Shown: positions 1 through 64,000 of the stretch, piece by piece
Layout of the letters: the number at the start of each line of letters is the position of its first letter
Position numbering within the stretch: position 1 is the first letter of the stretch
DNA from: a virus
Direction: 5' to 3' (one strand)
Length of the DNA: 64,000 bases
Virus record (IMG/VR): IMGVR_UViG_3300045988_091582
Made by a program: the position numbers and the translations under genes
The notes under the pieces: model-generated
Databases searched by the model: none
The model's input: the letters and a program-made list of their open reading frames with translations, nothing else
Told to the model about the DNA's origin: nothing

Positions 1-11601: not shown

Positions 11602-11785
11602 TTAAAAAATCCACTATATGTTTAAATTCTTGTTTATATTTTTTATATTTAGAATTATCTAAATTAGAAGAAAAATCTTCTAAAGATATATCTGAAATAA
11701 TTCCAAATATTAGACAAGCATTATTAAATGTTTCATCATCTAATTTACTACAATATTCTTCAAATTCATCTACCTGTTTAGTCAT
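11576..11785 (-). CDS. hypothetical protein
   Basis: Track ORF 69 aa. Confidence 0.3.
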   Translation of the reverse strand: MTKQVDEFEEYCSKLDDETFNNACLIFGIISDISLEDFSSNLDNSKYKKYKQEFKHIVDFLNDRNITKN

Positions 11786-12181
11786 AGTTATATGAATTAC
11801 ATTATCAATAACCTATAAATTTATATTATACTAATCAGGAAGGTCTTTAATACTCTGTATTAGTTGTTCTTTATTCATTTAATATTTCTTTTTGATTACA
11901 CGAGTAATATAGTCGAGGTATGGGATATTAAAAGTTAATTTTTGTAAAAGTTAATATTCTAAGATTTTTAAATTAAAATTTTAAAATTTTTTTAGGGAAG
12001 ATTTTATATAGCCCCCTGGGGTTTAAAAAATAGGGATTTTTGTAAGTAAGTAAGGATGATGTGGGATTTTAAAAATTAATTTTTATTATGTGGGAGGGAG
12101 TAGACTGCCCCTTAGAGCCCCCCACATATTTGGAGTAAAAACCAAACAAAAAATTATTAACAATTTAAAAAGTTAAAGATT

Positions 12182-12583
12182 ATGAAAATTTCAGTCGGTA
12201 AAAATGGTCAGGTGAACCATTCAGCTATGTCTGCTTCACAGATTGAGGCAGCTCTCAACAAGAGTGCTAACATCGTATTGTCACTTGGTGACAATGTTCA
12301 GTTGGACGCTAATGAGCGTACCATACCAGCCAACATGATGACTGGTACACCAGCGCAGTCTGTTGTCGTCTTAACAGCAACAGGCATCACTATTGATGGA
12401 CTCGATGGTGAAAGAACGGTAAATATGACAAGAATTTTGTCACAGGCTTGTCCAGGTTGTAATGACTTGCAAGCATGTGCCAAGTACTTGGAGGATAAGG
12501 GTATATCTACTATCACAGTGGATATTGAAACCCTTACAAATTATGGAAACGCTAAGCGTTTCTCTAATATCCGCTTGTCCTAA
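12182..12583 (+). CDS. hypothetical protein, higher-GC gene
   Basis: Track ORF 133 aa; visibly higher GC than surroundings; GC-rich hairpins upstream and a strong terminator downstream. Confidence 0.55.
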   Translation: MKISVGKNGQVNHSAMSASQIEAALNKSANIVLSLGDNVQLDANERTIPANMMTGTPAQSVVVLTATGITIDGLDGERTVNMTRILSQACPGCNDLQACAKYLEDKGISTITVDIETLTNYGNAKRFSNIRLS

Positions 12584-12586
12584 CCA

Positions 12587-12626
12587 AAAGGGGAGAGAGT
12601 AATCTCTCTCCTTTAAAATTTTTTTA
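12587..12626 (+). terminator. rho-independent terminator
   Basis: GGGGAGAGAG-TAAT-CTCTCTCC hairpin followed by a T run. Confidence 0.65.
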
Positions 12627-13233
12627 TAAATTTCTTTGTATTTTTTTGTATGTTCAAAACTATAAAAGGAGTTTATGGAAAAAATAGACTTGTTGACTTA
12701 GAAACTTTGGAATTCTACAATGTTCAACTTCCGACACAAATTGTTGGAATTTTTATGTTGCTCATTGAGAATGATAAAGTTATTGTGGTCAAATATGCAA
12801 TTTGGAGAAAAGAATGGAGTTGGTGGGGGATAAGTTGGGAATGGATAAGGAAGATTAGTTGTTTATATGGATTGGTATGAGTTTGTGCGCGCACGAACTC
12901 CCATCCACCAACCAAACCTTTCCTCAATTTCCCAATCTCTCCCACTAAAACCAACTTATATATCACTCCAAAGATCATCCTCACATCGAACAATTTATAA
13001 GAATTTTATACAATAATATTTTTATTCTTTGTAAGATGTTTTACTAAAAATAACAAAACAAAACAAAACACAAACAAAATTAAAGGTTTTTATTCTATAA
13101 GGTTGAAATCCCTGTCTAAAGTTTACTTTAGACGAAATCCTATAACGCAAAGCATACCTCAACGTGGTTTATAGGTCTTAAAACTAAAGTGCTTAAATTA
13201 AATTAGATTATTAACTCTTTAACATTTAAAATT

Positions 13234-13380
13234 ATGAAAGTAGTTATCAAAGAGAGTACTATCAAGGAACGCAGCCTACATTACAACTTTTGCTAAACCA
13301 GTAAAAGAGTTTAGAGGTTACACTTTGAAAGTTACTGGCAAATATAACAATCGTACAGGCGAATTTGAAAAATAAATCAA
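13234..13380 (+). pseudogene. frameshifted small ORF
   Basis: MKVVIKESTIKERSLHYNFC-stop; a +1 shift continues as TTFAKPVKEFRGYTLKVTGKYNNRTGEFEK. Confidence 0.3.
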
Positions 13381-13466
13381 GCTTCCACATTTCTATCAAG
13401 ACTCCTGAACATGAGTATAAACTGTTCACTTTTACATAAATAACACATTAACAAAAAACAAAAAAA

Positions 13467-13840
13467 ATGAAAAAGATTTTATTTAAGTCAGAGGAACTTA
13501 TTATTGTAGTAGACTCTGAATCAAAAGTAGTGTACGGAAACGTTTCGAGGAATGCAGCCTTAGAGTATCTTACTCCAAAGAATGCTATTGATTTCGCACG
13601 TTTACAAATGCTGTGTATACTTATTCTCTCAAGTAAGTATGTAGTAGCTAGAGAGATTAAAGTCACTACTAAAGTAGAAGTAACTGTCGCCTTCAGTAGT
13701 TAAGACTGCTGAAGATGCACTTCGTATAGCCGATAAATTCGGTCTTAAGGCAGAAGTGCAAAGAGAGCTTGATAATGGCGCTACGCCACTAGAAGCTCTT
13801 AAAGAGTGGGACATTCTATGATTGTTTTAGTCCATCCGAG
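13467..13840 (+). pseudogene. frameshifted ORF
   Basis: Track ORF 13467..13703 ends ...VAFSS-stop; the +1 frame continues as VKTAEDALRIADKFGLKAEVQRELDNGATPLEALKEWDIL. Confidence 0.3.
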
Positions 13841-14192
13841 TCCTGAGTAAGACTTTAAACTGCTCACTTTTACTTTGTAATCTCTACTATTCTTTTAGGG
13901 ATTGTAGCATTGTTATTTACAATAGTCAGAAAATTCTAACTTACGTAATGTAGTCTGATTGATGAAAGTATGTGTTAGCATTAGACGGACCATATAATAT
14001 GTTATTGCAGGTACATCTGCGAGAGATAAAAATTAAGATTGGCGTAACCCAATCGTAAATCTCATAATTATGCAATTCAACTCTTAGTAAAAGCTACTAA
14101 TATTCCATATTCAGTAGAATTAGCTAAGATCTCATAATTAACTCAGCGTAAAATGTGTTATGCGGTATTTAAACTTGTAAACAATTTAACGA

Positions 14193-14657
14193 ATGAAGAA
14201 ATACAACATTTGGAATAAAATTTTCCATAAAGGCGAATTAAACAAGAATGTTGCAGATTACAGACTCCAACAAGGTCTTGTTAATAGTTATGAGTGTTGG
14301 CTTACTAAAATTGGTAATGCCAATACTCTATCTGAGTGTATGATACTCCATAAACGTATTTGGCGTAAAGGTTTTCGTAATGCTAATCTTGGTCCAGATA
14401 AATATGGAATGTTTAGAACTAAAGATATAAACCTTATGACAATAAATGAGGTTTATATTGGAGGAATCTATGGTCTTAATACTTTAACCATTGCACAATG
14501 GGAAGACTGTAAAGAAGAACAGTATGATTCTGAACAAACTTGTTATAGCATTATTTTGTGTGCTTATAAAAGATTGTTAAAATCTAATATTATAGCACTT
14601 GCAGATAATGCTAAGTTATTAGTAGCAGAATACCAACAAAACAATTATAAGTTATGA
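14193..14657 (+). CDS. hypothetical protein
   Basis: Track ORF 154 aa. Confidence 0.45.
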   Translation: MKKYNIWNKIFHKGELNKNVADYRLQQGLVNSYECWLTKIGNANTLSECMILHKRIWRKGFRNANLGPDKYGMFRTKDINLMTINEVYIGGIYGLNTLTIAQWEDCKEEQYDSEQTCYSIILCAYKRLLKSNIIALADNAKLLVAEYQQNNYKL

Positions 14658-14739
14658 TATTCTTACAAAATATTATTTTAATTATCCTACTTGTAGGAAT
14701 GGGTAAAATAGCATATGATGATTTTAAAGAAATGAACTC

Positions 14740-15201
14740 ATGATAAATGTAATGCAGAATGAAAAGGAATATACAATTTCTGTATCTATTCCTTTTAAGA
14801 AAGTAGCATTCTCTGAAACTCCATCAAAAAGAGATTTCAAAGAATTTGCTGAGAAAGTGTTTGAAGCTTATACTGAAGTTATAGTACAAGCTTTAAAAGA
14901 CCGAATGAAAGCTTGTGCTAGTAATCTTATTAAGCACTCGGATAGTATAAAGTATTGTGATGATAAATACATTACATATACTAGAAAGTCTGGAGGAGAA
15001 CATACATTCTCTTTTAATGCTTATGAGACTATGCGAGGACTAGTTAAAAAAGTCCAGCAGTATAAGTTGGGCGAGTTGACTAAGTCTGAACTTAAACAGA
15101 TTGCTAAAGCTCTTTATTGGGTTGAGGATAAATCAGATATTGGAAAATATACATTCCAGGATTTAATTGATGTAATCGATGAATACAGAGAATTTAAATA
15201 A
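14740..15201 (+). CDS. hypothetical protein
   Basis: Track ORF 153 aa. Confidence 0.45.
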   Translation: MINVMQNEKEYTISVSIPFKKVAFSETPSKRDFKEFAEKVFEAYTEVIVQALKDRMKACASNLIKHSDSIKYCDDKYITYTRKSGGEHTFSFNAYETMRGLVKKVQQYKLGELTKSELKQIAKALYWVEDKSDIGKYTFQDLIDVIDEYREFK

Positions 15202-15550
15202 GAAAATTGTAACAGGTTGTGAGAGTCTTGCAGGTAAGGCTCTCACAATAGATCGTGATACTAGAACTTACCACATTGGTGATAGAGTAATTCCATTTTC
15301 TTCTTGTGTTATCAAGGAAGGTAGTATTTATTACTTAGCACCTATATGTAAAGTTCTTGTTGATATGGGCTTTAGAGGTGTAACAGATTTTACCTCTAAT
15401 ACAGTTACTTGTACTAGTTTTGATAATTGTAATCGCAATATTAAAACTGTAGGACTTGTAACTATTGATGATAGAGTATTTATTAAGATTACTCTTAATT
15501 CAGAGTTCCCAATATACGAAGGTTACGAATCTTTAAGAAGTATAGTTTAA
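15179..15550 (+). CDS. hypothetical protein
   Basis: Track ORF 123 aa. Confidence 0.45.
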   Translation: MNTENLNKKIVTGCESLAGKALTIDRDTRTYHIGDRVIPFSSCVIKEGSIYYLAPICKVLVDMGFRGVTDFTSNTVTCTSFDNCNRNIKTVGLVTIDDRVFIKITLNSEFPIYEGYESLRSIV

Positions 15551-15708
15551 AAGAATGAAGATAATCTCTGCACTCTAGTACTATAGAGTATAAATAAATA
15601 GTTGGCATCTTGGAAAGAAAATTGGTTAATCATAAGACAAGACTTATGTATTTTTAAAATAAAATAGTTATCAACAATATACAGTTTAGATCATTTTCGC
15701 TAGTTCGG

Positions 15709-15723
15709 TCTGTGATAGATAGG
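15709..15723 (+). repeat. TCTGTGATAGATAGG motif, copy 1
   Basis: Exact 15-mer; four copies in the window. Confidence 0.6.
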
Positions 15724-15792
15724 GCTAGTTACTTTAGTAATCTATTATGTTCATAAGCACTATAGATTACAAAGACAAATATTAGAGTTCAG

Positions 15793-15807
15793 TCTGTGAT
15801 AGATAGG
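15793..15807 (+). repeat. TCTGTGATAGATAGG motif, copy 2
   Basis: Exact 15-mer, 84 nt after copy 1. Confidence 0.6.
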
Positions 15808-16057
15808 TAAACCTACATCCTGCATATCCAAAGTAGCAGACTCTTAAATGAGAAAGGTGATGGCACATTATTAATAATTAAATAATTTAAAAAATGGAAA
15901 CAAAAGACATTATTAAGATTACAGCATTAGTCTTTTCTAAAAAGAAAACTATTGCACAAGTAAGTAAAGAGTACAAAGCTATTCATGGTAAAGAACTCCC
16001 AATTAAAAGTGACTTAGAAACATTACAAGCACAATTATCTTTGGGAGGGATTTATCA

Positions 16058-16417
16058 ATGGTAAAAATGGATCACAATACGTTGGGAGAATTAGTAATAA
16101 TGCTTTCAGCACAAATTGATGCAGAGTACAATATTTCTAAAACTGCACATTCCAACTATGCTAATGCTTTTAGTAAGAAATATCAATATCTTAATAATAC
16201 ATTAAGAACTATTTCTGGAGAAAGTGTGAAAGGAGGAACGTTTGCAGTATATATTAGAAATCCTTTACTAGTATTATCGGGACTAATTATGGATAAGTAC
16301 AAGAAAATATTATTTACAGATATAAAAGGTAACACTTTTATTGTAAATAATGTTAAATGGCTTTACCAATATATGAGTTTTAAAAACATTAATACAGAAC
16401 CAAGAATATATGGATAA
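16058..16417 (+). CDS. hypothetical protein
   Basis: Track ORF 119 aa. Confidence 0.4.
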   Translation: MVKMDHNTLGELVIMLSAQIDAEYNISKTAHSNYANAFSKKYQYLNNTLRTISGESVKGGTFAVYIRNPLLVLSGLIMDKYKKILFTDIKGNTFIVNNVKWLYQYMSFKNINTEPRIYG

Positions 16418-16808
16418 AGGTTTAATAGGAATTGCTATACTCGCTTTTATTCTATGCGTGATTTGGACTATTGCTGGTCATAATAGAATAATAAAACAAA
16501 TAAAACTTGATCAGTTAAGAGATATAAAAAGTAATATAAACAATGCTTTAAGTCTCTGCGATTGTTTGTATATACATATTAATATGTATAGTAAAGGATT
16601 TACTAGAGGTAAATCTTTAACATCTGATGGAATACTATTTCTATTAGATAAATTATCATCTAAAACTGTACTGTTCAAAGAAGGAACTTTAGAATATATC
16701 GAAGGTCATTATGAAGCTGATTCTGAAACTTATAAAACAGCATTAGCTACATATAAATCTAGATTAATTTCTGAAGTTAATCTTGAACTAGATAAATATA
16801 ACTATTAA
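16410..16808 (+). CDS. hypothetical membrane protein
   Basis: Track ORF 132 aa; N-terminal hydrophobic helix. Confidence 0.4.
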   Translation: MDKGLIGIAILAFILCVIWTIAGHNRIIKQIKLDQLRDIKSNINNALSLCDCLYIHINMYSKGFTRGKSLTSDGILFLLDKLSSKTVLFKEGTLEYIEGHYEADSETYKTALATYKSRLISEVNLELDKYNY

Positions 16809-16819
16809 TTTTAAAAATT

Positions 16820-17215
16820 ATGGAATTATTATTTAATGTTAAACAAAAAAATGTTGTAGCTAAGATTGGTGAAGACTACTTCTTTCTTAGCAAAAAGCCA
16901 AAGAAACTAAAGTTTGCTGATGAAAAGCATAAGACTTTAGTCTTAAAGCATTTTAAATCTCTGAAACCAACTATTGAAGAACATTCAGTTATTGATGAAT
17001 CGTTAACTGTAGATGAGTGGAAAGATTTTCCAGTATGGTTAGAGAATGAATCTAATGGTGCTGAAGGAAATCTTGAGATTACTAAATTTACTTATGGCAA
17101 TATTAAACTGTATGTAAATGGTGGATGTCTTTGTGGCAATGTTCCAGAATATACTTTAAAAGGCATCATTGAATTATTCAAACAATCTAAAACGAAAGAA
17201 AATGCAGACAATTAA
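16820..17215 (+). CDS. hypothetical protein
   Basis: Track ORF 131 aa. Confidence 0.4.
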   Translation: MELLFNVKQKNVVAKIGEDYFFLSKKPKKLKFADEKHKTLVLKHFKSLKPTIEEHSVIDESLTVDEWKDFPVWLENESNGAEGNLEITKFTYGNIKLYVNGGCLCGNVPEYTLKGIIELFKQSKTKENADN

Positions 17216-17717
17216 AAAAGTAAAGTACAGCATTGAGAGAGTTGGTAATAGTACGTTTTGTACTATGTCTTGTGATTTAAAGTACATAATGGATCACTTA
17301 GAAGGAGCTAATATAAAAGTTTCGAGTGCTAATACTTCGGTATTCCTAAAAATTGCAACTTCTAAAGAAAGAAAGATTTTCATTAAAAACCTTGCTTCTT
17401 GGGGACTTACTGTTAATAATTCTACTGTAACAATCGTTTCTAAAATTACTTTAAGTAAAAATGATAAGGACGACCAAGTAGTAGCTAATCGAATTGTAAG
17501 AGATAAAGCTATGCACACTATGTGTAAAGTTATTGCAAATGCTTTAAACCAGGCTTTAGATTCTACTTATAATAGACTAGCTAAAGTAAACAATATTATT
17601 AGTAAGTTAAATCACATTGCTTATTATTCAAAATATGGCGATGATACTACAGAGTGTGCTCCTGAGAATTGTACAAATATAAAAGAAGGACCTATAGATA
17701 TGGTTGCTATACTATAA
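17169..17717 (+). CDS. hypothetical protein
   Basis: Track ORF 182 aa. Confidence 0.45.
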   Translation: MNYSNNLKRKKMQTIKKVKYSIERVGNSTFCTMSCDLKYIMDHLEGANIKVSSANTSVFLKIATSKERKIFIKNLASWGLTVNNSTVTIVSKITLSKNDKDDQVVANRIVRDKAMHTMCKVIANALNQALDSTYNRLAKVNNIISKLNHIAYYSKYGDDTTECAPENCTNIKEGPIDMVAIL

Positions 17718-17886
17718 GACTGTCTTTGTATTATATTAAAGTTTAAAATTTGTAAAATACGATGATTTAAACTATAAAATTTGAAATTAACAAATTTTTA
17801 CTTTTACAATGGATATTTGAAACTATAGTAGAGTGTTGTTGAGAAACAATGCTCTATATATTAATAACTTTATAAAAATTATAATT

Positions 17887-18096
17887 ATGAAAGTTTTAAG
17901 AAAGATATATAATGTTATTAACAATAGCATTCAGTCTCGTGTAGTCAATTCTGAAGAAGAGGCTAACAAATACATTATTTCACTCAATAGAACTTTAGAA
18001 AATAAAGTATCTCTTGAGACAGTAAATAATAAACAGATAGAAGCCATTAAAATTAATGGTAAATGGTGTATATCTGAAACTGAAATAATAGAGTAA
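17887..18096 (+). CDS. hypothetical protein
   Basis: Track ORF 17833..18096; internal ATG at 17887 (MKVLRKIYN) is the more likely start. Confidence 0.35.
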   Translation: MKVLRKIYNVINNSIQSRVVNSEEEANKYIISLNRTLENKVSLETVNNKQIEAIKINGKWCISETEIIE

Positions 18097-18114
18097 TTCT
18101 GTAAAGTTCATATA

Positions 18115-18150
18115 TATTGTTGGCAACTAGCAGACAATTAGTTGCATTTG
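18115..18150 (+). promoter_or_regulatory. conserved hairpin element abutting tRNA-Arg
   Basis: ATATTGTTGGCAACTAGCAGACAATTAGTTGCATTTGG with GCAACTA/TAGTTGC stem; near-identical copy at 20636-20674 abuts tRNA-Leu. Confidence 0.45.
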
Positions 18151-18224
18151 GTCCTATAACTCAACTGGATTAGAGTACGAATCTTCTAAATTCGATGTTA
18201 TGCGTTCGAGCCGCATTAGGACCA
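18150..18224 (+). tRNA. tRNA-Arg(TCT)
   Basis: GGTCCTA/TAGGACC acceptor; anticodon arm CGAAT-CTTCTAA-ATTCG; T arm ATGCG-TTCGAGC-CGCAT. Confidence 0.75.
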
Positions 18225-18228
18225 CACA

Positions 18229-18301
18229 TGCGGAGGCTAGAGCACCTCGCTTTCCACAATTCATAGAGAGGTTATATTGGTTCGAATCCTTTACTCCGTA
18301 C
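18229..18301 (+). tRNA. tRNA-like sequence, structure unresolved (possible pseudo-tRNA)
   Basis: GGTTCGAATCC T-loop and a TGCGGAG/CTCCGTA acceptor-like pairing, but D, anticodon and T stems do not fold canonically. Confidence 0.2.
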
Positions 18302-18324
18302 TAATATTAAAAAGATTAAGTAAT

Positions 18325-18675
18325 ATGAAAAAGATTATTTTATTAATGAGTTTTATTGTATTAACTACAATAGCTCATGCGTTTAATTATGGTTCTATCA
18401 CTATTTATCAAGATGGTGAATGGAGTGCCCCATTTTACATTAAAACCTCAGTAGTTTATAATGAATCTAGAAAAACTATTACTTTTAGTAACAATAAATG
18501 GGGTAAGATGGTATTAAAAATATATTCTTCTGAAATGAAGGATGGAGTAGAAATCCATAACTGTGGAGAGGTTAATACAGGAAGACGTTATGTTGTCTTT
18601 ATTACAGTAAGAAATAACATTCCTTATATAACTCTTAGCACTTCCGCAGATACCATGTATTCATTTGGCTTTTAA
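18325..18675 (+). CDS. small secreted protein
   Basis: Track ORF 18277..18675; likely start MKKIILLMSFIVLTTIAHA (signal peptide) at 18325. Confidence 0.5.
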   Translation: MKKIILLMSFIVLTTIAHAFNYGSITIYQDGEWSAPFYIKTSVVYNESRKTITFSNNKWGKMVLKIYSSEMKDGVEIHNCGEVNTGRRYVVFITVRNNIPYITLSTSADTMYSFGF

Positions 18676-18729
18676 GTTTCCATAATAATGTGTTAACGTT
18701 TTACTAGTTTTCGATATAAACTAGTACTT

Positions 18730-18813
18730 ACGGTAGTAGCTCAGTGGCTAGAGCATCTCTTTTTATAATAGGTCATTTCGAGAAGGTCATTGGTTCGAAT
18801 CCTTTCTACCGTA
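18730..18813 (+). tRNA. tRNA-like gene with expanded anticodon loop
   Basis: Perfect ACGGTAG/CTACCGT acceptor and D arm GCTC-AGTGGCTA-GAGC; anticodon stem TCTC/GAGA encloses a ~20-nt loop; T stem carries two T-T mismatches. Confidence 0.35.
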
Positions 18814-18914
18814 CAAATTTAATTAATATATTGTTAATGTGTATAAATCCTAACTAATAAATCTATTAGTATAGGTAGGTGTTACCACTATTCTCCTTAC
18901 AGAAATGTGGGCTA

Positions 18915-18995
18915 TGCAAGGGTGCTTGAATGGTTAAAAGAAACTCCCCGATTTCTAAAGATGGGATATAATGTTGGTCCGAATCCAACCCCTTG
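18915..18995 (+). tRNA. tRNA-like gene, anticodon arm non-canonical
   Basis: GCAAGGG/CCCTTGC acceptor and T arm GTTGG-TCCGAAT-CCAAC; middle region does not give a 5-bp stem with 7-nt loop. Confidence 0.35.
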
Positions 18996-19169
18996 CACAA
19001 AATAAGATTATAAATTAGCTCTCTAAGCTTTAAGGTGAAGCACGAACCTTTTAAGTTCGGGAAGACAGGTCAGTACTGTCAGGGAGCACTATTAATTTTT
19101 AAGTTATTAAAAGTATTATTCATTTTAAAGTTGTTAAAAGTATTCATTTGTAATACACTAGATTCTCGA

Positions 19170-19184
19170 TCTGTGATAGATAGG
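19170..19184 (+). repeat. TCTGTGATAGATAGG motif, copy 3 (abuts tRNA)
   Basis: Exact 15-mer; its last two G are positions 1-2 of the tRNA-like gene at 19183. Confidence 0.6.
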
Positions 19185-19277
19185 CACTATCGTCTAGCTG
19201 GTTAAGACGCTACTTATTTAAAAGATATTATATTAAACTAAGTGGAAAGGCGATTTCGAGCATCGCTAGTGCTACCA
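19183..19277 (+). tRNA. tRNA-like gene with encoded CCA and 22-nt anticodon loop
   Basis: GGCACTA/TAGTGCT acceptor + A + CCA; D arm GTCT..AGAC; T arm GCGAT-TTCGAGC-ATCGC; anticodon stem CTACTTA/TAAGTGG encloses TTTAAAAGATATTATATTAAAC. Confidence 0.4.
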
Positions 19278-19365
19278 TTTCATTTTTTTATAAAACTAAT
19301 ACGATTAATGTTTGAAATATAAAGTTAGTGGACTTTATAACGTTAAAGAGTTGTTAGGCTTCTGG

Positions 19366-19379
19366 TCTGTGAAGATAGG
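19366..19379 (+). repeat. TCTGTGAAGATAGG motif variant, copy 4 (upstream of tRNA)
   Basis: One indel relative to the 15-mer; 9 nt upstream of the tRNA-Ser-like gene. Confidence 0.5.
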
Positions 19380-19388
19380 AAGCTTTAT

Positions 19389-19466
19389 GGAGAAATGACT
19401 GAGTGGCACCCTGCTAAGGTGTTAGTCATATTATGTGGCTCGAAGGTTCGAATCCTTCTTTCTCCG
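19389..19466 (+). tRNA. tRNA-Ser(GCT)-like, short D region
   Basis: GGAGAAA/TTTCTCC acceptor; anticodon arm CACC-CTGCTAA-GGTG (GCU); long variable arm; T arm GAAGG-TTCGAAT-CCTTC; only ~9 nt where the D arm should be. Confidence 0.45.
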
Positions 19467-19481
19467 CTTTATTAGATATCT

Positions 19482-19553
19482 GGGATATTGGTGTAACGAC
19501 AGCCACGTTGGGATTTGACCCCAAAAGAAGAGGTTTGACTCCTCTATATCCTT
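19482..19553 (+). tRNA. tRNA-Gln(TTG)
   Basis: GGGATAT/ATATCCT acceptor; anticodon arm TTGGG-ATTTGAC-CCCAA; T arm AGAGG-TTTGACT-CCTCT. Confidence 0.65.
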
Positions 19554-19575
19554 CTAATTTTAACAGGTGACTTAC

Positions 19576-19660
19576 GGTGTGGGAACCGTCATCTACGAGG
19601 GGTTAGATTGGTGAATAGCTCGTACGGGAATAAGCCTAAGGAGTTCGAATCTCTACACCT
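19576..19660 (+). tRNA. tRNA-like gene, fold unresolved
   Basis: GGTGTGG/CTACACC acceptor pairing (7/7) and GAGTTCGAATCTC T-loop; internal TACGAG/CTCGTA stem encloses a ~19-nt loop. Confidence 0.3.
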
Positions 19661-19849
19661 GACAATTTAATAGGTACTAAACAACTCTCAGTGATTCTAT
19701 TAAATAGCGTAATTACCTTAAAATTAATCATTTGGGTTAAAAAGAGAAAGAACGTTAGATAGCTGAGGACAATGGAATAGTTTAAATATAACCAGTGAAA
19801 ATTGCCTATTATTTAAATAGATTATTAACACATTAATTATAGATAAATT

Positions 19850-20239
19850 ATGACAAGACAAGATTATTTTATTAGTAAAACCAATTTAATAGCACAAATA
19901 GAAAGTGCTAAGAAATTTGGTTGTAAAAATGTACTCAAGTGTGCAAAATTAAACTTAGCTGAACTTGAAAAGAAGTATAAAGAAGAACATCTTTCTAATC
20001 CTCTGTTCAGTTACATGGTAACTGAGGAAGAAATGGATGAGCTTATTAGAAATGATGAAAAGCCTACATTTAAAATCAAAGTAACTTTTAAAAGTGGAGA
20101 AGCTTATGATTTAATGTTTTACCATGAACTTAAAAGTGGAGTTAAACATTCTGATGTTGTGAAATGGGCGATGAAAGGATTAATTAAAACTATTTATCAT
20201 CCTGAAAATATTGTAGATGCTCGTTTTATTATGGGTTAA
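19850..20239 (+). CDS. hypothetical protein
   Basis: Track ORF 129 aa. Confidence 0.45.
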   Translation: MTRQDYFISKTNLIAQIESAKKFGCKNVLKCAKLNLAELEKKYKEEHLSNPLFSYMVTEEEMDELIRNDEKPTFKIKVTFKSGEAYDLMFYHELKSGVKHSDVVKWAMKGLIKTIYHPENIVDARFIMG

Positions 20240-20244
20240 AAGAT

Positions 20245-20604
20245 ATGGAAATAAAAACAATACAAATTGACTCCGATACATTTTTAGTGTTTAAAGGACG
20301 AGAGTACAGACAGATAAACATAAATAACATTGTATGTATAAAAACATCTGGTAAATATAGTACTATAATAGATGTTCATGGCAATGGTATTATTGTATGT
20401 TGTTCATTAAAAAATATTTCACGTGTTTTATGTATTGATTTTATTCTTGCAACACAAGGATTTTTAATAAATCATAAATACATATCTGAAATAACTAGAA
20501 AGAATGATGAAAATAATACATATATCTTAAAGTTAAATGATGATGTCCATACAACTGTGGATATTTCATTACATGTAGCTACAAATATGTTAAAACAACT
20601 GTAA
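20245..20604 (+). CDS. hypothetical protein
   Basis: Track ORF 119 aa. Confidence 0.45.
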   Translation: MEIKTIQIDSDTFLVFKGREYRQININNIVCIKTSGKYSTIIDVHGNGIIVCCSLKNISRVLCIDFILATQGFLINHKYISEITRKNDENNTYILKLNDDVHTTVDISLHVATNMLKQL

Positions 20605-20635
20605 TACCATAATAGTTTTTAAAGTTTATAAATAA

Positions 20636-20674
20636 ATATTGTTGGCAACTAGCAGATAATTAGTTGCTATTTGG
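20636..20674 (+). promoter_or_regulatory. conserved hairpin element abutting tRNA-Leu
   Basis: ATATTGTTGGCAACTAGCAGATAATTAGTTGCTATTTGG; second copy of the 18115 element. Confidence 0.45.
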
Positions 20675-20756
20675 CTCAGTATCCGAATTGGTATAGGAGA
20701 TGGTCTTAAACACCATTGGACATGTGTCCGTACGGGTTCGAGTCCCGTCTGAGCTA
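20673..20756 (+). tRNA. tRNA-Leu(TAA), type II
   Basis: GGCTCAG/CTGAGCT acceptor; anticodon arm ATGGT-CTTAAAC-ACCAT; variable arm GGACA..TGTCC; T arm ACGGG-TTCGAGT-CCCGT. Confidence 0.75.
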
Positions 20757-20944
20757 CATAATTGATTATTTATTATGTTTTGAAAAATTAAAATCATTCA
20801 TAATTACTGTGAATTTGTGAAAATTTATAAGTAATGTAAAATTTTCGTTTTGTAGAAGATTTTATCTTTCTTTTAAACTCATATTGCTTGTGAAAGTAGT
20901 ATGAGTTTTTAAATAAGGCTATATAGCAATACTAGTATAAATAG

Positions 20945-21017
20945 AAATGTGTAGCTTAAAGCGGTAGAGCACTGACTAGGTAACCAGAGGTTGGCAGTTC
21001 GAGTCTGTCCGCATTTC
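20945..21017 (+). tRNA. tRNA-like gene, anticodon arm unresolved
   Basis: AAATGTG/CGCATTT acceptor; D arm GCTT..GAGC; T arm GGCAG-TTCGAGT-CTGTC; 17 nt between do not form a canonical arm. Confidence 0.35.
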
Positions 21018-21211
21018 CTTTTTCTATCATAAATTTTAATTTTTAAGTTATTAAAAATAAAAGAGTTTTGCTTGTGAAAGTAGAATTTTTTATCAAAATC
21101 AAAATGTGAAAACTTTAATAAGTCGGAGGACTTACAAAACTCAAAAAAGTGTGTCTTAGTGGCAGCTAGCAAGTAGGGAGGAGAGAATTAACGACTCTCA
21201 GACACATCTTC

Positions 21212-21284
21212 GGGCTTGTAGTTCAATCGGTTAAAACGGGAGACTCATAATCTCTTATTCTCGGTTCAATCCCGGGCGAGCCCA
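21212..21284 (+). tRNA. tRNA-Met(CAT)
   Basis: GGGCTTG/CGAGCCC acceptor; anticodon arm GGAGA-CTCATAA-TCTCT; T arm CTCGG-TTCAATC-CCGGG. Confidence 0.7.
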
Positions 21285-21375
21285 CTATTTCTTTTATTAT
21301 ATTATTCTATTTTAAAGAGTCTAATTAGTTAATCTAGTTAGGCTCTTTTTGTTTAATTAAATAACACATTAACAT

Positions 21376-21693
21376 ATGGAAAAAATAAATAAAATTATTG
21401 ATTCATTAAGTCCAGTAGAGCAACTTGTAATGTGTAATGCGTTACAAAAGAAGCTTAACAGAGGTCCTGAGTATACTATTAGGAAGAATGGAACTGGATA
21501 TTCCATTAAACCTAATGATAAGTATGAGAATGCCAATCATGGAACTGTATGCAATCTTGTTTTTGAAACTCCTGAAATGGCTCGTTTAGCTTATGCTATT
21601 TATTTAAATACTCAAAACAACTTGGTAGATATAATAGATAATATTAAATACGTGTTTAGACTTCTTAATATTGATTCAGAATGGGCAAAGTAG
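21376..21693 (+). CDS. hypothetical protein
   Basis: Track ORF 105 aa. Confidence 0.45.
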   Translation: MEKINKIIDSLSPVEQLVMCNALQKKLNRGPEYTIRKNGTGYSIKPNDKYENANHGTVCNLVFETPEMARLAYAIYLNTQNNLVDIIDNIKYVFRLLNIDSEWAK

Positions 21694-21890
21694 TATTACA
21701 AGTAAATGACATCTTTTCCCAAGCGTGGAGAGGATGTCAGAAACCTATGTGGTTTAAAATAGATAGAACTAATAACAGAATAGAAGTAGAGTGTCATTCA
21801 TTTGATGGTCTCAATGTATTTCCTGAAGTTTGGTCTTTAGATTCTACAGAAGCAGGATTTGAAATTGGTGACTATAAATTAGTTAAGTAA
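21681..21890 (+). CDS. hypothetical protein
   Basis: Track ORF 69 aa. Confidence 0.4.
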   Translation: MGKVVLQVNDIFSQAWRGCQKPMWFKIDRTNNRIEVECHSFDGLNVFPEVWSLDSTEAGFEIGDYKLVK

Positions 21891-21892
21891 TT

Positions 21893-22213
21893 ATGTGTTG
21901 GATTGAAAATATAAAAAAGTTGGATTTACAAATTGCTAATAGAGACATTGAAGTATATAAAATAGTATCAGATGCTAGTAAGCAATTTTGTAAATCCCTT
22001 ATTCAAGGGTTTATATATGAGGCTAATATAAGATATGAAATGGATGCTATGGAACTTGAAGAATCAAGTTTTGATAGTGCTTTTTGCCCTACTGATTTAA
22101 TTTATATTACAAAGGCTTATCATAGTTATACTAAGATACGCTTTACACTCAAGAAACCTTATGACCCATGTTCAACACCTGAATACAAGGGAATCATTGC
22201 AGGTAGCCTATAA
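21893..22213 (+). CDS. MCWI-family protein, copy 1 (C-terminus frameshifted)
   Basis: Track ORF 106 aa; after its stop the +1 frame encodes DNPYYVATFVIPKGSQYAVNWKGEIVSNQIIYTGRYLKL, matching the C-terminus of copy 2. Confidence 0.4.
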   Translation: MCWIENIKKLDLQIANRDIEVYKIVSDASKQFCKSLIQGFIYEANIRYEMDAMELEESSFDSAFCPTDLIYITKAYHSYTKIRFTLKKPYDPCSTPEYKGIIAGSL

Positions 22214-22341
22214 GGATTGATAATCCTTATTATGTAGCTACATTTGTAATTCCTAAGGGTTCTCAGTATGCTGTAAATTGGAAAGGCGAAATTGTTTCAA
22301 ATCAAATTATTTATACAGGTAGATATTTAAAATTATAGACT

Positions 22342-22779
22342 ATGTGTTGGATAGGTAAAGGTCCTGCTAAAATAGCAGAAAGAGATATTGTAGTGTATAA
22401 ACTTGGATACATGCTTGAGACTTCTAAAGAATTTCTAAGTTTATATCAAAGTTATGGGTATTATCCAAAAGGATTAAATAAAGTGATTACTTTAGTTCCT
22501 ATAACAGACGGAGTAAAATTACCTCAATTATTATCCTCTGATTTAGGAATAATTTACTCAGGTTATCATTCTTATAAAAGTATATCTCTACCTTTTAATA
22601 GGATGGGAATTTCTTCTAGATGTATCTTACTAGGTAATATTATGAAACGTATAAAGTTATATAATAATTATTATATAGGTACTTTCATTATACCTAAAGG
22701 TTCTGAATATTATGAAAATAAATGTGGAGAACTAGTTTCTTCTAATATTATTTACACAGGTAAATATTTAAAATTATGA
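22342..22779 (+). CDS. MCWI-family protein, copy 2
   Basis: Track ORF 145 aa; ends ...GTFIIPKGSEYYENKCGELVSSNIIYTGKYLKL. Confidence 0.5.
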   Translation: MCWIGKGPAKIAERDIVVYKLGYMLETSKEFLSLYQSYGYYPKGLNKVITLVPITDGVKLPQLLSSDLGIIYSGYHSYKSISLPFNRMGISSRCILLGNIMKRIKLYNNYYIGTFIIPKGSEYYENKCGELVSSNIIYTGKYLKL

Positions 22780-22994
22780 AAAAAGCATTATTAATTATAG
22801 GATTATTATTAACTGTTACTCTAGTTAATAGTTATAACTATCCTACTAGAAGTGGCTCTAAAGCACCAGCTTATGAGTATAAAACATTAGAAATAATGTA
22901 TGATTCTAAGAAACGCCCTCATAAGATAGTTATCTATAGTAGGCGGAGAGTAGGTATGGCGGCTGTTGATTTAGATGCAAATACATACAAATGA
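22776..22994 (+). CDS. small secreted protein
   Basis: Track ORF 72 aa; N-terminal signal peptide MKKALLIIGLLLTVTLVNS. Confidence 0.45.
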   Translation: MKKALLIIGLLLTVTLVNSYNYPTRSGSKAPAYEYKTLEIMYDSKKRPHKIVIYSRRRVGMAAVDLDANTYK

Positions 22995-23169
22995 TTATAC
23001 TTAAAGTATTGTTAGGGATAGTTATGATTGTATTATATATAATACTTAGAGTAAAACTATTAAATGAAACTCGAACTATATATAAAGCAGGATATTTCGC
23101 TGTAGGATTAGGAGTCTTTGCTATGATTTGGGCTGTTCTTTGGGCACTAAAATTAGCTAATTAGTTAGT
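22991..23169 (+). CDS. small membrane protein
   Basis: 59 codons MIILKVLLGIVMIVLYIIL...; two hydrophobic helices; ATGA overlap; ends in TAG; below track length cutoff. Confidence 0.3.
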
Positions 23170-23208
23170 ATGCTCCTTTTTATATTTAATACATTAACAA
23201 AATTAATT

Positions 23209-23556
23209 ATGGATGAACAAGAATTTTTTAATAAAATTAAAGAATTGCAAAAGCAACGAGACCTATTAAAGAAGGACGTTACAGTTTTAGAGTGTAAAAT
23301 TAATGAATTAAGAGATATACTAGAATTAAAATATATTAAAAAAGGATATTATACTAATAATCTTGGTTTATTCTGTAAAGTCTATGATATTAAAGGTGAC
23401 AATATACATGTGTATGAATTAGATACTACAGATTTACTAAGTCTTACAAAGGAAACCTATTATTGGAGATCTTTTGAAGAGACATATTACAAGAAATGTA
23501 CTAAAGAAGAGTATGATAAAGCTTTAGATTATATAGTTAAACATTTTAAAAGTTAA
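23209..23556 (+). CDS. coiled-coil protein
   Basis: Track ORF 23170..23556; probable start MDEQEFFNKIKELQKQRDLL at 23209. Confidence 0.4.
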   Translation: MDEQEFFNKIKELQKQRDLLKKDVTVLECKINELRDILELKYIKKGYYTNNLGLFCKVYDIKGDNIHVYELDTTDLLSLTKETYYWRSFEETYYKKCTKEEYDKALDYIVKHFKS

Positions 23557-23576
23557 ACATATGATACAAAAGAATT

Positions 23577-24014
23577 ATGGAAAGAAAATTAGGTGAAATA
23601 TTTACTTATAATGGTAAAATTTATCAGGTAGTAAAAGGTTTTTCATGTAAGGGTTGTGCTTTTATAAAGAATGGTTGTTGTGACTTAGTTAATGAACTTT
23701 TAGGTCCTTGTGATTATACTAAAAGAACTGATAAAACTAATGTAATATTTAAAGAAATAAATAATATGGAAATAAAGAATAATCAATTAACTATTGATAT
23801 TCCTGAAGGAATGGAGATAGATTTAGAAAATAGTGATTTAGCTAAAGGTATAGTTAGATTTAAGCAGAGTACTATTACTTATGAAGATACCTTAAAGCTA
23901 GACAAGAATTGTAAGAGTATAATTATCAATGAAAGCAATGCCTCTAAGTTAGTTACTTTAAGTAGACTAATGAATATTGCTAAATATTATAATGGGGATT
24001 GGAAGCCAAACTAG
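23577..24014 (+). CDS. Cys-rich hypothetical protein
   Basis: Track ORF 145 aa; CKGCAFIKNGCCDL..C Cys cluster. Confidence 0.45.
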   Translation: MERKLGEIFTYNGKIYQVVKGFSCKGCAFIKNGCCDLVNELLGPCDYTKRTDKTNVIFKEINNMEIKNNQLTIDIPEGMEIDLENSDLAKGIVRFKQSTITYEDTLKLDKNCKSIIINESNASKLVTLSRLMNIAKYYNGDWKPN

Positions 24015-24190
24015 AGTGATCAAAATGAATATAAATATTTTATTATATATAACGGCAATATCTATAAAGTAGATCATAATTGGACGACTATTTCTAATAA
24101 CATCTATTTTAAAAATAAAAAAGATGCTCAAGCAGTAATAGATAATCCTAATTTTAGAGATATTCTTGATGCCATTTATAAAAATTGATT

Positions 24191-24583
24191 ATGGAAACAT
24201 TAGAAGAACTAAAAAATAAATATAAGAAATTACAAGAAGAAAAAAATAATCTCTATAATAAAATTACAGCATTAGAAAATCAAGATAAACTTTCTAAGTT
24301 TACTGTTGGTGAATGTTACTTAGATACAAGACAAGATAATTTAATAAAAATTGTTTCAATACAAGGTAATTACGTATATTATATATGTTTAGACAATTTC
24401 TCTATTTGCAGAGAAAATTCTTGTCTACTTTACATTCAAGGCTGGAAAAAGATTACATCAAAACAGTTTAAGAATGCTTATCTTGCTGTAATGAAAGATA
24501 TTCAAGACCCAGACTTAGGAGATAGGATAGGATCTAATTGGAATACAGTTTATAACTCTATTGTAACTAGTGTTAATAGCTAA
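24191..24583 (+). CDS. hypothetical protein
   Basis: Track ORF 24185..24583; coiled-coil N-terminus. Confidence 0.4.
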   Translation: METLEELKNKYKKLQEEKNNLYNKITALENQDKLSKFTVGECYLDTRQDNLIKIVSIQGNYVYYICLDNFSICRENSCLLYIQGWKKITSKQFKNAYLAVMKDIQDPDLGDRIGSNWNTVYNSIVTSVNS

Positions 24584-24742
24584 TTATGAATACTAGATTA
24601 TCAGATTTAGAGCAACTAGTTTCTGAGATAAAAAAATTTAGACCTGATTGTAAAGTGGCTATCGATTACTTGAATAAAGTAATAGATAAACTTAAATATG
24701 AAGATATAATATACAATATGTTTTATTAAAATTAAGTAGATT

Positions 24743-25453
24743 ATGGAACAGAAACTTAATATAACAGAAATCTTGAAGAATAAACCAAGGGGTACTAAAT
24801 TGTATTCTATGATTCATGGTAAATGTAGTTCTGAAGCAGTAACAGATGAAATTTTTAAAATAAACTTCTGTACTTCAAAATTTGGTTTAACACAATCTGG
24901 AGAATGTACCTTAATTAAATTTGGTAATATGTATGATGGCGGAGAATGTATTATCTTCCCATCTAAGGAAATGCGTGATTGGTCTAAGTTCCAATGGGAA
25001 AAAGGTGATGTACTGATAAGTAATGATGGTGGCACAGAGGTTATCTTTGACAAATGGTACGATGATACTTATACAAGTTTTTATTGTAAGCATTACCTTA
25101 ACAGTGAAGATAAGAATAAAATCGTATATTACGAAGAATTCTTATGCACAACTGAAAGATATTCCCTTGAAGATAAGGATATTGCTCAGACCTACATTAA
25201 CACCATAGAGAAGCATTTGGGTGGCAAGCTCAATCTTGAAACTTTGGAGATTGAAAAGCCTAAGTGCGAGTTTAAGCCATTCGATAAAGTATTGGGGCGA
25301 AATGCGAAAGATGATGTATGGGAAGCTGACCTCTTTTCTCATTATAGAGAAGAATCACAATATCCTTTTCGGTGTATCGGATTTAGTCGTAAGTATTGTA
25401 TTCCTTACGAAGGTAATGAACATCTTCTAGGTACGACAGATAATTTTGAATAA
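24743..25453 (+). CDS. hypothetical protein
   Basis: Track ORF 236 aa. Confidence 0.5.
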   Translation: MEQKLNITEILKNKPRGTKLYSMIHGKCSSEAVTDEIFKINFCTSKFGLTQSGECTLIKFGNMYDGGECIIFPSKEMRDWSKFQWEKGDVLISNDGGTEVIFDKWYDDTYTSFYCKHYLNSEDKNKIVYYEEFLCTTERYSLEDKDIAQTYINTIEKHLGGKLNLETLEIEKPKCEFKPFDKVLGRNAKDDVWEADLFSHYREESQYPFRCIGFSRKYCIPYEGNEHLLGTTDNFE

Positions 25454-25564
25454 TACAACTTCCACGACACAGAATGAGCGAAAGTAAGTTAAGGCTTTAT
25501 GCCCATATACCTTCTTAGCCCCAGAACAATACTGGTCGTGGAGGTCACTATAAAACTTAAAAAT

Positions 25565-25690
25565 ATGATAGACGATAAGAAAATAGAAACTGTTGCAAAT
25601 GAATATAGTCAAGATAATTGTGGATATTCTTATAATATAAATAAACTTCTTGCTTTTAAGGCCGGTGCTAAGTGGGCTATCATATACTAA
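25565..25690 (+). CDS. small hypothetical protein
   Basis: MIDDKKIETVANEYSQDN...; part of track ORF 25499..25690; preceded by a long-range inverted repeat. Confidence 0.25.
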   Translation: MIDDKKIETVANEYSQDNCGYSYNINKLLAFKAGAKWAIIY

Positions 25691-25813
25691 ACTGATAGGA
25701 GAAATCGAATATAGTTTTATAACAGATGTTAATGATAGTATTAATTATTCAGATGCTATTAAAGAATACACATTTGCAGATGGAACTCCATTTGGTATAA
25801 GAGAAGAATAGTT

Positions 25814-26164
25814 ATGAGCAAAACAGATTTACATTCATCATTGCTTTTTCTAATGATTAAACTGGAAGAGGCTAAAAGCAATTCAATGTCTGACAAAAAC
25901 TTTGTTGCTGCATTAACAGATGTTCTCAGATATTTCCGTGATAATGGAGAATTAAAGAAAGCTTATGAAATCCAAAAGGATTCATTAACAAATATGGCTA
26001 ATAGTCCTTGGGCGAAATTAGTAATTGGTATGTTCACTTCAAAAGTACAAGAAGATAAAGTTGATGTAGAGTTGCCTGACATTGATGCTCTAATAAAAGA
26101 AAATACTTCTGATGAGTTTATTGAAAGGAAAATCAACGATATTCTAGGTATTAAAGAAAAATGA
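25814..26164 (+). CDS. hypothetical protein
   Basis: Track ORF 116 aa. Confidence 0.45.
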   Translation: MSKTDLHSSLLFLMIKLEEAKSNSMSDKNFVAALTDVLRYFRDNGELKKAYEIQKDSLTNMANSPWAKLVIGMFTSKVQEDKVDVELPDIDALIKENTSDEFIERKINDILGIKEK

Positions 26165-26310
26165 ACATGAATAATAACGATAATAACTTAGAAATCTTAG
26201 AAGAATTTACATACTCCATTCTCAAAGACCTAAAAAGTTTAGAACCAGATATATCTCAACTAGTAGATGGATATTTTTGGCATTTAGTAGTATAGAACTT
26301 AAAAAAATAA

Positions 26311-26610
26311 ATGATATTCTATAGATTTGGTGAAATTCCAGAAGATGCATGTTCATCTATATGGAACAATAATAATGAAGTAATAGGTAAAGAAAAGGGT
26401 GTGTCTGTTTATGAAGCTCATAAAAATATAAATGGAACATACTCTCCTGTTCTTCCATTTCCAACAAATGAGATGGCATTTAATGATTTTATATATAATG
26501 TAAAATACTTTACTGACAATAAATATCTAGTAACTGGTGATTTGTTAGATGAAACTGGTACTGATGGCGAACCATTAATTAAAAATGTAAAAATATTAAA
26601 AAAATTATAG
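26311..26610 (+). CDS. hypothetical protein
   Basis: Track ORF 99 aa. Confidence 0.45.
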   Translation: MIFYRFGEIPEDACSSIWNNNNEVIGKEKGVSVYEAHKNINGTYSPVLPFPTNEMAFNDFIYNVKYFTDNKYLVTGDLLDETGTDGEPLIKNVKILKKL

Positions 26611-26612
26611 TT

Positions 26613-27017
26613 ATGGAAACAGAAAATATAAATAACTATTCGGAAATGTCTATTGAGGACTTGGAAAAACTCAAAATAAAGTTTTTAAGTCAAAGAGACA
26701 ATTTAGAGAATACTATAGGAGAAATAGTAAGTAACATAAGAGCTAAAAAGATACAAGTTAATAATTGCGCTCTTAGAGAACATCCTTACTATAAAGATAA
26801 CACATCTTATCTAAAAGTAGTTATCAATGATGGTACTGGATATACTGTAACTAAAATCACTCCTGGTGGTAAATGTATAGGTATATACCAATTTAATGCA
26901 GATAATACTAACTTTTTAAAATATTATAAAATCTGCTCTCAATCTGAATGGGAAAGTGCCATAGATAGACTTAATATATGGTTTAAGGATGCTAGTTTAA
27001 AAATTAAAAAGTTATGA
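26613..27017 (+). CDS. hypothetical protein
   Basis: Track ORF 134 aa. Confidence 0.45.
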   Translation: METENINNYSEMSIEDLEKLKIKFLSQRDNLENTIGEIVSNIRAKKIQVNNCALREHPYYKDNTSYLKVVINDGTGYTVTKITPGGKCIGIYQFNADNTNFLKYYKICSQSEWESAIDRLNIWFKDASLKIKKL

Positions 27018-27253
27018 TTAAAGCAACAGAAGCAAAGACTATATCTAGGTCTGCTGTATTAGACCCACATATATTAGATCAAATAAGCTTTGCTATAATT
27101 AAAGAAGCTAGTCAAGGTAATTATGCAGCTTGGATTGGTCCTATACTTCCGCCAACTAATATTGACAAATATTATGATTACCTTAAAGAGTTAGGATTTG
27201 AGATTAGTCTTCGTTATAAGGGTGAATATGGAGTTTATGTAGTTTGGTGTTAA
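27014..27253 (+). CDS. hypothetical protein
   Basis: Track ORF 79 aa; ATGA overlap with upstream gene. Confidence 0.4.
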   Translation: MIKATEAKTISRSAVLDPHILDQISFAIIKEASQGNYAAWIGPILPPTNIDKYYDYLKELGFEISLRYKGEYGVYVVWC

Positions 27254-27272
27254 AAATAAAAAAATAAAAAAT

Positions 27273-27482
27273 ATGAATAAACTTTGGATATTACCAACAA
27301 TTTGTTTTATAATTGTTTTAGCTTGGTCAGTTCCTAGCTACTATTATCAGAAAGCAAAAATTCTGGAATTGCAAATAATTGTAGATAGACAGTCAAATGC
27401 TATTCAGCAACTTGAGAAGGAAAAGAATAATGCTGAAGTAACTATTCCACAGTATTTAGATAGCCTGCCTGGTGGTGATTAA
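27273..27482 (+). CDS. small membrane protein
   Basis: Track ORF 69 aa; N-terminal TM helix. Confidence 0.4.
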   Translation: MNKLWILPTICFIIVLAWSVPSYYYQKAKILELQIIVDRQSNAIQQLEKEKNNAEVTIPQYLDSLPGGD

Positions 27483-27590
27483 GTATCTATAATATGGATG
27501 CAGATATTCAATTTGTAATTCTATTCTTTATTATAATAGGAATATTAATTGTTTCTATGACTTTTTATTGTATTATATAAGTTAATTGTT

Positions 27591-28217
27591 ATGTATTTAG
27601 AAGGAGATAAATGGAAAAATTGGCACACTAAATGTTCTGATGCTGCCATTAAAGAGATCAAAAGTGAAGAAGATACTAAACTAAGTACTATATCAGTATC
27701 TAAATTACTTGAATATGCTCACACTGCACTACGTAATTGTGAGATTAATAATTTAGATCCTAATAAAGTTCCAGTATTTCTTACATTAGATCATAATAAG
27801 AACTTGTATTCTTATGTAGGATTATCTATATATAGTAGTAGTCAGTTAGGTACTTATGTAACTTTAGAGTCTTCAGATTATTATAAAATGTTCTATGTTG
27901 CTCCAGATTCTAAACCTGAAGTTGGGGAATATTGGAGAAGTAGAGGTGTAGGTTATGATTTGTCTGGTTTTGTAGTATCTAAACTATCTGGAGAACGTTT
28001 AACTAGATTAGTTAAATATGTATTAAATACAGATAAACCTCTGTCTCATCTAGATTACAGAGAATTTGAACCTGATTGGATTCAATTCAAGTTTCAAAAG
28101 GAAGAATTTAATTTGGAACTATTAGATAATCTCGCTAGAGAAAATGATGGTACAATTAATGAAAATATATTAAGACAATGTATGATTAATGATTCCGAAA
28201 AAGAGGCAGATTTATAA
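27591..28217 (+). CDS. hypothetical protein
   Basis: Track ORF 208 aa. Confidence 0.5.
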   Translation: MYLEGDKWKNWHTKCSDAAIKEIKSEEDTKLSTISVSKLLEYAHTALRNCEINNLDPNKVPVFLTLDHNKNLYSYVGLSIYSSSQLGTYVTLESSDYYKMFYVAPDSKPEVGEYWRSRGVGYDLSGFVVSKLSGERLTRLVKYVLNTDKPLSHLDYREFEPDWIQFKFQKEEFNLELLDNLARENDGTINENILRQCMINDSEKEADL

Positions 28218-28518
28218 TTTCTTTGATGACGGTAAATGTTCACCAAGCAGATTATATAAAGCTTATGTAAAGAAAGTAATTCCTTTTAATAAAGCTAATA
28301 TACATCTAAAGATACATTTAGTAAATAGTGCTCTTGATTATGATTGGATATGGAATGGAGATACTGATTATTTCATAGGTTGTTATATTCCTAAATATGA
28401 TAATCATCTTGTTTGGTTTGCAAGGACTAAATATGGTTCATGGTTTAGTATGGATATTCAATCTAATTGGCAAGGAGGATTGTTAGATGTCAATAGAGAT
28501 GTTCAATTTAGTTTTTAA
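28189..28518 (+). CDS. hypothetical protein
   Basis: Track ORF 109 aa. Confidence 0.45.
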   Translation: MIPKKRQIYNFFDDGKCSPSRLYKAYVKKVIPFNKANIHLKIHLVNSALDYDWIWNGDTDYFIGCYIPKYDNHLVWFARTKYGSWFSMDIQSNWQGGLLDVNRDVQFSF

Positions 28519-28601
28519 CATTAATTAAGTTTTAAATTATGAGTAATGAAGATAAAATAGATCCAGATAATTACAATTATCTGCGTTAGTATATAATTCA
28601 T

Positions 28602-28629
28602 AAAAGAGTTCTAACTTAGGACTCTTTTT
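28602..28629 (+). terminator. terminator-like hairpin
   Basis: AAAAGAGTTCTAACTTAGGACTCTTTTT. Confidence 0.4.
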
Positions 28630-29002
28630 AAATTGGGGCTAAACTAGTATTTGATTGTCTAGGAGATAAGAAACACAGCAAGACAGTTGGAAAGACAACA
28701 AAACAATAAATGCTAGAGTTATCAATATGACTCCTGCTTATCAGGCTGCCGCCTAATAAGTCGAGCAGCACTTGCTTAGGAACAGAAAGGTGCACTATTT
28801 TCCATTTCTTTATTAGTTCTCTGTATACTTTAGGAACAGAGTGGTGGAAGTTGACAATATATAAATCTTGTCAACCCTAACAGACAAGGACAGTCTTTAA
28901 AACCTATGCTGTAAGAACGTTTTGATGCAAATAGGCAAGACGACGGGGCAGTACCGTCTAGCTCCACTAGTTCATAGATTGTTTTTATTATTATTTGTTT
29001 TT
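28630..29002 (+). ncRNA. candidate structured non-coding RNA
   Basis: ~370 nt with no credible ORF, bracketed by terminators; internal hairpins GTTGACA..TGTCAAC and GACGG..CCGTC; somewhat higher GC. Confidence 0.3.
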
Positions 29003-29038
29003 AATCCCTGGGCTATTATTATAGTTCAGGGATTTTTG
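29003..29038 (+). terminator. rho-independent terminator
   Basis: AATCCCTG..CAGGGATT stem followed by TTTTTG. Confidence 0.55.
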
Positions 29039-29058
29039 TTTAATTTTAACTGTTAATT

Positions 29059-29904
29059 ATGGGAATTTTTAGTAATTTTTTAAAAGAAAACAAAAAAGAA
29101 CAAAAGCCTTTAATAACTATAGATAAAGAATTATCTAAGTTAGCGGTAGATTTAGTAGTGGTTTCAGAAGGCACAGCATTAGTTCCTTTAAAATCTAATG
29201 ATTTGTCTGGAGAATATGCCAGATTATGTGGATTAGGATTAGACAATAGTGCAAATGCCAAATTCTTAAAAGACAGAATGCGTGATATTGATGCATATAA
29301 TAGAAATATTATAAAAGCTCGTGAGTTATTAAATTATATAAAGACTGTAAATGAGTTTTTAGGAGACTCTGTTATATTAGTTAGTAGACCTTCTTTTTAT
29401 AAATTATGCCGTAAGTATGAATTATCTATTGGACGTCTTGAACAGTTTACTGGAGTTATACCTGATGATAATTTAAAAGAATTATCTGATATGGATAATT
29501 ACTCTGGTTATGTAAAATTAGACACAAACAAAAATATGGTGAGAATTATAAAAATATATAACACCAGTGATAAGAGTGATTCTGATATTCGTAAATGCCT
29601 AGATTATAACTTTAATATTGTTCCAGGTCATGGTACTGTATATAATATGAACTATATTGAAGGGTTTGAAAATGAGAAATGGGCTGAAGCAGTAGGTTTA
29701 GATGTGCATTATATGCGTAGGGACGAAGTGTTTATAGCTTGTCCAAAATCAAATCTACAAGAGAAAGTAGTTATAGTTTCTCACCCTGTAGACCCAATAA
29801 TATTTCAATATTGTCCTTTTGGAGTATTGATATATACTATGTGGGGAAAAGAAGCTGAAGATAAAGTATTTGAAGAATATAAAAAGTTAAGAGCTATAAA
29901 ATAA
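29059..29904 (+). CDS. hypothetical protein
   Basis: Track ORF 281 aa. Confidence 0.5.
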   Translation: MGIFSNFLKENKKEQKPLITIDKELSKLAVDLVVVSEGTALVPLKSNDLSGEYARLCGLGLDNSANAKFLKDRMRDIDAYNRNIIKARELLNYIKTVNEFLGDSVILVSRPSFYKLCRKYELSIGRLEQFTGVIPDDNLKELSDMDNYSGYVKLDTNKNMVRIIKIYNTSDKSDSDIRKCLDYNFNIVPGHGTVYNMNYIEGFENEKWAEAVGLDVHYMRRDEVFIACPKSNLQEKVVIVSHPVDPIIFQYCPFGVLIYTMWGKEAEDKVFEEYKKLRAIK

Positions 29905-30009
29905 TTATGGAAGAATATATTAATAACTCTATTAAAATAATTGATGATATGTTACACAACATAGACATTCTTATAAATTTATTAAAGTAATTATTAAACA
30001 TTTATTAAA

Positions 30010-31164
30010 ATGGGTAAACAAATTTGGTTACAAGATGGCAATATTTTTAGTCAGGGCAGTGCTACAACAGTATCTCATCCTGAAGGATTACCGAAAGGTA
30101 TTTATGAAGTAAAACTCTCAATGACTGGATTTTATTTAAGTAAAATCGCTGAGTCTTTTACGTTTGATTACAAACTGTATGGTCTAAACCAGAAATTTAT
30201 TGATTATGTCTTAAAGACATATGAGAACACTACAGGAAATTTAGGTGTTCTGCTAGATGGAATCAAAGGAACTGGTAAAACAGTCACCGCAAAGGAATTT
30301 TGTAATCGTTTACAGCTTCCTGTAATCTTAGTACAATCAATGGGCAGTGATACTAATAGTAAATTAATAAAATATTTATCTACGTCTATTGATTTTGACT
30401 GTATCTTCTTCTTTGATGAATATGAGAAAGAATTTAAAAATTCTTCCGATGTTCTTTCTTTTATGGATGGTACTTATAACTCTATTTATCGTAAGGTATT
30501 TTTACTTACTACTAATGAGTTAAATGTAGACCCAAACCTTCTTGGTAGACCTTCTAGAATAAGATATAAAAAGTCTTTTAATAATCTTTCAGAAGAAGTT
30601 ACTAGAGAAATTCTTAACGATATCTTGGAAGATAAAACTGCTATAGAAAAAGTTATAGAGTTAACTCATTCTATGAATATTATTACTATAGATTTAATTA
30701 AAGCTATAGCTACTGAAATTAATATTCATGGAGTAGAAGCTCTTCCTGATATTAAAGAGACCTTTAATATTGAGTTTTCTAGATTTTCTTATTTATATAG
30801 AGAAGTACAAGTTAGACATTGTGGCTTGAAATTTACTCCTGAAAATATAAATAATTTATTGAAAATTTATAATCAGTATAGAGAACTTAAAAAGAAAGAT
30901 TGGGAAAATCGTTCTCACGAAGAAAAAGAATTCTGTAACGAATGGTCTTCTAAGTTCAGTGAAGATTATGGTTCTACTACTGAAGATAAAGAATTGAAAT
31001 ATCTAGAGACTGGAGACTATTTTGTAGATGATCGTATATTAATGGTAAATATTGCAGAAAAGTATGTAGTAACTATGACTGATTATGGATATATTAGAAT
31101 ATATTTAATTAATAGTTGCTATTCTACAAGTAAAGCTACAGGTCTTGTAAATTATAAATTATAA
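30010..31164 (+). CDS. AAA+ family ATPase
   Basis: Walker A GIKGTGKT, Walker B IFFFDEYE, arginine-finger-like LLGRPSRIRY. Confidence 0.65.
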   Translation: MGKQIWLQDGNIFSQGSATTVSHPEGLPKGIYEVKLSMTGFYLSKIAESFTFDYKLYGLNQKFIDYVLKTYENTTGNLGVLLDGIKGTGKTVTAKEFCNRLQLPVILVQSMGSDTNSKLIKYLSTSIDFDCIFFFDEYEKEFKNSSDVLSFMDGTYNSIYRKVFLLTTNELNVDPNLLGRPSRIRYKKSFNNLSEEVTREILNDILEDKTAIEKVIELTHSMNIITIDLIKAIATEINIHGVEALPDIKETFNIEFSRFSYLYREVQVRHCGLKFTPENINNLLKIYNQYRELKKKDWENRSHEEKEFCNEWSSKFSEDYGSTTEDKELKYLETGDYFVDDRILMVNIAEKYVVTMTDYGYIRIYLINSCYSTSKATGLVNYKL

Positions 31165-31243
31165 AAAAATAAATGCCCCCTTGTAATTAACATCAGTTAG
31201 TTCTTAGATATTTAATTTTTATTATTTAAACATTTACAAATTT

Positions 31244-32797
31244 ATGGAACATTTAGTTCTTATTGGTGTTGTCGCAGTCGCTATTATTGTACTGCTTGTT
31301 ATTATTGCTACAATGTATGTTAAAGCTCCTCCTTCGATGGCATACATTCTTTCAGGTTTTCGTAAGGAGCCACGAGTACTTATCGGTAATGGTGGAGTAA
31401 AAATTCCTGTACTTGAGCGATTGGATAAAGTATATCTTGGTCAAGTAACAGTTGATGTTAAGACTTCACAGCCAGTCCCTACTCATGATTTCTTGGATGT
31501 AATGGTAGATGCCGTATGTAAAGTTAGGGTAAAACCTGATACAGAAGGCACTAGACTTGCAGCTAAGAACTTCTTGAATATGAACTCTGTTCAGATTGCT
31601 GCTCAGGTAAAAGATTCTTTGGAAGGTAATATGCGTGAAGTAGTAGGCTCTCTTGACTTGATTAAAATTAACACTGATAGAGATGCATTCTCTGATGAAA
31701 TTCAGAAGAAGGCAGCTCCTGATATGGCTAAGTTAGGTCTTGAGATTTTGTCTTGCAATATTCAGAATATTACTGATGAGAAGGGCTTGATCCGTGATTT
31801 GGGTGCTGATAATACAGCAGCTATTCAGAAGAATGCTAAAATTACCCGTGCTAATGCTGATAGAGATGTAGCTAAGGCTCAGGCTGAAGCTGACAATGAG
31901 GCTAATGAAGCACGAGTAAAAGCTGACACCATTATTGCTGAACGTAATAATGAGTTAGCTATTAAGAGAGCTGAACTGAAGAGATTGTCTGATATTAAGA
32001 AGGCTGAATCTGATGCTGCATATAAAATTCAGCAACAGGAGCAGCAGAAGACTATTAATATCAAGACTGTAGATGCTGATATTGAGAAGACTCGTATGGA
32101 ACAGACTTTGTCTGAGGAGAAGATCAAGATTAAGCAGAATGAGTATCTTGCAGATGTAAATGCTAAGGCTGATGCTGATAAGTATCAGACAGAGATTGAT
32201 GCTCAGGCTGCTTTGGAGAAGCAGAAGCGTGAAGCTGAGGCAGAAGCTTATAAAGCAGAGCAGGCTGCTAAGGCTGTAAAAGCTAAAGCTGAAGCTAATC
32301 GTTATTCTCAGGAACAGGAAGCAGCAGGTATTCGTGCTAAGGGTGAAGCTGAAGCATATGCTACTCAGCAGACTATGACTGCTGAGGCTGCAGGTATTAA
32401 AGCTAAGCTTTTAGCAGAAGCTGAAGGTGTTAAGGCTAAAGGTCTTGCAGAGGCTGAAGCTATGCAGAAGAAGGCTGAGGCTTACAGTAAGTATGGTCCA
32501 GCGGCTATAATTGATACTATCTCAGATCTTTATAAGGATGTTCTTCCTGATATGGCTAAGCATATTGCAGAGCCTATGAGTAAGATTGGTAGTATGACAG
32601 TTTATGGTACCAATGGTACTGAGGCTTCTGGTATTTCAGGTAATGTACCTGCTGTTATCAAACAAACTCGTGACATGGTAAAGGATGCCACAGGTGTAGA
32701 TATGGCAGAAATTATGAAGGCTAACACTATTGAAGCTAAGGTTAACAAGAATGTTAACGTTAATGGCGACGTAGAGAACACCAACGTAAATGTGTAA
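31244..32797 (+). CDS. SPFH/band-7 (flotillin-like) protein
   Basis: N-terminal TM helix, SPFH-like core, long Ala/Glu/Lys-rich coiled coil; higher-GC gene. Confidence 0.6.
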   Translation: MEHLVLIGVVAVAIIVLLVIIATMYVKAPPSMAYILSGFRKEPRVLIGNGGVKIPVLERLDKVYLGQVTVDVKTSQPVPTHDFLDVMVDAVCKVRVKPDTEGTRLAAKNFLNMNSVQIAAQVKDSLEGNMREVVGSLDLIKINTDRDAFSDEIQKKAAPDMAKLGLEILSCNIQNITDEKGLIRDLGADNTAAIQKNAKITRANADRDVAKAQAEADNEANEARVKADTIIAERNNELAIKRAELKRLSDIKKAESDAAYKIQQQEQQKTINIKTVDADIEKTRMEQTLSEEKIKIKQNEYLADVNAKADADKYQTEIDAQAALEKQKREAEAEAYKAEQAAKAVKAKAEANRYSQEQEAAGIRAKGEAEAYATQQTMTAEAAGIKAKLLAEAEGVKAKGLAEAEAMQKKAEAYSKYGPAAIIDTISDLYKDVLPDMAKHIAEPMSKIGSMTVYGTNGTEASGISGNVPAVIKQTRDMVKDATGVDMAEIMKANTIEAKVNKNVNVNGDVENTNVNV

Positions 32798-32811
32798 ACA
32801 CTAAGTATCAC

Positions 32812-32842
32812 AGAGGGAGGGAATAATCTCTCCCTCTTTTTC
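32812..32842 (+). terminator. rho-independent terminator
   Basis: AGAGGGAGGG-AATAAT-CTCTCCCTC + TTTTT. Confidence 0.65.
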
Positions 32843-32859
32843 TAACTTTTAAAAATTTT

Positions 32860-34893
32860 ATGGAATACTTAGATTTTAGAAATCTTGTTACAGAAGCATG
32901 TAATAAGATGATTAAAGAGAACAAGCATCTCTTTATTCTTGACACTCAAAAAGAATTTTTATGGATGGCTTATATGGAATCTTTCCCTGAAGGAGCCGTA
33001 CGTCAAGAATTTAACTGTGTAAATTGTAAACATTTCATTACTCGCTATGGAGTATTAATCTCTGTGGATGAGAACTATAAAATACATTCTTACTGGGAGG
33101 ATGTTCACGCTGAAGGAATGTTTGCTAAAGTTGTAGATAATATGTTACAAGTGCTTAAAAATACTAAAATTAGAAATGCATTTGTTACAGAAGAGACTAC
33201 AATGGGTTGTAAATGTAATCAGCAGATACTACCTTCTAAAGAAATAATTACTTGGAACCATTTTTATGCTACTCCTACACGTAATTTAATTATGGATAAG
33301 TCTCAGACTCCAACATTCCGTGCAGGTGCTAAATCTTCACATGATGTATGGGTAAGAACTTTATCTGAAATTAATTATAATTCTGTACAAACAGTATTAG
33401 ACTTAATTGCAGATGATAATCTTTATAGAGGTGACACTTATCTGCGTCAAGTGAGTGCTTTAAAGACTGCTCTTGATACAATAGAGAGTAAGCACTTGGA
33501 AGGTTTTGAATTAGATAATTATGCTTGGATATCTTCCTGTGTACTTCCTGATGCTGTAACACATATACTTAATAGTGCTATAGGTCAGCTTCTTAAAGAT
33601 ATAACTGATACTAACAATGTTGAAAGTTCAGTTAAGAAGTTTGAAGCTATGGTTGCTCCTTATAATTATAAGAGACCTAAAGGTATTATCACCAAAACCC
33701 AGGTAGAAAATGCTTATAAAACTGTAGTAGAACTTGGTTATGAAGATTCTTTAGAAAGACGTCATGCTAAAGTAGAAGATATATCTATTGAAGATGTTAT
33801 CTTTGTAAATAGAGAAACTCGTAAGAGAATGTTAGGAGGATTTGATTCTCTTATGAATGAAACTTCTAATACTAGCAAAGCTGCTACAGATTTTGAGAAG
33901 ACTGCTATTCCAACAACTATGGAAGAGTTCCTTAATAATATTGTTTCTAAGGCTAGTAAGCTTGAATTATTCTTTGACAATAAGTTAAATAATAATTTAG
34001 TAACTCTTACTGCTCCAGTCAATAAAGAAGCTCCTTCTATGTTTAAATGGACTAATGGTTTTGCTTGGGCATACAATGGTAATATCTCTGATGCTATTAA
34101 ACAACGTGTAAAAGAAGTAGGAGGTAAGGTAGATGGCTATATGAGAATCTCTCTTCATTGGTATAATTACGATGATTTGGATTTACATATGATAAGTCCT
34201 TATGGACATGTCTGCTACAATAACAAATGTAACTTACTTGATGTAGATATGAATGCCTGTGGAGGTAGCGCCTCTGCAGAACGTGAGTTCCCTAAGAAGT
34301 TTTCCCGTGATGCTGTAGAAAATATCATTTTCTCAGGAATTCCTAAAGCAGGTACTTATAAAGTATTTATTAACAACTTTGAAAAAGTTGAAAATATTGA
34401 TTTAGGATTTGAAGTAGAAGTAGAACTCAATGGAGTTGTTCATACTTATGTATATAACAAAGATATTCCTGATAAAAGTGATGTTTCAGTATTAGACTTT
34501 ACTTCTAATGGACGTGAAGTTATCTTTACTAAGGAACATTTAAGTAGTACTACAGCATCTAAAGAAATTTGGGGAGTAAAGACTCAGAACTTCGTTGAAG
34601 TATCTGCTATATGCTTATCTCCAAATTACTGGGGAAATAATAAAGTAGGTGCTAAGCACTATTTCTTTATGTTAAAGGATTGTAAGAATCCAGATGCTGT
34701 TCGTGGATATTTTAATGAGTATCTTAAAGACGAACTCACTAAGAATCATAAGAGAGTATTTGAAGTATTAGCATCTAAAGCTTTAACTCCTTATGATGAT
34801 AATCAGATGAGTGGTTTAGGATTTATAGCAACTTCTCGTAACCAAATTATGGTTAGAGTAGATTCAGGTAAAATTTATAAAGTAAACATTTAA
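32860..34893 (+). CDS. large hypothetical protein (677 aa)
   Basis: Track ORF; CVNCKHF Cys cluster; GGKVDGYMR resembles a KxDG nucleotidyltransferase motif, but this is weak. Confidence 0.5.
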   Translation: MEYLDFRNLVTEACNKMIKENKHLFILDTQKEFLWMAYMESFPEGAVRQEFNCVNCKHFITRYGVLISVDENYKIHSYWEDVHAEGMFAKVVDNMLQVLKNTKIRNAFVTEETTMGCKCNQQILPSKEIITWNHFYATPTRNLIMDKSQTPTFRAGAKSSHDVWVRTLSEINYNSVQTVLDLIADDNLYRGDTYLRQVSALKTALDTIESKHLEGFELDNYAWISSCVLPDAVTHILNSAIGQLLKDITDTNNVESSVKKFEAMVAPYNYKRPKGIITKTQVENAYKTVVELGYEDSLERRHAKVEDISIEDVIFVNRETRKRMLGGFDSLMNETSNTSKAATDFEKTAIPTTMEEFLNNIVSKASKLELFFDNKLNNNLVTLTAPVNKEAPSMFKWTNGFAWAYNGNISDAIKQRVKEVGGKVDGYMRISLHWYNYDDLDLHMISPYGHVCYNNKCNLLDVDMNACGGSASAEREFPKKFSRDAVENIIFSGIPKAGTYKVFINNFEKVENIDLGFEVEVELNGVVHTYVYNKDIPDKSDVSVLDFTSNGREVIFTKEHLSSTTASKEIWGVKTQNFVEVSAICLSPNYWGNNKVGAKHYFFMLKDCKNPDAVRGYFNEYLKDELTKNHKRVFEVLASKALTPYDDNQMSGLGFIATSRNQIMVRVDSGKIYKVNI

Positions 34894-34905
34894 TAATTAA
34901 CAACA

Positions 34906-35274
34906 ATGTACAAAGAAGCATTACAGAAGAAATTACGTTTTAAGACAAACAAGGGTATGATTACTACAGAAGATTTGTTCGACTTATCTCTGCAGAATCT
35001 TAACACTTTAGCTATCATGCTGGATAAGAAGATTAGTGAGGCTCCTAAGAAGTCTTTCATTGAAGAGCTTCCAGCTGAAGAAAATGATGATGAACTTCGT
35101 TTCAGCATCGTAAAAGATGTAATTAATATTAAATTAAAGGCTCGTAAAGACAATATTAATAGAGCCCAGATTGATGCTCGTAACAAACGTATTGCTGAGC
35201 TTATCGCAAAGAAAGAGGACGAAGTTCTTGAGAATAAATCTATTGAAGAGCTTCGTGCTATGATTCAAAATTAA
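34906..35274 (+). CDS. hypothetical protein
   Basis: Track ORF 122 aa; acidic/coiled-coil. Confidence 0.45.
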   Translation: MYKEALQKKLRFKTNKGMITTEDLFDLSLQNLNTLAIMLDKKISEAPKKSFIEELPAEENDDELRFSIVKDVINIKLKARKDNINRAQIDARNKRIAELIAKKEDEVLENKSIEELRAMIQN

Positions 35275-35402
35275 AATTTTTAAGATTTTATTTTTAGAAA
35301 AAAAATTCACAACTATAATAACATCAGTAATAAGGAATACTTATTGAACGTTGTGAAACGTGAATTATAGTCGTGATAATTAAAAGGAAACTCAATCTTT
35401 TG

Positions 35403-35432
35403 AGGGGACTCTATTTAGAGTCCCCTCTTTTA
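35403..35432 (+). terminator. rho-independent terminator
   Basis: GAGGGGACTCTATTTAGAGTCCCCTC + TTTT. Confidence 0.65.
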
Positions 35433-35439
35433 GTTTATT

Positions 35440-35661
35440 ATGACTAGCAAATTTAAATTGTATGAAAGTATTGTCTTAGACAATATTAAATTTACAGTTA
35501 CTAATATTAGTGTAATTCCACAATGTGCTCAATATATAGATAATAAATTTGTCTATTTATTTGATTTTAATTATTCTTTAAGTTATGGGGATTACAAGAT
35601 AGAACTCACAGAAACAGAAATAAATAATTTAATTAAAAATAATAAAGTAAACAAAAATTAA
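35440..35661 (+). CDS. hypothetical protein
   Basis: Track ORF 73 aa. Confidence 0.4.
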   Translation: MTSKFKLYESIVLDNIKFTVTNISVIPQCAQYIDNKFVYLFDFNYSLSYGDYKIELTETEINNLIKNNKVNKN

Positions 35662-35831
35662 CTTTTTTAATTTTATAATTAAATTATATTTACATCACAA
35701 ACGGGTTAGGACTGTTATAGTTACGAATTTCACGATTAACCTGATTCCCAGATGTATATATCTATAAATATACTGACTTTTTTGAAGATTTCAACATGAA
35801 ATTGGAAGGGTCGTACTTACCTTAGTACACA

Positions 35832-35865
35832 GAACCGAGAATTGGGAAGTTCTCGGTTCATTTTT
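35832..35865 (+). terminator. rho-independent terminator
   Basis: GAACCGAGAATTGGGAAGTTCTCGGTTC + TTTTT. Confidence 0.6.
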
Positions 35866-35940
35866 AAATTTTATTAAAATTATATTTTGAATAATAAAAT
35901 TTAGATTTATAATAGTCATTACGATAAAAAAGAATAAAAA

Positions 35941-36097
35941 ATGAAGAAATTACTTGTATTTAGTGTATTATTTACACTTTTGAGTTGTTCTACTGGTTCA
36001 AATAATTCAGTAAATTCAACTTCAAATGATTCTATTAATGTTGATACTACAGTAGTTGATACTACTGCTATTGATTCAACTGTGTGTCCTGATTAAT
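35941..36097 (+). CDS. small lipoprotein
   Basis: MKKLLVFSVLFTLLSC signal peptide with LSC lipobox; 51 codons, then hairpin GTCCTGATTAATCAGGAC; below track cutoff. Confidence 0.4.
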
Positions 36098-36107
36098 CAG
36101 GACTTTC

Positions 36108-36188
36108 GTCTAGATAGCCAAGTGGTCAACGGCAGCAAGCTGTTAACTTGCCCCGAAAGGTTCCTAGGTTCGAATCCTAGTCTAGGCG
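36108..36188 (+). tRNA. tRNA-like gene, anticodon GTT with long variable region
   Basis: GTCTAGA/TCTAGGC acceptor; D arm GCC..GGC; anticodon arm GCAAG-CTGTTAA-CTTGC; T arm CTAGG-TTCGAAT-CCTAG; 12-nt variable region is unusual for a GUU anticodon. Confidence 0.45.
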
Positions 36189-36200
36189 CAATAAACATAT

Positions 36201-36271
36201 GGAGTATTAAGCCCTGTTGGTAAGGGAACTAGACTGTCACTCTAGTAAAACTAAGGGTCCCTTATATTCCG
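36201..36271 (+). tRNA. tRNA-Asp(GTC)-like, no canonical T arm
   Basis: GGAGTAT/ATATTCC acceptor; anticodon arm CTAGA-CTGTCAC-TCTAG; T region replaced by a short AAGG-GTC-CCTT hairpin. Confidence 0.35.
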
Positions 36272-36404
36272 CAAATAATGGAGAGCACCTAGTTGTTAAC
36301 TGGGTGGTTGTTAGAGGTAGCGGTGGCAGCCTGATAGCTCAATGTATTATTAGAATATGGTCACGATAGTTTGCCCGTCTAATGCCATATTCGCCTTTAT
36401 TCTA

Positions 36405-36476
36405 GCTTCAATAGCACAGTGGTAGTGCAGCTCACTTGTAATGAGCAGGTCGTGGGTCCGAATCCTACTTGAAGCT
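36405..36476 (+). tRNA. tRNA-Thr(TGT)
   Basis: GCTTCAA/TTGAAGC acceptor; D arm GCAC-AGTGGTA-GTGC; anticodon arm GCTCA-CTTGTAA-TGAGC; T arm GTGGG-TCCGAAT-CCTAC. Confidence 0.75.
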
Positions 36477-36656
36477 CTCTAATTTAACATGGAGCATGTA
36501 CCAAAGCAGTATCTTAACTCAAGGGGCATTGAAAAGAGAGGTAACGTTACTCATAATATAGTCATGTCGAAGGTTGAGAGAACCTTATAAAAAGTCATCG
36601 ATAGATGGTACTGAAAGACTTTGCTTCGCCGAAAATTCTTTAAAACAACATATATC

Positions 36657-36725
36657 GCGGATGTGGTGTAATGGTAACATGCTAGGCTCATAACCTAGAG
36701 TAGTCGTTCAAATCGAACATCCGCA
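36657..36725 (+). tRNA. tRNA-Met/Ile(CAT)
   Basis: GCGGATG/CATCCGC acceptor; anticodon arm CTAGG-CTCATAA-CCTAG; T loop TTCAAAT with a weak 3-bp stem. Confidence 0.6.
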
Positions 36726-36787
36726 AGATTCACATAGTAAGAACCTCCACGTGGTGTGAATTGGGTAATGCTAATCTTACTAAAAAT

Positions 36788-36871
36788 TATCTAGTATGTG
36801 AAGTGGTCAAACACAACAAACTGTAAATTTGTCGCTATTTAGCTTCGGGAGTTCGAATCTCTCCTAGACAA
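36788..36871 (+). tRNA. tRNA-Tyr(GTA), type II
   Basis: TATCTAG/CTAGACA acceptor (one A-C mismatch); D arm TGTG..CACA; anticodon arm ACAAA-CTGTAAA-TTTGT; long variable arm; T arm GGGAG-TTCGAAT-CTCTC. Confidence 0.55.
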
Positions 36872-36891
36872 CTAATTAAAAAATAAATAAT

Positions 36892-37368
36892 ATGGAAAAA
36901 ACTTTTAATTATCAATCTGACGCAAACTTTTATGATAAAAAGGATTTTATTATAGCTGTTTTAAAAAGAAAAATAAATAGTTTTAAAGAGTATGATGCTG
37001 AAAGAAAAAAACATTATGCTGGTTTAGAACAAAAAGTTGGAGAATTAGAGTCTTATATAGACGAATTAGAAAATGGACTTAGTATAGATTCTTTAAATAA
37101 TAAGATTCAGTCTTTAGAAAATGAGATTGAGAAACAGAATCTTAAAATTAGAGAGTTAAGAGCTAAAGTTAATATATCTTTATTTGATGATACTAAATCT
37201 TTTAGAGAATTAGAATCTATGGCAAATAATTTGAAAGACTTTAATAGTATGAAATTGGCTATTAAAGATCTTAGAAAACAACTTAAAGATAATAAAAAAA
37301 CTATATCTGATTTAATATATGAATTAACACAAGCAAAACTTAAAATAAAACAATTAACTGGAGAGTAA
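36892..37368 (+). CDS. coiled-coil protein
   Basis: Track ORF 158 aa; heptad-rich. Confidence 0.45.
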   Translation: MEKTFNYQSDANFYDKKDFIIAVLKRKINSFKEYDAERKKHYAGLEQKVGELESYIDELENGLSIDSLNNKIQSLENEIEKQNLKIRELRAKVNISLFDDTKSFRELESMANNLKDFNSMKLAIKDLRKQLKDNKKTISDLIYELTQAKLKIKQLTGE

Positions 37369-37378
37369 TCTCCAATTT

Positions 37379-37452
37379 GGGGCGTCGGCTCAAGTGGTCA
37401 GCACCTGCTTTGCACGCAGGCATTCTTAGGAGTTCGAATCTCCTACGCTCCA
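37379..37452 (+). tRNA. tRNA-Ala(TGC)
   Basis: GGGGCGT/ACGCTCC acceptor; anticodon arm CCTGC-TTTGCAC-GCAGG; T arm AGGAG-TTCGAAT-CTCCT. Confidence 0.75.
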
Positions 37453-37470
37453 CTATTAAATTAAATATTT

Positions 37471-37809
37471 ATGAAAATAACTATTGATACAGACAATCTA
37501 GAAACATTAAAGTATAAAACTGAAGATGTTCCTATTTTAATGAAAACTTTCCAACAATTAATAAATAAATTAATGTATGAAGTAATAGGGAATTATTATT
37601 CTGTAGACGATGTTCCTGAAGATGTCCCAAAATGGGTAAAAGAAGAACTATTTAATGTAGGAAAAACCTGTTATGTGGATGGGCATATGAATAAAGAATA
37701 TATCTTTAAAGGTATTCAAGAAACATTTGAGGATTATTATTATATATTAGAAGATAATAATAAAAAAATTTCTTATTCTTCATGCGTTGGAAAGATATCT
37801 TATAAATAA
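37471..37809 (+). CDS. hypothetical protein
   Basis: Track ORF 112 aa. Confidence 0.45.
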   Translation: MKITIDTDNLETLKYKTEDVPILMKTFQQLINKLMYEVIGNYYSVDDVPEDVPKWVKEELFNVGKTCYVDGHMNKEYIFKGIQETFEDYYYILEDNNKKISYSSCVGKISYK

Positions 37810-37810
37810 T

Positions 37811-37878
37811 GTAGGATTAGTGTAGCTGAAGGCGCACATCACACTTCCAATGTGTGGGTTTGATTCCCACATCCTACA
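37811..37878 (+). tRNA. tRNA-Trp(CCA)-like, compact
   Basis: GTAGGAT/ATCCTAC acceptor; anticodon arm CACAC-TTCCAAT-GTGTG; T arm GTGGG-TTTGATT-CCCAC overlaps the anticodon stem; only 68 nt. Confidence 0.45.
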
Positions 37879-38345
37879 CCATAACAAAGCTCTAGAATAC
37901 TAGTTACAGGAGCAACGTAACTTATAGGGTGCCTCTCAACGATGCATACTCGCCTATTAGGTGTCGTAGAACCTACGAACTGGAATGATTCGATGGTTTT
38001 TTGCATTCCTATAGAATCCTAAATAATAAAAATAGAGACCATAAGATTGTCTCTAACAGGGGTGATTTACCTGGGATTCTTAATTTTTTAAATTCTCCTC
38101 CTAGATATTTTATAAGTTAAACTTTAAATTTGATTTACTATGATGAAAATTTTAAAAAGAACTTTAAAAGCATTTAAGAAGGGTTGGATTTGGTATGCTA
38201 ATCAATATTGTAGATTATACATGCCTCCAATTATTTAATCTTATTATTTAATTTGTAAGTACCAAAGGGGTACTTACTGATGTTGGGTCGGGCAATAAGC
38301 TCGACTTTTTTTGTTTGTATACATTTTTTAAAAATTTTATATATT

Positions 38346-38666
38346 ATGGGAATAATTAATACATTTAAAACAACATTAGACAATATTAATGGTGCTACTT
38401 GGATTAATAACGTTAAAATAGAAGGAGCACAAACCATTAGTATTAATAATGGTAAAATTTATGTAGATGGAAAATTAAGAGAAGATCTTAGTGAACCATC
38501 TATTGAAATAAAAATAGAAGGTACTGTAAATAGTGTACACACTGGTAGTGGCAATGTTTCAATTACAGGTAATGTTACCGCTATTAGTACTTCTAGTGGT
38601 GATATAAATTGTAAAGACGTTAAAGGTGGGATACAAACAATGAGTGGGGATATATATTATAACTAA
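38346..38666 (+). CDS. hypothetical protein
   Basis: Part of track ORF 38280..38666; ATG at 38346 (MGIINTFKTT) is the more likely start. Confidence 0.4.
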   Translation: MGIINTFKTTLDNINGATWINNVKIEGAQTISINNGKIYVDGKLREDLSEPSIEIKIEGTVNSVHTGSGNVSITGNVTAISTSSGDINCKDVKGGIQTMSGDIYYN

Positions 38667-38680
38667 AAAGATTATTTATA

Positions 38681-39064
38681 ATGAAAAGATTTAAATTTAT
38701 ATTAATATTATTATGTTTTTTATGTACTAAAAGTATTGCTCAAACTGTAACTCATGTAACTCTTACTTGTTATCAACCAGTAAAGAGTCAGTGTAATAAT
38801 GAGCCATTAATTACAGCTGATGGTTCTAAAATTAATCTACATCATTTAAAACATAATAAAATTAAGTGGTGTGCTATATCTCGTGATTTACTTTATTTAT
38901 TTCCAAAGAATAAACCTAAAAAAGTATTTATAGATGGATTTGGAATATATGAAGTTAGGGATGTCATGAATAAAAGACATAAGCATCGTATTGATATATT
39001 AATACATCCTAAAAATTCTAAGAGAATTAGTATTAAGAATGTAAAAATTAAAATTCTTAAATAA
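38681..39064 (+). CDS. secreted hypothetical protein
   Basis: Track ORF 127 aa; signal peptide MKRFKFILILLCFLCTKSIAQ. Confidence 0.5.
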   Translation: MKRFKFILILLCFLCTKSIAQTVTHVTLTCYQPVKSQCNNEPLITADGSKINLHHLKHNKIKWCAISRDLLYLFPKNKPKKVFIDGFGIYEVRDVMNKRHKHRIDILIHPKNSKRISIKNVKIKILK

Positions 39065-39200
39065 ATTTTTTAATTATATAATGAACAGATGACATTAAAA
39101 GAAATTGTAGAAGCCTTTGATGGTAAGAAGAAAGGGACTAGTAAGTTTATCTTATTAGTCCCTATTTTTGTATTAGCATTACTAATATTTATTAATTTAA

Positions 39201-39401
39201 ATGGTTAAGTATAAAAAGTGTGGAGCATTACGAATTAGAGTAGATGGTAATAAATGTATTGTAGTAAATCTTAAATTACCTTCTATCACTAGTCGTAGTA
39301 CTTCGTATTTAGATTTTTTAAGAGAAACTATTTTAGATAGTAATAAGCAAGAGTTTAATAATGCTGTAGAAACAATCTGTACTAGGATTAAATCTTTATA
39401 G
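39201..39401 (+). CDS. hypothetical protein
   Basis: Track ORF 66 aa. Confidence 0.35.
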   Translation: MVKYKKCGALRIRVDGNKCIVVNLKLPSITSRSTSYLDFLRETILDSNKQEFNNAVETICTRIKSL

Positions 39402-39466
39402 TATTATTCATCTTACTTATCATAACGCAGATGATTGTTAGTATAAAATTATTAGTATGATTAAAT

Positions 39467-39649
39467 GTGTTTATTGATTTAACATTAGACAATGATAGTA
39501 TTAATAGAAGATATTTAATAGCCGTAGATGATATTTCCTTAGTAGAAGAAGTTGGTGAAAGCTCTTATATTATGTTAAAGAGTGGAAACTGCTTATCTGT
39601 GAAGGAATCTATTGATTATGTAAAATCTTTATTAGACAATGTCAAATGA
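39467..39649 (+). CDS. hypothetical protein
   Basis: Track ORF 60 aa. Confidence 0.35.
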   Translation: MFIDLTLDNDSINRRYLIAVDDISLVEEVGESSYIMLKSGNCLSVKESIDYVKSLLDNVK

Positions 39650-39863
39650 AAAAGTAAAAATTGATTTTGGATGTGGAACTTCACTTATTTCAGGGTCTTT
39701 CCTGATTTTATTGATAGCTAAAGTTCTCTCACATTCAGATATTTCATGGTTAGTTGTTTTTAGTCCACTCTTAATAGGAATAGGACTTGTAATTATATTA
39801 TGTATTATAGGGTTAATTTTATATTATATACCTGATGGAAGATTTAACAGACATTATAAATGA
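39639..39863 (+). CDS. small membrane protein
   Basis: Track ORF 74 aa; two hydrophobic helices. Confidence 0.4.
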   Translation: MSNEKVKIDFGCGTSLISGSFLILLIAKVLSHSDISWLVVFSPLLIGIGLVIILCIIGLILYYIPDGRFNRHYK

Positions 39864-39899
39864 TTTAGACGATTATTGGAATGATCTAGAAGCAGATTA

Positions 39900-40082
39900 T
39901 TGGAATTCTTTAGAAAAAGAAGGACTATGAATTCAGATACTGCTAAAATAAAAGCAAATAAAGCTTGGAAAACATTAATTGCAGAGTCTTCTTATCTATT
40001 AATGTCTAGTAGAGAGTTAGAAAAGTGTAAAAACTTTTTTATTCTAGGATATTATACAGCAATTATGGATTCTAACTTATGA
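39900..40082 (+). CDS. hypothetical protein
   Basis: Track ORF 60 aa; alternative start at 39927. Confidence 0.3.
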   Translation: MEFFRKRRTMNSDTAKIKANKAWKTLIAESSYLLMSSRELEKCKNFFILGYYTAIMDSNL

Positions 40083-40306
40083 ATTATCAAAAAGCTAGTC
40101 AAGTATCTTTATTAGTAGAATTGGTTAAATCTTCTGAAATAGTGTCTAAAGAATATTCTGAAGCACGTATACCAGAAGATTTAATTTCTAATATAAAGAT
40201 ATTGTGTATGAAAGATAGTAGTTTTAGAAGAAGTTTCTATAGTATAATGCAGAAACTTGGAAAGAAATATTTAGATATTTATATAAATAAATTATCAGAG
40301 TTATGA
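40079..40306 (+). CDS. hypothetical protein
   Basis: Track ORF 75 aa. Confidence 0.4.
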   Translation: MNYQKASQVSLLVELVKSSEIVSKEYSEARIPEDLISNIKILCMKDSSFRRSFYSIMQKLGKKYLDIYINKLSEL

Positions 40307-40806
40307 ACTTAGTTTGGCTAAAATTAATAAAGCGAATCTTAACTCATAAGTATTATGTTGCTAAATATTGTTTTCAAATAGGATTATATTGGCAAGGTAT
40401 TACTCATGATTTATCTAAATTTAGTTTTACAGAATTCTCAAGAGCTATTAAGTACTGGGATGATAATATAAGTTCATTAGCAAATGAACGTAAAATATTA
40501 GGATATAGTCAAACATTCCTTCATCATAGAGGACGAAATCCTCATCATTATGAATATTGGATACATTCTTTAGATGATGGAGGAGTTCCTGCTAGAATGC
40601 CTAAAAAATATGTTTTAGAACTTATATGTGATTATTTAGCGGCAGCTAAAACATATGGAGCTGACCCTAGAAAAGAATATACATGGTGGGCTAAACAACA
40701 ATCTCATATGAAAATCCACAAAGAAACTAAGGATTATATAACTGAAGTGTTTTATAAATATAGTATAGGTTTAACATTAAAAGAATCAATTAATGGAAAT
40801 TATTAA
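40303..40806 (+). CDS. hypothetical protein, possible HD-type metal-dependent hydrolase
   Basis: Track ORF 167 aa; His-rich motifs ITHDLSKF and LHHRGRNPHHYEYW; assignment weak. Confidence 0.4.
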   Translation: MNLVWLKLIKRILTHKYYVAKYCFQIGLYWQGITHDLSKFSFTEFSRAIKYWDDNISSLANERKILGYSQTFLHHRGRNPHHYEYWIHSLDDGGVPARMPKKYVLELICDYLAAAKTYGADPRKEYTWWAKQQSHMKIHKETKDYITEVFYKYSIGLTLKESINGNY

Positions 40807-42346
40807 TGCAACTGATGGCTACAAGCTTGGTCATCATCGTATGTACCCAGAGGGTACACAAATGGTTTATAGTAACTGGACTCCTAGAAGTAATCGTTAC
40901 TTCCCAGAAGCTACAGAAGGTTCTGTAGTATTTGGTATTCAGTACTTTGTAAAAAAGTATTTGATAGAGGAATTTAACGAATGGTTTGTTCTTCCTAAGG
41001 AAGAAGCTATTAAACAGTTTTCTTATCGTGTAGGTAACTTTGTAGATATTAATCAGGTTGGAACAAAGCATATTGAGGAGCTTTATGATTTAGAATATCT
41101 TCCTATTGAAATTAAAGCTCTTCCTGAAGGTTCTATCTGTCCTATAAGAGTACCTATGATGACTATTAAAAATACTCTTCCTGATTTCTTCTGGTTGACT
41201 AATTATTTGGAGACTCTGATTAGTTGTACTCTATGGCTTCCTTGTACTTCTGCAACAAGTGCTCGTCTTTATAAGAAGAGACTTATGGAACATGCTAAAA
41301 AGACTGGATTCCCAGAAGATGTAAATTTAGGCTTCTCTTGTCACGATTTTTCAATGAGAGGTATGGCAGGACTTGATGCATCTGTTATTTCAGGTATGGC
41401 TCATATGACCTCATTCTGTGGTAGTGAAACAATTCCTGCTATCGAAGCAGTAGAGCATTATTATAATGCAGATGTTACTAAAGAACTCGTAGCTGCAACT
41501 GTTCCGGCTTCAGAACATTCAGTAATGTGCGCAGGGGGTGAAGATGGCGAGATTGAAACATATCGTCGTCTTATTAATGATCTATATCCAACAGGTATTA
41601 TCTCAATAGTATCTGATACTTGGGATTTCTGGCAGGTAGTTGAGAAATTCTTGCCTAAGCTTAAAGCAGACATTATAAAGCGTAATGGTCGAGTAGTAAT
41701 TCGCCCTGATAGTGGTGATCCAGTAGATATTATCTGTGGTCTTCGTACAAATCCTCATTACCACACTGCGATGAAGGAAGGTAAGTATTACTGTGATTTC
41801 AATCCATTTATGGATGATGATGAAAGTCATTATGTAGAAGTATCTGAAGGTCAGTATTATGGAGCATATTATATGCTAGGTAAAATCTTTGGATGGAATA
41901 CTACAGTAAATGATTATCGTTATCCAAGCACTAAGATTGGATTGCTTTATGGAGATTCTATCACTCTAGAACGTCAACGTGATATCTATACCAGATTAGA
42001 GAGTGCTCATATGGCAGCTTGTAATCTTGTTCTTGGTATTGGATCTTACACTTATCAGTTTAAGAGTCGTGATTCTTTAGGATTCGCAGTTAAAGCAACT
42101 GCTTGTATAATTAATGGCAGACTTATAGAAATTTATAAGCATCCAAAGACTGATGATGGAACGAAGAACTCTCTCAAAGGTCTTATTAGAGTTGAAGAAG
42201 AGAATGGTAAGTATGTCGCTTATGACCAGCAGACTAAGGATGCAGAACTGCAAGGTTGTCTTAAAACAATCTTTGTAGATGGAGAATTAGTAAGAGAATA
42301 TTCTCTTTCTGAAATTCGTGAACGTGTAAATTCAACATTAGTATGA
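40793..42346 (+). CDS. nadV: nicotinamide phosphoribosyltransferase (NAMPT/NadV)
   Basis: 517 aa; N-terminal ATDGYKLGHHRMYPEGT.MVYSN...R.. and overall length match the NAMPT family. Confidence 0.7.
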   Translation: MEIINATDGYKLGHHRMYPEGTQMVYSNWTPRSNRYFPEATEGSVVFGIQYFVKKYLIEEFNEWFVLPKEEAIKQFSYRVGNFVDINQVGTKHIEELYDLEYLPIEIKALPEGSICPIRVPMMTIKNTLPDFFWLTNYLETLISCTLWLPCTSATSARLYKKRLMEHAKKTGFPEDVNLGFSCHDFSMRGMAGLDASVISGMAHMTSFCGSETIPAIEAVEHYYNADVTKELVAATVPASEHSVMCAGGEDGEIETYRRLINDLYPTGIISIVSDTWDFWQVVEKFLPKLKADIIKRNGRVVIRPDSGDPVDIICGLRTNPHYHTAMKEGKYYCDFNPFMDDDESHYVEVSEGQYYGAYYMLGKIFGWNTTVNDYRYPSTKIGLLYGDSITLERQRDIYTRLESAHMAACNLVLGIGSYTYQFKSRDSLGFAVKATACIINGRLIEIYKHPKTDDGTKNSLKGLIRVEEENGKYVAYDQQTKDAELQGCLKTIFVDGELVREYSLSEIRERVNSTLV

Positions 42347-42837
42347 TAGAAATTGTTAATGGAGATTTACTCCAATCAAATTTACCTCTTATAGCTCATC
42401 AAACTAATTGTTTGGGAGTAATGGGAGCAGGTATAGCTAGATCTATTAAAAATAAATGGAATATTGTATATACACAATATGTTGATATCTGTAAAACTTT
42501 TGAATATTCTAAAGATTTATTAGGTAAATGTCAAGTATGTGTAACTGAAGAATTACCTATTAGATTTGTAGCTAATTTATTTGGTGAATATTCTTTTACT
42601 GAATCAGTAGCTCCTTTTGAAAATAGACATACTGATTATAATGCTCTTAAAAAAGCTTTGTTAAATTTAAAAGCTTTTTGTGAAGACGAAGAAGTAACAG
42701 AAGTAGGTATTCCTTATAAATTAGGATGTGGATTAGCAGGTGGAGATTGGGATGGAGTAGTTTATCCTATGCTACAAGAACTTTTTGCTAATGATTCAAC
42801 AATAACTCTTTATATTTATAAATTATGCAACAATTAA
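42343..42837 (+). CDS. macro-domain protein (ADP-ribose binding/processing)
   Basis: 164 aa; IVNGDL...IAHQTNCLGVMGAGIA matches macro-domain NAAN..LGGGGV.GAI. Confidence 0.55.
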   Translation: MIEIVNGDLLQSNLPLIAHQTNCLGVMGAGIARSIKNKWNIVYTQYVDICKTFEYSKDLLGKCQVCVTEELPIRFVANLFGEYSFTESVAPFENRHTDYNALKKALLNLKAFCEDEEVTEVGIPYKLGCGLAGGDWDGVVYPMLQELFANDSTITLYIYKLCNN

Positions 42838-43634
42838 ATTTAGTACATCTAGAAGATAGTGATATTAAATATTCTATCTCTAGATTTCCTGATGGTGAAG
42901 TTCAAATTTCATTAGAAGAATTCAGTCATAAAGAGCAAGTATTAGTTAAATGTAGAATTACTAATGCTGAAGACTTGTTTATACTTATGCAAGTTTTAGA
43001 TATTCTTGATAGACATGAAGTTCTGTATAAGTTAAATATCTATTATTTAATGAGTATGAGAATGGATCGAGTAATGGATTTCAATAGACCTTTTACTTTA
43101 AAAATAGTCTTAAATTCGCTAAAAAATTGTAATGCAGACGTTATTAAAATCTTAGAACCTCATTCTGATGTTTATTATGATTTTAGATTTGGAAGAAAAT
43201 TTACTGAATTATATATAGGAAATAGTCTTTCAAACACTGTATGGAATGATTTTCAAATGGTTCTTCCAGACGCAGGAGCTAAAGAAAGATATGATTTCCA
43301 ATTTAATAAAACTGCACTTACTTGTAGTAAAGTCCGAGACTTAACTACAGGAAAGATTTTAGAAATTAAAATAGATAATCCTGAAGTAATTAGTGATAAA
43401 CCTCTATTAATTCTTGATGATTTGTGTGATGGTGGAGGAACTTTCTGTGGTATTGCTAAAGCGTTTAATGCTTTAGATATTCCTAAAGAACGTTTAAATA
43501 TTGCAGTTACTCATATGGTAAATCCTAAGGGTATAAAGAATTTGTCAGAAAACTTTAATCACGTATGGTTTACTAACTCTTATAAAGACTGGGACAATCT
43601 TCCTGAGAATGTTACAATGTTAAAGGTTATCTGA
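42825..43634 (+). CDS. prs: ribose-phosphate pyrophosphokinase (PRPP synthetase)-like
   Basis: 269 aa; RFPDGEVQISL N-terminal motif and PRPP-binding loop LLILDDLCDGGGTF. Confidence 0.6.
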   Translation: MQQLNLVHLEDSDIKYSISRFPDGEVQISLEEFSHKEQVLVKCRITNAEDLFILMQVLDILDRHEVLYKLNIYYLMSMRMDRVMDFNRPFTLKIVLNSLKNCNADVIKILEPHSDVYYDFRFGRKFTELYIGNSLSNTVWNDFQMVLPDAGAKERYDFQFNKTALTCSKVRDLTTGKILEIKIDNPEVISDKPLLILDDLCDGGGTFCGIAKAFNALDIPKERLNIAVTHMVNPKGIKNLSENFNHVWFTNSYKDWDNLPENVTMLKVI

Positions 43635-43775
43635 TGTATATTTTGGAACTTATTATAACTATTATTTTGGTAATAATTATAACTGATCCAAGATTAGATA
43701 TTACAGATAGTCAATGTATATTGTGGTATTCAAACTTTGAAGGAGAACGTTGTTATTTAATACTTTGGAATAAAA

Positions 43776-44102
43776 ATGATCATTATAAATAAAAATGAAT
43801 TAGACCCTAACTTAATTTATGATATTAATTTAGAGTTAGAAGCATTATTTACAGATAGTACAACTTGGGAAATTAGTTCTAGTACTGGAGATTTAGATGA
43901 TGCTTCCGATATACGAATTGTTATTAAAGGTGAGGGACATTGCTATATTTCTACAATAAATGATACTGAAGGGTACGTTAGAGATTTGTTAAATAGTTAT
44001 AGAAAAGCTCATAATTTTGATACTTTTTGTATGTCTACAACGTACTTTGATCCTGAAAAGAATGGAATAGTATTTGAATATGCAGATTACATATCTTTAT
44101 AA
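43776..44102 (+). CDS. hypothetical protein
   Basis: Track ORF 108 aa. Confidence 0.45.
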   Translation: MIIINKNELDPNLIYDINLELEALFTDSTTWEISSSTGDLDDASDIRIVIKGEGHCYISTINDTEGYVRDLLNSYRKAHNFDTFCMSTTYFDPEKNGIVFEYADYISL

Positions 44103-44104
44103 CT

Positions 44105-44518
44105 ATGTTACAGATTTATACTGATGGTGCTTATAAATCTTCTATTGACCAAGGAGGTATTGGAGTAGTATGGATGAAGGATGATAAAGTATTTAAAAAG
44201 TACTCTAAAGTCTTTAAACATACTACTAATAATAAAATGGAATTAATTGCTATGTTATGTGCTTTTAAGTCTATTAAAACTCCAATGGATGAAGTAGAGT
44301 TTATAAGTGATAGTCAATATGTACTAGGGTGTCTTACTATGGGTTGGAAGAAAAAGAAGAATGTAGAACTCTGGAATATTTTAGATAAAGAATATGAAAG
44401 AGTTAAATCTTTAGTAAAAAATATAAAATTTACCCATGTTAGAGGGCATCAAGATTGTTTTGGTAATAATCTAGCGGATGAGTTAGCTAGTAATGCTAGC
44501 TTAGAATTACTAGAATAA
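44105..44518 (+). CDS. rnhA: ribonuclease HI
   Basis: 137 aa; IYTDGA...NNKMEL...FISDSQYV...HVRGHQD..GNNLADELA matches RNase H catalytic motifs. Confidence 0.7.
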   Translation: MLQIYTDGAYKSSIDQGGIGVVWMKDDKVFKKYSKVFKHTTNNKMELIAMLCAFKSIKTPMDEVEFISDSQYVLGCLTMGWKKKKNVELWNILDKEYERVKSLVKNIKFTHVRGHQDCFGNNLADELASNASLELLE

Positions 44519-44679
44519 TGTATTTAGTTATATCAATAATAATTGTTTTTACATGTGTGGCTATTTATATTGGATCTGCATTTGCTGTTATGTATAGATG
44601 GGATGAAAATAGTATCAGCATTAATATTAGCATGTCCAATTATAAATACGTTATTAGCACTGTATTACCTGTATCCTAA
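44518..44679 (+). CDS. small membrane protein
   Basis: 53 codons MYLVISIIIVFTCVAIYIGSAFAV...; below track cutoff. Confidence 0.3.
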   Translation: MYLVISIIIVFTCVAIYIGSAFAVMYRWDENSISINISMSNYKYVISTVLPVS

Positions 44680-44721
44680 GTTAACAGAAACTTTAAGTAA
44701 AATTTTTAAAAATAATTAATT

Positions 44722-44901
44722 ATGGCTAAAGAAATTGTAAAAGTAACAGTAGACACTATTACTATTTATCGTACTACTGGTGGTAAAATTGCGGTAAAAC
44801 GTAGTGATAGATTAAAACCAAGTAGATATTTCGATGATATCAAAGATGCTCGTAAGTATGCTGAAGAGCACTTTGAAGGTAATGTCTCAGAGTCTCTCTA
44901 A
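44722..44901 (+). CDS. small hypothetical protein
   Basis: 59 codons MAKEIVKVTVDTITIYRTTGGKIAVKR...; below track cutoff. Confidence 0.3.
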   Translation: MAKEIVKVTVDTITIYRTTGGKIAVKRSDRLKPSRYFDDIKDARKYAEEHFEGNVSESL

Positions 44902-45178
44902 GACATTTTCATTTCTAGAGTGATAAATTGTTCATGATTCTAAATTTAGAAGTTTGTAGACTATTCTAGACGTGTCTATGACTAAATTATGGTATTTTAC
45001 CTAGATAATTTTAATATTACACAGATGATTAATTTTCTTTTAATTTTCAATTCTAGTTAAAATGAAGTATAAGGCAAAGCTTGAAAGACTTCGTCAGAAG
45101 CAGGTATGGTGGGATAAGCTCCCTCAAGCAGTAAAAAATGCAACAACAAGACCTGGTGGTATTGGATCAAAATAATCT

Positions 45179-45496
45179 ATGATAATTAAAGAATCTGATT
45201 TTGAATTAAGATCTTCAACAAATGATGAAAGTTGTCCTCATTGGGATTTATATATTATGAAAACCATTAATGCCAAATCTAAAACTAGAGAGGCTAGAGA
45301 GGAACTTACTTTAGCAGGATATGGATTAACCTTATCTGGAGCTATGGCATCAATTGCTAGATATAGAGTAGCTAGAGCTAATCCTGAAAAGGCTTTTACT
45401 ATGCAACAATATTTAGATTCCTATACAAAAGAACTTCATAGATTATATGATATTGTGGGAGAAACTCCTAATAATACTACTTTGATGGAGGAATGA
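45179..45496 (+). CDS. hypothetical protein
   Basis: Track ORF 105 aa. Confidence 0.45.
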   Translation: MIIKESDFELRSSTNDESCPHWDLYIMKTINAKSKTREAREELTLAGYGLTLSGAMASIARYRVARANPEKAFTMQQYLDSYTKELHRLYDIVGETPNNTTLMEE

Positions 45497-45762
45497 TTAA
45501 GTCCATTCCTATAACTACTTGGAGAGACGAACATCATAGAGACATTACAGTTTCTAAGATGTTCGTCTATGAACTTACAGCATATGCTCATTATAAAGAT
45601 AGAGAGGAATTGTTAGGTAGTAAGTTTATATCTTCAAATAAACCTCTTAAAGAGAGAGTACAAGTTACTAAAAAGATTGGATATAGAATTATAAAATCCA
45701 TTGACTTAGTATCAGCTCCTCTAGATTATATTATTAATAATTCTAAATTTAAAAAATTATGA
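45493..45762 (+). CDS. hypothetical protein
   Basis: Track ORF 89 aa. Confidence 0.45.
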   Translation: MIKSIPITTWRDEHHRDITVSKMFVYELTAYAHYKDREELLGSKFISSNKPLKERVQVTKKIGYRIIKSIDLVSAPLDYIINNSKFKKL

Positions 45763-46181
45763 CAAATACTAAGCAGAAATTTGTAGATTACAGAGAAGGT
45801 AGTTTTGTAGACTTTGAAGGTAAGGATCATTACTTTGTAGTATGTGTTGTTCTTAGAGAAAGTGCTATATTTGAAAATCCTACTAGAATTCTTAGTTTTG
45901 GAGTATCTTTCTGTAACCCAGTAGATAAACACAACAATGAACTTGGTAAGAAAATTGCTTATGGTAAAAGTATTAGTAATAGAAATACCAATGTACTAAT
46001 AGGTAGAGCAGGACTCCTTAATATTGAGACTGTAAAATACATACTTGATAATGAAGTCAATCACGTAAAACAATATCCTGAGCAGTATAGTGTTCCATAT
46101 GCTAAAGCTAAAGATAAATATGAAAAATCTAAAGCTTTAGCTGAAAAAGCAGCTTTATATAATAAAGTAGCAGCAGATTAA
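45759..46181 (+). CDS. hypothetical protein
   Basis: Track ORF 140 aa. Confidence 0.5.
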   Translation: MTNTKQKFVDYREGSFVDFEGKDHYFVVCVVLRESAIFENPTRILSFGVSFCNPVDKHNNELGKKIAYGKSISNRNTNVLIGRAGLLNIETVKYILDNEVNHVKQYPEQYSVPYAKAKDKYEKSKALAEKAALYNKVAAD

Positions 46182-46513
46182 TGAAATTCTTAGATAGATT
46201 AATTTTAATATTAATTTTTATTACTATTATAGGGTCTACTATCTTTTTATATAGAGGATTTAAATCTACTACTGTAATGCCTACAGATACCTTAGAAAGA
46301 AAAATAGACTCATTAAATAGTAAGAAAAATTCTATTAAAGTTAATATCAATAAGTGTGATACTGCTATCTACTATAATAAAACTATCTATGTTAAAGAGA
46401 AGGACAATATTATTAAGCAGTCTCCTGATAGCGACATGCAGTTTTTCACAAACTACATTCGAGAAGTCGGGAGAAAACTTCTTATTGACACCGTATCAAT
46501 TAAAAATAACTAA
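46181..46513 (+). CDS. membrane-anchored hypothetical protein
   Basis: Track ORF 110 aa; N-terminal TM helix. Confidence 0.45.
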   Translation: MKFLDRLILILIFITIIGSTIFLYRGFKSTTVMPTDTLERKIDSLNSKKNSIKVNINKCDTAIYYNKTIYVKEKDNIIKQSPDSDMQFFTNYIREVGRKLLIDTVSIKNN

Positions 46514-46754
46514 TCTTATTTTTAATGAGCATAAATATTTACTAGTAAATGATAGTCTACAAAAAATTCAAATAAATAACTACAAATCTTTGGTAAATAC
46601 AATGGATAGTACGCTAACATATAAAGATTATCAAATAAAGATTCAATCTGATAAAAATAATGAATTGTATATACAAAATAAAAAATTATCAAAATTGAAT
46701 TATTTATTTGGAGGTATAAGTATATTATCTATAATATGTGCTCTAATACATTAG
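46389..46754 (+). CDS. lipoprotein
   Basis: Within track ORF 46356..46754; MLKRRTILLSSLLIATCSFSQ lipobox signal peptide; overlaps the preceding gene out of frame by ~125 nt. Confidence 0.4.
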   Translation: MLKRRTILLSSLLIATCSFSQTTFEKSGENFLLTPYQLKITNLIFNEHKYLLVNDSLQKIQINNYKSLVNTMDSTLTYKDYQIKIQSDKNNELYIQNKKLSKLNYLFGGISILSIICALIH

Positions 46755-46962
46755 ATACTTACATAAAGGATACTGACGGTAAGAAATTTAAATTTCCAGA
46801 TAGAGATTGTAAGAATTGTAAAAGATATAAATGCTTAGTAAATATGGACATGCTTAAATGTAATTTTGCTAAGTATGGATGCAGAAATTATAATCCTAGA
46901 TAACTAAAATTACTAAAAATTGATAAATAATATTTACGCCTTGAAAAAGGATTACCATATTA

Positions 46963-47301
46963 TTGCGGAAATTTATTTATCAATTAATGGTTGTTTATAG
47001 TAAATTACTTGAGAAATTTAATGATAGCTTAGGCTATGTAATATATGTATTCGAATTGTTAGATAATGAGGATAAGCTTAGAGAAAAGACTAAATACCTT
47101 ATGTGTACTCAACCTCCTAATTGGAGTGCTGCTACTATAAATTATGGGGATATTGGTTATCTCGAAGTGAAGCCTGTAATAGCAGGAATAGATGAATGGT
47201 ACGATGGAGACACACAACAGAAATACAGATATAATAATGTCTGGTTTATTAAGTTTGTCCCTCAAAGACCTAAAAACGTAGATGATATAATAATACAATA
47301 A
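46963..47301 (+). CDS. hypothetical protein
   Basis: Track ORF 112 aa. Confidence 0.4.
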   Translation: MRKFIYQLMVVYSKLLEKFNDSLGYVIYVFELLDNEDKLREKTKYLMCTQPPNWSAATINYGDIGYLEVKPVIAGIDEWYDGDTQQKYRYNNVWFIKFVPQRPKNVDDIIIQ

Positions 47302-47317
47302 ATAATCTTTAAGATTT

Positions 47318-48304
47318 ATGACAACAGTTTTAGGTGATAAACTCAATCAAGCTTTAGAAGCTAAGAATAATGATGTAGAAACATTTCTCTGGAAAGGTTC
47401 CAGAAAAATTGTAGATGGTGAACGTGTTCAGTCTTCCATAAAAATGGTAGATATGACTGAAGAAGAATTACGTAAAGCATATAAACATTGTGAATCAATG
47501 CTTTATAGTGACAACTATGAAAATCCTGGACGACGAGTTTTGTTGGAACAGATTGAAGACCAAAGAACTCGATGCAATGCTGAGTTGTTCTTAATTTGGC
47601 TATTGTACCCAGGTGAAGGTAGTACTAGACAAGGTATTGTAAGAACTAGTTTCTTTAATATGCTCAATCAACAGATTACTTCTCAGGCAGAACAGTTTGC
47701 TAAAGATAATGCAGAAAGAGGTGAGGGAGAGACAAATGCTAGCGCTATTGCAGAAACTCTCTTTAAAGAATGGACTCTTAATGATATTATGAATAGTGAT
47801 GAAGATTCATTTACTATGTTTGCTTCATTGCCATTGTATATTGTTAGAGAAGCTTGTTTGTCTGCTTTAGGTAAATGTGTTCGTAAGCATATTACTCTTA
47901 CATTCATTACTGAGCTTGGATTGTGGTTTACACGTTCTGAATTATTAGAATTAAATAAGAAAGATGAGAATGGTCGTTTAATAGATAGAATTAAGCAAGT
48001 TGCTGAACTTCTAAATATTAAACTGAGAGATCCTAAGAATCCTGAAGACAAGAAAGGTCTTGTTTTAAAAATTGATGATAGAAAAGGCTTAACTCTAAAA
48101 GAGTTTAGTGCAATGCTTACTTTCCGTAAGGATAAATATGATAAGCGTTATAATGATCTGACTAAAGTACAATTAGAAACCTTAAGAGATAAAGTTTTAC
48201 TTCATCTTGAAAATAAGGTTAGATGGCAAGCTTCAGAATGGGAGAAGCGTATTAAGCAAATCAAAGCAGTAGCTGCTTACAATGGCTACAAACTCTCTGA
48301 TTGA
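47318..48304 (+). CDS. hypothetical protein
   Basis: Track ORF 328 aa. Confidence 0.5.
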   Translation: MTTVLGDKLNQALEAKNNDVETFLWKGSRKIVDGERVQSSIKMVDMTEEELRKAYKHCESMLYSDNYENPGRRVLLEQIEDQRTRCNAELFLIWLLYPGEGSTRQGIVRTSFFNMLNQQITSQAEQFAKDNAERGEGETNASAIAETLFKEWTLNDIMNSDEDSFTMFASLPLYIVREACLSALGKCVRKHITLTFITELGLWFTRSELLELNKKDENGRLIDRIKQVAELLNIKLRDPKNPEDKKGLVLKIDDRKGLTLKEFSAMLTFRKDKYDKRYNDLTKVQLETLRDKVLLHLENKVRWQASEWEKRIKQIKAVAAYNGYKLSD

Positions 48305-49893
48305 AGGAGAATTATTTCATAAAATCACTAGAGACGAACGACAAGAAGAGTGTCGTAGAAAATGGATAAAAAATCGTTGTGTAGGGACAATAGTAGCGTC
48401 CACTGGCTTTGGTACTGTAAAAGCGGATCATATATCTGTTAATTACAATGCCGTTCCGATAGAGGAATCTTCGGAATTATTATCGAGCAAAATCGGTGGA
48501 AGCCCTATAGAGGGTAATACCGAGGTAATAGAAGAAATTAAAGAATCTTCTACACCGTACAGCATAGAGAATGAACCTAATAAATAGTCTAGTTACTAAC
48601 TAGACTATTTTTATTAGAATATAATTTCTCCACGAGTGTTCGATGCCCCAACTGAAATAAGTGGGTAAAAATTTATGCGGGGCTTATTAGTAATAGTAAG
48701 AAGTATAGATAAAAAGCTATACGATAACAAGACCGAAATCCAGAATAGGACTAAACTGTATTAAAACAGTGCTAAAACACTTTCCACAATATCGAGTACT
48801 AATAATTGTACCAACAGAAACTTTACAAAAACAATGGTGTGGTTATATAGATTCTAATGGGCTAGGATTAAGTTGTGATGTACAAATAATAAACACTGTA
48901 ATAAAACATCCTGCCAAATATGATCTTTTAGTATTAGATGAGGCGCATAGATATGCAGCTGAGACTTTTGTAAGATTGTTTGAAGTAATAAAATACCAAT
49001 TTATCTTAGGTCTTACAGCTACTTTTGAGCGTCTTGATGGTAGAGATAAAATATTAGCAAAATACTGTCCAGTAATTGATACTATTGATATTAACACTTG
49101 TCTTGCAAATGGTTGGGTTAGCCCATATAAAGAATATCTAGTCTTAGTAAATGTTGATGATTTAGAAGAATATGAAAAAATAAATAAAGAATTCATTTCT
49201 CATTTTGAATTCTTCGGATTCTCTTGGGAGTTAGTTAATAAATTAGCTGGTCCTATGGGTTGGCGAAATAAACTACTCCTAAGAGATTCTATGTGTAGTG
49301 ATCCTAACAAGAAATCTGAAGTACTACAAAGTATAAATTATCATGCTATCAGATTTTGGGCTACTATGCACGAAAAGAAAGCTTTCATAAATAATCACCC
49401 AAAGAAAATTGAAATAGTAAAGAAAATTATAGAAGCTAGAAAGGATAAAAAAATAATAACTTTTGCTAATAATATTAAAATGGCAGAAAAAATTCCTAAT
49501 GCTACTGTATATTCTAGTAGAACTTCTAAGAAAAGAAGTGCTACAGCTATTGAAGATTTTAACTCTGGAAAGATAACTTTATTATCTACAGTAAAAAAAG
49601 CTGATGAAGGACTTGATGTAAAAGGTCTTTCTGTAGCTATTATATTTGGATTAGATAGTTCAACTACTAGAGCTTGTCAACGAAGAGGAAGGTCAATCCG
49701 TTTTGAAAAAGGTAAGACAGCAGAGATATTCAATATAGTATTAAATAGGACTCAAGAAACTAAGTGGTTTTATGATTCTCATAAGGGAGATTCTTTTATA
49801 ACTATAGACGAATCAGAATTGGATAAAGTATTACAAGGTAAAGACTTTACCCCAGGTGAAAAGATAGTTCCTAAATTTGATTTTAGATTCTGA
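48282..49893 (+). CDS. SF2 (DEAH) helicase, gene split by a 349-nt intervening sequence
   Basis: Exon 1 48282-48413 ends ...TRDERQEECRRKW..CVGTIVASTGFG; exon 2 48763-49893 begins KTVLKHFPQYRVLIIVPT..., has VLDEAH and GLTATF; joining restores Walker A ASTGFGKT. Confidence 0.55.
48414..48762 (+). other. intervening sequence in helicase gene (intron-like, type unresolved)
   Basis: 349 nt; shifts frame 0 to frame 1 as exon joining requires; exon-1 frame reads in for 58 codons to a stop; contains a terminator-like hairpin. Confidence 0.4.
48586..48613 (+). terminator. terminator-like hairpin inside the intervening sequence
   Basis: TAGTCTAGTTACTAACTAGACTA + TTTTT. Confidence 0.4.
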
Positions 49894-49971
49894 ATCTATG
49901 TATTAATATCGCTCTGAAAAGAGATTAACTTAATTACAGTATGGAAGATTTTTAATTATCCGAATTACTGT

Positions 49972-50583
49972 ATGTTTGATTTAAACATTGATGAAGAAAT
50001 AACAATTTTAGAAAAATATAATATTACTCCTACTGAATTATTTGTTGTTAAAGCTATAAATGCCTATATAGAAGATTATTCAGAAGATTATCTTCGTAGG
50101 TATTTAGCTATTGATAAAAAATATGTAGGAAGTTTTATAGATGTACTTAAATCTTTACAAGATAAAGGTCTTATCCTTAAAAGTTATAAAATTATTCCAG
50201 GAATGAAATTAGTTCCTGAAGAGATACCATTTAATAAAAACTTCTTAAAATGTTTAGCTAAGAGTTCCTTTGAAATGGGAAAAGAACTTAGAGAACATTA
50301 TCCTAGATTTAGAAATATTAATGGATGCTTAACTAGTATGCTAGGTGTTTCTAAAAAGTTTAATAGTCTTGAAGATGCTTATAGAACTTATGGAAAGAAA
50401 ATTCATTGGAATGAAGAACTTCATAAAAAGATTATTGATTTACTAGATTGGGAAGCTAATACTGATAATGGTATTATTAATTATAGCTTAGCTACATTTA
50501 TTGTAGATGAAAAATGGGAAGATCTTGAAGCTTTAAAGAATGGAGATTCAGGTATGAATTATAATTCAATCACCACTCTGTGA
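49972..50583 (+). CDS. hypothetical protein
   Basis: Track ORF 203 aa. Confidence 0.5.
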   Translation: MFDLNIDEEITILEKYNITPTELFVVKAINAYIEDYSEDYLRRYLAIDKKYVGSFIDVLKSLQDKGLILKSYKIIPGMKLVPEEIPFNKNFLKCLAKSSFEMGKELREHYPRFRNINGCLTSMLGVSKKFNSLEDAYRTYGKKIHWNEELHKKIIDLLDWEANTDNGIINYSLATFIVDEKWEDLEALKNGDSGMNYNSITTL

Positions 50584-51662
50584 GTTTAGAAAGTTTTAAA
50601 CGTTCGATAGAGCTTGGTAGACAAGGATTTAATCAAGGATTTAGTATGGGTCTTCCTAAATTGGAAGAATTAATAGGAGGTATTACTAAAAGTACCATGA
50701 CTCTTTTATTTGCGAGTTCAGGACAAGGTAAAAGTTCATGCGTATTATATTCTTATATATACGCTCCTTTAAAAGAGCATTTAGAAGATAATAAATTAAG
50801 AATTATTTTCTTTGCTCTTGAAATGAAAGAAGACTTTATTATAGCTAAATTATTAAGTACTTATTTATATGATACCTATCATATTGTTGTAACTGCTAAA
50901 CAAATATTATCTATAGGTAAAGATTATATTTTACCTGACGATTTATATGAGTATGTACAACTAGGATATGATTGGCTAGAAAAAGTATATAAAGTACTAA
51001 CTATATACGAAGGCTCTTTTAATTCTGATAAGCTCATAAAAGTTACAATGGAAGAGCTTAAAAAAGAAGGAGAATTTATAGAGAATAAATATATTCCGAA
51101 AGACCCTGAAAAAGTAATACTTTCAGTAACTGACCATGTTGGATTGATCCAGCCATCTAATGGAAGGAACAGAAAAGGAGAGATTGATGATTATACTAAT
51201 AAATTAGTTATCATTAGAAATAAAACAGGATTATCTCCAATTATTGTTATGCAATCCAATAGAGCAGTGGCTAACATGGAAAGAAAAAAGAATGAAGCTT
51301 TCATGGAGCCAATGGTGGAGGATATTAAGGAAACATCCACTGTTTCAGAGAATTCTGAAATTATTTTAGCTGTATATAATCCTCAAGTTGATAAAAGAAC
51401 AACTTATAGAGGTTATCAAGTTAAAGAAATGGGTTATAGGTTCCGAAGTATTCTTGTACTAAAGTCAAGATATGGAGAAAACCAAGTAGCTGATTGTTGT
51501 TTCTTTGACGGTGCAGTAAATAAGTGGATGGAAATGCCTAAGCCAGAAGAAATCTTTGATTATTCTAGATATCGAGCTACAAATAACAGTTCAACAGATA
51601 ATATAATAAAGAATGAAGATAAAGATGAAAAAGTGAAAAATAAATTAGACTATAGTTTATGA
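50580..51662 (+). CDS. DnaB-like replicative helicase (RecA-fold domain)
   Basis: 360 aa; GF..GLPKLEELIGGI..STMTLLFASSGQGKSS Walker A in DnaB C-terminal-domain context; Walker B-like VTDHVGLI. Confidence 0.55.
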   Translation: MSLESFKRSIELGRQGFNQGFSMGLPKLEELIGGITKSTMTLLFASSGQGKSSCVLYSYIYAPLKEHLEDNKLRIIFFALEMKEDFIIAKLLSTYLYDTYHIVVTAKQILSIGKDYILPDDLYEYVQLGYDWLEKVYKVLTIYEGSFNSDKLIKVTMEELKKEGEFIENKYIPKDPEKVILSVTDHVGLIQPSNGRNRKGEIDDYTNKLVIIRNKTGLSPIIVMQSNRAVANMERKKNEAFMEPMVEDIKETSTVSENSEIILAVYNPQVDKRTTYRGYQVKEMGYRFRSILVLKSRYGENQVADCCFFDGAVNKWMEMPKPEEIFDYSRYRATNNSSTDNIIKNEDKDEKVKNKLDYSL

Positions 51663-52411
51663 TTATTGGTTTAGCAGGTTTGAGTGGCACCGGAAAAAGC
51701 ACTTCTTTGCGTTATTTAGATTATAAAACAACATTTATTATTAGTTGTACTAATAAGCAGCTTCAAATTCCTGGATTTAGACGTAAATACAAGAAAGCTG
51801 AAGTTGTAAATAAAAAGCCAGTTGGAAATTGGCTTGTATCTAATGATTATACTACTATTGGTAAGTGGTTGAAAATTATTGATAAATTACGTCCTGATAT
51901 TAAGACAGTAGTTGTAGATGATGCTAACTATTGTCTTTCAAATAATATAATGGATTCTGCTCTTGAAAAAGGTTGGGATAAGCACGTTGTGTTTGCTAAA
52001 AATTACTATGATTTAATCATGGAAGCTAGTGAACTGCGTGAGGATCTTAATGTAGTATTCATTAGTCATATTATTAATGCTGGTACTGACCTCGACGAAC
52101 ATTGGCAGTTATATTCTAGTGGTAAAATGTTGGATAGAACCGTAAATATTGACGGTTTATTTTCTTATATTTTATATACTGAACGCCAGGTTGATGATGA
52201 TGGCAATATTAGTTATTTCTTTAGAACTAAAACCAACGGTAACGATACTTGTCGTAGTGTTGACGGATGTTTTAAAGATAAACTGATTGAACCTAATATG
52301 CAGAAGGTTTTAGATACTATCCATAACTTTGAATATAGTGAGGAAGAAGAAATCGCAGATGACAATAATGAAACCAATAATGATGACAATATTTTAAATG
52401 AAGCTAATTAA
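51659..52411 (+). CDS. P-loop NTPase (possible helicase loader)
   Basis: 250 aa; Walker A GLAGLSGTGKST, Walker B VVVDDAN; acidic C-terminus. Confidence 0.5.
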   Translation: MIIGLAGLSGTGKSTSLRYLDYKTTFIISCTNKQLQIPGFRRKYKKAEVVNKKPVGNWLVSNDYTTIGKWLKIIDKLRPDIKTVVVDDANYCLSNNIMDSALEKGWDKHVVFAKNYYDLIMEASELREDLNVVFISHIINAGTDLDEHWQLYSSGKMLDRTVNIDGLFSYILYTERQVDDDGNISYFFRTKTNGNDTCRSVDGCFKDKLIEPNMQKVLDTIHNFEYSEEEEIADDNNETNNDDNILNEAN

Positions 52412-53003
52412 AATGACAATTAAGTCCGAGTGGCTTAATGAAGAAACTGGAGAAATTTTTACTGATACACGTGAATTGAAGGATGATTCTGTAAAGAAGC
52501 CGTCTACTCGTAAGTCTTCTTCTAAAAAGAAAGACTCAGAAGTGGATGATACAAATCCTAATCCACTATTAATTCTTGAGGAGAATAAGTATATTCTTAA
52601 TAAGGCTGCTGTTGAGGCTCTTGGTGTAGAACCAGGAGATAAAGTAGATATTAAACAGCAGAAGCTTAATAAGAAAGAGTGCCTAGTTATCGGAGCTACT
52701 GAAACATTTGGTACGCAGTCAGGTAATAAATTAACTCAGAAAAATGCAGTTTCATATAGAGGAAAGAATAACCAGAACCTTGCTGAGCATGGTAATGAGT
52801 TTACTTTCACTCCACATCCTAAAATTGATGGATTGTTTATATTAACAGGTAATCGAGAGCCTGAGATTAAAGAAGATGTAGTCCCTGAAGCAGAGGATAT
52901 TGCATCAGAAGATGAATTAGATGACGAAATGGCTAGTCTTATTGACGGCAGCGCAGATGATACAGAAATCTCAGATAATGATTTTAATTTCGATAATCTT
53001 TAA
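52398..53003 (+). CDS. acidic hypothetical protein
   Basis: Track ORF 201 aa; Asp/Glu-rich tail. Confidence 0.45.
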   Translation: MKLIKMTIKSEWLNEETGEIFTDTRELKDDSVKKPSTRKSSSKKKDSEVDDTNPNPLLILEENKYILNKAAVEALGVEPGDKVDIKQQKLNKKECLVIGATETFGTQSGNKLTQKNAVSYRGKNNQNLAEHGNEFTFTPHPKIDGLFILTGNREPEIKEDVVPEAEDIASEDELDDEMASLIDGSADDTEISDNDFNFDNL

Positions 53004-53015
53004 TAATATAGCAAT

Positions 53016-53786
53016 ATGAATTTAAATTTTGGTGGTCTTGGTGATATTAATCCTACAAGTAAGAAAGGTCTTCGTCCTTATGGAATTTATCTCGTTCAGT
53101 TAAAAAGTGTAGAAACTAAAGAGGGTAAAGGTAAGCAAGACCCTGACACAACTTGGAAATCTCTAGTACTTCATTTTGAAGGTGAACAAGGAACTTATCA
53201 AGAATCATTGTTTTATCCTAATGAAAGTTCTGCTAAAAGATATGAGGGTAAGAGAAAAGATTCTAAAGGTGTAGAGTTCCCATATGTACTTCCTTCAGCA
53301 TTTGAGCAGCTTAAGGGTTTTATGCTGCATATTATAACAGTAGTAGGAGGTGATAAGGCTAAAGAATTGTTTGTAACTAAAGCTCCTGCTTGTAAGAGTA
53401 CTGACCAATTCATGCAGCTTTTCCAGGCAGTATTGACTAAGTATTGTATGAATAAAAACTTTTATTTAAAGCTTAGTGGTCGTAAGGAAAAGAAAAAGGA
53501 TGAAAAAGGAATTATGAAGGAAACTGGTAATGTATTTGCCAAAATTCCTGATATTGGAGCTATTAATAGTGATGGACAGTTCTATATCCGTGATAATTTT
53601 GCTAGCTTAGAGGAAGATAAATTGTCATTCTCTAGTTATGAGATTAAACAGAAGGAGGATATGGAGAAGCGTAAGCCTACTGCTCCTGTGCCAGCAGCTG
53701 ATTCAGAAGAGGCTAAATCTATTGACTCTACTGAAGGCAAGGAGGCTCAAGATGAAGACTTCGACGCTATGCTGGCAGATATGTAG
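53016..53786 (+). CDS. putative single-stranded DNA-binding protein
   Basis: 256 aa; SSB-like acidic C-terminal tip ...QDEDFDAMLADM; sits in the replication module; inference only. Confidence 0.4.
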   Translation: MNLNFGGLGDINPTSKKGLRPYGIYLVQLKSVETKEGKGKQDPDTTWKSLVLHFEGEQGTYQESLFYPNESSAKRYEGKRKDSKGVEFPYVLPSAFEQLKGFMLHIITVVGGDKAKELFVTKAPACKSTDQFMQLFQAVLTKYCMNKNFYLKLSGRKEKKKDEKGIMKETGNVFAKIPDIGAINSDGQFYIRDNFASLEEDKLSFSSYEIKQKEDMEKRKPTAPVPAADSEEAKSIDSTEGKEAQDEDFDAMLADM

Positions 53787-53809
53787 TAATTATAAAGTAA
53801 GTAGTTTTT

Positions 53810-54820
53810 ATGGAATTAGATTTTTCTTATAAACCAGATATTACTAAGGACTACTTACTTAAATATAACACAGAGGAAGCCTATATGGAGTATTATCTTG
53901 GCGTAAAAGTTTCAAAAAAATTAATTTGTAATCCTTTACGTAAAGATAAAAATCCTACGGCTTCCTTTTTTCGTAACTCTAAAGGAGAACTTATATTTCA
54001 TGATTTTAATGGAAGTTTTTATGGAAACTTTATATCTGTAATTATGACTAAATATGCTTGTAAATACCATCAAGCATTAGACATTATAGCTAAAGATTTT
54101 GGCTTATTAAAAGGACAAAATAATTATCATTCTGTAATACAATCAAGCACTTCTTTTGTTAAAACAAACGAGCCAGCAGATATACGAGTAGAAATAAAAA
54201 ATTTCTCAGAAGATGAATTAAAATGGTGGAGTAAGCAAGGAGTTTCTTTAGAATTACTAAATAAATATAAAGTATATTCTTGTCGTACTGTATTTTTAAA
54301 TGGTAATATTCAAACTATAAAGACCAAAGATAACTTTATCTTCGGATATTATGGAGGAACAATGCAAGGTAAAGAATTATGGAGAATTTATTATCCTAAA
54401 CGTAAGGAATATAGATTTCTAACAAATTGGCCCTCTAAAAAGGTTCAGGGTTATAGTCAGTTACCTAAAAAAGGTAATTTATTAGTCATAACTAAAAGTA
54501 TGAAAGATACTATGTGTTTAAGGGGTTTAGGTGTAACAGCTTGTGCTCCAAATAGTGAGACACAATGGTTATCTGAAAACATGTTAAATGATCTAAAAGA
54601 AAGATTTACTTATATAGTAACTTTTTATGATAATGATAGACCTGGAATGTTTAATATGGCTAAAATAAGAAGAAATCATCCAGAATTACTTTATTTCTTT
54701 ATACCTCATAAATTCAAAGTAAAAGATATAAGTGATTTTTATAAAAAATATGGTCGACAGAATACTTTAAAATTTATAAAGTATTATATAAAAAAATTAA
54801 GTAACTATGTCAAAAAGTAA
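53810..54820 (+). CDS. DNA primase (Toprim domain)
   Basis: 336 aa; Toprim acidic motif YIVTFYDNDRPG; zinc-binding-like N-terminus. Confidence 0.5.
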   Translation: MELDFSYKPDITKDYLLKYNTEEAYMEYYLGVKVSKKLICNPLRKDKNPTASFFRNSKGELIFHDFNGSFYGNFISVIMTKYACKYHQALDIIAKDFGLLKGQNNYHSVIQSSTSFVKTNEPADIRVEIKNFSEDELKWWSKQGVSLELLNKYKVYSCRTVFLNGNIQTIKTKDNFIFGYYGGTMQGKELWRIYYPKRKEYRFLTNWPSKKVQGYSQLPKKGNLLVITKSMKDTMCLRGLGVTACAPNSETQWLSENMLNDLKERFTYIVTFYDNDRPGMFNMAKIRRNHPELLYFFIPHKFKVKDISDFYKKYGRQNTLKFIKYYIKKLSNYVKK

Positions 54821-54866
54821 TTAGAATCTGAATACTGCTATTAGAATAACATATAAGAATGGCGAT

Positions 54867-55358
54867 GTGCACGATTATACATCTATAGAAGAATGCTCCG
54901 AAAAAACTAAAATAAGTCAGGCAGCTCTTAAAATTAGATGTAATAAATCTGGAAAAATGGCTGATGGCACTTTATATGAATGGATAGATAGCCATACTAA
55001 GAAGAGTTATCAAGCTAAAAAGAGTCGTAGGAAAGGACAAAAATATGAATTAGATATAATACACGAGCTTACAGATTTAGGTTTTAAGGGATTAAAAAGC
55101 TCTAGATCAGAATCCCGTAACTTAGATAATGCAAAAATAGATATTGCAGAAACTGAAGATCATTTAAGTTGTTATATTCAATGTAAAGCTACTGCTAATA
55201 CTCCAAATATTGAAAAAATCTCAGAGGAATGTAATTATAAAGACCGTCCTCTAGCAATATTTTGGAAAAAGCAAAAACCTGAAGTAGGAACTAAATGTCC
55301 AGAGTTTGTACTTATACCTAAAGAATATTTTTATAAATTAATTAAGCATGAAATCTGA
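54867..55358 (+). CDS. hypothetical protein
   Basis: Track ORF 163 aa. Confidence 0.45.
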   Translation: MHDYTSIEECSEKTKISQAALKIRCNKSGKMADGTLYEWIDSHTKKSYQAKKSRRKGQKYELDIIHELTDLGFKGLKSSRSESRNLDNAKIDIAETEDHLSCYIQCKATANTPNIEKISEECNYKDRPLAIFWKKQKPEVGTKCPEFVLIPKEYFYKLIKHEI

Positions 55359-55404
55359 ATAATATATAAAATTAATACATTCTAAGAATCCTGATTTATA
55401 GTGT

Positions 55405-56517
55405 ATGACAGAGTACACAGGAGCTAAATGTATTATGACTGTACAATGTAAAATATGTGGAAATATATTTAAAAGAAGAGCAGATTCTCTAAAAATAAAC
55501 TGTACTTGCCCAACTTGCAGTAAATTAGCTAAATTAGATAAAACTAAAAATAAATTTTTAGATTATATTCGGCTACATAACATTAAGTTAATAGGAACTT
55601 ATATAGATACAAAGTCTAAGATAAAATATAAGTGTTTAAAATGTGGTTATGTATGGAGCACCACTCCAGAATCAATAATGCAAGAACATGGTTGTGCAAA
55701 ATGTGCTTCTCATATAAGTTATAAATTGACTACAGAAGATTTTATAGAAAAAGCCAAACAAGTGCAATAGGGCAATTACGATTATTCAAATACAAAGTAT
55801 ACTGTAGCTAATGCAAAATTAACAATAGGTTGCCCTAGACATGGTTTATTTGAAATTTTTCCAAATAATTTTATAAGAAGAGGTATATGTCCAAAATGCA
55901 GCATCGAATAGCGCGCTTCAAATAGAAGATTATCTATTAAAGATTTTGTAGAAAAAGCTCGGCGAGTTCATGGAAACAAGTATGATTATAGTAAAGTAAA
56001 ATACTTTAATAGACAAACAAAAGTATCCATAATATGTCCTACACATGGGGAATTTATGCAAACTCCTGCACACCATTTAAAAGGTTGTGGATGTTAGAAA
56101 TGCAGTTAGTCACATGGAGAAAATTTTGTGGAACAATATTTATAGTCTAAAAATATTTTATTTCAATAGTAGTACGTTGTACATGTTCCTGAAAATATTA
56201 GAAGTTCAGGGAAAATATATGTTGATTTTTATATAAGATCTTTAAACACAATTATTGAATATAATGGTAAACAACATTATATTCCTATAAAACATTTTGG
56301 AGGATAGTTAGCATTTGATTCTTAGAAAAAACGTGATAACTATTTACGGCGATATTGTTTGGATAATAAAATTAGATTAATTGAATTACCTGAGGGAATA
56401 AGTTTTGATATATTGCGAGATTATCTAGATACTTATTTAATAGATAGCCTCCAACAATGGTTCCTATGGATTTCTTTTATACTTTATTAGAATGTTATTC
56501 TAAAAGTAATAATTTAA
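55405..56517 (+). CDS. homing-endonuclease-like protein (Zn-ribbon repeats + DUF559/Vsr-like PD-(D/E)xK), TAG-recoded
   Basis: Track ORF 55405..55770 continues in frame to TAA 56515-56517 through ~10 TAG; repeated KYDYSKVKY..IICP.HGEF..GCGC modules; YVDFYI...IEYNGKQHY nuclease motif. Confidence 0.55.
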
Positions 56518-56518
56518 T

Positions 56519-56707
56519 ATGAGAGAACTATTAACCTTAATAGTAATAGATTTTATAATAAGTATAATATTAATTTTACTTAAGATTTCTGGGATATTAT
56601 TATGGAGTTGGATAACATTAGCAGTGGTAATATTTTTATCACTTCCAATTACCATGATAATATTATTTATTATTATAATGATAATTATATATAACAATAC
56701 CAAATGA
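56519..56707 (+). CDS. small membrane protein
   Basis: Track ORF 62 aa; two hydrophobic helices; opposite-strand ORF 56500..56754 judged spurious. Confidence 0.35.
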   Translation: MRELLTLIVIDFIISIILILLKISGILLWSWITLAVVIFLSLPITMIILFIIIMIIIYNNTK

Positions 56708-56949
56708 ATAATTATATTTTTGCAATTTGTCAGAGTAATAAAAATAAACTTCATAAGTTAACAGCATCTTCATATGAAGAAGCCGTTGAAAAGGCTAAAG
56801 AAGAAGTTGATAAGTACTTAAATTTAGACGATGATACATATGCTATTCTTGATAATAATGATAGCTGGATAAATATCAGAGCTGAATTGGCTAAGAAAGG
56901 TATTGGGGTAACATATATAAGAGATATTGAGGAATTATTTAATCTATGA
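56704..56949 (+). CDS. hypothetical protein
   Basis: Track ORF 81 aa. Confidence 0.45.
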   Translation: MNNYIFAICQSNKNKLHKLTASSYEEAVEKAKEEVDKYLNLDDDTYAILDNNDSWINIRAELAKKGIGVTYIRDIEELFNL

Positions 56950-57482
56950 AATTAAGAATTGGTTTAGATTTAGATGATACATTAAATGAGTTTATGAATC
57001 CATATTTAAAAAGATTTGGATATCCTAAGTCTGATGGAGAAATAACAAAAAATGTACAACAAGTTTTAATAAAAGACAGAGAATGGTGGATAAATCTTCC
57101 AGTAAAAAATAAAATAAACTTTATACCTGAATTATATTGTACTAAAAGAGTATGCAATAAAGACTATAGTAAAACATGGCTAAAGAATAATGGTTATCCT
57201 AGTAAACCTGTTTATCAAGTCTTATGCCAGCGTGCTAATAAAGCTCGATATATAAAAGGTAGAGTTGATATTTTCATTGATGATTCTGTTAGTAATTTTA
57301 TTCAGATGAATCTAGCAGGATTACCTTGCTTATTAATAGCTTCTGAATCTAATGAAAAATGGGGTCCTTATGGTAAGATTTATAGTTTAGATAAAGAAGA
57401 GATAGAATATGGGTATGAATGTATAAAAGAGTCGGAAGACTTTAATAATTACTTACGTGAAATTAAGTCAAATTTCTATTAA
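56946..57482 (+). CDS. HAD-superfamily 5'(3')-deoxyribonucleotidase-like hydrolase
   Basis: 178 aa; IGLDLDDTL matches HAD motif I; VDIFIDDS matches motif IV. Confidence 0.55.
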   Translation: MKLRIGLDLDDTLNEFMNPYLKRFGYPKSDGEITKNVQQVLIKDREWWINLPVKNKINFIPELYCTKRVCNKDYSKTWLKNNGYPSKPVYQVLCQRANKARYIKGRVDIFIDDSVSNFIQMNLAGLPCLLIASESNEKWGPYGKIYSLDKEEIEYGYECIKESEDFNNYLREIKSNFY

Positions 57483-58503
57483 ACCTCTGATAGAGACTTT
57501 AAGAGTTGAAGATATTGATGACAATACTTATTTCTCAGAAAAGTATAATAATTATATCTCAAACTCTAGATTATCTAAAATAAATCCAGATCAAGATGGT
57601 TCTCCAACAGAGTTCTTTGATAATTGGGGTAAGACTAAGTTAAATACAACTAGCTTAGAATTTGGTAGTTGGTTGCATACTTTAGTTTTACAACCTAATG
57701 ACTTCTTTCTAACAGACGTTAGCAGACCTACTGCTAAAATGGGATCAATGGCAGATTATATTTATAAGAAAACACAAGGTATCAATGTTACTAATGATAT
57801 TATATTAGAAGCATCTGATAAATGTGATTATTTTAAAGATAAAATGTCAGATAAAAAAATAGAAAAAGTATTAGCAGACTGCACTCAATACTGGTGTGAT
57901 AGAAAAGCTTTTGAAAAAGAAAATAATGATACTAGAACACCAATATTTACAGATCCTAAAAATCACGCTAAACTAAAAGTCTGTCTAGAATCTTTAAATA
58001 GTGATACACAAATTCAATCTTTACTAAACCCTGAAGGATTACTAGAACAACCAATTATTGGTAATGAGATAGCTTTCCTTATAGATGTTTTAGTAGAGGC
58101 TCCAGAGCATAAACCTTTTATACTAAAAATTAAATCAAAACTTGATAATTATAGTATAGATAAAGAAGAAGGAATAATCACTGTAAATGATTTAAAAACC
58201 ACAGGAGATTTGATAAATAATTTTGCTAAAGGAGCTCTTATTAAATATCACTATTATAGAGAAATGGCTTTATATAGTTGGTTATTAACTATGGCTGCTA
58301 AGAAGAATTATAACATTGAGAATCCTAAAATTAGAAGTAATTTTTTAGTAGTAGAAACTATTCCAAATTTTAATACTAAAGTAGTTCCTATGACTAGAGA
58401 ACTTTTTAATAAAGGATTTAAAGAGTTTACTCACCTTCTTAAATTAGTAGCATTCTATTGTATGCATGGTTATGAGGGATTCGGAATTACTCAAGAGACC
58501 TGA
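57457..58503 (+). CDS. PD-(D/E)xK nuclease (RecB/YqaJ-like)
   Basis: 348 aa; ITVNDLKTTGD (D..E.K core) and FLVVETIPN. Confidence 0.5.
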   Translation: MKLSQISIKPLIETLRVEDIDDNTYFSEKYNNYISNSRLSKINPDQDGSPTEFFDNWGKTKLNTTSLEFGSWLHTLVLQPNDFFLTDVSRPTAKMGSMADYIYKKTQGINVTNDIILEASDKCDYFKDKMSDKKIEKVLADCTQYWCDRKAFEKENNDTRTPIFTDPKNHAKLKVCLESLNSDTQIQSLLNPEGLLEQPIIGNEIAFLIDVLVEAPEHKPFILKIKSKLDNYSIDKEEGIITVNDLKTTGDLINNFAKGALIKYHYYREMALYSWLLTMAAKKNYNIENPKIRSNFLVVETIPNFNTKVVPMTRELFNKGFKEFTHLLKLVAFYCMHGYEGFGITQET

Positions 58504-58825
58504 TTATACTAAACTTTCCGATTTATATCGTAAATATTTTAGTTTAGGGTCTTTAGGAGAAAGTATAAATTTAAAATTTGCACTTATATCGTTACTTGGA
58601 TATATGGTAAATTCTATGAAAAAGAAAAAACCTGGAGTTACTTATTATGAAGTAACTGCTAAATTAGCAGAAAAAACAGGTCTTGATGAAGATACAATAC
58701 AAGCTATTGCTATCATCACTGAGGATTTTTCATATGGATGTACCGATTTTCCAACATTTGGCGTGCAACCAAAAGATATGCCAGCAAAAATAAGAGAATT
58801 AATGGGGAAATTTCTTCCATTCTAA
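58466..58825 (+). CDS. hypothetical protein
   Basis: Track ORF 119 aa. Confidence 0.4.
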   Translation: MVMRDSELLKRPDYTKLSDLYRKYFSLGSLGESINLKFALISLLGYMVNSMKKKKPGVTYYEVTAKLAEKTGLDEDTIQAIAIITEDFSYGCTDFPTFGVQPKDMPAKIRELMGKFLPF

Positions 58826-58953
58826 AAAAATTAATTTTTTTATAATTTTCTTTTTGGAGGCAAAAAATATAGATTATATTAGCATTACAAAGATAAAGAA
58901 AAAACATCGCAGATGATTTGATAATAAGAATTAATGTTAATATATTTTTGAAA

Positions 58954-59598
58954 ATGAGTGAAATTTTTAATTTTAAGAGTTTTGAAGTAAATGCAGAAAC
59001 AAAGGAAGCAGCAGTAGCACAGGTAGAGAAAGAGAATTTCCATATTAATGGTGATGCAACACAGGCATGGAAGAAGTTCCATGAGAGAAATACTAAAGTA
59101 ACTTCTAATGATGAGAAGGAATTTAAGCTGGAGTATTTGAAGAAAAAGACTAAGAATGCTCCTGGTAGTGGTTTCATTGTAACTCTTTCTAGTGCTGTTG
59201 TAAGTACACGTGAGCGTCCTTGGAAGGTTGTTGATATTAAGACTGAGGGTAAGCGTGATACTCAGAAGAAGTTTGATTTGGTAGACCACGATACAAAGGA
59301 AGTACTGAAGACTTTGAAGTCTGAGCGTGTAAAGAACGAGAAGGCTGGCGAGCCAATTCTTGATAAGGATGGTAACGATACTGGTCGTGTTGAGCCAGAT
59401 ACAAAGGTTATTCGTCCTACTAAGACCGCAGCTAAGGAAATGGCTAAGGAACTTATTAAGAAGGGCTTTAAGGGTCAGATCGATATCGTTCAGGGTAAGG
59501 AGTCTATTGGTTCTGATCCAGTAGTAGCTACTGTAACTTATACTCCATCTAAGAGTACTAAGAATGGTCGCTATATGTTCTTTGGTTTGGAATTTTAA
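58954..59598 (+). CDS. hypothetical Lys/Glu-rich protein, higher-GC gene
   Basis: Within track ORF 58918..59598; start MSEIFNFKSF at 58954; elevated GC; followed by a strong terminator. Confidence 0.5.
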   Translation: MSEIFNFKSFEVNAETKEAAVAQVEKENFHINGDATQAWKKFHERNTKVTSNDEKEFKLEYLKKKTKNAPGSGFIVTLSSAVVSTRERPWKVVDIKTEGKRDTQKKFDLVDHDTKEVLKTLKSERVKNEKAGEPILDKDGNDTGRVEPDTKVIRPTKTAAKEMAKELIKKGFKGQIDIVQGKESIGSDPVVATVTYTPSKSTKNGRYMFFGLEF

Positions 59599-59622
59599 TT
59601 TTATCCCATAACTTTTAAAAGT

Positions 59623-59656
59623 AAGGCAGGTGCTCGCGAGAGTATCTGCCTTTTGT
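59623..59656 (+). terminator. rho-independent terminator
   Basis: AAGGCAGGTGCTCGCGAGAGTATCTGCCTT + TTGT. Confidence 0.55.
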
Positions 59657-59729
59657 AATTTAGATACCTTTATTTTACTAGATACTTTTATTTATAAAGG
59701 CGTAACAGCTATCTAATTTTTAAAAAAGT

Positions 59730-61256
59730 ATGAAACAAGCAACAAAATCTTCTTATATTAAGTTCTTTAATGATGCAATTAATAATAATCATTCTTTAAA
59801 AGCTCAATGTACTATATCAGGAAAAAATATAAATACTGTATATATGACAATAAGAAATCTTAGAAAGAAAGAAAATAAAGACGAAGACGATAAGAAGATA
59901 TTGGAATTATATGACAGACTAAAGAATACTAAGAAAAAAGAAGTAAAGAAAGATACAGATGATGCTTCTAATACTTGGGAAATAAGAGACGAAGAGACTG
60001 GTAAAATTACTGGATATAAATTTGAGATTTTCAGAAGAAATAAGCCCGCAATCACAGGAGTCTTTACTAGAAACGAAATGAATAGTGTATATAGAATGTA
60101 TACTTATTACGGTTCTGGTTTAACCCAGCAGATTGTCAGCAGATATTTCCCAGACTATTCTCTTATTGACTTTAAAAGAATTTTACGAGCTTTTAATATT
60201 ACTAAAGCATCTTCTCCATTTGCTCCTCATATGTATGAAGAATATACTGAGGATGAATTAAAAGAAATGCATCTTAGAGAAAAAGAGAATGATTTCTTAA
60301 AAAGAATAGAGAAAGATGAAGTAAAGGATTTAAGAGCTTTAGTTACTAAATTAACTAAGGAAACTTCTAAGTCTTTAAATAAGGAACTTATAGAAACTAC
60401 TATTAAAAATACAATAAAGGATTATAAAGAACTTCCAGTAAATATTAATAATAAAGAAGCAAAATATCCTGATTTAATTATATGGTTATCTGATTTGCAT
60501 ATTGGAGCTTATAATGCTAAGTATAGTAGTTTTGTACAGTTACCTTCTTATGATGTTCCAGAAATTAAATCTAGATTATCTAGAATTGTGGAGTCTTTTG
60601 TAGGACAAGAATATCATTCTGTATATATAGTTAATCTTGGTGATTCTATTGATGGGTTCAATAAAGAAACTACTAGAGGAGGTCATGAACTTCCTGAGAT
60701 TCTTGATAATAAAGAAATTAGTGAAGCATTTATAGAGTGTATGATGGAATTCTTCGCTACTCTTACAGTAAAAGTAAAAAGTAAAGATTTTAATTATCTC
60801 TCTATAGGAGAATCTAATCATGGTGGGGATTTTGAATGGTTAAACCAGAAACTCTTAGCTGCATATTTAACTAAATATAATGTTAAGAGTTATATTAGTA
60901 ACTATCCTATTGATAATTTTATCATTGGAGATCATCAATTTCTATATGCTCATGGTAAAGATAATAATTCTCAGACTAGACAATTTCCTCTTACTTTAAA
61001 CCCTCAGACTGAATTATTCTTTGCTAATTATATAGCAGAAAAAGGTATATACAGTCCTCATATTTATGTAGTAAAAGGGGATTTACATAATTATGCTTAT
61101 ACTACTGGTAAGCAGTTTGATTATATTTCAGTAGGTAGTATGTATGGTAGTAGTAATTATATTACAGCTAACTTTGGACATACTAAATGGAGTATTAATT
61201 ATACTATCGTAAAAGATAAAGATATTTTGATGGGAACTATTAAAGGAAATAATTAA
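59730..61256 (+). CDS. calcineurin-like metallophosphoesterase (SbcD/Mre11-like?)
   Basis: 508 aa; DLHIG, GDSIDG and GESNHGG match metallophosphatase motifs I-III; coiled-coil N-terminus. Confidence 0.55.
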   Translation: MKQATKSSYIKFFNDAINNNHSLKAQCTISGKNINTVYMTIRNLRKKENKDEDDKKILELYDRLKNTKKKEVKKDTDDASNTWEIRDEETGKITGYKFEIFRRNKPAITGVFTRNEMNSVYRMYTYYGSGLTQQIVSRYFPDYSLIDFKRILRAFNITKASSPFAPHMYEEYTEDELKEMHLREKENDFLKRIEKDEVKDLRALVTKLTKETSKSLNKELIETTIKNTIKDYKELPVNINNKEAKYPDLIIWLSDLHIGAYNAKYSSFVQLPSYDVPEIKSRLSRIVESFVGQEYHSVYIVNLGDSIDGFNKETTRGGHELPEILDNKEISEAFIECMMEFFATLTVKVKSKDFNYLSIGESNHGGDFEWLNQKLLAAYLTKYNVKSYISNYPIDNFIIGDHQFLYAHGKDNNSQTRQFPLTLNPQTELFFANYIAEKGIYSPHIYVVKGDLHNYAYTTGKQFDYISVGSMYGSSNYITANFGHTKWSINYTIVKDKDILMGTIKGNN

Positions 61257-61525
61257 TGAGAGACATAAAACTTCCAGAAACATCTGATAAATCTATAGAT
61301 ATCTCTGCTATAGATACAGATACTGAAGGTATTATCTTAGCATACAAAGGTAATAAACCAATAGGATTTATTGGATATGACGATGATAATAATGAGTGGG
61401 TATACTTAGATGATATTACTATAAATTGTAGTTATAAACGAGACGAAAATTTATTATATTTATTAAGGAACGTAATATCAAGTAATTACGCAGATAGTTT
61501 TAAATTAGTCGATTTTGGACAATGA
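61256..61525 (+). CDS. small paralogous protein, copy A
   Basis: Track ORF 89 aa; similar to 61522..61731 and 62338..62562. Confidence 0.45.
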   Translation: MRDIKLPETSDKSIDISAIDTDTEGIILAYKGNKPIGFIGYDDDNNEWVYLDDITINCSYKRDENLLYLLRNVISSNYADSFKLVDFGQ

Positions 61526-61731
61526 AATATATTAATATTCCTAAAAGTAGTGATACTACTATAGATTTAGCAGCTATTACTGGTAATTATAAAGGTATAA
61601 TTATCGCTTATAAAGAAGGTATGGCTGTTGGAAGAATTTCATATTGTTCAGATACTGAAATGTGGTATTTTTGCGACAATATAGCAGATAATTTTAGATT
61701 ATTAGAATTTTATACTAACAACGATGATTAG
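61522..61731 (+). CDS. small paralogous protein, copy B
   Basis: Track ORF 69 aa; tandem paralog with ATGA overlap. Confidence 0.45.
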   Translation: MKYINIPKSSDTTIDLAAITGNYKGIIIAYKEGMAVGRISYCSDTEMWYFCDNIADNFRLLEFYTNNDD

Positions 61732-62344
61732 CAGAGAAGACGTTTTACAGGAAGCTTTACATAAGTGTTTTGTAGAAATGTATAGATGGGCTCAGCCTTC
61801 TATAGATTTGGATGAGCTTATTAAGAATGGATTTAAAGATAGTGAGAAAGATCCTTTATATGCTAGACATTATTTATCTCAAGATAATTTTAATTATATA
61901 AGAGGTACTTATATGAATGCTTATGGTATTAATGATACTTGGGATGATACTTTTGAAATATTAATTAAGCAACTCTTAGAAGGAGGTATAGAAGATGACT
62001 ATAAAGAAGCTACTCCTGATAAACCTGCTTATAGAGATTATAAAAAAGTTCTCCCATTAAAAGAAGTTCTTACTTGCCCAGGAGAAGTTAATACTATTAT
62101 TAACTATATAAAGAAATGTCAAAACTTTTATAAAGGACATTGCTATGAAACTAATAAATTTTCTTGTAGTATTGCATTAGGTCCTAGTCCTAATTGTAAT
62201 GCAAAACATGTTACAGAATATTGGCATAGTCATGGAAAACCAGAGTTTAAAATAGTAGAATATAATATCTCAGATGTTATTTATGGAGACGGAGACTTTG
62301 AAGAAGTATCTGATGAAGAATTTCTTGCTACATTAAGATGGTAA
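61724..62344 (+). CDS. hypothetical protein
   Basis: Track ORF 206 aa. Confidence 0.5.
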   Translation: MISREDVLQEALHKCFVEMYRWAQPSIDLDELIKNGFKDSEKDPLYARHYLSQDNFNYIRGTYMNAYGINDTWDDTFEILIKQLLEGGIEDDYKEATPDKPAYRDYKKVLPLKEVLTCPGEVNTIINYIKKCQNFYKGHCYETNKFSCSIALGPSPNCNAKHVTEYWHSHGKPEFKIVEYNISDVIYGDGDFEEVSDEEFLATLRW

Positions 62345-62562
62345 CTAATGACATTACTAAAGATAACAAAACACTACTTATCTGCTATAAAAATTCATAT
62401 CCCTGTGGGCAAATATTATACAACGGGAGTAAGTGGATATATATTACTAGTGTAGATATAAATAAAGTTAATTATGCGGAAGATACTCCACATAATTTAG
62501 TACAAAAATTATTAGATAAAGAAATTATTGATAACATAATGTTTTTCACATACAATGGATAG
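62338..62562 (+). CDS. small paralogous protein, copy C
   Basis: Track ORF 74 aa; ...LICYKNSYPCGQILYNGSKWIY resembles copies A and B. Confidence 0.45.
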   Translation: MVTNDITKDNKTLLICYKNSYPCGQILYNGSKWIYITSVDINKVNYAEDTPHNLVQKLLDKEIIDNIMFFTYNG

Positions 62563-63349
62563 AATGCCAACTGAATTTACTTTAGAAGAAGTACTAGAAG
62601 GAAAAGCTACTAGTATTAAAGGTAAAGATTATCTTCCTACTAGAGGATATATTGAACCTTTCTTAGAAAGAGTTCAAAAATTAACTTCTGATATTAGAGT
62701 ACATGTAAAATTACCTGATCAAATTACTTATAATAAAAATGGTGATATAGATACTGCTGATTTAACTTTTAATAGAGTATGGTTAGAAGCAGTATTACCA
62801 AATGAATATTCAGTAGATAATCATAAAGAAACTATAAATATGTTGTATGGATTAGATACTAGAAAACCTATAATAAAGTTTTTTAGAACAGGATTAAATA
62901 TGGCATGTTTAAATATGTGTGTATTTAATCCTAGTTATATAAGGGTTTCTGAATTATCTCCTGATAAACCTGTGGATTATTCTCCTGTAAAAACTTTAGT
63001 AGAAGCTACTGATTCATTAGGAGTTTTTCTTAAAACTTTGAAAAATACTGAATTTAACACTTCAGAATCTAATATAAATATCAGTTTAGGATATTGGGTA
63101 AGACAAGCTATAACTGAATTTGAAGATAACGGTTTTGGTAAAATAAAGTTAGCTACTTCTGAAGTTATAGCTTCTTATAAACGTATGTTTGAAGATTCTA
63201 AATCTGATTATTATATAGGAATTAATGGAGAAGCTTCAATGTTTGAAGTTTATAATAGTTTTACAGAAGGTATTTCAAATGATAATAATAAGGATATTAT
63301 GAATAAATTTGAAAAATGTGTATTACTTAAAAAGATTTTAAATTTGTAA
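62555..63349 (+). CDS. hypothetical protein
   Basis: Track ORF 264 aa. Confidence 0.5.
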   Translation: MDRMPTEFTLEEVLEGKATSIKGKDYLPTRGYIEPFLERVQKLTSDIRVHVKLPDQITYNKNGDIDTADLTFNRVWLEAVLPNEYSVDNHKETINMLYGLDTRKPIIKFFRTGLNMACLNMCVFNPSYIRVSELSPDKPVDYSPVKTLVEATDSLGVFLKTLKNTEFNTSESNINISLGYWVRQAITEFEDNGFGKIKLATSEVIASYKRMFEDSKSDYYIGINGEASMFEVYNSFTEGISNDNNKDIMNKFEKCVLLKKILNL

Positions 63350-63540
63350 AAATTTAGTTGCTTTTTGTATAAATTTATATATAGAATTATTGATTTTAAA
63401 ATAATAGATACACTCTCTTTTTTAGATGAAACAAAAATTTAATTTTTGAAATAACTATATAAGCACTATATTATTAGTTCAGTACTAGTATTATAGTGCT
63501 TATTTCGTAGATGATTTAAAATGTTAATTTATAAATGTTA

Positions 63541-64000
63541 TTTATGGTAATAAAGAGAGACGGAATTAAAGAAGAATTTAACAGAAACAAAATTAGAGAT
63601 GCTGTACTAAAGGCTTTTGGAATTGCCCAAAATTCTAGTAAAACAATGGATGAAGATACTTACAGAGCAGTTACTGAGATAACTAATTCTGTAGTAGAAA
63701 CTGAAGATCAATCTATTGAGGATATTCAAGACCAAATTGAAGAACTCTTAATGGATTTAGGATATCACGACGTAGCTAAAAAATATATTCTATATCGTAA
63801 AGAACGTGAAGATATTAGAAATCATGCTACTAGAGATATTGAATTTATTCATAATTTTGTAAAGTCCGATAATACTGCTAATGCTACTATTGATGATAAT
63901 AGTAATGTGGGAACTAAAGGTATTGGAGTATTAAACGCTGAAATACATAAAGTTGATAATAAACTTACTAATACAGAATGGTGGGAAAGTTTTGTAAAGA
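63541..64000 (+). CDS. ribonucleotide reductase N-terminal ATP-cone (NrdD/NrdA-like), runs past window end
   Basis: MVIKRDGIKEEFNRNKIRDAVLKAF matches the ATP-cone consensus (VIKRDG..E.F...KI..AI); open to the window edge. Confidence 0.5.

Follow-up and report, generated by a model that had tools for sequence, protein, structure and literature searches.

In lambdoid phages, the classical moron is a self-contained unit with a terminator and a deviant composition. As for codon usage within phage genomes, codon bias differs between early and late genes (PMC5683454). Within crAss-like phages, the Zeta group is described by genomes of 145-192 kb, many tRNAs and stop reassignment (PMC7886860); in phi14:2, another crAss-like phage, the left-end intergenic regions yield abundant early ncRNAs without known function (bioRxiv 10.1101/2020.03.07.982082). 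The phage locus described here can be set beside each of them: it has GC-rich islands, which are probably heavily expressed genes of its standard-code (early/middle) region, codon-tuned and terminator-capped.

The window, that is the whole stretch of 64,000 nucleotides that was analysed (IMG/VR record IMGVR_UViG_3300045988_091582), has a GC content of 29.6% and is similar to the human-faecal phage records MT835539 and MT835492; its relatives are contigs of 140-193 kb from IMG/VR, ENA and Logan. On the + strand between 1158 and 9801, long ORFs appear only with TAG read as sense: this block holds six TAG-recoded ORFs with 104 in-frame TAGs in total, and one of the six encodes a transglycosylase-type virion protein. 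A short leftward cluster including an HNH endonuclease precedes gene 1. Beginning at 12182 and reaching the window's end is a 52-kb rightward block of about 60 co-directional standard-code genes, among them helicases, a primase, exonucleases and NAMPT, together with 12 tRNAs. The tRNA clusters, at 18-21 kb and 36-37.5 kb, are the remaining GC peaks of the window; a Rfam scan at gathering thresholds returned tRNAs alone, and the phage tRNAs of the window decode AGA, CAA, TTA, ACA and GCA. With relatives of 140-193 kb, 12 tRNAs and TAG recoding, the window matches the published description of the Zeta-group crAss-like phages (PMC7886860), a likeness at the level of description; no TerL, capsid or RNA polymerase gene was identified in the window. 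Taxonomic placement through the DUF8224 protein proved uninformative, this protein being widespread among unrelated large phages.

Three genes on the + strand deviate in composition: gene 1 (12182-12583), with a GC content of 42.9% and a GC3 of 39.8%; gene 2 (31244-32797), with 40.4% and 29.2%; and gene 3 (58954-59598), with 39.1% and 33.6%. The other 65 genes of the window have a mean GC of 29.2±3.0% and a mean GC3 of 17.9±4.9%, and compared with them the three genes have z = 3.3-4.5 for GC and z = 2.3-4.5 for GC3. The preliminary description had named these genes as GC-richer than their background, and the gene-by-gene computation of GC and codon usage (68 genes) bears this out: at 39-43% GC, they fall outside the genome-wide distribution and occupy the top three places on the codon index. 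Regarding this index, the share of G-ending codons in the K/Q/E/TTR-Leu boxes, genes 1-3 hold ranks 1-3 of 68, with values of 0.66-0.81 against 0.22±0.11 for the background (z 4.0-5.4); the lowest values, 0.09-0.20, are those of the TAG-recoded late ORFs.

The codon dialect of these genes favours AAG, CAG, GAG, GGT, CGT and TTG/CTT and shuns ATA, AGA, GGA, TTA and CTA, the last five being depleted in genes 1-3 with z from -2.5 to -3.6. AAG accounts for 67-91% of the Lys codons (29% in the background), CAG for 83-100% of the Gln codons (31%), GAG for 48-60% of the Glu codons (23%), GGT for 70-85% of the Gly codons (46%) and CGT for 40-75% of the Arg codons (24%); conversely, TTA makes up 0-13% of the Leu codons, compared with 52% in the background, and ATA 0-18% of the Ile codons, compared with 38%. 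The C-ending codons of the NNY boxes show no increase in genes 2 and 3 (z 0.5-0.8), where GAT, AAT, CAT and TAT still dominate; they are raised in gene 1 (z 2.9), hence part of the GC excess of this gene is a more general shift.

The GC excess was then partitioned by rewriting every protein in the codon usage of the background. Amino acids contribute +5.3 GC points and codon choice +8.0 in gene 1 (codon z 4.1), +6.2 and +4.6, respectively, in gene 2, and +3.3 and +6.2 in gene 3; across the three genes, z is 2.4-4.1 for the codon-choice excess and 1.8-3.1 for the amino-acid excess. This partition bears on the idea that amino-acid composition (Ala, Gly, Glu, Val), or chance among ~70 genes, is all that lies behind the GC excess. 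The biased proteins are somewhat enriched in Ala, Gly, Val and Glu, the flotillin encoded by gene 2 has a coiled-coil region rich in Ala and Glu, and amino acids do add their +3.3 to +6.2 points; however, the +4.6 to +8.0 points that codon choice adds on top refute a by-product, the same genes are outlying in most independently diverged genomes, and a flotillin of nearly the same protein sequence, found in the related phage L101, has a GC3 of 15.5%, all of which leaves this idea extremely improbable.

A fourth gene, gene 4 (34906-35274; 122 aa, phrog_2018), has the same codon signature as genes 1-3: its codon-choice excess of +6.2 GC points is the second highest of the window, its GC3 is 32.8%, and its orthologues in L099 and L100 are likewise biased. 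This gene was overlooked in the preliminary description because its amino-acid composition is AT-rich. The bias is shared, codon-specific and set apart from the background; the codon usage of gene 2 correlates with that of genes 1, 3 and 4 taken together at r=0.88, compared with r 0.65-0.69 when biased genes are set against the background of the phage. It is also kept in orthologues over long divergence, with the exceptions of L026, L027, L052 and the L101 flotillin, and in genes 1 and 3 its consistency over such divergence shows a feature that is maintained and not decaying.

Codon adaptation for very high expression, one of the two options that the preliminary description had offered, is the best-fitting one: the shift is codon-specific, it occurs in four genes, it is mostly conserved and it is linked to terminators. 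From these features we infer high expression, early timing and host tRNA matching for the biased genes. In the proposed mechanism, translational or expression selection would act on the heavily expressed standard-code genes; the boxes that change would be the NNR and the four- and six-fold ones, where tRNA species compete, and the NNY boxes (Asp, Asn, His, Tyr), read by a single GNN tRNA, would stay at the AT-rich mutational default. Selection for efficient decoding by the tRNA pool of the host predicts such a split between NNR and NNY, whereas a foreign bulk GC would shift both. It should be noted that AGA, CAA and TTA, which are codons read by phage tRNAs, are shunned by the biased genes (ACA and GCA are not), and that TAG is absent from all three genes, so that they should translate well on the host apparatus alone, possibly before the phage tRNAs and the suppressor act; the late block makes heavy use of A-ending codons and TAG instead. 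Host-tuned standard-code genes next to a TAG-recoded late block, which appears to rely on the phage tRNAs, fit a view in which recoding and the tRNAs of the phage set the timing of late translation, and the split provides a concrete test of it.

As for the terminators, a similar one of the GGGAG/CTCCC type had been reported after each of the three genes. A strong hairpin with a T-run is present 4-25 nt past all of them: at 12587..12614 (+) for gene 1, with a 12-bp stem, a TAAT loop and a T-run that follows an AAAA spacer; at 32812..32837 (+) for gene 2, with an 11-bp stem including 6 GC pairs; and at 59623..59652 (+) for gene 3, with a 13-bp stem, again with 6 GC pairs. The GGGAG...CTCCC likeness applies to genes 1 and 2 (AAAGGGGAGAGAGTAATCTCTCTCCTTT, AGAGGGAGGGAATAATCTCTCCCTCT; TAAT between) and not to gene 3 (AAGGCAGGTGCTCGCGAGAGTATCTGCCTT), where the sequence is unrelated. 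Genes 1-3 thus each have the GC-rich stem-loop and the T-run just past the stop codon that define Rho-independent terminators, and the hairpins persist among relatives in different ways: the one of gene 1 is found throughout the related loci, its stem showing small paired changes; the stem of gene 2 is maintained in L099 and L100 by paired changes (GAGGGAGAG.../...CTCTCCCTC and GAGGAAGAG.../...CTCTTCCTC); the one of gene 3 is replaced by another hairpin, every orthologue examined being followed by a strong terminator of clade-specific sequence. The strongest terminator-like hairpin of the window, at 35402..35427 (+; 11-bp stem, 7 GC pairs), lies 128 nt past gene 4. The four genes with the top codon excess account for four of the five + strand genes with a strong terminator no more than 130 nt away (hypergeometric P ~9e-6); the gene at 38681-39064 is AT-rich and unbiased, yet it has a terminator.

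Every biased gene ends in a stable 3' hairpin, a feature protective against 3' exonucleases, and this would also agree with selection acting on the mRNA or the DNA and not on decoding: GC would guard against AU-directed RNases, premature termination or AT silencing and, together with the 3' hairpin, would stabilise the transcript. The GC3 rise of gene 1, which is more general and includes C-ending codons, points the same way. A pure GC pressure, however, should use the NNY boxes, which remain T-ending in genes 2 and 3, where the shift is confined to certain boxes; in addition, GCT, ACT, TCT and GTA are still the preferred codons of their families in the biased genes. Selection of this kind is considered unlikely; under selection on translation, codon tuning and terminators would together mark the strongly expressed units of the pre-late programme.

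Gene 2 (31244..32797, +) encodes a protein of 517 aa with SPFH/Band 7 and Flot domains, as the SPFH label of the preliminary description had it. In Pfam, Band_7 (PF01145) is matched at residues 29-206 with E=9e-21 and 75.1 bits, against a gathering cutoff of 23.6, and Flot (PF15975) at residues 380-478 with E=4.5e-11 and 43.4 bits, against a cutoff of 27; the protein has an N-terminal hydrophobic helix/stretch, MEHLVLIGVVAVAIIVLLV. The neighbours of the gene are an AAA ATPase and the DUF8224 gene. Protein searches with the three genes, proposed in advance as a check, identified gene 2 as a Bacteroidales-like flotillin and, for genes 1 and 3, returned metagenomic contigs whose long members resemble the relatives of this phage in size. 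The bacterial relatives of gene 2 come from Bacteroidales, Alloprevotella, Paludibacteraceae and Prevotella MAGs, one of them adjoining a NADH dehydrogenase operon, and the identity with chromosomal Bacteroidales flotillins is 56-69%, pointing clearly to a host-derived gene of Bacteroidales origin.

Regarding its codon usage, gene 2 has a G-ending index of 0.66 (z 4.0), a z of 0.8 for the C-ending NNY codons, and a correlation with the closest bacterial loci (50-56% GC) of r near 0; residual donor composition was rejected on the ground of this unlikeness. The flotillin of L101, a 193-kb related phage, is 88% identical at the amino acid level and 57% identical at third positions, and its index is 0.27, with a terminator that has degenerated; the flotillins of L099 and L100 retain the bias, and the gene is syntenic in L099, L100 and L101. 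The composition of the flotillin follows its context and not its origin, and this host-derived gene would later have been re-tuned to the phage dialect. Like bacterial flotillins of the FloT/YqiK type, to which it is equal in length, the gene 2 protein has both domains and the N-terminal hydrophobic helix; unlike them, it is phage-encoded and its gene has a phage-specific codon tuning. Flotillin is not mentioned in the survey of crAss-like genomes (PMC7886860), and its presence in a phage suggests membrane remodelling during infection.

Gene 3 (58954..59598, +) is codon-biased and encodes a basic protein (pI 9.3) of 214 aa, with its start, ATG 58954, backed by the homologue alignment; it is located in the replication/recombination module, between a RecE-like exonuclease and another exonuclease. 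Its 70 homologues are metagenomic, with long contigs of 100-185 kb. The gene is at the same place in 80 loci, at 39-98% identity; in most of 18 diverse loci, orthologues spanning this range of identity take one of the top two places for GC as well as for the codon index; in a subclade of 34-35% GC (L026, L027, L052) the bias is weak or absent.

The other option of the preliminary description, acquisition from a host with Bacteroides-like GC, can be put as follows: the genes would be morons or recent imports from a Bacteroidales host of ~40-45% GC, each with its own promoter and terminator, not yet ameliorated. Genes 1-3 are indeed terminator-bounded units of deviant composition, as in the classical description of a moron, the flotillin resembles chromosomal Bacteroidales proteins to the extent given above, and the best Bacteroidales/Prevotella loci (43% GC) correlate with the dialect at r=0.73-0.80, above the 0.65 of the phage background; as a sign of host tRNA matching, on the other hand, these values are modest. 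However, insertion is not sporadic, with genes 1 and 3 and the flotillin found at fixed places in relatives, and a donor of matching composition is not seen, as the flotillin homologues differ in codon usage, those of the closest bacterial loci being at r about 0. The 88%-identical flotillin of L101 is fully AT-adapted.

The comparison with Bacteroidales loci of 38-46% GC gives a similar answer: their averages are 0.54 for NNR, 0.46 for NNY, 0.39 for GGT and 0.39 for CGT, and the phage genes lie above them in NNR and GGT, at or above them in CGT (0.40-0.75), and below them in NNY, a pattern of overshoot and undershoot that agrees with selection and that inheritance of host composition would not yield. 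In addition, searches of 5.8 billion proteins or of 1.84 billion representatives brought up no cellular homologue of genes 1 and 3, and gene 3, fixed in the replication module with its bias mostly kept at 39-98% identity, is old and should have ameliorated. Since the bias of genes 1 and 3 is kept across diverged phages and cellular homologues are absent from these sets, recent import of the two genes seems unlikely, and for them the moron/import explanation is largely refuted. For the three genes as a set it is judged quite improbable: acquisition from such a host accounts for the origin of gene 2 and not for its composition, which agrees with the other biased genes of the phage (r=0.88), and for genes 1 and 3 it fails for want of detectable cellular homologues.

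Gene 1 (12182..12583, +) opens the 52-kb rightward block of standard-code genes; it encodes a protein of 133 aa, and no other gene of the window is as GC-rich or as codon-biased. Searches in Pfam, PHROGs and PDB profiles gave no significant match; DUF6455 was rejected, its matches being weak and under the cutoff, and an AF2 model made with 18 close homologues had a pLDDT of 48, too poor for a fold search. The 154 homologues are all on related phage contigs; they are metagenomic, and the long contigs measure 100-185 kb. After reading all 1.84 billion representatives, the family counts 9 representatives at 50% identity, an additional match to a repeat protein being spurious. Short contigs (<2 kb) carrying gene 1 do not count as evidence of abundant transcripts: they are pieces of metagenome assemblies, low in coverage and variable at their ends. 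The gene occurs in every locus that has the flanking motifs and enough sequence beyond them for an ORF, and its orthologues, alleles at 40-59% amino acid identity included, have 43-46% GC in loci of 28-31% GC.

Conservation of the segments around gene 1 was compared over nine related loci. The 85 nt upstream of the gene are 77-96% identical (84-96% in eight loci) and the 640 nt downstream 65-93% (73-93% in eight loci), compared with 55-90% for the coding sequence and 40-95% for the protein; overall, the alleles span 40-98% amino acid identity between conserved flanks, and where gene 3 matches that of the window at 95-98% identity, the phages have gene 1 alleles at just 40-59%. Within the allele class of the window, dN/dS is 0.09-0.13 and dS is 1.1-1.9, and the protein is functional. 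At these dS values, codon selection is not visibly slowing synonymous change in gene 1. In the same genome pairs, the adjacent ORF of 76 aa has a dS of 0.29-0.45. The divergence of the alleles exceeds that of the flanks, which indicates that the alleles are much older than the flanks, and they appear to be swapped or maintained by recombination through these conserved segments. Recombination at the cassette raises the question of whether GC-biased gene conversion increased the GC of gene 1, and of this gene only; such conversion is not known to be proven in phages. It would find support in the higher dS of the alleles relative to the adjacent ORF and in the rise of both G- and C-ending codons, but the conserved flanks, where crossovers must fall, are AT-rich, and all allele classes of gene 1 prefer GGT/AAG/CAG just as genes 2 and 3 do; for these reasons, gene conversion is very unlikely.

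Upstream of gene 1, a linear motif of 43 nt, CTGCCCCTTAGAGCCCCCCACATATTTGGAGTAAAAACCAAAC, at 12105..12147 (+), lies 35 nt before the ATG; it is nearly invariant, is kept in all related loci, including those with the gene 1 protein at 40-59% identity, and is unique within the window at up to 3 mismatches. The Bacteroidetes -7 box is TAnnTTTG, and CATATTTG, which is part of the motif, is one base off it; no TTTG is present at -33 in this region. Our guess is that the motif is a candidate promoter and the start of a 5' leader. The sequence reported earlier as a GC-rich hairpin, ATGTGGGAGGG...CCCCCCACAT (12088..12127, +), is present, but conservation of a structure is not seen: shuffled sequence folds equally well (z = -0.87), its 5' arm is swapped for unrelated sequence in about half of the related loci (L001, L002, L004, L005, L097), and an uncompensated T>C breaks a pair in L003, L093 and L095, so that a role as an RNA or DNA structure was ruled out. 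As for promoters common to the biased genes, TGCCCC(C)TT was dismissed because it precedes genes 1 and 2 but not gene 3, and ACATCAGT, which precedes gene 2 as well as gene 3 orthologues from other clades, because its count in the window, 3 against 2.35 expected, equals chance; sigma-70-type promoter scans near genes 1-3 were at chance level.

Directly past the gene 1 terminator, a small ORF (12650..12880, +) encodes a conserved, Trp-rich protein of 76 aa; it is open in all loci and has a dN/dS of 0.13-0.27. It belongs to the conserved right flank of the cassette, together with a long hairpin at ~12816-12952 (-62 kcal/mol, z = -3.26) and a nearly invariant non-coding element of ~96 nt with two hairpins, at 13099..13194 (+). 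The latter has no overlapping Rfam match at E <= 1, and the search over 11800-14300 gave two matches, both at chance level (E 0.51 and 0.67) and outside the element; RNAalifold predicts 22 pairs, 1 of them compensatory, in an element too invariant for a covariation test.

Gene 1 may encode an abundantly made, host-interacting protein, although this is a guess. More tentatively still, gene 1 and its flanks could constitute a dedicated immediate-early expression cassette, with a promoter/leader that is nearly invariant and non-canonical, a conserved terminator, very high output of a small protein, recombined alleles, a protein engaged in conflict with the host and early RNAs downstream, which is a possibility worth stating but one with the odds against it. 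Such a pattern would be expected of a protein directly opposed to the host; if it were so, the gene 1 protein might serve in anti-defence or in takeover, or be what abortive-infection systems sense, and the downstream hairpin and the 96-nt element would be abundant early RNAs, to be compared with the lncRNAs of phi14:2. With its old alleles and invariant flanks, the cassette is a candidate locus of phage-host conflict.

In conclusion, markers of heavily expressed genes that can be read from sequence help the choice of targets in uncultured gut phages, and here the markers single out a host-derived flotillin and three uncharacterised proteins as products in which this abundant lineage invests; these findings do not overturn current understanding.

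Regarding the relation to known systems, this phage and the Zeta group have in common the human gut, a tRNA-rich genome including putative suppressors, a partial reassignment of TAG, an HNH endonuclease and fragmented genes (PMC7886860). The biased genes resemble lambdoid morons in that they are terminator-bounded and of a composition unlike that of their neighbours, and the flotillin is of cellular origin; they differ from them because their syntenic places are fixed throughout a deep clade of phages, a cellular homologue is lacking for two of the three, and no donor matches their composition. At the right flank of gene 1, the parallel with phi14:2 is one of position: gene 1 opens the rightward block, and after it come ~600 nt of strongly conserved sequence with hairpins, much of which is non-coding. 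There is no sequence similarity between the two, and the phi14:2 regions are non-coding whereas here a conserved protein gene and a small ORF are present; the early RNAs of phi14:2 are a possible parallel. The phages with tRNAs of their own and distinct early and late codon bias, and the translational codon bias of highly expressed genes at large (PMC5683454; PMC12482277), differ from the present one in that the contrast lies here inside a TAG-recoded gut phage of ~30% GC, with the biased genes in the standard code and the late block the least host-like, and in that the shift is limited to tRNA-discriminating boxes. They resemble it in having a subset of genes with a common codon set, insulation of the biased genes by terminators, and phage tRNAs that match the remaining, especially the late, genes. 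The codon-tuned, terminator-capped gene pattern is therefore a known kind of phenomenon, and the gene 1 cassette with its conserved non-coding elements is the more unusual element.

Regarding the surroundings of gene 1 (12182-12583, 133 aa), the sequence to the left of its 43-nt conserved motif (12105-12147) occurs in two forms among the related loci (11786-12104 in the window; 6088-6829 in the related locus L001): form A resembles the window, and form B carries an additional leftward gene, 151 aa long in L001 and 308 aa in L097. The junction between the forms is located exactly where the conserved motif begins (CTGCCCC).

On the right, directly 3' of the gene 1 terminator (12587-12614), lies a conserved 76-aa ORF (12650-12880, + strand), whose product has a hydrophobic middle followed by a Trp-rich tail (WSWWGISWEWIRK); the ORF is open in all relatives, with a dN/dS of 0.13-0.27. 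Its purine-rich 3' end pairs with a downstream C-rich tract, giving a long imperfect hairpin (~12816-12952, + strand) of -62 kcal/mol (z = -3.26; equal folding in none of 200 shuffles), and in the related locus L002 10 bp of complementarity are apparently retained in another register. Further downstream, a non-coding element of ~96 nt with two hairpins (13099-13194, + strand) is near-invariant among relatives, also in the contigs retrieved by an exact 19-mer; one of the hairpins retains its stem in L002 and L088 though its loop differs, and no Rfam family matched the element.

Beyond it, the gene at 13467-13813 (+ strand) is split in the window by a frameshift near 13700, its L001 counterpart (8505-8879) being an intact ORF of 124 aa, and the ORF starting at 13236 is shorter than the 100-111-aa genes of the relatives; both could stem from errors of assembly or from decay of the genes, or they could be programmed.

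As for the homologues of gene 1 in ENA/Logan, they are very frequently the sole gene on contigs shorter than 2 kb, in 27 of 39 index blocks in one case and 34 of 46 in the other. Transcript abundance was considered as the cause and rejected, because the short contigs inspected were low-coverage metagenome fragments with variable ends; a bias of assembly or coverage towards this GC-richer, conserved island is the likely explanation.

The window follows the standard code except at 1158-9801 (+ strand), where long ORFs appear only if TAG is read as a sense codon. Under this reading the block has 104 in-frame TAGs distributed over six ORFs, which are 225-952 codons long; one product is a transglycosylase-type virion protein, and five of the six ORFs end in TAA. 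Two suppressor-like tRNAs with anticodon TTA, which reads UAA, were called by ARAGORN on the + strand, the first (18730-18814, 85 nt) also recognized as a tRNA by Rfam, the second (19183-19277, 95 nt) by ARAGORN only. It should be noted that these calls do not match the recoding, as the recoded codon is TAG and TAA is still the main stop; the anticodons may be mis-assigned, the tRNAs may be interrupted by an intron, or wobble may allow UUA to read UAG. The same strand holds a tRNA at 19389-19466, detected by Rfam and missed by ARAGORN, and a tRNA call with a four-base anticodon (aggt) at 20945-21018.

ACATCAGT occurs at 31190-31197, 54 nt before the ATG of gene 2 (31244-32797, flotillin), and (T)TACATCAGT recurs upstream of the orthologues of gene 3 (58954-59598) in other clades (L026-L083), often 3' of a TATAAT-like box; the count of the motif in the window is at chance level (3 against 2.35 expected).

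L101, a related phage of 193 kb with an unbiased flotillin gene, has two other small genes that are strongly GC-rich and encode 131 aa each (2554-2949 and 3545-3940; GC 40-44%, GC3 42-50%), whose products had no similarity to that of gene 1. In the window, the nicotinamide phosphoribosyltransferase gene (40793-42346) and two genes of unknown function (52398-53003 and 53016-53786), all on the + strand, have an intermediate index, i.e., fraction of G-ending codons in the Lys, Gln, Glu and TTR-Leu boxes, of 0.44-0.52; therefore, the codon set common to the biased genes is graded rather than all-or-none.

Follow-up and report, generated by a model that had tools for sequence, protein, structure and literature searches.

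Group I introns with homing-endonuclease genes are known from the anticodon loops of bacterial tRNA genes, including the tRNA-Leu(UAA) of cyanobacteria and the tRNA-Ile of Azoarcus. Free-standing homing endonucleases, such as SegB of T4 and the HNH enzymes of T5, are encoded in phage tRNA clusters. In the Lak phages, the tRNA oddities of which are already known in outline, tRNAs labelled 'Pseudo' and 'Undet' and 'enigmatic introns' have been listed; the published introns are 79-141 nt in length, follow nucleotide 37, contain a hairpin and an acceptor/T-arm minihelix, and are present in some genomes only (Devoto et al. 2019, Nat Microbiol, PMC6784885). Additionally, theta (minimal HDV-like) ribozymes adjoin the tRNAs of recoding gut phages and process tRNA 3' ends (Kienbeck et al. 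2024, PMC10879173).

The window, i.e., the whole 64,000-nt stretch of DNA analysed here, is derived from a Lak-like Prevotella megaphage of the gut; the nearest records are MT835539 and the Lak phages, and Lak-A1 and Lak-C1 match the window at 19489-19700. TAG is recoded within 1158-9801 and 55363-56517, and in-frame TAA and TGA are found only at ORF ends, which indicates that neither is recoded. The window resembles the Lak phages in its lineage, its TAG recoding, its large tRNA arrays, and the presence of insertions in or beside the anticodon loop; a 91-nt tRNA-Trp(CCA) and tRNAs given the labels Pseudo or Undet by tRNAscan are also common to the clade of the window and the Lak phages (Devoto et al. 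2019). The array members considered are as follows.

18150-18225, plus strand: tRNA-Arg(UCU), canonical, the first gene of the array (ARAGORN; Rfam tRNA, 59.5 bits)
18230-18300, plus strand: family A, Gly(UCC)-type tRNA gene with the insert AATTCATAG (alignment with L001)
18730-18814, plus strand: family B, paralog of family A (Rfam tRNA, 51 bits, with a 15-nt anticodon-loop insertion)
18916-18998, plus strand: degenerate tRNA-like gene with the 8-nt loop CTCCCCGA (ARAGORN at a lowered threshold only; alignment with L001)
19018-19089, plus strand: tRNA-Lys(UUU), in which the T loop (GTCAGTA) is non-canonical (ARAGORN -ps; no Rfam match)
19183-19277, plus strand: tRNA-Glu(UUC), disrupted, with a 26-nt anticodon loop at 19215-19240 (homology to relatives)
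19389-19466, plus strand: tRNA-Ser(GCU) with 10 nt of the D arm missing (Rfam, 43 bits; 88 nt in relatives)
19482-19554, plus strand: tRNA-Gln(UUG), the constant upstream neighbour of the family D RNA (ARAGORN and Rfam)
19564-19662, plus strand: family D, tRNA-like RNA (RNAalifold and pair counts)
20945-21018, plus strand: family C, tRNA-like RNA (alignment; model R2)
36201-36271, plus strand: tRNA-Asp(GUC), the T loop of which is lost through deletion of 6 nt, TTCGAG (Rfam, 21 bits; threshold, 29)

A comparison over about 40 related genomes shows that the odd members sort into four kinds. The first comprises rare micro-deletion alleles of otherwise intact tRNAs (Ser(GCU) 19389-19466, Asp(GUC) 36201-36271, and the Gly-type gene at 18230-18300), and the second a mobile-element scar in the tRNA-Glu(UUC) gene at 19183-19277. 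The paralogous tRNAs of families A (Gly(NCC) type) and B (18730-18814), which share a homologous insert of ~10 nt throughout the clade, form the third kind, and the fourth is represented by the conserved tRNA-like RNAs at 19564-19662 and 20945-21018, in which covarying stems are combined with loops predicted to be non-decoding. The explanation that we favour, with moderate confidence, is that the tRNA genes in the cluster of this TAG-recoding Lak-type megaphage are individually expendable and undergoing erosion, that two processes, small deletions within arms and invasion of anticodon loops, would account for most of the odd members of the window, and that the shared features of families A to D are not recent damage.

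The textbook tRNAs named in a previous sequence-only reading of this DNA (Arg(TCT) 18150-18225, Gln(TTG) 19482-19554, Leu, Met, Thr, Tyr, and Ala) are all called by ARAGORN and Rfam. Its manual parses of the odd members also stand, as covariance models do not give ordinary tRNA folds for them. Against a gathering threshold of 29 bits for RF00005, the scores are 51 bits for 18730, 43 bits for 19389, and 21 bits for 36201, and the Rfam tRNA search at E<=10 gave no match for 18230, 18916, 19018, 19183, or 19564. The anticodon loops measure 16-17 nt in family A (18230 included), 17-20 nt in 18730, 8 nt in 18916, 26 nt in 19183, 6-14 nt in family D, and 5-8 nt in family C; a canonical anticodon arm (7-nt loop, U33, purine 37, and 5-bp stem) is kept in 19018, 19389, and 36201. 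Relative to their own orthologs, 18230 and 19389 have a shortened D arm and 36201 has lost its T loop; the D and T arms of 18730, 19183, and 19564 are complete.

The Glu gene provides the clearest case of loop invasion. An ordinary 73-74-nt Glu(UUC) gene is present in 38 of 40 genomes, with four covarying stem alleles that include CCACT/GGTGG. The Glu gene of L016 contains an insert of ~750 nt with the layout CCACT / insert / AGTGG, and the window loop consists of the first 24 nt and the last 2 nt of this insert. Nearly all of the insert is occupied by a 235-aa ORF (~45 nt ahead of it and none behind), which is 40% identical to an HNH ORF of L028 (E=4e-29); the Pfam HNH scores are 19.3 bits for the L016 ORF, below the cut-off of 21.4, and 24.1 bits for the L028 ORF. 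The HNH motif of the L016 ORF is HHINGKHDDNRLENLQILCPNCH, and its in-frame TAG aligns with Gln. No part of the HNH ORF is left in the window, where the acceptor, D, and T arms of the gene are good. The 19183 allele is found in the window only, with the L016 gene as its parent form; the insert is polymorphic among genomes, and its removal in the window was imprecise. The 26-nt loop of 19183-19277 is thus, by homology, the remnant of an HNH-bearing insertion. Loops of ~20-22 nt had been proposed for both 18730 and 19183; this size is correct for 18730 (TCTC/GAGA around 20 nt), whereas the stem of 19183 (CTACT/AGTGG) encloses 26 nt. The encoded CCA reported for 19183-19277 is present, although it is not conserved among relatives.

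Anticodon loops in this clade have probably been invaded by mobile intervening sequences, with tRNA-Glu having taken up an HNH homing-endonuclease gene that lacked a ribozyme core, and the 26-nt stub in the window would turn the anticodon arm into a long non-decoding hairpin. Relatives additionally carry insertions of 476-850 nt after U34 of tRNA-Leu(UAA), a position that we take to be the classic group I intron site. The arrangement in L016, a mobile HNH gene inside a tRNA anticodon loop, is reminiscent of group I introns with homing endonucleases. However, neither the L016 Glu insert (E<=10; no Intron_gpI and no other ribozyme) nor the Leu insertions, including that of L021, for which group I and other ribozymes were considered, gave an Rfam match, and the window contains only the 26-nt remnant. 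As with T4 SegB and the T5 HNH enzymes, endonuclease genes are tied to the parts of phage genomes that encode tRNAs, where gene conversion or damage would be expected locally; the T4 and T5 genes lie between tRNAs, whereas the HNH gene of L016 lies within the anticodon loop. The Glu gene offers a before-and-after view in which an endonuclease gene enters the anticodon loop and is then imprecisely lost, and such a loss is one route by which the 'enigmatic' tRNA insertions of megaphages could arise.

The tRNA-like RNAs show a different pattern of conservation. Family D is built of acceptor, D, and T arms, with a G-rich loop of 6-14 nt in place of the anticodon loop and a variable region of ~30 nt. 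The elements that covary across genomes are the D stem (5 bp), the hairpin TCTA/TAGA, a helix of 3 bp that closes a variable region of ~24 nt, and the T stem (4 bp); pairing is 100%, and five pairs display double changes (RNAalifold and pair counts). An element at 19576-19660 with a paired acceptor and an internal stem had been described here: the acceptor pairing holds in the form CAGGTG/CACCTG, but the extent is 19564-19662 and the internal stem TACGAG/CTCGTA occurs in the window alone. Lak-A1, Lak-C1, and 11 further genomes carry family D; model R1 finds it as a single copy per genome in 14 genomes, and in 13 of the 14 it is located 5-10 nt downstream of tRNA-Gln. Its place beside tRNA-Gln is thereby fixed, in a phage in which TAG is read as Gln. 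Several identities were considered for family D and rejected: ARAGORN and Rfam were negative for a tmRNA or permuted tmRNA; the CTA of a disguised amber suppressor would lie inside a covarying stem, with a loop length of 6-14 nt; and a relationship with the tRNA-like introns of Lak phages is not seen, as model R1 finds only family D in L002 and L003 and does not match their intron-bearing tRNAs. Judged by these features, family D does not appear to be a decoder.

In family C, the 'anticodon' stem covaries, and the loop of 5-8 nt shows no sequence relationship from one genome to another; only 3 bp of this stem are left in the window copy. Among the cells of the alignment, 98.4% are paired, double changes occur at all 5 pairs of the anticodon stem, and the 32 double-change cells were matched in 0 of 500 shuffles. 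Family C is single-copy and scores at least 80 bits in 27 genomes (model R2). Families C and D are tRNA-shaped RNAs that are kept folded by selection, with an anticodon loop that is free in length and sequence; structural selection acts on both, and one of them reaches Lak-A1 and Lak-C1. We infer that the acceptor/T/D architecture, and not the reading of codons, is what matters for the action of C and D and perhaps also of A and B. Within the array transcripts, they would then serve tRNA-processing enzymes as substrates or signals, or they would bind tRNA-recognising proteins. A decoy or other non-decoding role of the 19564 and 20945 RNAs is possible.

A more general reading extends this role to the odd members as a whole, which would be deliberate non-decoding mimics that serve either as decoys for anticodon nucleases and other tRNA-targeting defences or as RNase P/Z 'punctuation' that frees small mRNAs and tRNAs. 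That C and D keep all three of the acceptor, D, and T arms, along with covariation in the 'anticodon' stem, despite loops of 5-14 nt fits such mimicry, as do the fixed position of D after tRNA-Gln and the small ORFs interleaved in the arrays. A candidate HDV-like ribozyme at 36727-36792 that adjoins tRNA-Met, a sub-threshold match starting 2 nt past the tRNA, suggests elaborate processing of the arrays and recalls the context of the theta ribozymes, i.e., the tRNA arrays of code-15 gut phages; unlike the proposed mimics, however, theta ribozymes are processors of tRNA 3' ends, and HDV-like models matched none of the odd members in the array at 18.2-19.7 kb. The reading leaves the window deletion alleles (Ser, Asp, and A) unexplained, as these have lost precisely the arms that a mimic would need, and the conservation of A and B does not exceed that of the adjacent spacers. 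As a whole, this reading is rather unlikely.

Families A and B bear on both erosion and splicing. A 9-nt insert, AATTCATAG, is located 3' of the anticodon loop in family A throughout the clade. In family B, 17-20 nt lie within the stem (A)TCTC/GAGA(A) and are composed of a TAT/TTA loop and an insert of 10-12 nt, AGGTCATTTC, which is homologous to the A insert and occupies the same site in the A/B alignment. The insert is present in 24/24 copies of A and 24/25 copies of B, the exception being a deletion that also takes part of the stem. The window sequence of B is a widespread allele; among the 25 copies of this family (11 distinct), the T-run is polymorphic, the D stem has three mismatches, and one allele has lost 14 nt. 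The degenerate T-arm block that had been noticed at both 18268-18303 and 18783-18815 is real, and the genes are paralogs, although the first odd element extends over 18230-18300 rather than 18268-18303. The homologous ~10-nt insert of A and B is not recent damage, having been inherited from their common ancestor.

Nucleotide diversity is 0.040 in A and 0.034 in B, about one third of the value for third codon positions (0.122) in the ORF that separates the two genes; the non-coding spacers beside A and B range from 0.004 to 0.043. A and B are thus no more conserved than the spacers, from which the comparison does not separate them, and gene-specific constraint on A/B is not demonstrated. Outside the clade, a search of a phage collection for A and B gave MT835539 only. 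A metagenome scan with a T-arm word returned mainly unrelated tRNAs (ATTGGTTCGAATCCTTT is frequent in ordinary tRNAs, many of them Met (CAT)), and B was not seen to be an ortholog of the canonical Ile(UAU) or of the Lak tRNA(UUA).

Short intervening sequences, one of the earlier suggestions, do exist in the families of 18730 and 18230 as the homologous insert of ~10 nt fixed in the clade, but they are accompanied by no known splicing signal. The short inserts of A and B, and perhaps that of 19183, could nevertheless be mini-introns: a protein nuclease would excise the 9-26 nt from the precursor transcripts and a phage RNA ligase would seal the two ends, giving working Gly and Ile-like tRNAs. 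The anticodons of family A are UCC, CCC, or GCC, all of which correspond to Gly, and the 5' half of the loop is canonical (C/U-U-NCC-A-C), with U33 and A37 retained; every stem substitution in this family keeps pairing. Gly-consistent anticodons and compensatory changes would be expected of a working, spliced tRNA, and this would count against the explanation that we favour. In L010, the stem CCTCT/AGAGG is perfect when 8 nt are removed, and ARAGORN reports Gly(gcc) i(40,8). The insert is also older than the A/B duplication and lies on the 3' side of the anticodon loop, near the published Lak intron site (after nt 37), and Lak genomes encode Rnl2, a homolog of T4 Rnl2, and a CCA-adding enzyme. 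The Lak annotation includes T4 Rnl2 and lists no splicing endonuclease (Devoto et al. 2019, PMC6784885).

Against splicing, a bulge-helix-bulge motif (two 3-nt bulges and a 4-bp helix) is absent from A, B, and 19183 by inspection and in minimum-free-energy folds, which form either an open loop or a single uninterrupted hairpin. There is no stable helix in the AT-rich inserts, and no group I core (P3-P9, roughly 200 nt or more) is present in the window inserts of 9-26 nt. To our knowledge, protein-spliced tRNA introns have not been described in bacteria. No insert-free allele is found among the 24 and 25 copies, whereas the published Lak introns vary in presence and absence; the inserts here are fixed in the clade (A and B) or are a deletion stub (Glu), and, at 8-26 nt, they lack an internal minihelix, although their position is similar. 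Additionally, the T-run before the anticodon is variable in length in A and B, the D-stem mismatches and 14-nt deletion allele of B do not favour a working tRNA, and sequence inspection indicates that taking 19 nt from the 19183 loop never restores U33 and the Glu anticodon. Mini-introns are considered distinctly improbable. We likewise give little credence to the wider proposal that the A/B inserts and the published Lak introns reflect protein-dependent, ribozyme-free tRNA splicing in a phage-bacterium system and that, separately, C and D make up a novel class of tRNA-shaped RNAs with which phages regulate or counter defences. Families C and D and the fixed A/B insert are nonetheless three candidates for non-decoding tRNA functions or an undescribed splicing route in gut megaphages.

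Alleles that have lost an essential element relative to intact orthologs and are in the minority are seen at 18230, 19389, 36201, and 19183. The earlier suggestion that some members are pseudogenes is well supported for these four: each is a derived allele, rare or unique, of a gene that most relatives keep intact. The corresponding deletion junctions lie at 18235/18236, 19401/19402, 36256/36257, and 19238/19239. In the window copy of A, 11 nt of the D arm are missing and A31 is replaced by G in the alignment with L001. The D-arm loss is unique to this copy among 24 copies (16 distinct), as all others are 81-82 nt in length with an intact D arm; the L001 copy scores 46.6 bits with the Rfam tRNA model, and the window copy is unmatched. 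These differences mark 18230-18300 as a degenerate allele of family A.

The identification of 19389-19466 as Ser(GCU) with a reduced D arm is borne out by Rfam (43 bits). Its D-arm deletion is flanked by AGTGG direct repeats and is also present in L025; small deletions of some kind are found in 8/28 distinct Ser sequences, and two of these recur, between AGTGG or TCGAA repeats. For 36201-36271, the reported Asp(GUC) anticodon arm is perfect and the T arm is collapsed (21 bits); an intact 77-nt Asp gene, with AAGGG TTCGAGT CCCTT, is present in most related sequences (about 25 distinct), and the T-loop deletion is identical in L162 and similar in L210. The position of 18916-18998 is occupied in L001 by a 91-nt class-II-like tRNA-Trp(CCA), and the 18916 form is shared by the window with L113 and L030 only. 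Deletions of 6-14 nt within tRNA arms, several of them between direct repeats of 5-8 nt, have yielded these crippled low-frequency alleles of Ser(GCU), Asp(GUC), the window Gly-type copy, and 18916. Only 1 nt of homology is present at each of the A D-arm and Asp deletions, which indicates that microhomology fits only some of the deletions. Given the missing arms, the deletion alleles are presumably non-functional; some mitochondrial tRNAs function without a D arm or a T arm.

Assembly or sequencing errors might also remove arms, as hairpin-forming regions are error-prone and five defects, each rare or unique, are many for a single genome. However, the deletions recur in independent contigs (the Ser D arm in L025, the Asp T loop in L162, and the 18916 form in L113 and L030), and the indels between the window and L001 cluster in tRNA genes, with no frameshift in the alignment of the ORF alongside, which makes an artefact very hard to credit.

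That some members are new decoders, either UAA/UAG suppressors (18730 and 19183) or four-base decoders (18916 'cccc' and 20945 'aggt'), as might be suggested by the ARAGORN calls (including 'Stop(tta)' for 18730 and 19183), the recoding of TAG, and the canonical tRNA(UUA) of Lak phages, is of negligible likelihood and has already been largely refuted: the ARAGORN folds rest on anticodon stems with mismatches and on improvised variable arms, the 19183 element is a Glu(UUC) gene that has been disrupted, B has no relationship to the Lak tRNA(UUA) and its loop reading shifts with T-run length, no TAA is read through in the window ORFs, and the loops of 18916 and 20945 vary among relatives. The novel decoding functions left open in the sequence-only reading thus find no support, with TAA and TGA confined to ORF ends. 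TAA suppression was rejected on this ground and by the homology of 19183 (Glu) and B, and the ARAGORN class-II folds of 18730 and 19183 were rejected because they require mismatched stems, whereas the homologous stem strands lie outside the insert. The L008/L054 allele of B lengthens the TCTC/GAGA helix.

The tRNA sets of phages are commonly counted directly from the output of tRNA finders. In this Lak-type megaphage, such counts mix at least three things, working tRNAs, newly crippled alleles, and conserved look-alikes, and estimates of codon supply and suppressors can therefore mislead, as with the two 'Stop' tRNAs of ARAGORN.

Three odd members had not been noticed previously: 18916-18998 (8-nt loop), the Lys(UUU) gene at 19018-19089 (T loop), and 20945-21018. 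The Lys(UUU) gene is found in 16 distinct relative sequences, and its anticodon stem covaries (CGAAC/GTTCG, CGAAA/TTTCG, and CAAAA/TTTTG); this tRNA is conserved and probably functional.

Sequence comparison reveals that 18100-19700 is 85% identical to MT835539 (an unannotated human-gut phage scaffold, locus L001), and that the 3' end of this region, 19489-19700, is 77% identical to the Prevotella phages Lak-A1, Lak-A2 and Lak-C1. Many in-frame TAG codons are present in the genes at 1158-9801 and 55363-56517, with 48 in a single 952-codon ORF, and no in-frame TAA or TGA is found inside the ORFs of the window, where both are confined to ORF ends. Because of these identities and this codon usage, the source of the window (29.6% G+C) is, as judged from its sequence, a Lak-like, TAG-recoding megaphage. 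TAG recoding is limited to the two gene blocks, with the standard code elsewhere, and TAG is likewise used regionally in Lak phages (Devoto et al. 2019, PMC6784885). The relatives used for comparison were drawn from a phage collection, IMG/VR and metagenomes, and the main array is covered in approximately 40 genomes.

The mixture of canonical and odd tRNAs proposed by the sequence-only reading is real, and ARAGORN and Rfam concur on the canonical members. The unusual members are as follows.

18230-18300, family A, Gly-type gene
18730-18814, family B, paralog of family A
18916-18998, degenerate gene at the position of a tRNA-Trp(CCA)
19183-19277, ortholog of tRNA-Glu(UUC)
19389-19466, tRNA-Ser(GCU)
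19564-19662, family D, tRNA-like RNA
20945-21018 (+), family C, tRNA-like RNA
36201-36271, tRNA-Asp(GUC)

The odd anticodon loop that had been noticed in 18730-18814 is borne out by the tRNA model, which fits only with a 15-nt insertion there; the Rfam tRNA model also recovers 19389-19466 as Ser(GCU), with the D arm shortened, and 36201-36271 is, as read, Asp(GUC) without a T loop. The T-arm block described as common to families A and B is a shared T arm, ATTGG-TTCGAAT-CCTTT, of paralogous genes, and its two U·U pairs are frequent in ordinary metagenome tRNAs as well. For 19183-19277, the good acceptor, D and T arms were confirmed, but the anticodon stem encloses 26 nt rather than the 20-22 nt claimed. 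The element at 19564-19662 is tRNA-shaped, yet it is called by neither ARAGORN nor Rfam. The ARAGORN label 'Stop(tta)' for 18730 and 19183 was rejected, as it needs mismatched stems and extra bases made into a variable arm. Among the interpretations offered earlier, pseudogenes and short intervening sequences are supported, but new decoding is not.

In most genomes, Ser(GCU) is an 88-nt class II tRNA; in the window copy, a 10-nt deletion lies between two AGTGG repeats, and the related locus L025 has the identical deletion. In other genomes, the loss is of 8 nt in the T arm, between TCGAA repeats, or of 7-13 nt in the variable arm; in total, damage is seen in 8 of the 28 distinct sequences. For Asp(GUC), the 77-nt tRNA is complete in most relatives (approximately 25 distinct sequences), and the T-loop TTCGAG is absent in the window and L162, with a comparable defect in L210. 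All of the 24 copies of family A are 81-82 nt long except that of the window, which alone lacks TTAGCTTAATG, the 5' half of the D arm. The degenerate form at 18916-18998, which occupies the position of the 91-nt Trp(CCA) of L001, a tRNA also listed for Lak (Devoto et al. 2019, PMC6784885), is shared with two other genomes only. The alignments show these rare defects to be derived alleles made by small deletions, and the finding of the same deletions in more than one independent contig speaks against assembly error. Direct repeats of 5-8 nt bound three deletions, namely one in the Ser D arm, one in the Ser T arm of relatives and one of 14 nt in family B of L012. The damaged alleles are probably dead or dying and may be tolerated because the same tRNAs are supplied by the host and by redundant phage genes; speculatively, breaks by tRNA-targeting HNH enzymes, repaired via short homologies, could be a common cause.

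The ortholog of 19183-19277, tRNA-Glu(UUC), has its canonical form (73-74 nt) in 38 of 40 genomes, and its anticodon stem occurs as four alleles linked by compensatory changes, one of which is CCACT/GGTGG. In the related locus L016, CCACT is followed by approximately 750 nt and then by AGTGG; the insertion starts with TATTTAAAAGATATTATATTAAAC, ends with ...AAATA and consists almost entirely of an ORF of 235 codons that has an HNH motif. With 40% identity (E=4e-29), this ORF matches an HNH ORF within the tRNA-Leu insertion of L028, which clears the Pfam HNH cut-off, and the in-frame TAG of the L016 ORF is aligned to a Gln in the L028 protein. The 26-nt loop of the window consists of exactly the first 24 nt and the last 2 nt of the L016 insertion, and the deletion therefore removed approximately 726 nt and, with them, the entire ORF. 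The L016 insertion has no room for a ribozyme and gave no match in an Rfam search. No 19-nt excision from the loop of 19183-19277 restores a loop with U33 and the Glu anticodon, and the minimum-free-energy fold is a single long hairpin. We read 19183-19277 as a tRNA gene disrupted by a putative homing-endonuclease gene that left an imprecise scar, and the match to both ends of the L016 insertion shows that one defect of the window stems from the invasion and imprecise loss of such a gene.

Insertions of 476-850 nt are also observed in relatives after U34 of tRNA-Leu(UAA) (e.g., L021 13288-13944, L007 431-993 and L028 3593-4397), some with an HNH ORF, and the Phe(GAA) genes of relatives contain inserts of approximately 580 nt. 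U34 of tRNA-Leu(UAA) is the classic cyanobacterial group I intron site; the Rfam group I model does not match the Leu(UAA) or Phe(GAA) insertions of the relatives. The Leu(UAA) gene of the window (20673-20757) is insert-free. A RAGATH-1 hammerhead ribozyme is present in L021, a related megaphage contig (5649-5733; 70.6 bits, above the gathering score), with a weaker copy in L007 (3987-4063). In the window, a sub-threshold HDV-like match (36727-36792, +; Rfam HDV-F-prausnitzii, 25.6 bits, E=0.013) starts 2 nt past tRNA-Met(CAT) (36657-36725) and reaches into the first bases of the ARAGORN tRNA-Tyr call at 36788-36872. This candidate would be consistent with the 'theta' ribozymes, which adjoin tRNAs of recoding gut phages (Kienbeck et al. 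2024, PMC10879173).

The D arm is common to families A and B, and three pairs of the acceptor stem distinguish them, each changed on both strands. An insert of approximately 10 nt is located at the same site in both, directly 5' of the 3' strand of the anticodon stem, and the two inserts align (AATTCATAGA in A and AGGTCATTTC in B), which indicates that the insert is older than the duplication. In family A, which has the appearance of a functional gene, the loop is C/U-U-NCC-A-C, the anticodon is UCC, CCC (L140) or GCC (L010), all for Gly, and all changes in the stems leave the pairs intact. Family B appears to be under weaker constraint; its T-run 5' of the anticodon has a length of 3, 4 or 5 nt, a D-stem pair is broken in each of three alleles, 14 nt are gone between AGGTCATT repeats in L012, and L056 carries indels. 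The nucleotide diversity of A (0.040) and B (0.034) amounts to a third of the value for third codon positions in the intervening ORF (0.122) and is not below that of the adjacent spacers. Neither a bulge-helix-bulge motif, a ribozyme nor an insert-free allele was found in the two families, and we consider removal of the inserts by splicing improbable. Neither family was found outside the clade of the window in the phage collection, and comparison of B with canonical Ile(UAU) tRNAs and with the Lak canonical tRNA(UUA) rejected orthology to either.

Family D is a single-copy element in 14 genomes, including Lak-A1 and Lak-C1, and is located 5-10 nt downstream of tRNA-Gln(UUG) in 13 of them.

Consensus fold of family D
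Acceptor stem: 5-6 bp
D stem: 5 bp, loop contains GG
Hairpin: TCTA/TAGA, G-rich loop of 6-14 nt
Variable region: approximately 24 nt, closed by a 3-bp helix
T stem: 4 bp

Every cell of the family D alignment is paired, and changes on both sides occur at five pairs, a result equalled by at most 1 of 500 shuffles. In family C (single-copy, 27 genomes), the acceptor, D and T arms are almost invariant, the 'anticodon' stem covaries at all five pairs, and the 5-8-nt loop has no sequence relation between genomes. The 'anticodon' stem of the window copy is reduced to 3 bp, and ARAGORN reports this member of family C as a tRNA with a '4-base anticodon (aggt)'. These patterns indicate that families C and D are selected for shape and not for an anticodon. 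The conserved arms of C and D, and possibly of A and B, would suit recognition by RNase P, RNase Z, the CCA-adding enzyme or other tRNA-binding proteins. We favour a role as processing signals or protein-binding sites over decoding, since the acceptor, T and D arms that are retained (with a free loop in C and D) are what such recognition would require.

Lak phages contain tRNAs with "enigmatic", highly conserved introns of 79-141 nt that follow nt 37 and are themselves tRNA-like, and 'Pseudo', 'Sup' and 'Undet' tRNAs, a T4 Rnl2 homolog and a CCA-adding enzyme are listed for them (Devoto et al. 2019, PMC6784885). The array described here represents this phenomenon in a sister clade. Three of its features are not described there: 8-12-nt inserts fixed in two paralogs, a ribozyme-less endonuclease gene in a tRNA anticodon loop plus the stub left by its deletion, and evidence from covariation that two tRNA-like families are kept as structures. 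The general kind is thus already known, and the novelty is moderate, resting on these three features.

Several further features accompany the arrays. A 26-nt hairpin motif, TTGGCAACTAGCAGAYAATTAGTTGC, occurs exactly twice, in near-identical copies at 18120-18145 and 20642-20667 (+), each 4-5 nt upstream of the first tRNA of an array. Chance alone would give no copy, and the motif may act as a promoter, an operator or a signal for processing. A 185-nt non-coding block (19666-19850, +) between the family D RNA and the following ORF is 94-98% identical across all relatives, including Lak-A1 and Lak-C1, which is far above the conservation of the neighbouring tRNAs, and has no match in Rfam. The block is present without the family D RNA in L001, and the RNA without the block in L007 and L009. 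The segments 36272-36404 and 36478-36656 (+), between tRNAs of the 36-kb array, seem comparatively rich in G+C and contain no long ORF or Rfam match; the start of the former is conserved 3' of tRNA-Asp in relatives, and both are candidates for additional non-coding RNAs.

Where the window has its ordinary 76-nt Arg(UCU) (18150-18225), the tRNA of L001 (4057-4142, 86 nt) is unrelated and combines a UCU anticodon with a long variable arm, and the window Asn(GUU) (36108-36189) is 82 nt long with an 11-nt variable region. Considering also the 91-nt Trp(CCA), long variable arms seem to be common in this lineage on tRNAs that usually have none. Unrelated environmental metagenome contigs (L040, L052, L058, L070, L078, L086 and others) contain tRNA-like genes in which the acceptor, D and T arms are normal and the 'anticodon' arm is a mini arm of 13 nt, ATCCATTTATGGA; L132, L135 and L147 carry variants with 13-nt loops.

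Follow-up and report, generated by a model that had tools for sequence, protein, structure and literature searches.

Introduction

Phage tmRNAs are already known, and a tmRNA in a phage is in itself ordinary. In huge phages, tmRNAs have been reported and were found with ARAGORN (Al-Shayeb et al. 2020, PMC7162821). Mycobacteriophage DS6A carries a tmRNA that, in the passage of PMC11915505 that cites it, is described as CDS-less and as an inhibitor of the endogenous tmRNA. The T-loop of the tRNA-like domain is changed in some lineages: in the mitochondrial tmRNA of Reclinomonas, guanines replace both T-loop uridines, and in the tmRNA of Caulobacter, one uridine is replaced (PMC1168896). The three main papers on Lak phages do not mention a tmRNA.

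The window in this study is a 64,000-nucleotide stretch of viral DNA (IMG/VR record IMGVR_UViG_3300045988_091582). The genome is 93% identical to MT835492, an unannotated human-gut phage scaffold, and patches of it are 77-87% identical to Lak megaphages of Prevotella. The window contains a one-piece, phage-borne tmRNA (ssrA) gene, whose function would, by analogy with known tmRNAs, be the rescue of stalled ribosomes. We consider the whole explanation, that is, a phage tmRNA acting in trans-translation with a working alternative elbow, to be highly probable. The novelty lies in the elbow: it is an exchangeable variant, it has a precedent in another tmRNA lineage, and it recurs in overlooked phage tRNAs.

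The locus and its boundaries

The gene lies in a gap without a credible ORF, which extends from the end of a small ORF at 28518 to the start of the next operon at 29059. The original prediction, made from the letters alone, had described positions 28630-29002 as an ORF-free unit of locally higher GC between two terminators and had proposed a structured noncoding RNA. This description was confirmed, with the functional unit lying just inside the stated extent, at 28635-28969. No credible ORF was found with the standard code, nor when TAG, TGA or TAA was taken as a sense codon. A frame of 102 codons is the longest between two stops, and it requires five TAA read-throughs. Frames that avoid the reassigned stop reach at most approximately 57 codons, except for one minus-strand frame of 81-83 codons. 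A recoded small protein gene, which had been named among the findings that would speak against a structured RNA, was not seen; the unit does hold a 14-codon internal tag frame, and the tag frame of a tmRNA is read by trans-translation, not by initiation. The GC content of the unit is 0.36 versus approximately 0.26-0.31 in its surroundings. The neighbours of the gene encode an AAA ATPase, a flotillin/SPFH protein and proteins of unknown function.

Both bounding hairpins were recovered (Table 1). The downstream hairpin is the sole terminator-like site in 28000-29600, where 0.2 sites would be expected. It lies 33 nt 3' of the tmRNA gene and is kept in sister contigs. The upstream hairpin, absent from the output of a simple terminator scan, lies 6 nt ahead of the 5' G of the tmRNA, and its 3' arm, GGACTCTTTT, is kept in sister contigs. 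It either terminates the small genes before it or belongs to the 5' leader of the pre-tmRNA. Sigma-70-like promoter matches upstream of the gene were no more frequent than expected by chance, and no exact Bacteroidetes-type TAnnTTTG was found there by eye. The whole 335-nt unit folds with a z of -3.3, and its MFE structure pairs both ends as an acceptor stem.

Table 1. Features of the tmRNA locus and of one tRNA gene in the window, with positions counted from its first letter.
Feature	Position	Strand	Description
Upstream hairpin with T run	28602-28628	+	12-bp stem; -11.8 kcal/mol; z -4.2
tmRNA (ssrA) gene	28635-28969	+	335 nt including the tail A-CTA
Acceptor stem, 5' strand GGGGCTA	28635-28641	+	pairs 7/7 with TAGCTCC
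D-loop analogue AACTAGTATTTGA	28642-28654	+	A28646-G28647 versus G-G in other copies
Helix 2a, 5' strand TTGTCTA	28655-28661	+	pairs with TAGGCAA at 28932-28938
Distal helix 2 strand ACAGC	28675-28679	+	pairs with GCTGT at 28898-28902
PK1-position hairpin GTTG-GAAAGA-CAAC	28686-28699	+	shortly 5' of the resume codon
Tag frame	28712-28759	+	resume codon GCT at 28712; 14 codons = ARVINMTPAYQAAA; TAA 28754-28756 and TAA 28757-28759
Helix 5 hairpin GAGCA-GCACT-TGCTT	28763-28777	+	RNAalifold helix 4
Hairpin GTTGACA/TGTCAAC	28850-28875	+	putative pseudoknot domain; -7.9 kcal/mol; z -5.5
Helix 2a, 3' strand TAGGCAA	28932-28938	+	followed by conserved GAC 28939-28941
T-arm GACGG-GGCAGTA-CCGTC	28942-28958	+	canonical geometry: 5 bp, 7-nt loop
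Acceptor 3' strand TAGCTCC, discriminator A28966 and CTA	28959-28969	+	positional reading from the gene ends
Intrinsic terminator of the tmRNA transcription unit	29003-29034	+	14-bp stem with T run; -19.5 kcal/mol; z -6.3
tRNA-Lys(UUU)	19018-19088		acceptor 7/7; A8; T-arm GACAG-GTCAGTA-CTGTC; tail A-CTA

Identification of the tmRNA through its relatives

The initial lead came from reading the sequence ends of the unit and from a sub-threshold Rfam scan. The unit begins with GGGGCTA and finishes with TAGCTCC-ACTA, two strands able to pair over 7 bp, and GCT GCC GCC TAA TAA stands between them. At the gathering threshold, Rfam returned only tRNAs on the window, and ARAGORN did not call the tmRNA. 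In a permissive scan of 28400-29250, the full tmRNA model RF00023 (positions 1-374) was matched at 28635-28969 on the + strand with 20.5 bits (E 3.7e-6), below the cut-off of 47. The Infernal search against Rfam proposed in the original prediction gave the lead in this way, at a score under the gathering value. Such a match by itself is a lead, not a result. No other Rfam family fitted the unit.

At the level of sequence comparison, we regard the identity as settled by the relatives, through end-to-end homology, syntenic ARAGORN calls and an identical tag. The unit aligns end to end with the annotated tmRNA of the crAss-like phage cr106_1 (74.3 bits in Rfam; ARAGORN tag DNTYRVAA). A 31-nt core (28764-28794), which contains the helix 5 hairpin, is invariant across the whole phage family, and its use as a probe retrieved 44 viral contigs. 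About two dozen of these share the flanks and the terminator of the window. ARAGORN calls a tmRNA in the syntenic contigs L007, L044, L009 and L021, and the tag that it reports for L007, ARVINMTPAYQAAA followed by two stops, is letter for letter identical to that of the window. The syntenic copies with a canonical elbow score 44-69 bits in Rfam and mostly pass, and the other copies with the tRNA-like domain of the window (type A, below) reach up to 34 bits. The undetected copies (those of the window, L003, L023, L038 and others) differ from the called ones solely in the tRNA-like domain. A profile built from alignment A2 (23 rows, the window included) matches the window copy over the whole length.

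When bacterial genomes were searched with the core motif, one match was obtained, on the Prevotellaceae MAG contig L071, and this copy covers only the first 248 profile positions. The possibility that the gene is an integration-site fragment of a host ssrA was considered and excluded, as the gene is full length and has its own 5' half. BLAST of the published Lak genomes gave no tmRNA homologue, and in Lak-A1 and Lak-B1 a profile search, ARAGORN and a structure scan found none within 9 kb of the syntenic gene.

Anatomy of the gene

The tRNA-like domain has all of its stems (Table 1). The third acceptor pair is G3:U70 (G28637:T28963), and the discriminator is A28966. A G:T at the third acceptor position is the alanine identity element of tmRNA. 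The D-loop analogue of the window, AACTAGTATTTGA, is one base off CTGGTATTTGA of L008 and L013. The anticodon arm is absent, and the long helix 2 connects the tRNA-like domain with the remainder of the molecule. The T-loop reads G54 G55 C56 A57 G58 U59 A60, which departs from the canonical sequence on an arm of canonical geometry. CCA is unencoded in the window copy, and several sister copies encode ACCA. The mature 3' end is presumably A28966 with an added CCA.

At the PK1 position only a hairpin was seen; a second stem of this pseudoknot was not identified with the tools used, which do not predict pseudoknots. The tag frame follows this hairpin. In the 3' domain, GGTGGA (28841-28846) is predicted to pair with TCAACC (28872-28877), an invariant pairing that RNAalifold gave as the fifth of its helices. 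It overlaps the 3' arm of the hairpin at 28850-28875, and the two are mutually exclusive as drawn. Besides the hairpin at the PK1 position, RNAalifold gave two conserved helices in this domain, which are mostly invariant. Among the hairpins singled out in the original prediction, GTTGACA/TGTCAAC was recovered in this domain and GACGG/CCGTC proved to be the T-arm, whereas GCTGCCGCC is no hairpin arm and corresponds to the Ala-Ala-Ala codons that end the tag.

Covariation and conservation of the tag

For the tRNA-like domain, positions were counted inwards from the two ends of the gene in 32 distinct complete copies. MAFFT had shifted D-loop length differences to the 5' end, and the acceptor columns of A2 were out of register; for this reason, A2 was used only for the internal helices. 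The acceptor stem pairs 7/7 and has G3:U70 in 32/32 complete copies. Its positions 5-7 change in a compensatory manner (C-G/A-T, A-T/T-A and T-A/A-T/G-C, respectively). In the T-stem, positions 1-2 show 3-4 pair types and positions 3-4 show two, so that 4/5 pairs covary. Helix 2a has changes on both sides in 5/7 pairs. The distal helix 2 occurs as ACAGC/GCTGT, ACATGC/GCATGT, ACAAGC/GCTTGT, ACATAC/GTATGT and ACATAT/ATATGT. The PK1-position hairpin covaries as well, with GTTG/CAAC versus ACTTG/CAAGT and other variants.

RNAalifold on the 23 aligned sequences recovered helix 2a, the PK1-position hairpin, helix 5, a helix of the 3' domain and the T-arm. In this structure, 98.2% of cells pair versus 87.5% in shuffled alignments. 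The covariation score was 0.332 versus 0.133 in shuffled alignments, none of which reached it (0/500), and it fell to 0.016-0.065 when the partners were slid. Folding together with related genomes, as had been recommended, showed a conserved, covarying structure. The idea of a structured RNA was right, and the RNA is presumably transcribed as a unit of its own up to the strong terminator. The tag frame is intact across a 3-nt indel and across three tag classes, ARVINMTPAYQAAA, ARVINMTPVSYAIAA and GEVNNTSASYAIAA. All tags end in -AA. Each of the 23 aligned copies has TAA or TGA as its stop, and none has the recoded TAG.

The region is ORF-free, GC-richer and bounded by hairpins, which would also suit a regulatory sRNA, a ribozyme remnant, a replication origin or a small recoded protein gene. 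The roles of regulatory RNA, ribozyme remnant and origin had been suggested in the original prediction and had to be given up. The tmRNA model is the only meaningful Rfam match, no ORF exists under any reassignment, and the region lacks iterons, AT-rich repeat arrays and a GC-skew switch. Full-length homology to bona fide tmRNAs accounts for every conserved segment. Homology and covariation have effectively refuted these other elements, and we attach a negligible probability to them. The unit is a tmRNA gene.

Three interchangeable tRNA-like domains and a variant elbow

Three types of tRNA-like domain were found in the family. Type A, which is that of the window, has the T-loop GGCAGUA, versus UUCRANU in all other family members. 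Its D-loop analogue, CTAGTA, has A-G in place of G-G. Types B (GGGGCAT.../TTCGACT) and C (GGGGATG.../TTCGACT) both occur in sister contigs. Between the window and type B, the middle domain is approximately 98% identical, whereas the two tRNA-like segments are 76% and 84% identical. The domain types and the tag types occur in differing combinations. Because the middle is so much more similar than the tRNA-like segments, and because domains and tags are mixed, we conclude that the tRNA-like domain is exchanged as a block.

A departure of this kind in the elbow could mean that the gene is a decaying or inactive relic whose tRNA-like domain can no longer fold or be charged. The T-loop of type A keeps only C56 and R57, with U54, U55 and A58 missing, and the D-loop analogue lacks the first G; the low Rfam score, the missing ARAGORN call and the unencoded CCA of the window copy would agree with decay. 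However, every stem is intact, and G3:U70 and A73 are retained. The 73-nt type A domain was 100% identical in six comparisons between contigs, in which the upstream flank was approximately 90%, the downstream flank 76-82% and the tmRNA middle 91-98% identical; the domain has thus stayed invariant where the flanks diverged by 9-24%. No type A copy has a broken tag frame, and these copies span three tag classes. The same loop is the norm in alphaproteobacterial tmRNA, and in many phage tRNAs it covaries with position 18, which random decay would not produce. We consider a relic very improbable. Recent recombinational spread, and not selection, could account for the complete identity of the type A domains.

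The RNA could also be a mimic that does not rescue ribosomes, either competing with the host tmRNA for SmpB, AlaRS or ribosomes or serving as a decoy for a host nuclease that targets the elbow or the T-loop. The DS6A tmRNA, as cited in the PMC11915505 passage, offers a precedent for such inhibition. The alteration is limited to the region that contacts partner proteins, and interchangeable domains on an otherwise approximately 98% identical RNA are what an arms race might give. Nevertheless, and unlike that of DS6A, the RNA has a conserved tag that is in frame, ends in a degron-like C-terminus and is closed by proper stops. It retains all of the middle domain, for which a pure decoy would have no use, and sister copies at the same locus have a canonical elbow. 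We give the mimic only a slim chance, of the same order as that of the relic.

The type A elbow looks, from the sequences compared, like a working alternative and not like decay. This view is based on the invariance of the domain, the alphaproteobacterial consensus, the recurrence of the loop in tRNAs and the joint switch of positions 18 and 55. Rescue by a tmRNA with this domain would depend on the host SmpB accepting the altered elbow.

The same elbow in phage tRNAs

The exact 17-nt T-arm of the window was intended only as a specific probe. It matched approximately 20 unrelated viral contigs. The matches lie in gaps of tRNA arrays that ARAGORN left uncalled, and there the 17-mer forms part of complete cloverleaves whose anticodons are those of His, Thr, Gly or Lys. 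Two cloverleaf tRNAs with the GGCAGTA arm exceed the Rfam tRNA cut-off. On contig L070, the T-arm of the window is part of a permuted alpha-type phage tmRNA (80.3 bits). In cultured Streptomyces phages, a tRNA-His has the T-loop GGCGGTA and the D-loop AAAAGTA; a few records carry an annotation for it, and most sister genomes have none.

The two sides of the elbow change together. In a probe-biased sample of phage tRNAs, the D-loop has GG in only 1/18 tRNAs with GGCRGTA loops (G55) and A-G otherwise. In the same biased sample, G-G was present with 9/9 GTCAGTA loops (U55) and 214/216 canonical loops, and position 8 was A in 19/27 variant tRNAs versus 5/216 canonical ones. The tmRNA of the window obeys the rule of the tRNAs, as its G55 loop goes with A18, a switch from G18:U55 to A18:G55. 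Phage tRNA-like RNAs with the alternative elbow are a grouping proposed here and not a curated family. Their defining features are a 5-bp T-stem bearing the loop G-[G/U]-C-R-G-U-A and, where position 55 is G, a change of position 18 to A. As the probes bias the samples of variant elbows, both the frequencies and the isoacceptors listed should be taken as indications only.

The window itself has a tRNA-Lys(UUU) of this group (Table 1). Its predicted fold is a clean cloverleaf (z -3.4) that makes up 52% of the ensemble, and the gene is kept on sister contigs with changes that preserve pairing. ARAGORN and Rfam missed it, the latter even at E <= 1. Among the 14 matches of its T-arm 17-mer, three (L075, L077 and L084) are not tRNA-like. 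BLAST of one Lys-type tRNA against GenBank phages was uninformative. A literature search for GGCAGUA and similar strings brought up nothing but unrelated primers and miRNAs, and a word search for non-canonical phage tRNA elbows returned nothing specific.

A broader reading can be proposed, in which phages install a distinct kind of elbow that can be transferred, namely the GGCRGUA loop with A18 and, in many cases, A8 and then U as the first D-loop nucleotide. We put this forward as a speculation that is rather unlikely to be right. Together with it goes the doubtful suggestion that the elbow would be used in Bacteroidales, Streptomyces and probably Alphaproteobacteria as hosts, on selected tRNAs (Lys, Thr, His and Gly in the probe-biased sample) and on the tmRNA. 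If it were true, the elbow would remove substrates of T-loop modification enzymes and alter the surface that elbow-binding factors read. Phage RNAs could then evade host nucleases or defence systems directed at the T-loop or the elbow, or alternatively be preferred by phage enzymes. The block swapping of tRNA-like domains among co-circulating megaphages would in that case be a trace of conflict.

Proposed working and TAG recoding

For the tmRNA itself, the working-alternative reading leads to a conventional scheme, taken from established tmRNA biology. RNase P would cut the precursor at G28635, and the 3' end would be trimmed and receive CCA. The host AlaRS would charge the tmRNA with alanine by means of G3:U70 and A73. 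With the SmpB and EF-Tu of the host, the tmRNA would enter ribosomes stalled on stop-less mRNAs. The ribosome would then switch to the resume codon GCT at 28712, add (A)ARVINMTPAYQAAA, terminate at TAA TAA and be released, and the -AAA end of the tag would mark the product for proteolysis. An Ala-Ala degron is typical of SsrA tags. No tblastn match to SmpB was found in the window with an approximate E. coli SmpB query, which is a weak probe. SmpB and the other partners are presumably supplied by the host. Most likely, the phage carries the tmRNA to keep ribosomes available during infection.

The phage reads TAG as sense: this reading takes the coding sequence of the + strand from 37.8 kb up to 49.7 kb. 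Suppressor-like tRNAs also occur in the window. Lak phages likewise read TAG as sense (PMC6784885). Suppression of TAG would drive ribosomes through the ends of TAG-terminated host and early messages and so generate more non-stop complexes. It is plausible that a TAG-recoding phage needs a tmRNA more for this reason. The TAA and TGA stops of the tags fit this idea only weakly. If recoding does raise the load of non-stop ribosomes, the phage tmRNA would be a testable part of the way in which recoded phages handle the switch.

With this gene, a Lak-related lineage of TAG-recoding gut megaphages would have ribosome rescue among its translation functions. The family is also a natural experiment, in which one tmRNA body is combined with three tRNA-like domains, one of which has an elbow of the alphaproteobacterial type. 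This permits a direct test of what the T-loop/D-loop contact does for charging, for SmpB binding and for entry into the ribosome. Under the broader reading given above, genes with the variant elbow would systematically escape ARAGORN and in many cases Rfam as well, and the inventories of phage tRNAs and tmRNAs would be undercounted. Because the finders skip such tRNAs, phage tRNA counts and conclusions about missing isoacceptors may need revision.

Comparison with known tmRNAs

Among the closest known systems are the tmRNAs of crAss-like phages, such as that of the uncultured phage cr106_1 (MT774378; Crassvirales, Steigviridae), annotated as 'transfer-messenger RNA, SsrA'. The cr106_1 gene is a clear homologue over its full length. 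It has in common with the window gene the 5' domain and the hairpin at the PK1 position, the GCxGCC-TAA end of the tag and the 31-nt core AGCAGCACTTGCTTNGNAACAGAAAGGTGCA, as well as the segments GTGGTGGA...TCAACC and the 3' GAC with T-arm and acceptor. Both phages belong to Bacteroidales hosts, and CCA is unencoded in both. Unlike the window gene, that of cr106_1 has the T-loop TTCGAGT and GG in the D-loop, and both its tag (DNTYRVAA) and its middle domain are shorter; it adjoins tRNA genes and passes both Rfam (74.3 bits) and ARAGORN.

The sister Lak-like copies of types B and C (L007, L042, L021, L044, L009 and L004) share the locus, flanks and terminator with the window. Their middle domain is up to 98% identical and their tags are identical or closely related. 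In contrast, a single block made up of the acceptor, D-loop analogue, helix 2a and T-arm has been exchanged (76-84% identity), and these copies have a UUCGACU T-loop with G-G.

The alphaproteobacterial and jakobid mitochondrial tmRNAs have the T-loop type of the window on a 5-bp stem. The consensus T-arm of RF01849 is CCGGG-GGCgGUA-CCCGG, and the window T-loop GGCAGUA fits GGCRGUA. Those tmRNAs are permuted and in two pieces, whereas the window gene has the standard order; their D-loop analogue keeps GG (AAAuAGGAUCGAC), and beyond the T-loop they have no similarity to the window. Membership of the window gene in RF01849 was ruled out, as the gene is not circularly permuted. The tmRNAs of huge phages and of DS6A are, like that of the window, phage-borne, from large genomes in which translation-related genes are abundant. 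ARAGORN, by which those of the huge phages were found, does not call the elbow type of the window. The DS6A tmRNA, as far as the citing passage describes it, lacks a tag frame, whereas the window RNA has one.

With RF00023 and the SsrA of E. coli, the window gene shares the gene order, the acceptor with G3:U70, the absence of an anticodon arm, helix 2, a tag frame after the PK1 position, helix 5 on the 3' side of the stops, a structured 3' domain and the T-arm. It differs from RF00023 in its T-loop and D-loop, in showing only a hairpin at PK1, in a compact, AT-rich PK2-PK4 domain, in a score below the cut-off and in its viral carrier. The conserved T-loop/D-loop sequence, a score above the Rfam cut-off and an ARAGORN call are the family marks that it lacks. 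By architecture, homology and covariation, the window gene is a member of the tmRNA family.

tRNA genes and probable TAG recoding in the window

The tRNA-Lys(UUU) gene is overlooked by standard finders: ARAGORN made no call for it, and it had no match to the Rfam tRNA model even at E ≤ 1. It folds into a clean cloverleaf (z -3.4), with the D-loop TAAGGTG and the T-arm GACAG-GTCAGTA-CTGTC. The gene was kept in 11 sister contigs (Lak-like phage contigs syntenic with the window), and the changes found there preserve pairing. In another candidate tRNA-like gene, uncalled, a long insert separates the D-arm region from the T-arm; the insert is possibly an intron or a long variable arm.

Reading TAG as sense raised the stop-to-stop coding of the + strand from 37.8 to 49.7 kb over the whole window. 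The gain was 11.9 kb, compared with 5.7 kb on the - strand, and standard-code ORFs were sparse in the first 12 kb. Code 15, which Lak phages use, would fit this coding pattern. With TAG as Gln, the putative ORF MSNEDKIDPDNYNYLR runs on through the hairpin upstream of the tmRNA gene to the TAA at 28627-28629. The direct repeat in the tmRNA middle domain suggests that a structural unit was duplicated in the past.

Features of the window and of the contigs compared with it
Feature	Location	Strand	Details
tRNA arrays	Window 18150-21285 and 36108-37453
tRNA-Stop	Window 18730-18814		Anticodon TTA; ARAGORN
tRNA-Stop	Window 19183-19277		Anticodon TTA; ARAGORN
tRNA	Window 20945-21018		Four-base anticodon AGGT; ARAGORN
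Candidate tRNA-like gene	Window 18915-18998	+	Acceptor GCAAGGG/CCCTTGC; T-arm GTTGG-TCCGAAT-CCAAC
tRNA-Lys(UUU)	Window 19018-19088	+	7/7 acceptor stem; A8; tail A-CTA
Internal direct repeat	Window 28776-28792 and 28830-28846		TTAGGAACAGAAAGGTG / TTAGGAACAGAGTGGTG; tmRNA middle domain
Putative 16-codon ORF	Within window 28540-28629	+	MSNEDKIDPDNYNYLR; stop TAG
tRNA-His	L072 2485-2558		Streptomyces phage Warpy; GGCRGUA T-loop class
Permuted (two-piece type) tmRNA genes	L070 1-218; L068 1234-1345		Viral contigs
tmRNA homologue, unannotated	L002 1451-1756		Kehishuvirus 'tikkala', OQ198717; Rfam 41.7 bits
tmRNA-like gene	L071 6728-7049		Prevotellaceae MAG contig CAMWJL010000003.1; core-motif match
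Group I intron	L012 397-648	-	Rfam 87.3 bits

A phage tRNA class with a GGCRGUA T-loop

tRNAs with a GGCRGUA T-loop were found on viral contigs L048-L063, L065, L066, L068 and L069. In these phage tRNAs A-G replaces G-G in the D-loop, frequently together with A8 and a U at D-loop position one. Their isoacceptors were His, Thr, Gly and Lys, in a sample biased by its probes. None was called by ARAGORN, and most sister Streptomyces phage genomes carry no annotation for them.

tmRNA genes outside the window

Against the alphaproteobacterial model, the permuted tmRNA of L070 scored 80.3 bits; its T-arm is exactly the 17-nt T-arm of the window's tmRNA. Kehishuvirus 'tikkala' was cultured on Bacteroides cellulosilyticus, and two 'hypothetical protein' CDS (WEU69822 and WEU69821) overlie its tmRNA homologue. 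This tmRNA diverges from the family immediately past the T-loop (GTCC, then AACCATCCCCAC), so its acceptor 3' strand looks replaced.

Among the bacterial and archaeal genomes searched, the Prevotellaceae contig was the sole match to the core motif of the tmRNA family. Its tmRNA-like gene has the tag end ...SYRIAA and matches the first 248 profile positions only. Visual inspection of the 250 nt that follow this motif on the 3' side revealed no recognisable T-arm, and the gene was not called by ARAGORN. Possible explanations are binning of a phage contig together with its host, or an interruption of the gene.

The intron of L012 splits the T-loop of a Lak-like tmRNA directly 3' of GGGGTT, which is loop subsite 3. 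For introns, this subsite is reported only from the class Bacteroidia in PMC11915505. Thus, a phage of the Bacteroidia host group shares the intron site with this class.

Follow-up and report, generated by a model that had tools for sequence, protein, structure and literature searches.

Organization of the locus

The locus is a mosaic of catalogued gene families, and we consider it probable that three modules make it up: a gene for a 281-aa protein (p281) together with a gene for a soluble AAA ATPase, a captured flotillin gene, and a DUF8224 gene together with its small partner of PHROG 2018. It lies in a 64,000-nt stretch of viral DNA (hereafter the window) and is part of the early/middle region of a large (at least 120 kb) uncultured gut phage, whose host is probably a member of Bacteroidales. 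The identities of the genes, the pattern of their synteny, the foreign origin of the flotillin gene and the fold of an insert in the DUF8224 protein are documented below.

The three central ORFs, all on the plus strand, occupy positions 30010–31164 (ATPase, 384 aa), 31244–32797 (flotillin, 517 aa) and 32860–34893 (DUF8224, 677 aa). The intergenic gaps of 79 nt (ATPase/flotillin) and 62 nt (flotillin/DUF8224) agree with the first-pass annotation, which had described three co-oriented genes with short gaps. On the same strand, p281 (29059–29904) precedes the ATPase gene and the 122-aa partner (34906–35274) follows DUF8224.

Between positions 28.5 and 36 kb we found eight terminator-like sites, compared with 2.1 ± 1.8 in shuffled sequences. 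Three plus-strand hairpins among the terminator-like features delimit units of the locus. The first (29003–29034; a 14-bp stem and a T-tract) closes the upstream unit just 5′ of p281; the second, a strong one (32812–32837; an 11-bp stem with six G-C pairs, then TTTTT), separates the flotillin stop codon from the DUF8224 start; the third (35402–35427; an 11-bp stem with seven G-C pairs) closes the unit of DUF8224 and its partner. From the T-tract of the second hairpin to the DUF8224 ATG (32860) only ∼15 nt are left, so DUF8224 would be read either by read-through or from a promoter located farther upstream. Since this leaves no space for a promoter, at least partial co-transcription of the genes is probable. 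A scan with a sigma-70 promoter model gave no hits above the level of shuffles; this model is probably wrong for a phage of Bacteroidota.

Farther along the window, 5–8 kb downstream, there is an NAD/ADP-ribose cluster composed of DUF5662, NAMPT-like, Macro-domain and Prs-like genes. In a close relative the corresponding position is taken by a Sequestin/Tad2-like gene. Between strains the locus varies in flotillin length, in presence or absence of p281 and in a homing-endonuclease insert.

The AAA ATPase and p281

The product of the first central gene (30010–31164, plus strand) is a classical-clade AAA ATPase of PHROG 2376 (phrog_2376, E-value 1.2e-50) with a single AAA module at residues ∼78–215. 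The match to Pfam AAA (PF00004) covers residues 80–184 (E-value 3.9e-10; 40.7 bits, cutoff 21.2), while the N- and C-terminal regions match no family. We located Walker A (G84-IKGTGK-T91), Walker B (I132-FFFDE137), the sensor-1 residue N169 and, within the string GRPSR, the arginines R180 and R183. Residues G84, G87, G89, K90, N169, R180 and R183 are invariant in an alignment of seven sequences that includes divergent members; D136 and E137 are invariant among four closer homologues. The earlier reading of a classical AAA module with Walker A/B motifs and an arginine-finger-like GRPSR is thus confirmed.

In a profile search against PDB the top matches were NVL, p97 and NSF (E-values 1e-8 to 1e-6). 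Like p97/Cdc48, NVL and NSF, the window ATPase has Walker A/B, sensor-1 and the arginines of the second region of homology; unlike them, it has one AAA module flanked by unmatched N- and C-terminal regions and lacks the aromatic pore-loop residue, and the matches are weak. The sequence SMGSD is aligned to M-W-F-G-E-S of p97 D2, with no aromatic pore loop 1. As the aromatic residue is missing, the ATPase may not thread substrates. The 384-aa protein has no hydrophobic segment, and Pfam identified the AAA module alone, with no peptidase family (M41 included). The protein would be a hexameric ATP-driven protein remodeller, which with p281 would form the first module. PADLOC returned just weak P-loop matches to IetA (E-value 5.9e-6, residues 79–147). 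No group I intron was found in an Rfam search of the ATPase insert. We also rejected orf156 of Cba120 as an ATPase homologue, as it is a 5-hmdU DNA kinase.

The p281 protein (29059–29904) has no match in Pfam, PHROG, PADLOC or NCBIfam, and its AF2 model, built from a shallow alignment, is unusable (pLDDT 45). Its gene is a recurrent neighbour of the ATPase gene, situated within 1.1 kb of it in 7 of 8 and in 11 of 11 loci where both genes occur. In another group of phages p281 paralogues are found on both sides of DUF8224, and in loci L018–L034 p281 is located between DUF8224 and the small partner.

A flotillin of cellular origin

The protein encoded at 31244–32797 (plus strand) is a flotillin-family SPFH protein. 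It starts with a hydrophobic membrane segment (residues 1–33, by Kyte-Doolittle), followed by Band_7 (residues 29–206; E-value 9e-21, 75.1 bits against a gathering cutoff of 23.6), an Ala/Glu-rich stretch and a Flot domain (residues 380–478; E-value 4.5e-11, 43.4 bits against a gathering cutoff of 27). The first-pass annotation had described a membrane-anchored SPFH/band-7 protein with a long coiled coil; the anchor and the domains hold, and the coiled coil, read from Ala/Glu-rich composition, is putative. Against the NCBIfam FloT equivalog (NF058507) the score of 252.7 bits falls below the cutoff of 700; judged by these scores, the protein is a member of the flotillin family and not a FloT equivalog.

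The window flotillin is 63–68% identical to chromosomal flotillins of Bacteroidales/Paludibacteraceae and of Clostridia metagenome-assembled genomes (MAGs), and one cellular homologue is situated in a Bacteroidota chromosomal context. Homologues were found in just 11 phage records; in close relatives of the phage the protein measures 408–517 aa. The gene is richer in GC than those around it (GC 0.403 and GC3 0.292 versus 0.285 and 0.179 for the ATPase gene), and both values are unusual for the phage. The best explanation of this sequence evidence is capture from a Bacteroidota-type host lineage and insertion, with its own hairpin terminator, between the genes for the ATPase and DUF8224.

Comparison with bacterial flotillins (FloT/FloA) reveals the same features (a membrane segment, SPFH, an Ala/Glu-rich stretch and Flot). 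The window protein differs from them in being encoded by a phage, in varying in length among relatives and in having no NfeD-type partner gene in the 64-kb window. By analogy with bacterial flotillins, it would enter the cytoplasmic membrane via the N-terminal hydrophobic segment and oligomerise via the Ala/Glu-rich stretch and the Flot domain; the resulting scaffold may give stability or order to the host membrane in the course of infection.

SPFH genes of sister phages

In sister phages, the region a few kb upstream of this ATPase encodes an unrelated SPFH protein of 600–660 aa (phage-type SPFH; ∼25% identity to the window flotillin), which PHROGs do not capture. At least 228 viral contigs matched it; MT835492.1 had no match. 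Its partner in 111 of 113 loci is a 172-aa membrane protein (2–3 TM) whose gene ends less than 200 nt upstream, and other genes spanning 0.6–7 kb separate this SPFH from the ATPase. Neither gene of the pair occurs in the 64-kb window, where the flotillin would fill the niche held in sister phages by the 172-aa membrane protein and the 600–660-aa SPFH protein.

The arrangement resembles NfeD-SPFH operons in that a membrane protein (2–3 TM and a C-terminal soluble part) is encoded directly upstream of SPFH; phage csAssE-Sib has the same layout. Unlike NfeD, the sister-phage protein has no Pfam NfeD match, which makes the likeness architectural only. The window itself also differs from NfeD-SPFH operons: it has no membrane-protein/SPFH pair, and the gene upstream of its flotillin encodes the ATPase.

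An SPFH gene was found near the ATPase family in 46 of 80 ATPase-anchored loci and, conversely, in 46 of 80 SPFH-anchored loci; two unrelated SPFH types and several clades are represented. Selection for a partnership of SPFH and ATPase could explain this recurrence, as opposed to a genome layout inherited from a common ancestor. With two unrelated types recurring near one ATPase family in gut phages, a looser functional link between SPFH and the ATPase is conceivable.

A stronger form of such a link goes back to the first-pass annotation, which pointed to the partnership of bacterial SPFH proteins with AAA proteases (HflK/C with FtsH) and suggested that the trio could remodel host membranes, exclude superinfection or act against host defence. 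In this form the genes would make up a single membrane-associated machine, a phage analogue of HflK/C-FtsH. A cage of SPFH protein would recruit the ATPase or surround it, p281 and the DUF8224 pair being its clients or effectors, and the machine would control the integrity of the membrane, the timing of lysis, the exclusion of superinfecting phages or the evasion of defence. Recruitment of two non-orthologous SPFH types near the same ATPase family would fit such a machine. So would the co-directional genes with no space for a DUF8224 promoter, as well as the gene order of one locus (L060) where SPFH, two tiny ORFs, the ATPase, DUF8224 and the partner follow each other within 6 kb. The SPFH gene of the window also adjoins a classical-clade AAA gene, as expected from the analogy. 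However, the analogy fails on the ATPase side: unlike FtsH, the window ATPase has no TM helices, no M41 protease domain and a degenerate pore loop lacking the aromatic residue. The SPFH side differs from HflK/C as well, for the window protein is of flotillin type and single, not an HflK/HflC pair, and adjacency to the ATPase is seen in one clade only. Against a single machine also stand the other constant partner of the phage-type SPFH and its distance from the ATPase, and many clades have one of the two genes without the other (ATPase without SPFH in L082–L096, L026, L110 and others; SPFH without ATPase in L156–L160 and L230–L235). In addition, hundreds of phages have DUF8224 with neither the ATPase nor SPFH nearby. 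We regard the machine as rather unlikely and prefer the mosaic of three modules.

SPFH/flotillin genes are common in large uncultured gut phages, with a host flotillin as the substitute in one clade. The recurrence of phage SPFH genes suggests active management of host membrane organisation, a subject on which the literature open to our searches had no study.

The DUF8224 protein and its small partner

The 677-aa protein (32860–34893, plus strand) belongs to PHROG 1735 (phrog_1735, E-value 1e-198, residues 1–675). Homologues at 95–41% identity bear a precomputed assignment to PF26675 (DUF8224), a model that was not in the Pfam set we searched; this set gave no match at E ≤ 0.1, and NCBIfam gave none. 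The family comprises ∼8400 clusters at 50% identity and appears to be confined to phages, being absent from apparent bacterial chromosomes.

The protein can be divided into an N-terminal region (residues 1–∼300), a middle region, a TerD-like insert (∼430–605) and a C-terminal core segment (606–677). No sequence or profile match to PDB was found at E ≤ 10, and the best Foldseek match of the model to PDB had an E-value of 0.07. The N-terminal region is confidently modelled and has no PDB analogue; in BFVD the matches are all uncharacterised viral proteins, one of them from a giant virus. The insert, in the predicted structure, adopts the TerD β-sandwich fold, and residues D441, D461, D463, E487 and N488 are conserved and make up candidate acidic motifs of a Ca2+ site. 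Unlike TerD (PDB 2kxt, 2qz7) and YfaP/DUF2135-type domains, the insert has no Pfam or PDB sequence match and sits inside a larger core for which PDB offers no similar fold. Short variants of DUF8224 lack the insert. Structure prediction, suggested along with the first reading, gave a fold for the insert and no PDB match for the N-terminal region. We propose that DUF8224 is a soluble multidomain protein, consisting of this core and an inserted TerD-like β-sandwich of the Ca2+-binding type.

A nucleic-acid enzyme, either an RNA polymerase or a KxDG ligase/capping enzyme, is a very improbable identity for this protein. Homologues in two GenBank records (phages Seu621 and Arace01) are labelled ‘DNA-directed RNA polymerase’, the string KVDG is present (residues 423–426) and Foldseek gave weak matches to T4 RNA ligase 2 (E-values 0.14–0.4). 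The Foldseek probabilities, however, are 0.12 or lower, and sequence searches of Pfam, NCBIfam and PDB returned nothing, even with a profile. We rejected the polymerase label, which has neither sequence nor fold support, and the KxDG ligase motif, as K423 is not conserved (the consensus residue is N). The large uncharacterised protein with KVDG and Cys clusters reported at first pass is real and conserved and does contain the string, but neither K423 nor most of the cysteines are conserved; C53 and C56 are the sole near-invariant Cys residues, and even these are absent in two lineages.

The small charged partner (122 aa; 34906–35274, plus strand) belongs to PHROG 2018 (phrog_2018, E-value 7e-32) and is a near-constant neighbour of DUF8224: 35 of 36 viral loci and all six MAG loci have it on the downstream side, no more than 1.1 kb away. 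The pair is also present in Ackermannviridae and in Cba120, phiCbK, Ma-LMM01 and many metagenomic phages. Downstream of N-terminal-only variants of DUF8224 (Xanthomonas MET13-T1, Ralstonia RP13) there is an ORF of ∼150 aa, a candidate counterpart of the partner. We infer that DUF8224 works jointly with the partner. In isolate phages the neighbours of DUF8224 are replication and nucleotide-metabolism genes, and its gene context across unrelated phages is loosely suggestive of nucleotide/DNA metabolism or host takeover.

A place for the DUF8224 pair, the flotillin or both among counter-defence or exclusion genes of a variable accessory region, rather than among metabolic or structural genes, seems unlikely to us. 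The nearby NAD/ADP-ribose cluster, the Sequestin/Tad2-like gene of the close relative, the strain-to-strain variation and the apparent confinement of DUF8224 to phages would all agree with such a role. Yet PADLOC gave no match for the flotillin, DUF8224, the partner or p281, and for the ATPase only the weak one to IetA; the neighbours in isolates are of the kinds just named; and a large architecture, uniformly ∼670 aa long and shared by thousands of clusters from many host phyla, resembles in our judgement a core function more than a host-specific counter-defence.

The DUF8224 pair is among the larger phage-only gene pairs of uncharacterised function. Given its presence in tractable model phages (CBA120/ViI-like, phiCbK), this function can be tested directly by genetics.

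Gene order in related and unrelated phages

The ATPase, flotillin and DUF8224 genes are syntenic in relatives down to ∼75% DUF8224 identity, judging by ATPase and flotillin genes on contigs of matching length; the order itself was directly seen in L061 (78%) and L065–L068. The expected conservation of the trio therefore holds within one clade of uncultured gut phages; beyond this clade the trio dissolves. Among 36 DUF8224-anchored loci, 35 have the small partner, 9 the ATPase and 3 an SPFH gene, and SPFH adjoins DUF8224 in the window clade only. The loci derive for the most part from uncultured phages that are related, and one large metagenome supplied many of them, so the counts here and above do not represent independent events. 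Among isolates, where DUF8224 is found in hundreds of phages, taxa with the ATPase and taxa with DUF8224 barely overlap.

In three loci (L026, L138 and L146) DUF8224 and the partner come straight after the ATPase, with SPFH absent; this order fits insertion of a cassette in the window clade. The mosaic as a whole does not correspond to a described system, as had been suspected at first pass: PADLOC detected just the weak IetA P-loop, and searchable literature had nothing on phage NfeD/SPFH modules and nothing relevant on DUF8224, PF26675, DUF2135, protein accessions or csAssE.

A more far-reaching interpretation is that an SPFH scaffold acting with a soluble AAA ATPase (and p281) is a requirement of large gut Bacteroidales phages, and that they have recruited the scaffold twice, once as the membrane-protein/SPFH pair and once as a host flotillin; with the DUF8224 pair these would constitute a previously unrecognised membrane-remodelling or quality-control apparatus. 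We hold this to be quite doubtful; all biochemical activities considered here are inferred.

In favour of the mosaic, just 6 of 54 loci have an AAA+ or DUF2201 gene at 3 kb or less from DUF8224. A pair made of a MoxR-like AAA+ gene and a DUF2201 gene (vWA-like/putative metallopeptidase) adjoins DUF8224 and its partner in Alteromonas AD45-P1 and Pseudomonas Arace01; the window itself has no MoxR/DUF2201 pair, and the N4-like phage Ea9-2 has AAA/MoxR/DUF2201 genes without DUF8224. Counting against the mosaic, four unrelated lineages (the window clade, L026, AD45-P1 and Arace01) have AAA+ genes of three families beside DUF8224 and its partner.

Genomic context of the locus

The three ORFs listed in the first-pass annotation were found at exactly those positions, all on the + strand: an AAA ATPase gene (30010-31164, 384 aa), a flotillin (SPFH) gene (31244-32797, 517 aa) and a gene for a 677-aa protein (32860-34893), separated by gaps of 79 nt and 62 nt, respectively. 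The window is AT-rich (GC 0.296), almost all of its genes have the same direction, and it also has genes for replication and a cluster for NAD salvage; the stretch with the three genes is 93.6% identical to MT835492.1 (121.6-kb unannotated ‘Bacteriophage sp.’ record from human faeces). From these features we place the window in the early/middle region of a large, uncultured phage of the gut.

All components can be assigned to catalogued families (classical AAA, flotillin, and DUF8224/PHROG 1735 with PHROG 2018). The three genes had been described as an operon that could remodel host membranes, exclude superinfection or act against host defence; per-gene HMMs run over ORFs of 241 fetched loci revealed a clade-specific juxtaposition instead of one conserved system. 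No known system, HflK/C-FtsH included, fits once the defining features are checked.

DUF8224 and its small partner

PHROG 1735 matched the 677-aa protein end to end (E 1e-198), and its homologues are assigned to PF26675 (DUF8224) in Pfam. By tblastn, 522 phage records proved to contain the family, from Ackermannviridae (Cba120 among them), phiCbK-like phages, Bacillus phages, Ma-LMM01, Cellulophaga phages and others; an exhaustive profile search produced 8,421 clusters at 50% identity (E ≤ 1e-3); nearly all of the best 150 of these clusters have lengths of 640-700 aa. When 185,579 species genomes were scanned with a sequence pattern, six matches emerged, all in MAG contigs, mostly of phage-like length (30-186 kb; one is a short 8-kb fragment) and all six with the same small gene downstream. 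The family thus looks phage-restricted, within the sensitivity of such a scan.

The small gene encodes a 122-aa PHROG 2018 protein (34906-35274 in the window). Of the 36 DUF8224-anchored viral loci, 35 have it no more than 1.1 kb downstream of DUF8224, as do 6/6 MAG loci, Cba120, phiCbK and Ma-LMM01; in Cellulophaga phi17:2 the distance is 3.6 kb. The conserved unit is therefore DUF8224 with this partner, a pair of note for its size and constancy. An SPFH gene adjoins DUF8224 in the window clade only (3/38 loci). AAA+ or DUF2201 genes were located within 3 kb of DUF8224 in 6/54 loci from four lineages, with ATPases of three families: PHROG 2376 in gut phages, a MoxR-like ATPase with DUF2201 in Alteromonas AD45-P1, and a PHROG 10440 AAA protein with a MoxR-like ATPase and DUF2201_N in Pseudomonas Arace01. 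The N4-like phage Ea9-2 carries the latter ATPase set but no DUF8224. Taken over all these loci, the ATPase link is recurrent but optional.

Other neighbours of DUF8224 in unrelated phages include ribonucleotide reductase (phi17:2 and MET13-T1, the latter also with PNK and ligase), thymidylate synthase, RecA and NrdA (Ma-LMM01), clamp loader, MazG and 5-hmdU kinase (Cba120) and NAD genes (Vibrio 11895-B1 and the window). On this basis we lean weakly towards a role of the pair in nucleotide/DNA metabolism or host takeover, possibly Ca2+-dependent via a TerD-like insert in DUF8224.

That insert is evident from ∼540-aa variants of Xanthomonas MET13-T1 and Ralstonia RP13, which lack residues ∼430-605 in a broad alignment; the TerD-like region is thus an insertion into a conserved core. 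Residues invariant in all 20 aligned sequences include Y38, H134, R300 and E620. The KVDG segment singled out in the first-pass annotation did not hold up, as K423 is not conserved; as to the Cys clusters, a CxxC is present at 53-56 and two lineages lack it. The protein, described there as uncharacterised, could be given a family; its AF2 model (pLDDT >90 at residues 1-∼270, mixed after) found nothing in the PDB with Foldseek, and a BFVD search returned uncharacterised viral proteins only.

One distant BFVD match is a giant-virus protein (A0A1V0SEF2, Indivirus ILV1, 624 aa; Foldseek E 1.2e-7, 11% identity), so that, judging from the model, the fold of the core may not be confined to phages. 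Separately, a 13-nt tandem duplication (AAAACTCAGGTAG) frameshifts the DUF8224 homologue of one related locus (L007:8834-8846), and split DUF8224 ORFs were also seen in L045, L051, L056, L073, L074 and L081; the genes may truly be inactivated, or the breaks may be assembly errors from one large metagenome.

The ATPase and p281

The ATPase exceeds the gathering score of Pfam AAA (E 3.9e-10) and matches PHROG 2376 (‘ATPase’; E 1.2e-50). Its Walker A (G84-T91), Walker B (I132-E137), sensor-1 (N169) and R180/R183 within GRPSR are kept in aligned homologues. The best hits of a PDB profile search, NVL, p97 and NSF, were weak (E 1e-8 to 1e-6); PADLOC and NCBIfam gave matches to IetA only, confined to the P-loop. 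The 384-aa protein has no hydrophobic segment and no Pfam protease domain, and the sequence at the pore loop 1 position, SMGSD, lacks the aromatic residue on which threading relies. Members of the family are found in 391 phage records, chiefly of rV5-like, Enterococcus, Bacillus, Staphylococcus and Lactobacillus phages.

A 281-aa protein, p281 (29059-29904), is encoded within 1.1 kb of the ATPase in 7/8 and 11/11 loci having both. Its family shares the motifs FTGVIP..N and FIA.P...DPI.FQ...WG.EA.D. Two to three p281 paralogues flank DUF8224 in another group of loci (L018-L024, L030, L032, L034), one of them sitting between DUF8224 and the small partner (e.g. L020:1115-1981, 3998-4936). The ATPase is probably a soluble hexameric remodeller, with p281 perhaps its co-worker.

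In several near-identical relatives (L046, L048, L051, L052, L059, L077-L081 and MT835492.1) the ATPase gene is split by a 0.3-1.3-kb insert directly after GIKGTGK. The L046 insert (5733-7019), whose site corresponds to ∼30280 of the window within the codons of Walker A, encodes a 254-aa product with HTH and LAGLIDADG domains (LAGLIDADG_3, 25.8 bits). It looks like a homing-endonuclease intron within P-loop codons; Rfam detected no group I intron in it.

Transcription signals

This stretch has more terminator-like hairpins than its shuffles (8 versus 2.1 ± 1.8). The positions of the strongest, before p281 (29003-29034), between flotillin and DUF8224 (32812-32837) and after the small partner (35402-35427), suggest p281-ATPase-flotillin and DUF8224-partner transcription units. 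Only ∼15 nt separate the T-tract of the middle hairpin from the DUF8224 start codon, so DUF8224 is probably expressed by partial read-through. A sigma-70 promoter scan gave no more matches than in shuffles, the model being probably wrong for a Bacteroidota phage.

Origin of the flotillin and a second SPFH type

The flotillin exceeds the gathering scores of both Band_7 and Flot, scores 252.7 bits with NCBIfam FloT (far below the equivalog cutoff) and starts with a hydrophobic segment (residues 1-33). Beyond the phage clade, its closest relatives (63-68% identity) are cellular flotillins in MAGs of Bacteroidales, Paludibacteraceae and Clostridia. One of them, P0197 (67%), comes from a 254-kb contig, where its gene is flanked by NADH-dehydrogenase-type genes on one side and a Por_Secre_tail-domain gene on the other, which we take as the setting of a Bacteroidota chromosome. 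GC and GC3 of the phage flotillin gene are 0.403 and 0.292, compared with 0.285/0.179 for the ATPase gene and 0.322/0.201 for the DUF8224 gene; homologues were detected in just 11 of 50,697 phage records, several as short fragments, and length varies from 408 to 517 aa among close relatives. Taken together, these data lead us to conclude that the flotillin was captured from a host, probably not long ago.

By analogy with bacterial SPFH proteins, the flotillin would embed itself in the cytoplasmic membrane and build a scaffold; it could keep the membrane working or organise membrane-bound steps up to lysis. SPFH proteins are described as building oligomeric rings and domes on membranes (PMC12624060) and as having a part in membrane surveillance and repair (PMC8581546).

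An SPFH gene lies within 10 kb of the ATPase in 46/80 ATPase-anchored loci. In 31 of these 46 it is of another type, a 600-660-aa protein encoded 0.6-5 kb upstream, with a Band_7 domain only, 46-53% identity among phage clades and ∼25% to the window flotillin. Conversely, the ATPase is found 2-7 kb downstream of this phage-type SPFH gene in 46/80 SPFH-anchored loci. A looser SPFH-ATPase relationship appears to us rather unlikely. In 111/113 loci a gene for a 172-aa protein with 2-3 hydrophobic segments ends <200 nt upstream of the phage-type SPFH gene, a layout resembling the NfeD-SPFH operon; Pfam NfeD was not confirmed for the 172-aa protein. Both genes are absent from the window, and phage-type SPFH has no match in MT835492.1.

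In the nearest outgroup, L060 (60% DUF8224 identity), the genes run membrane protein, phage-type SPFH, two tiny ORFs, ATPase, DUF8224 and partner; in L026, L138 and L146 the ATPase, DUF8224 and partner have no genes between them. In the simplest history, ATPase-DUF8224-partner was the contiguous ancestral order, and the window clade later acquired a flotillin cassette of host origin and dropped the older SPFH pair. Both the widespread, apparently unstudied SPFH modules of gut phages and this one replacement by a host flotillin are of note.

The two-gene module, with the gene of a ∼170-aa membrane protein first and that of a 570-660-aa SPFH protein second, is widely distributed among uncultured phages of the gut (matches in at least 228 viral contigs; e.g. 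L156-L235 and L149, phage csAssE-Sib 120146-122373), with marginal PHROG assignments (weak phrog_200 matches) or none. One locus of a sister clade has a 140-aa ORF between phage-type SPFH and ATPase (L107:8807-9229) with a match to the fungal tRNA-ligase cyclic phosphodiesterase domain (E 6.7e-8).

Downstream genes

At 40303-43634 the window carries DUF5662, NAMPT-like (NAPRTase + NAMPT_N), Macro-domain and ribose-phosphate-pyrophosphokinase-like genes, a cluster presumably resembling the NARP1-type counter-defence pathway by which phages reconstitute NAD+. A baboon-gut relative (78% DUF8224 identity) has, about as far downstream of DUF8224 as this cluster, a gene with Sequestin/Tad2-like Pfam matches of the anti-Thoeris type (L061:17092-17784), which suggests a variable counter-defence spot.

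Follow-up and report, generated by a model that had tools for sequence, protein, structure and literature searches.

The gene block at 40303-43634

The window, by which we mean the whole 64-kb stretch of viral DNA analysed here, carries four contiguous plus-strand open reading frames at positions 40303-43634. The ORF coordinates match these boundaries exactly and bear out the contiguity that an earlier, sequence-only reading had claimed. Neighbouring genes of the block overlap by 14, 4 and 13 nt, in this order, with overlapping start and stop codons, and the block belongs to a longer chain of overlapping or abutting genes at 40079-44679. This chain includes an ORF of 75 aa that overlaps the first gene of the block by 4 nt and is translationally coupled to it; family searches with its product gave no match. 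The features are as follows.

40079-40306, plus strand: 75-aa ORF without family match, conserved in close relatives
40303-40806, plus strand: DUF5662 protein, 167 aa (Pfam DUF5662, E 4.6e-32)
40793-42346, plus strand: predicted Namat-type, NAMPT-like nicotinamide ADP-ribose transferase, 517 aa (NAPRTase, NAMPT_N, phrog_448)
42343-42837, plus strand: predicted Adpp-type macro-domain protein, 164 aa (Pfam Macro, phrog_335)
42825-43634, plus strand: predicted Adps-type, PRPS-like ADP-ribose pyrophosphokinase, 269 aa (phrog_619)

The HMM scores of the four genes were far above chance, and the identical four-gene arrangement was seen again in 13 IMG/VR contigs and in independent assemblies from the gut of humans and pigs. 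The "His-rich putative hydrolase" that had been placed just upstream of the cluster corresponds to the DUF5662 gene, which lies within 40303-43634 and not upstream of it. The source is a TAG-recoded, low-GC gut phage with a genome of roughly 100-190 kb, the hosts of which are probably Bacteroidota. Early and replication genes, such as those for RNase H and helicases, surround the cassette. A terminator-like hairpin with a 13-bp stem is found upstream of the block at 39133-39163. A sigma-70 promoter scan of 38500-45500 was uninformative, with 42 sites against 43.6 expected. A second ORF of 517 aa (31244-32797) was considered as a Namat paralogue and rejected, being an SPFH/flotillin protein.

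In relatives, the cassette is dispensable, and patchy presence, deletion and gene splitting were observed. Rfam searches at gathering thresholds of the window and of three relatives with split Namat genes revealed only tRNAs; the inserts in these split genes are thus not recognised group I introns.

Signatures of the three core proteins

Two phage pathways of NAD+ reconstitution serve as references. Core NARP1, consisting of Adps and Namat, was described for Bacillus phage SPbetaL1, E. coli phage Bas63 and Vibrio phage ICP1 (Osterman et al. 2024), and its extended form NARP1-AP, with the gene order Adps-Adpp-Namat, for Vibrio phage Gary (Osterman et al. 2026 preprint, doi 10.64898/2026.01.28.702374). 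The other pathway, NARP2, combines Nampt with Nmnat and is that of Vibrio phage KVP40.

The 517-aa protein had been read as NAMPT, an assignment that stood at the level of the family, with matches to Pfam NAPRTase (E 5e-33) and NAMPT_N (E 9e-9), to phrog_448 (E 6.6e-177) and to the NCBIfam NAMPT/NAPRTase-family model NF006629 (512 bits), whereas the PRPP/NMN chemistry attached to it did not hold. Its closest solved relative is the Namat of SPbetaL1 (9W5X/9W5W; 475 bits, E 2.4e-141), whereas its matches to NAMPTs reach only about 205 bits. The identity is 41% to Gary Namat and, in the alignment, 33% to a KVP40-type Nampt, and the phage matches are bimodal, with NARP1-type proteins at 35-47% and NARP2-type proteins at 24-30% identity. 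At the SCH selectivity clamp for adenine, for which the published Namat consensus is GSxΦxΦxΦTRD, the protein has GSYTYQFKSRD (residues 417-427). Its positions 3, 5 and 7 are aromatic and follow the Namat signature, and two positions depart from the consensus, Thr9 being replaced by Ser and Φ3 being Lys. Namats of ICP1, of Gary-like phages and of Felixounavirus have GS[YF]TYQY.TRD here, and GGGLLQQLDRD stands there in the ValKK3 Nampt of NARP2, the clamp motif being absent from the Nampt clade of NARP2. The published signature further includes an Arg, Lys or Tyr from the SCL loop that stacks on adenine; in the window this residue is Arg35, Arg35-Tyr36 aligning with Arg40 of SPbetaL1, and 66 related loci have R or K here, with Y next.

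Of the Nampt-like catalytic core, D8, Y10, F186, R189, H242, R304 and D306 are present, and over the same 66 loci the active-site and clamp residues are conserved. One nicotinamide-contacting residue differs: Asp215 of SPbetaL1, the mutation of which to Ala lowered activity 8-fold, is Glu212 in the window (GSETIPA), a conservative change that is invariant throughout the clade. A 40-aa insertion is located at a variable site (residues 317-356). An Adps-like gene follows in the same operon, 495 nt downstream. Judged by these residues, the protein has the signature of a Namat that would use ADPR-PP and not PRPP, and it would convert ADPR-PP and nicotinamide into NAD+ and PPi.

For the 269-aa protein, previously called a PRPP synthetase, the superfamily was recovered by phrog_619 ("ribose-phosphate pyrophosphokinase", E 5e-60), but not the enzyme itself. 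The protein remained below the cutoff of all nine curated Prs models (61.4 bits against 113 for TIGR01251), and its best match to a PRPS in the PDB reached only 38.6 bits. Of the Pfam profiles that had been proposed as a check, NAPRTase and Macro gave clear matches, whereas Pribosyltran, at 16.7 bits, stayed under its cutoff; Pribosyltran_N and Pribosyl_synth gave no Pfam match to this protein. By comparison with the solved Adps of ICP1, nine residues that were functionally tested or contact ligands at the ADPR/ATP site are invariant (F18, R87, H121, D161, K185, D212, D213, D216, F221). C215 is also kept, and the PP loop reads DDLCDGGGTF for DDICDGAASF. Two further ligand contacts are altered, F92 to Met and F223 to Gly. 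The PRPS chains of bacteria and human among its PDB matches have 316-321 aa; the chain of the window falls about 50 residues short of this, a length consistent with loss of the C-terminal alpha11-12 region of PRPS, which Adps homologues were reported to lack. Identity to the characterised enzymes is low (26% to ICP1, 28% to Gary) and reaches 50% for the Adps-like gene that Bacteroides phage DAC15 carries. The search matched 783 phage records, mostly of known NARP1 lineages, and the Namat gene of the window lies two genes upstream, well inside the ten-gene distance used as criterion; in the published survey, 97% of Adps-clade genes adjoin a Namat gene. We infer that the protein forms ADPR-PP and AMP from ADPR and ATP.

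The macro domain proposed earlier for the 164-aa protein was confirmed by Pfam (PF01661, E 1.2e-8, 35.3 bits against a cutoff of 22 bits), and phrog_335 ("phosphatase") matched with E 1.7e-35. Over its full length the protein is 37% identical to KNV71_gp137, the purified Adpp of Gary (87 bits, E 2e-27). In the PDB, the leading matches were BT1257 and DarG, slightly above the entries 6LFQ-6LFU of yeast Poa1p (E 1e-6 to 5e-5, best 1.3e-6), a macro-domain ADPR-1''-P phosphatase acting in tRNA splicing. According to the published rule for detecting NARP1-AP, a Macro domain (PF01661, PF14519 or PF20016) is encoded at most two genes from the NARP1 pair; the gene of the window conforms to this rule, as it sits between the Namat and Adps genes and overlaps them by 4 and 13 nt.

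Glycohydrolases are found among macro domains of this class, and the sequence-only reading had suggested that the protein could reverse ADP-ribosylation. It would then be a DarG/TARG1-like eraser of ADP-ribose on phage DNA or proteins, acting against host DarT or other ADP-ribosyltransferases and merely co-located with the NAD+ genes. The macrodomain of M. tuberculosis DarG (5M3I, 36.8 bits) is among the leading PDB matches and the NCBIfam DarG model NF048014 matches with E 2.6e-16, but this match covers the macro part only and scores 59.8 bits against a cutoff of 250. The catalytic lysine of such erasers is K84 in TARG1 and K80 in DarG. In the window, NLFGEYSF is aligned with the DarG loop NFPTKKHW, so this lysine is absent; LFGEYSF, which stands in place of PTKKHW, resembles LFTSSFGG of Poa1p. 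The far greater similarity to the biochemically proven Adpp, the overlap with both NARP1 genes and the presence in relatives of a HAD-like phosphatase gene in place of the macro gene argue in the same direction. Removal of ADP-ribose from protein or DNA thus does not appear to be the role of the protein, and we regard this function as very improbable. Its sequence is best explained by a phosphatase that would turn ADPR-1''-phosphate into ADPR and Pi, feeding ADPR into the pathway.

A predicted NARP1-AP operon

The sequence families, the signature residues, the gene order, the translational coupling and the absence of an NMNAT gene from the window form the basis on which we attribute the cluster, with good though not complete confidence, to a NARP1-AP operon in the order Namat-Adpp-Adps, NARP1-AP standing for NAD+ reconstitution pathway 1 with associated phosphatase. 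The enzymatic activities and the anti-defence phenotype are taken by analogy from published work on homologues. A host defence would split NAD+ into ADP-ribose and nicotinamide; Adps would move the beta,gamma-pyrophosphate of ATP onto the 1'' hydroxyl of ADPR, and Namat would couple the resulting ADPR-PP with nicotinamide to NAD+ in a single step, with neither an NMN intermediate nor an adenylyltransferase. Defences of the RES type, which are NAD+ phosphorylases, would yield ADPR-1''-phosphate, unusable by Adps, from which Adpp would strip the phosphate to give ADPR.

The operon of Gary contains the same three families, likewise with the macro gene between the core genes, at identities of 37% for the macro protein, 41% for Namat and 28% for Adps. 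It differs by its reversed order, Adps-Adpp-Namat, by its origin from a Vibrio demerecvirus rather than from a recoded gut phage, by an Asp at the nicotinamide-binding position of Namat where the window has Glu, and by the conserved DUF5662 gene that the window has in addition upstream. With core NARP1 the window shares the Namat clamp and, save for Asp215, the catalytic core, the acceptor and donor residues of Adps, the DDxCDG PP loop and the adjacency of the genes; the predicted macro phosphatase and the Namat insertion are additions. An accessory enzyme beside NARP1 that converts an NAD-derived product to ADPR also has a precedent in RyDEP-NARP1 of mycobacteriophage DyoEdafos, RyDEP being an RyR-domain glycosidase unrelated to any protein of the cluster. 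Counting against NARP1-AP are Glu212 in place of Asp, the F92 and F223 changes and the 26-28% identity of Adps, the two deviations in the clamp motif, the order of the macro protein's PDB matches and the residual PRPP activity of Namats.

This residual activity, about half of that of human NAMPT in vitro, bears on a classical salvage route, in which Prs would supply PRPP, NAMPT would turn nicotinamide into NMN, and NAD+ would be completed by an NMN adenylyltransferase of phage or host, much as in NARP2. Such a route would agree with the family assignment of the 517-aa protein, and host NadD or NadR could provide the adenylyl transfer. NARP2 of KVP40 indeed shares with the window a NAMPT-family enzyme and NAD+ restoration as the common end result, but it uses PRPP, passes through NMN, needs Nmnat and has no linked Prs-like partner. 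The clamp motif and the closer relationship to the solved Namat than to NAMPT speak against PRPP as substrate in the window, as does the 269-aa protein with its low Prs scores and missing PRPS C-terminus. The sequence-only reading had looked to an NMN adenylyltransferase elsewhere in the genome; a search for NMNAT and NUDIX proteins (CTP_transf_like, NUDIX) gave none among the 30 other ORFs of at least 140 aa in the window, which covers 64 kb of the genome. The route implied by NARP1-AP has no NMN intermediate and so needs no such enzyme, whereas in published surveys Nmnat accompanies Nampt in 94% of the NARP2 phages, and no phage was found with both NARP1 and NARP2. Taken together, we consider classical salvage to be very unlikely.

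An equally slim chance is left for NARP1 chemistry in the service of general metabolism, ADPR from NAD-consuming enzymes of phage or host, for instance a ligase dependent on NAD or a possible ADP-ribosyltransferase of the phage, being recycled to keep NAD+ high during replication: the location among early and replication genes and the dispensability of the cassette in relatives would suit it, as would a weak ADP-ribosyltransferase-like match at 17169-17717 (19.5 bits, under the Pfam cutoff), but published NARP1 deletions and knock-ins had defence-specific phenotypes, NARP1 gives no excess NAD+ without depletion, and such patchiness, with deletions and split genes in relatives, is what accessory counter-defence genes typically show.

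The middle slot, the DUF5662 neighbour and the meaning of the cluster

Within the NARP1-AP attribution, two features of the locus concern genes around the core pair. Crassvirales (Bacteroides phage DAC15, cr126_1) and sister gut phages have overlapping genes in the order Namat-X-Adps, as in the window, and the sister phages also carry DUF5662 upstream. Where X is a macro domain in the window, it is phrog_1238 in these phages, in exactly the same slot, with a HAD-like phosphatase assigned by PHROG, motifs and predicted fold only; single-sequence and profile searches of the PDB gave nothing meaningful for it, and Pfam gave nothing. Its presence in this slot argues that the slot encodes a small-molecule phosphatase. 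A literature search for NARP1 with HAD or nucleotidase returned nothing relevant and the order Namat-HAD-like-Adps was not found; the replacement looks new.

The DUF5662 gene lies directly upstream of Namat and is linked to NARP1 throughout the phage clade; in one relative it is located within the NARP1 operon. The HD phosphohydrolase superfamily is recognised by the metal-binding pattern H...HD...H...H...D on a fold made up of helices; the DUF5662 protein, weakly HD-like, may be a divergent metal-dependent hydrolase of this type and may be an accessory enzyme. An obligate role in NARP1 was rejected, as the gene occurs without NARP1 in 14 of 80 IMG/VR loci and also in L017, Moorella phage MTATph1 and MW202647, and NARP1-AP does not require it as an explanation of the cluster. 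No similarity was detected to BBMuffin gp174, a homologue of the "phosphoesterase" near NARP1-AP of Gary. A literature search on DUF5662/PF18907 found nothing, and the linkage to NARP1 looks new.

A more tentative extension, which we hold to be possible but rather doubtful, is that NARP1 operons of gut phages, probably infecting Bacteroidota, have been enlarged by undescribed enzymes, with DUF5662 as a candidate and with a middle slot that takes either a macro (Adpp) or a HAD-type phosphatase. DUF5662 could then be an HD-type phosphohydrolase that makes ADPR or ADPR-1''-P out of another product derived from NAD; its substrate might be ADPR-1'',2''-cyclic phosphate, cyclic ADPR acting as a signal, or 2'-phospho-ADPR that stems from NADP. 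If so, the macro/HAD exchange would be a non-orthologous replacement, providing a second route against RES or acting on a different phosphorylated substrate.

In summary, the most likely function of the cluster is to restore NAD+ directly, out of the pieces that NAD-destroying defences of bacteria leave over. The earlier proposal of a phage NAD+ reconstitution module against such defences holds by homology, as a further case of the recently described NARP1-AP pathway and not of classical PRPP/NMN salvage. This corrects a plausible but wrong annotation, as phage pairs of "NAMPT and PRPP synthetase" would generally be NARP1, which recycles ADPR and does not consume PRPP. Two leads follow, the putative hydrolase DUF5662, whose linkage to NARP1 extends over a large clade of gut phages, and the predicted HAD-like phosphatase replacing the macro phosphatase in crAss-like and related phages. 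Finally, the range of NARP1-AP would extend to abundant stop-codon-recoded phages of the human and pig gut, which would imply that NAD+ depletion by the hosts of these phages takes both a hydrolytic and a RES-type phosphorolytic form.

Layout of the cluster at 40303-43634

The window, phage DNA with a GC content of ~29%, carries almost all of its genes on the + strand. Open reading frames and Pfam/PHROG matches confirmed four genes at 40303-43634, lying within an unbroken run of overlapping or abutting genes (40079-44679):

40303-40806, +, DUF5662 protein, 167 aa (Pfam DUF5662, E 4.6e-32)
40793-42346, +, NAMPT-like protein, 517 aa (NAPRTase, E 5e-33; NAMPT_N, E 9e-9; phrog_448, E 6.6e-177)
42343-42837, +, macro protein, 164 aa (Pfam Macro, E 1.2e-8; phrog_335 'phosphatase', E 1.7e-35)
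42825-43634, +, Prs-like protein, 269 aa (phrog_619 'ribose-phosphate pyrophosphokinase', E 5e-60)

Successive genes overlap by 14, 4 and 13 nt, and their stop codons are TAA or TGA throughout. The Pfam and PHROG matches bear out the protein families of the sequence-only reading (NAMPT, macro domain and PRPP synthetase, Prs), with the Prs-like protein remaining sub-threshold against Pfam Pribosyltran (16.7 bits). The "His-rich hydrolase" placed just upstream does exist as a gene, but it is the first member of the cluster itself and encodes the DUF5662 protein.

Enzyme assignments

According to Osterman et al., the 'Prs + NAMPT' pairs of phages are NARP1, in which Adps turns ADP-ribose into ADPR-PP by pyrophosphorylation and Namat makes NAD+ from ADPR-PP and nicotinamide. 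In their survey Namat adjoins 97% of Adps-clade genes, NARP2 (Nampt + Nmnat) forms a separate clade, and no phage has both pathways. Sequence signatures for Namat and for Adps were taken from the structural papers. The Namat-discriminating motif is GSxΦxΦxΦTRD, whose aromatics stack on adenine; the K185A variant of ICP1 Adps is inactive, and Adps homologues lacking the PRPS C-terminal module have been reported.

Among all PDB sequences the best matches of the 517-aa protein were 9W5X and 9W5W, both SPbetaL1 Namat (475 bits, E 2.4e-141), whereas human and other NAMPTs reached ~205 bits in the same search. Its clamp motif reads GSYTYQFKSRD, compared with GS[YF]TYQY.TRD in the Namats of ICP1, Gary-like phages and Felixounavirus and with GGGLLQQLDRD in the KVP40-type Nampt of ValKK3. 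Arg35-Tyr36, from the variable clamp loop, aligned with SPbetaL1 Arg40, and the catalytic residues His242, Arg304, Asp306, Phe186 and Arg189 are present. The nicotinamide-contacting Asp215 of SPbetaL1 Namat is replaced by Glu212. Glu212 is conserved across 66 related loci, and so are the clamp motif and the other residues; we therefore read the change as characteristic of the lineage, in a gene that is still constrained, and not as decay. A tblastn search of 50,697 phage records with this protein was bimodal: identity was 35-47% for known NARP1 lineages and 24-30% for NARP2 lineages. Residues 317-356 (window 41743-41860; LRTNPHYHTAMKEGKYYCDFNPFMDDDESHYVEVSEGQYY) form a 40-residue insertion absent from the Namats of SPbetaL1 and ICP1, at a site where other Namats hold different inserts.

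The Prs-like protein scored below every curated PRPP-synthetase model (TIGR01251, 61 bits versus a 113-bit cutoff; equivalogs far lower), and its top PDB PRPS match gave 38.6 bits. When it was aligned with the Adps of ICP1, for which structure and kinetics are known, and with those of Gary-like phages and Felixounavirus, Phe18, Arg87, His121, Asp161, Lys185, Asp212, Asp213, Asp216 and Phe221 were invariant. The PP loop reads DDLCDGGGTF, as against DDICDGAASF in ICP1, and Phe92 and Phe223 of Adps are Met and Gly, respectively, in the window protein. The bacterial and human PRPS chains that it matched in the PDB have 316-321 aa; its own 269 aa leave it ~50 residues short of them, in line with the C-terminal module loss described for Adps homologues. 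Among cultured phages, Bacteroides phage DAC15 has the nearest relative, an Adps-like gene with 50% identity; identity to Gary Adps is 28% and to ICP1 Adps 26%. The clamp motif, the gap in bit scores and the failed Prs cutoffs thus speak against the chemistry first proposed, a NAMPT acting with a PRPP synthetase. A search of the genome for an NMN adenylyltransferase had also been suggested; neither a nucleotidyltransferase nor a NUDIX domain occurred in the 30 other window ORFs of at least 140 aa, and these 64 kb, from a genome of ~100-190 kb to judge by its relatives, thus yielded no NMNAT.

The macro protein aligned over its full length with KNV71_gp137, the purified Gary Adpp (37% identity, 87 bits, E 2e-27). 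Its PDB matches comprised BT1257, the DarG macrodomain, Poa1p (E 1.3e-6) and TARG1; with the NCBIfam DarG model it scored 59.8 bits, under the 250-bit cutoff. In the HMMER alignments, NLFGEYSF of the window protein faces the DarG loop NFPTKKHW, which carries the lysine that is catalytic in TARG1 and DarG, and the window segment resembles CLFTSSFGG of Poa1p. A 2026 preprint (Osterman et al., doi 10.64898/2026.01.28.702374) reports that aRES, defence proteins with a RES domain, cleave NAD+ by phosphorolysis into ADPR-1''-phosphate, a product that is no substrate for NARP1, and that the macro-domain phosphatase Adpp, found in 15% of NARP1 operons and purified from Vibrio phage Gary, restores ADPR in an extended pathway, NARP1-AP. 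Adpp is operationally defined there as a Macro Pfam gene at most two genes from NARP1, a definition that includes the macro gene of the window. The cluster is, with good probability, a NARP1-AP operon, differing from the type example in Gary in gene order and host range.

Apparent TAG recoding, tRNAs and a candidate ADP-ribosyltransferase

Under the standard code, 1158-9801 (+) contains no long ORFs. Once TAG is read as sense, six ORFs of 225-952 codons follow one another back to back, with 5-48 in-frame TAGs in each; one of them carries a motif resembling lytic transglycosylases. The pattern suggests that the TAG stop codon is recoded in late genes, a phenomenon known from gut phages. ARAGORN predicted 12 tRNA genes in two clusters (18150-21285 and 36108-37453), and 11 tRNAs were confirmed by Rfam. 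The ARAGORN predictions include:

18730-18814, suppressor-like tRNA, anticodon TTA (ARAGORN; Rfam 18730-18813)
19183-19277, suppressor-like tRNA, anticodon TTA (ARAGORN; without Rfam confirmation)
20945-21018, odd tRNA prediction with a 4-base anticodon (ARAGORN)

A 182-aa ORF at 17169-17717 (+) gave a weak, sub-threshold match to the 2CompART ADP-ribosyltransferases (19.5 bits versus a 27-bit cutoff). If real, it would be a second NAD-consuming activity of this genome.

Relatives and the middle position of the operon

The window phage is a member of an abundant gut lineage, and near-identical four-gene cassettes were found in human and pig gut assemblies. A scan of IMG/VR with the DUF5662 profile returned 80 loci, re-searched locally, many of which stem from one virome and are hence not independent. 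The order DUF5662-Namat-Macro-Adps was found at 13 of them, all within the window's sub-lineage, while 47 carry DUF5662-Namat-X-Adps, where X is a phrog_1238 protein of 140-165 aa; the middle gene is missing from three. At one locus (L036 3904-7300) the order is Namat-HAD-like-DUF5662-Adps, which places DUF5662 inside the NARP1 operon there and not upstream. NARP1 was absent within 6 kb of DUF5662 at 14 loci, including all ten distant homologues, and is also missing from the relative L017. X lies between Namat and Adps at:

L018 8098-8568 and L032-L087, sister gut phages
L100 3967-4392, cr126_1, Crassvirales
L101 3921-4349, Bacteroides phage DAC15 (gp037), Crassvirales

X and the middle gene of the crAss-like DAC15 and cr126_1 cassettes are homologues (hhalign probability 100), and X contains the four HAD motifs (FDFDNTIFD, LxLFT, KKPY and ILLDDRAG). 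The family, with >3,000 members in metagenomes, is annotated in PHROG as 'phosphoheptose isomerase'; X is called a 5'-nucleotidase in one public record. The structure model (pLDDT 85.5) predicts a capless HAD-phosphatase-like fold, its Foldseek matches being BT_0820 (E 2.6e-4), the T4 Pnkp phosphatase domain, a phage sugar-diphosphate phosphatase and MDP-1. That one slot holds a macro phosphatase in some phages and a HAD-like one in others supports a small-molecule phosphatase role at this position. No paper that connects NARP1 with a HAD or nucleotidase gene turned up in the searchable library. As a separate observation, cr126_1 encodes an SPFH protein two genes downstream of its NARP1 cassette (L100 5404-6195), and the window encodes a 517-aa SPFH/Band 7 and flotillin-domain protein at 31244-32797 (+).

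Several relatives carry interrupted cassettes. The closest GenBank relative, MT835492 (L002 8001-9474), shows a 1.86-kb deletion with respect to window 40303-43634 that fuses DUF5662 codon 32 to the last ~30 Namat codons at a GCAAGGT microhomology, without touching the macro and Adps genes; either the phage has lost NARP1 function in nature or the deletion arose during assembly, the record being marked UNVERIFIED. MT836666 (L003 8488-10473) encodes a fusion: ~205 N-terminal aa resembling an AAA+ ATPase run in frame, with no stop, into a Namat lacking ~60 C-terminal-domain residues, and a 64-aa HAD-like remnant follows in place of an intact middle gene; this cassette may be decaying or rearranged. 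Inserts of 170-690 bp that follow the catalytic-His region (ASEHSV) divide Namat into two ORFs of ~280 aa each in several close relatives (L019 6491-8742, L021, L030, L031 and L088). Part of an HNH-like ORF lies in the L019 insert, and L088 is interrupted a second time near residue 431-443. Rfam at gathering thresholds detected no group I intron in three relatives with a split Namat. The Namat of the window is intact. Such patchy deletion and splitting fits an accessory counter-defence cassette, and the counter-defence role proposed from the sequence alone is retained; what still looks new is the linkage to DUF5662 and the displacement between macro and HAD-like genes.
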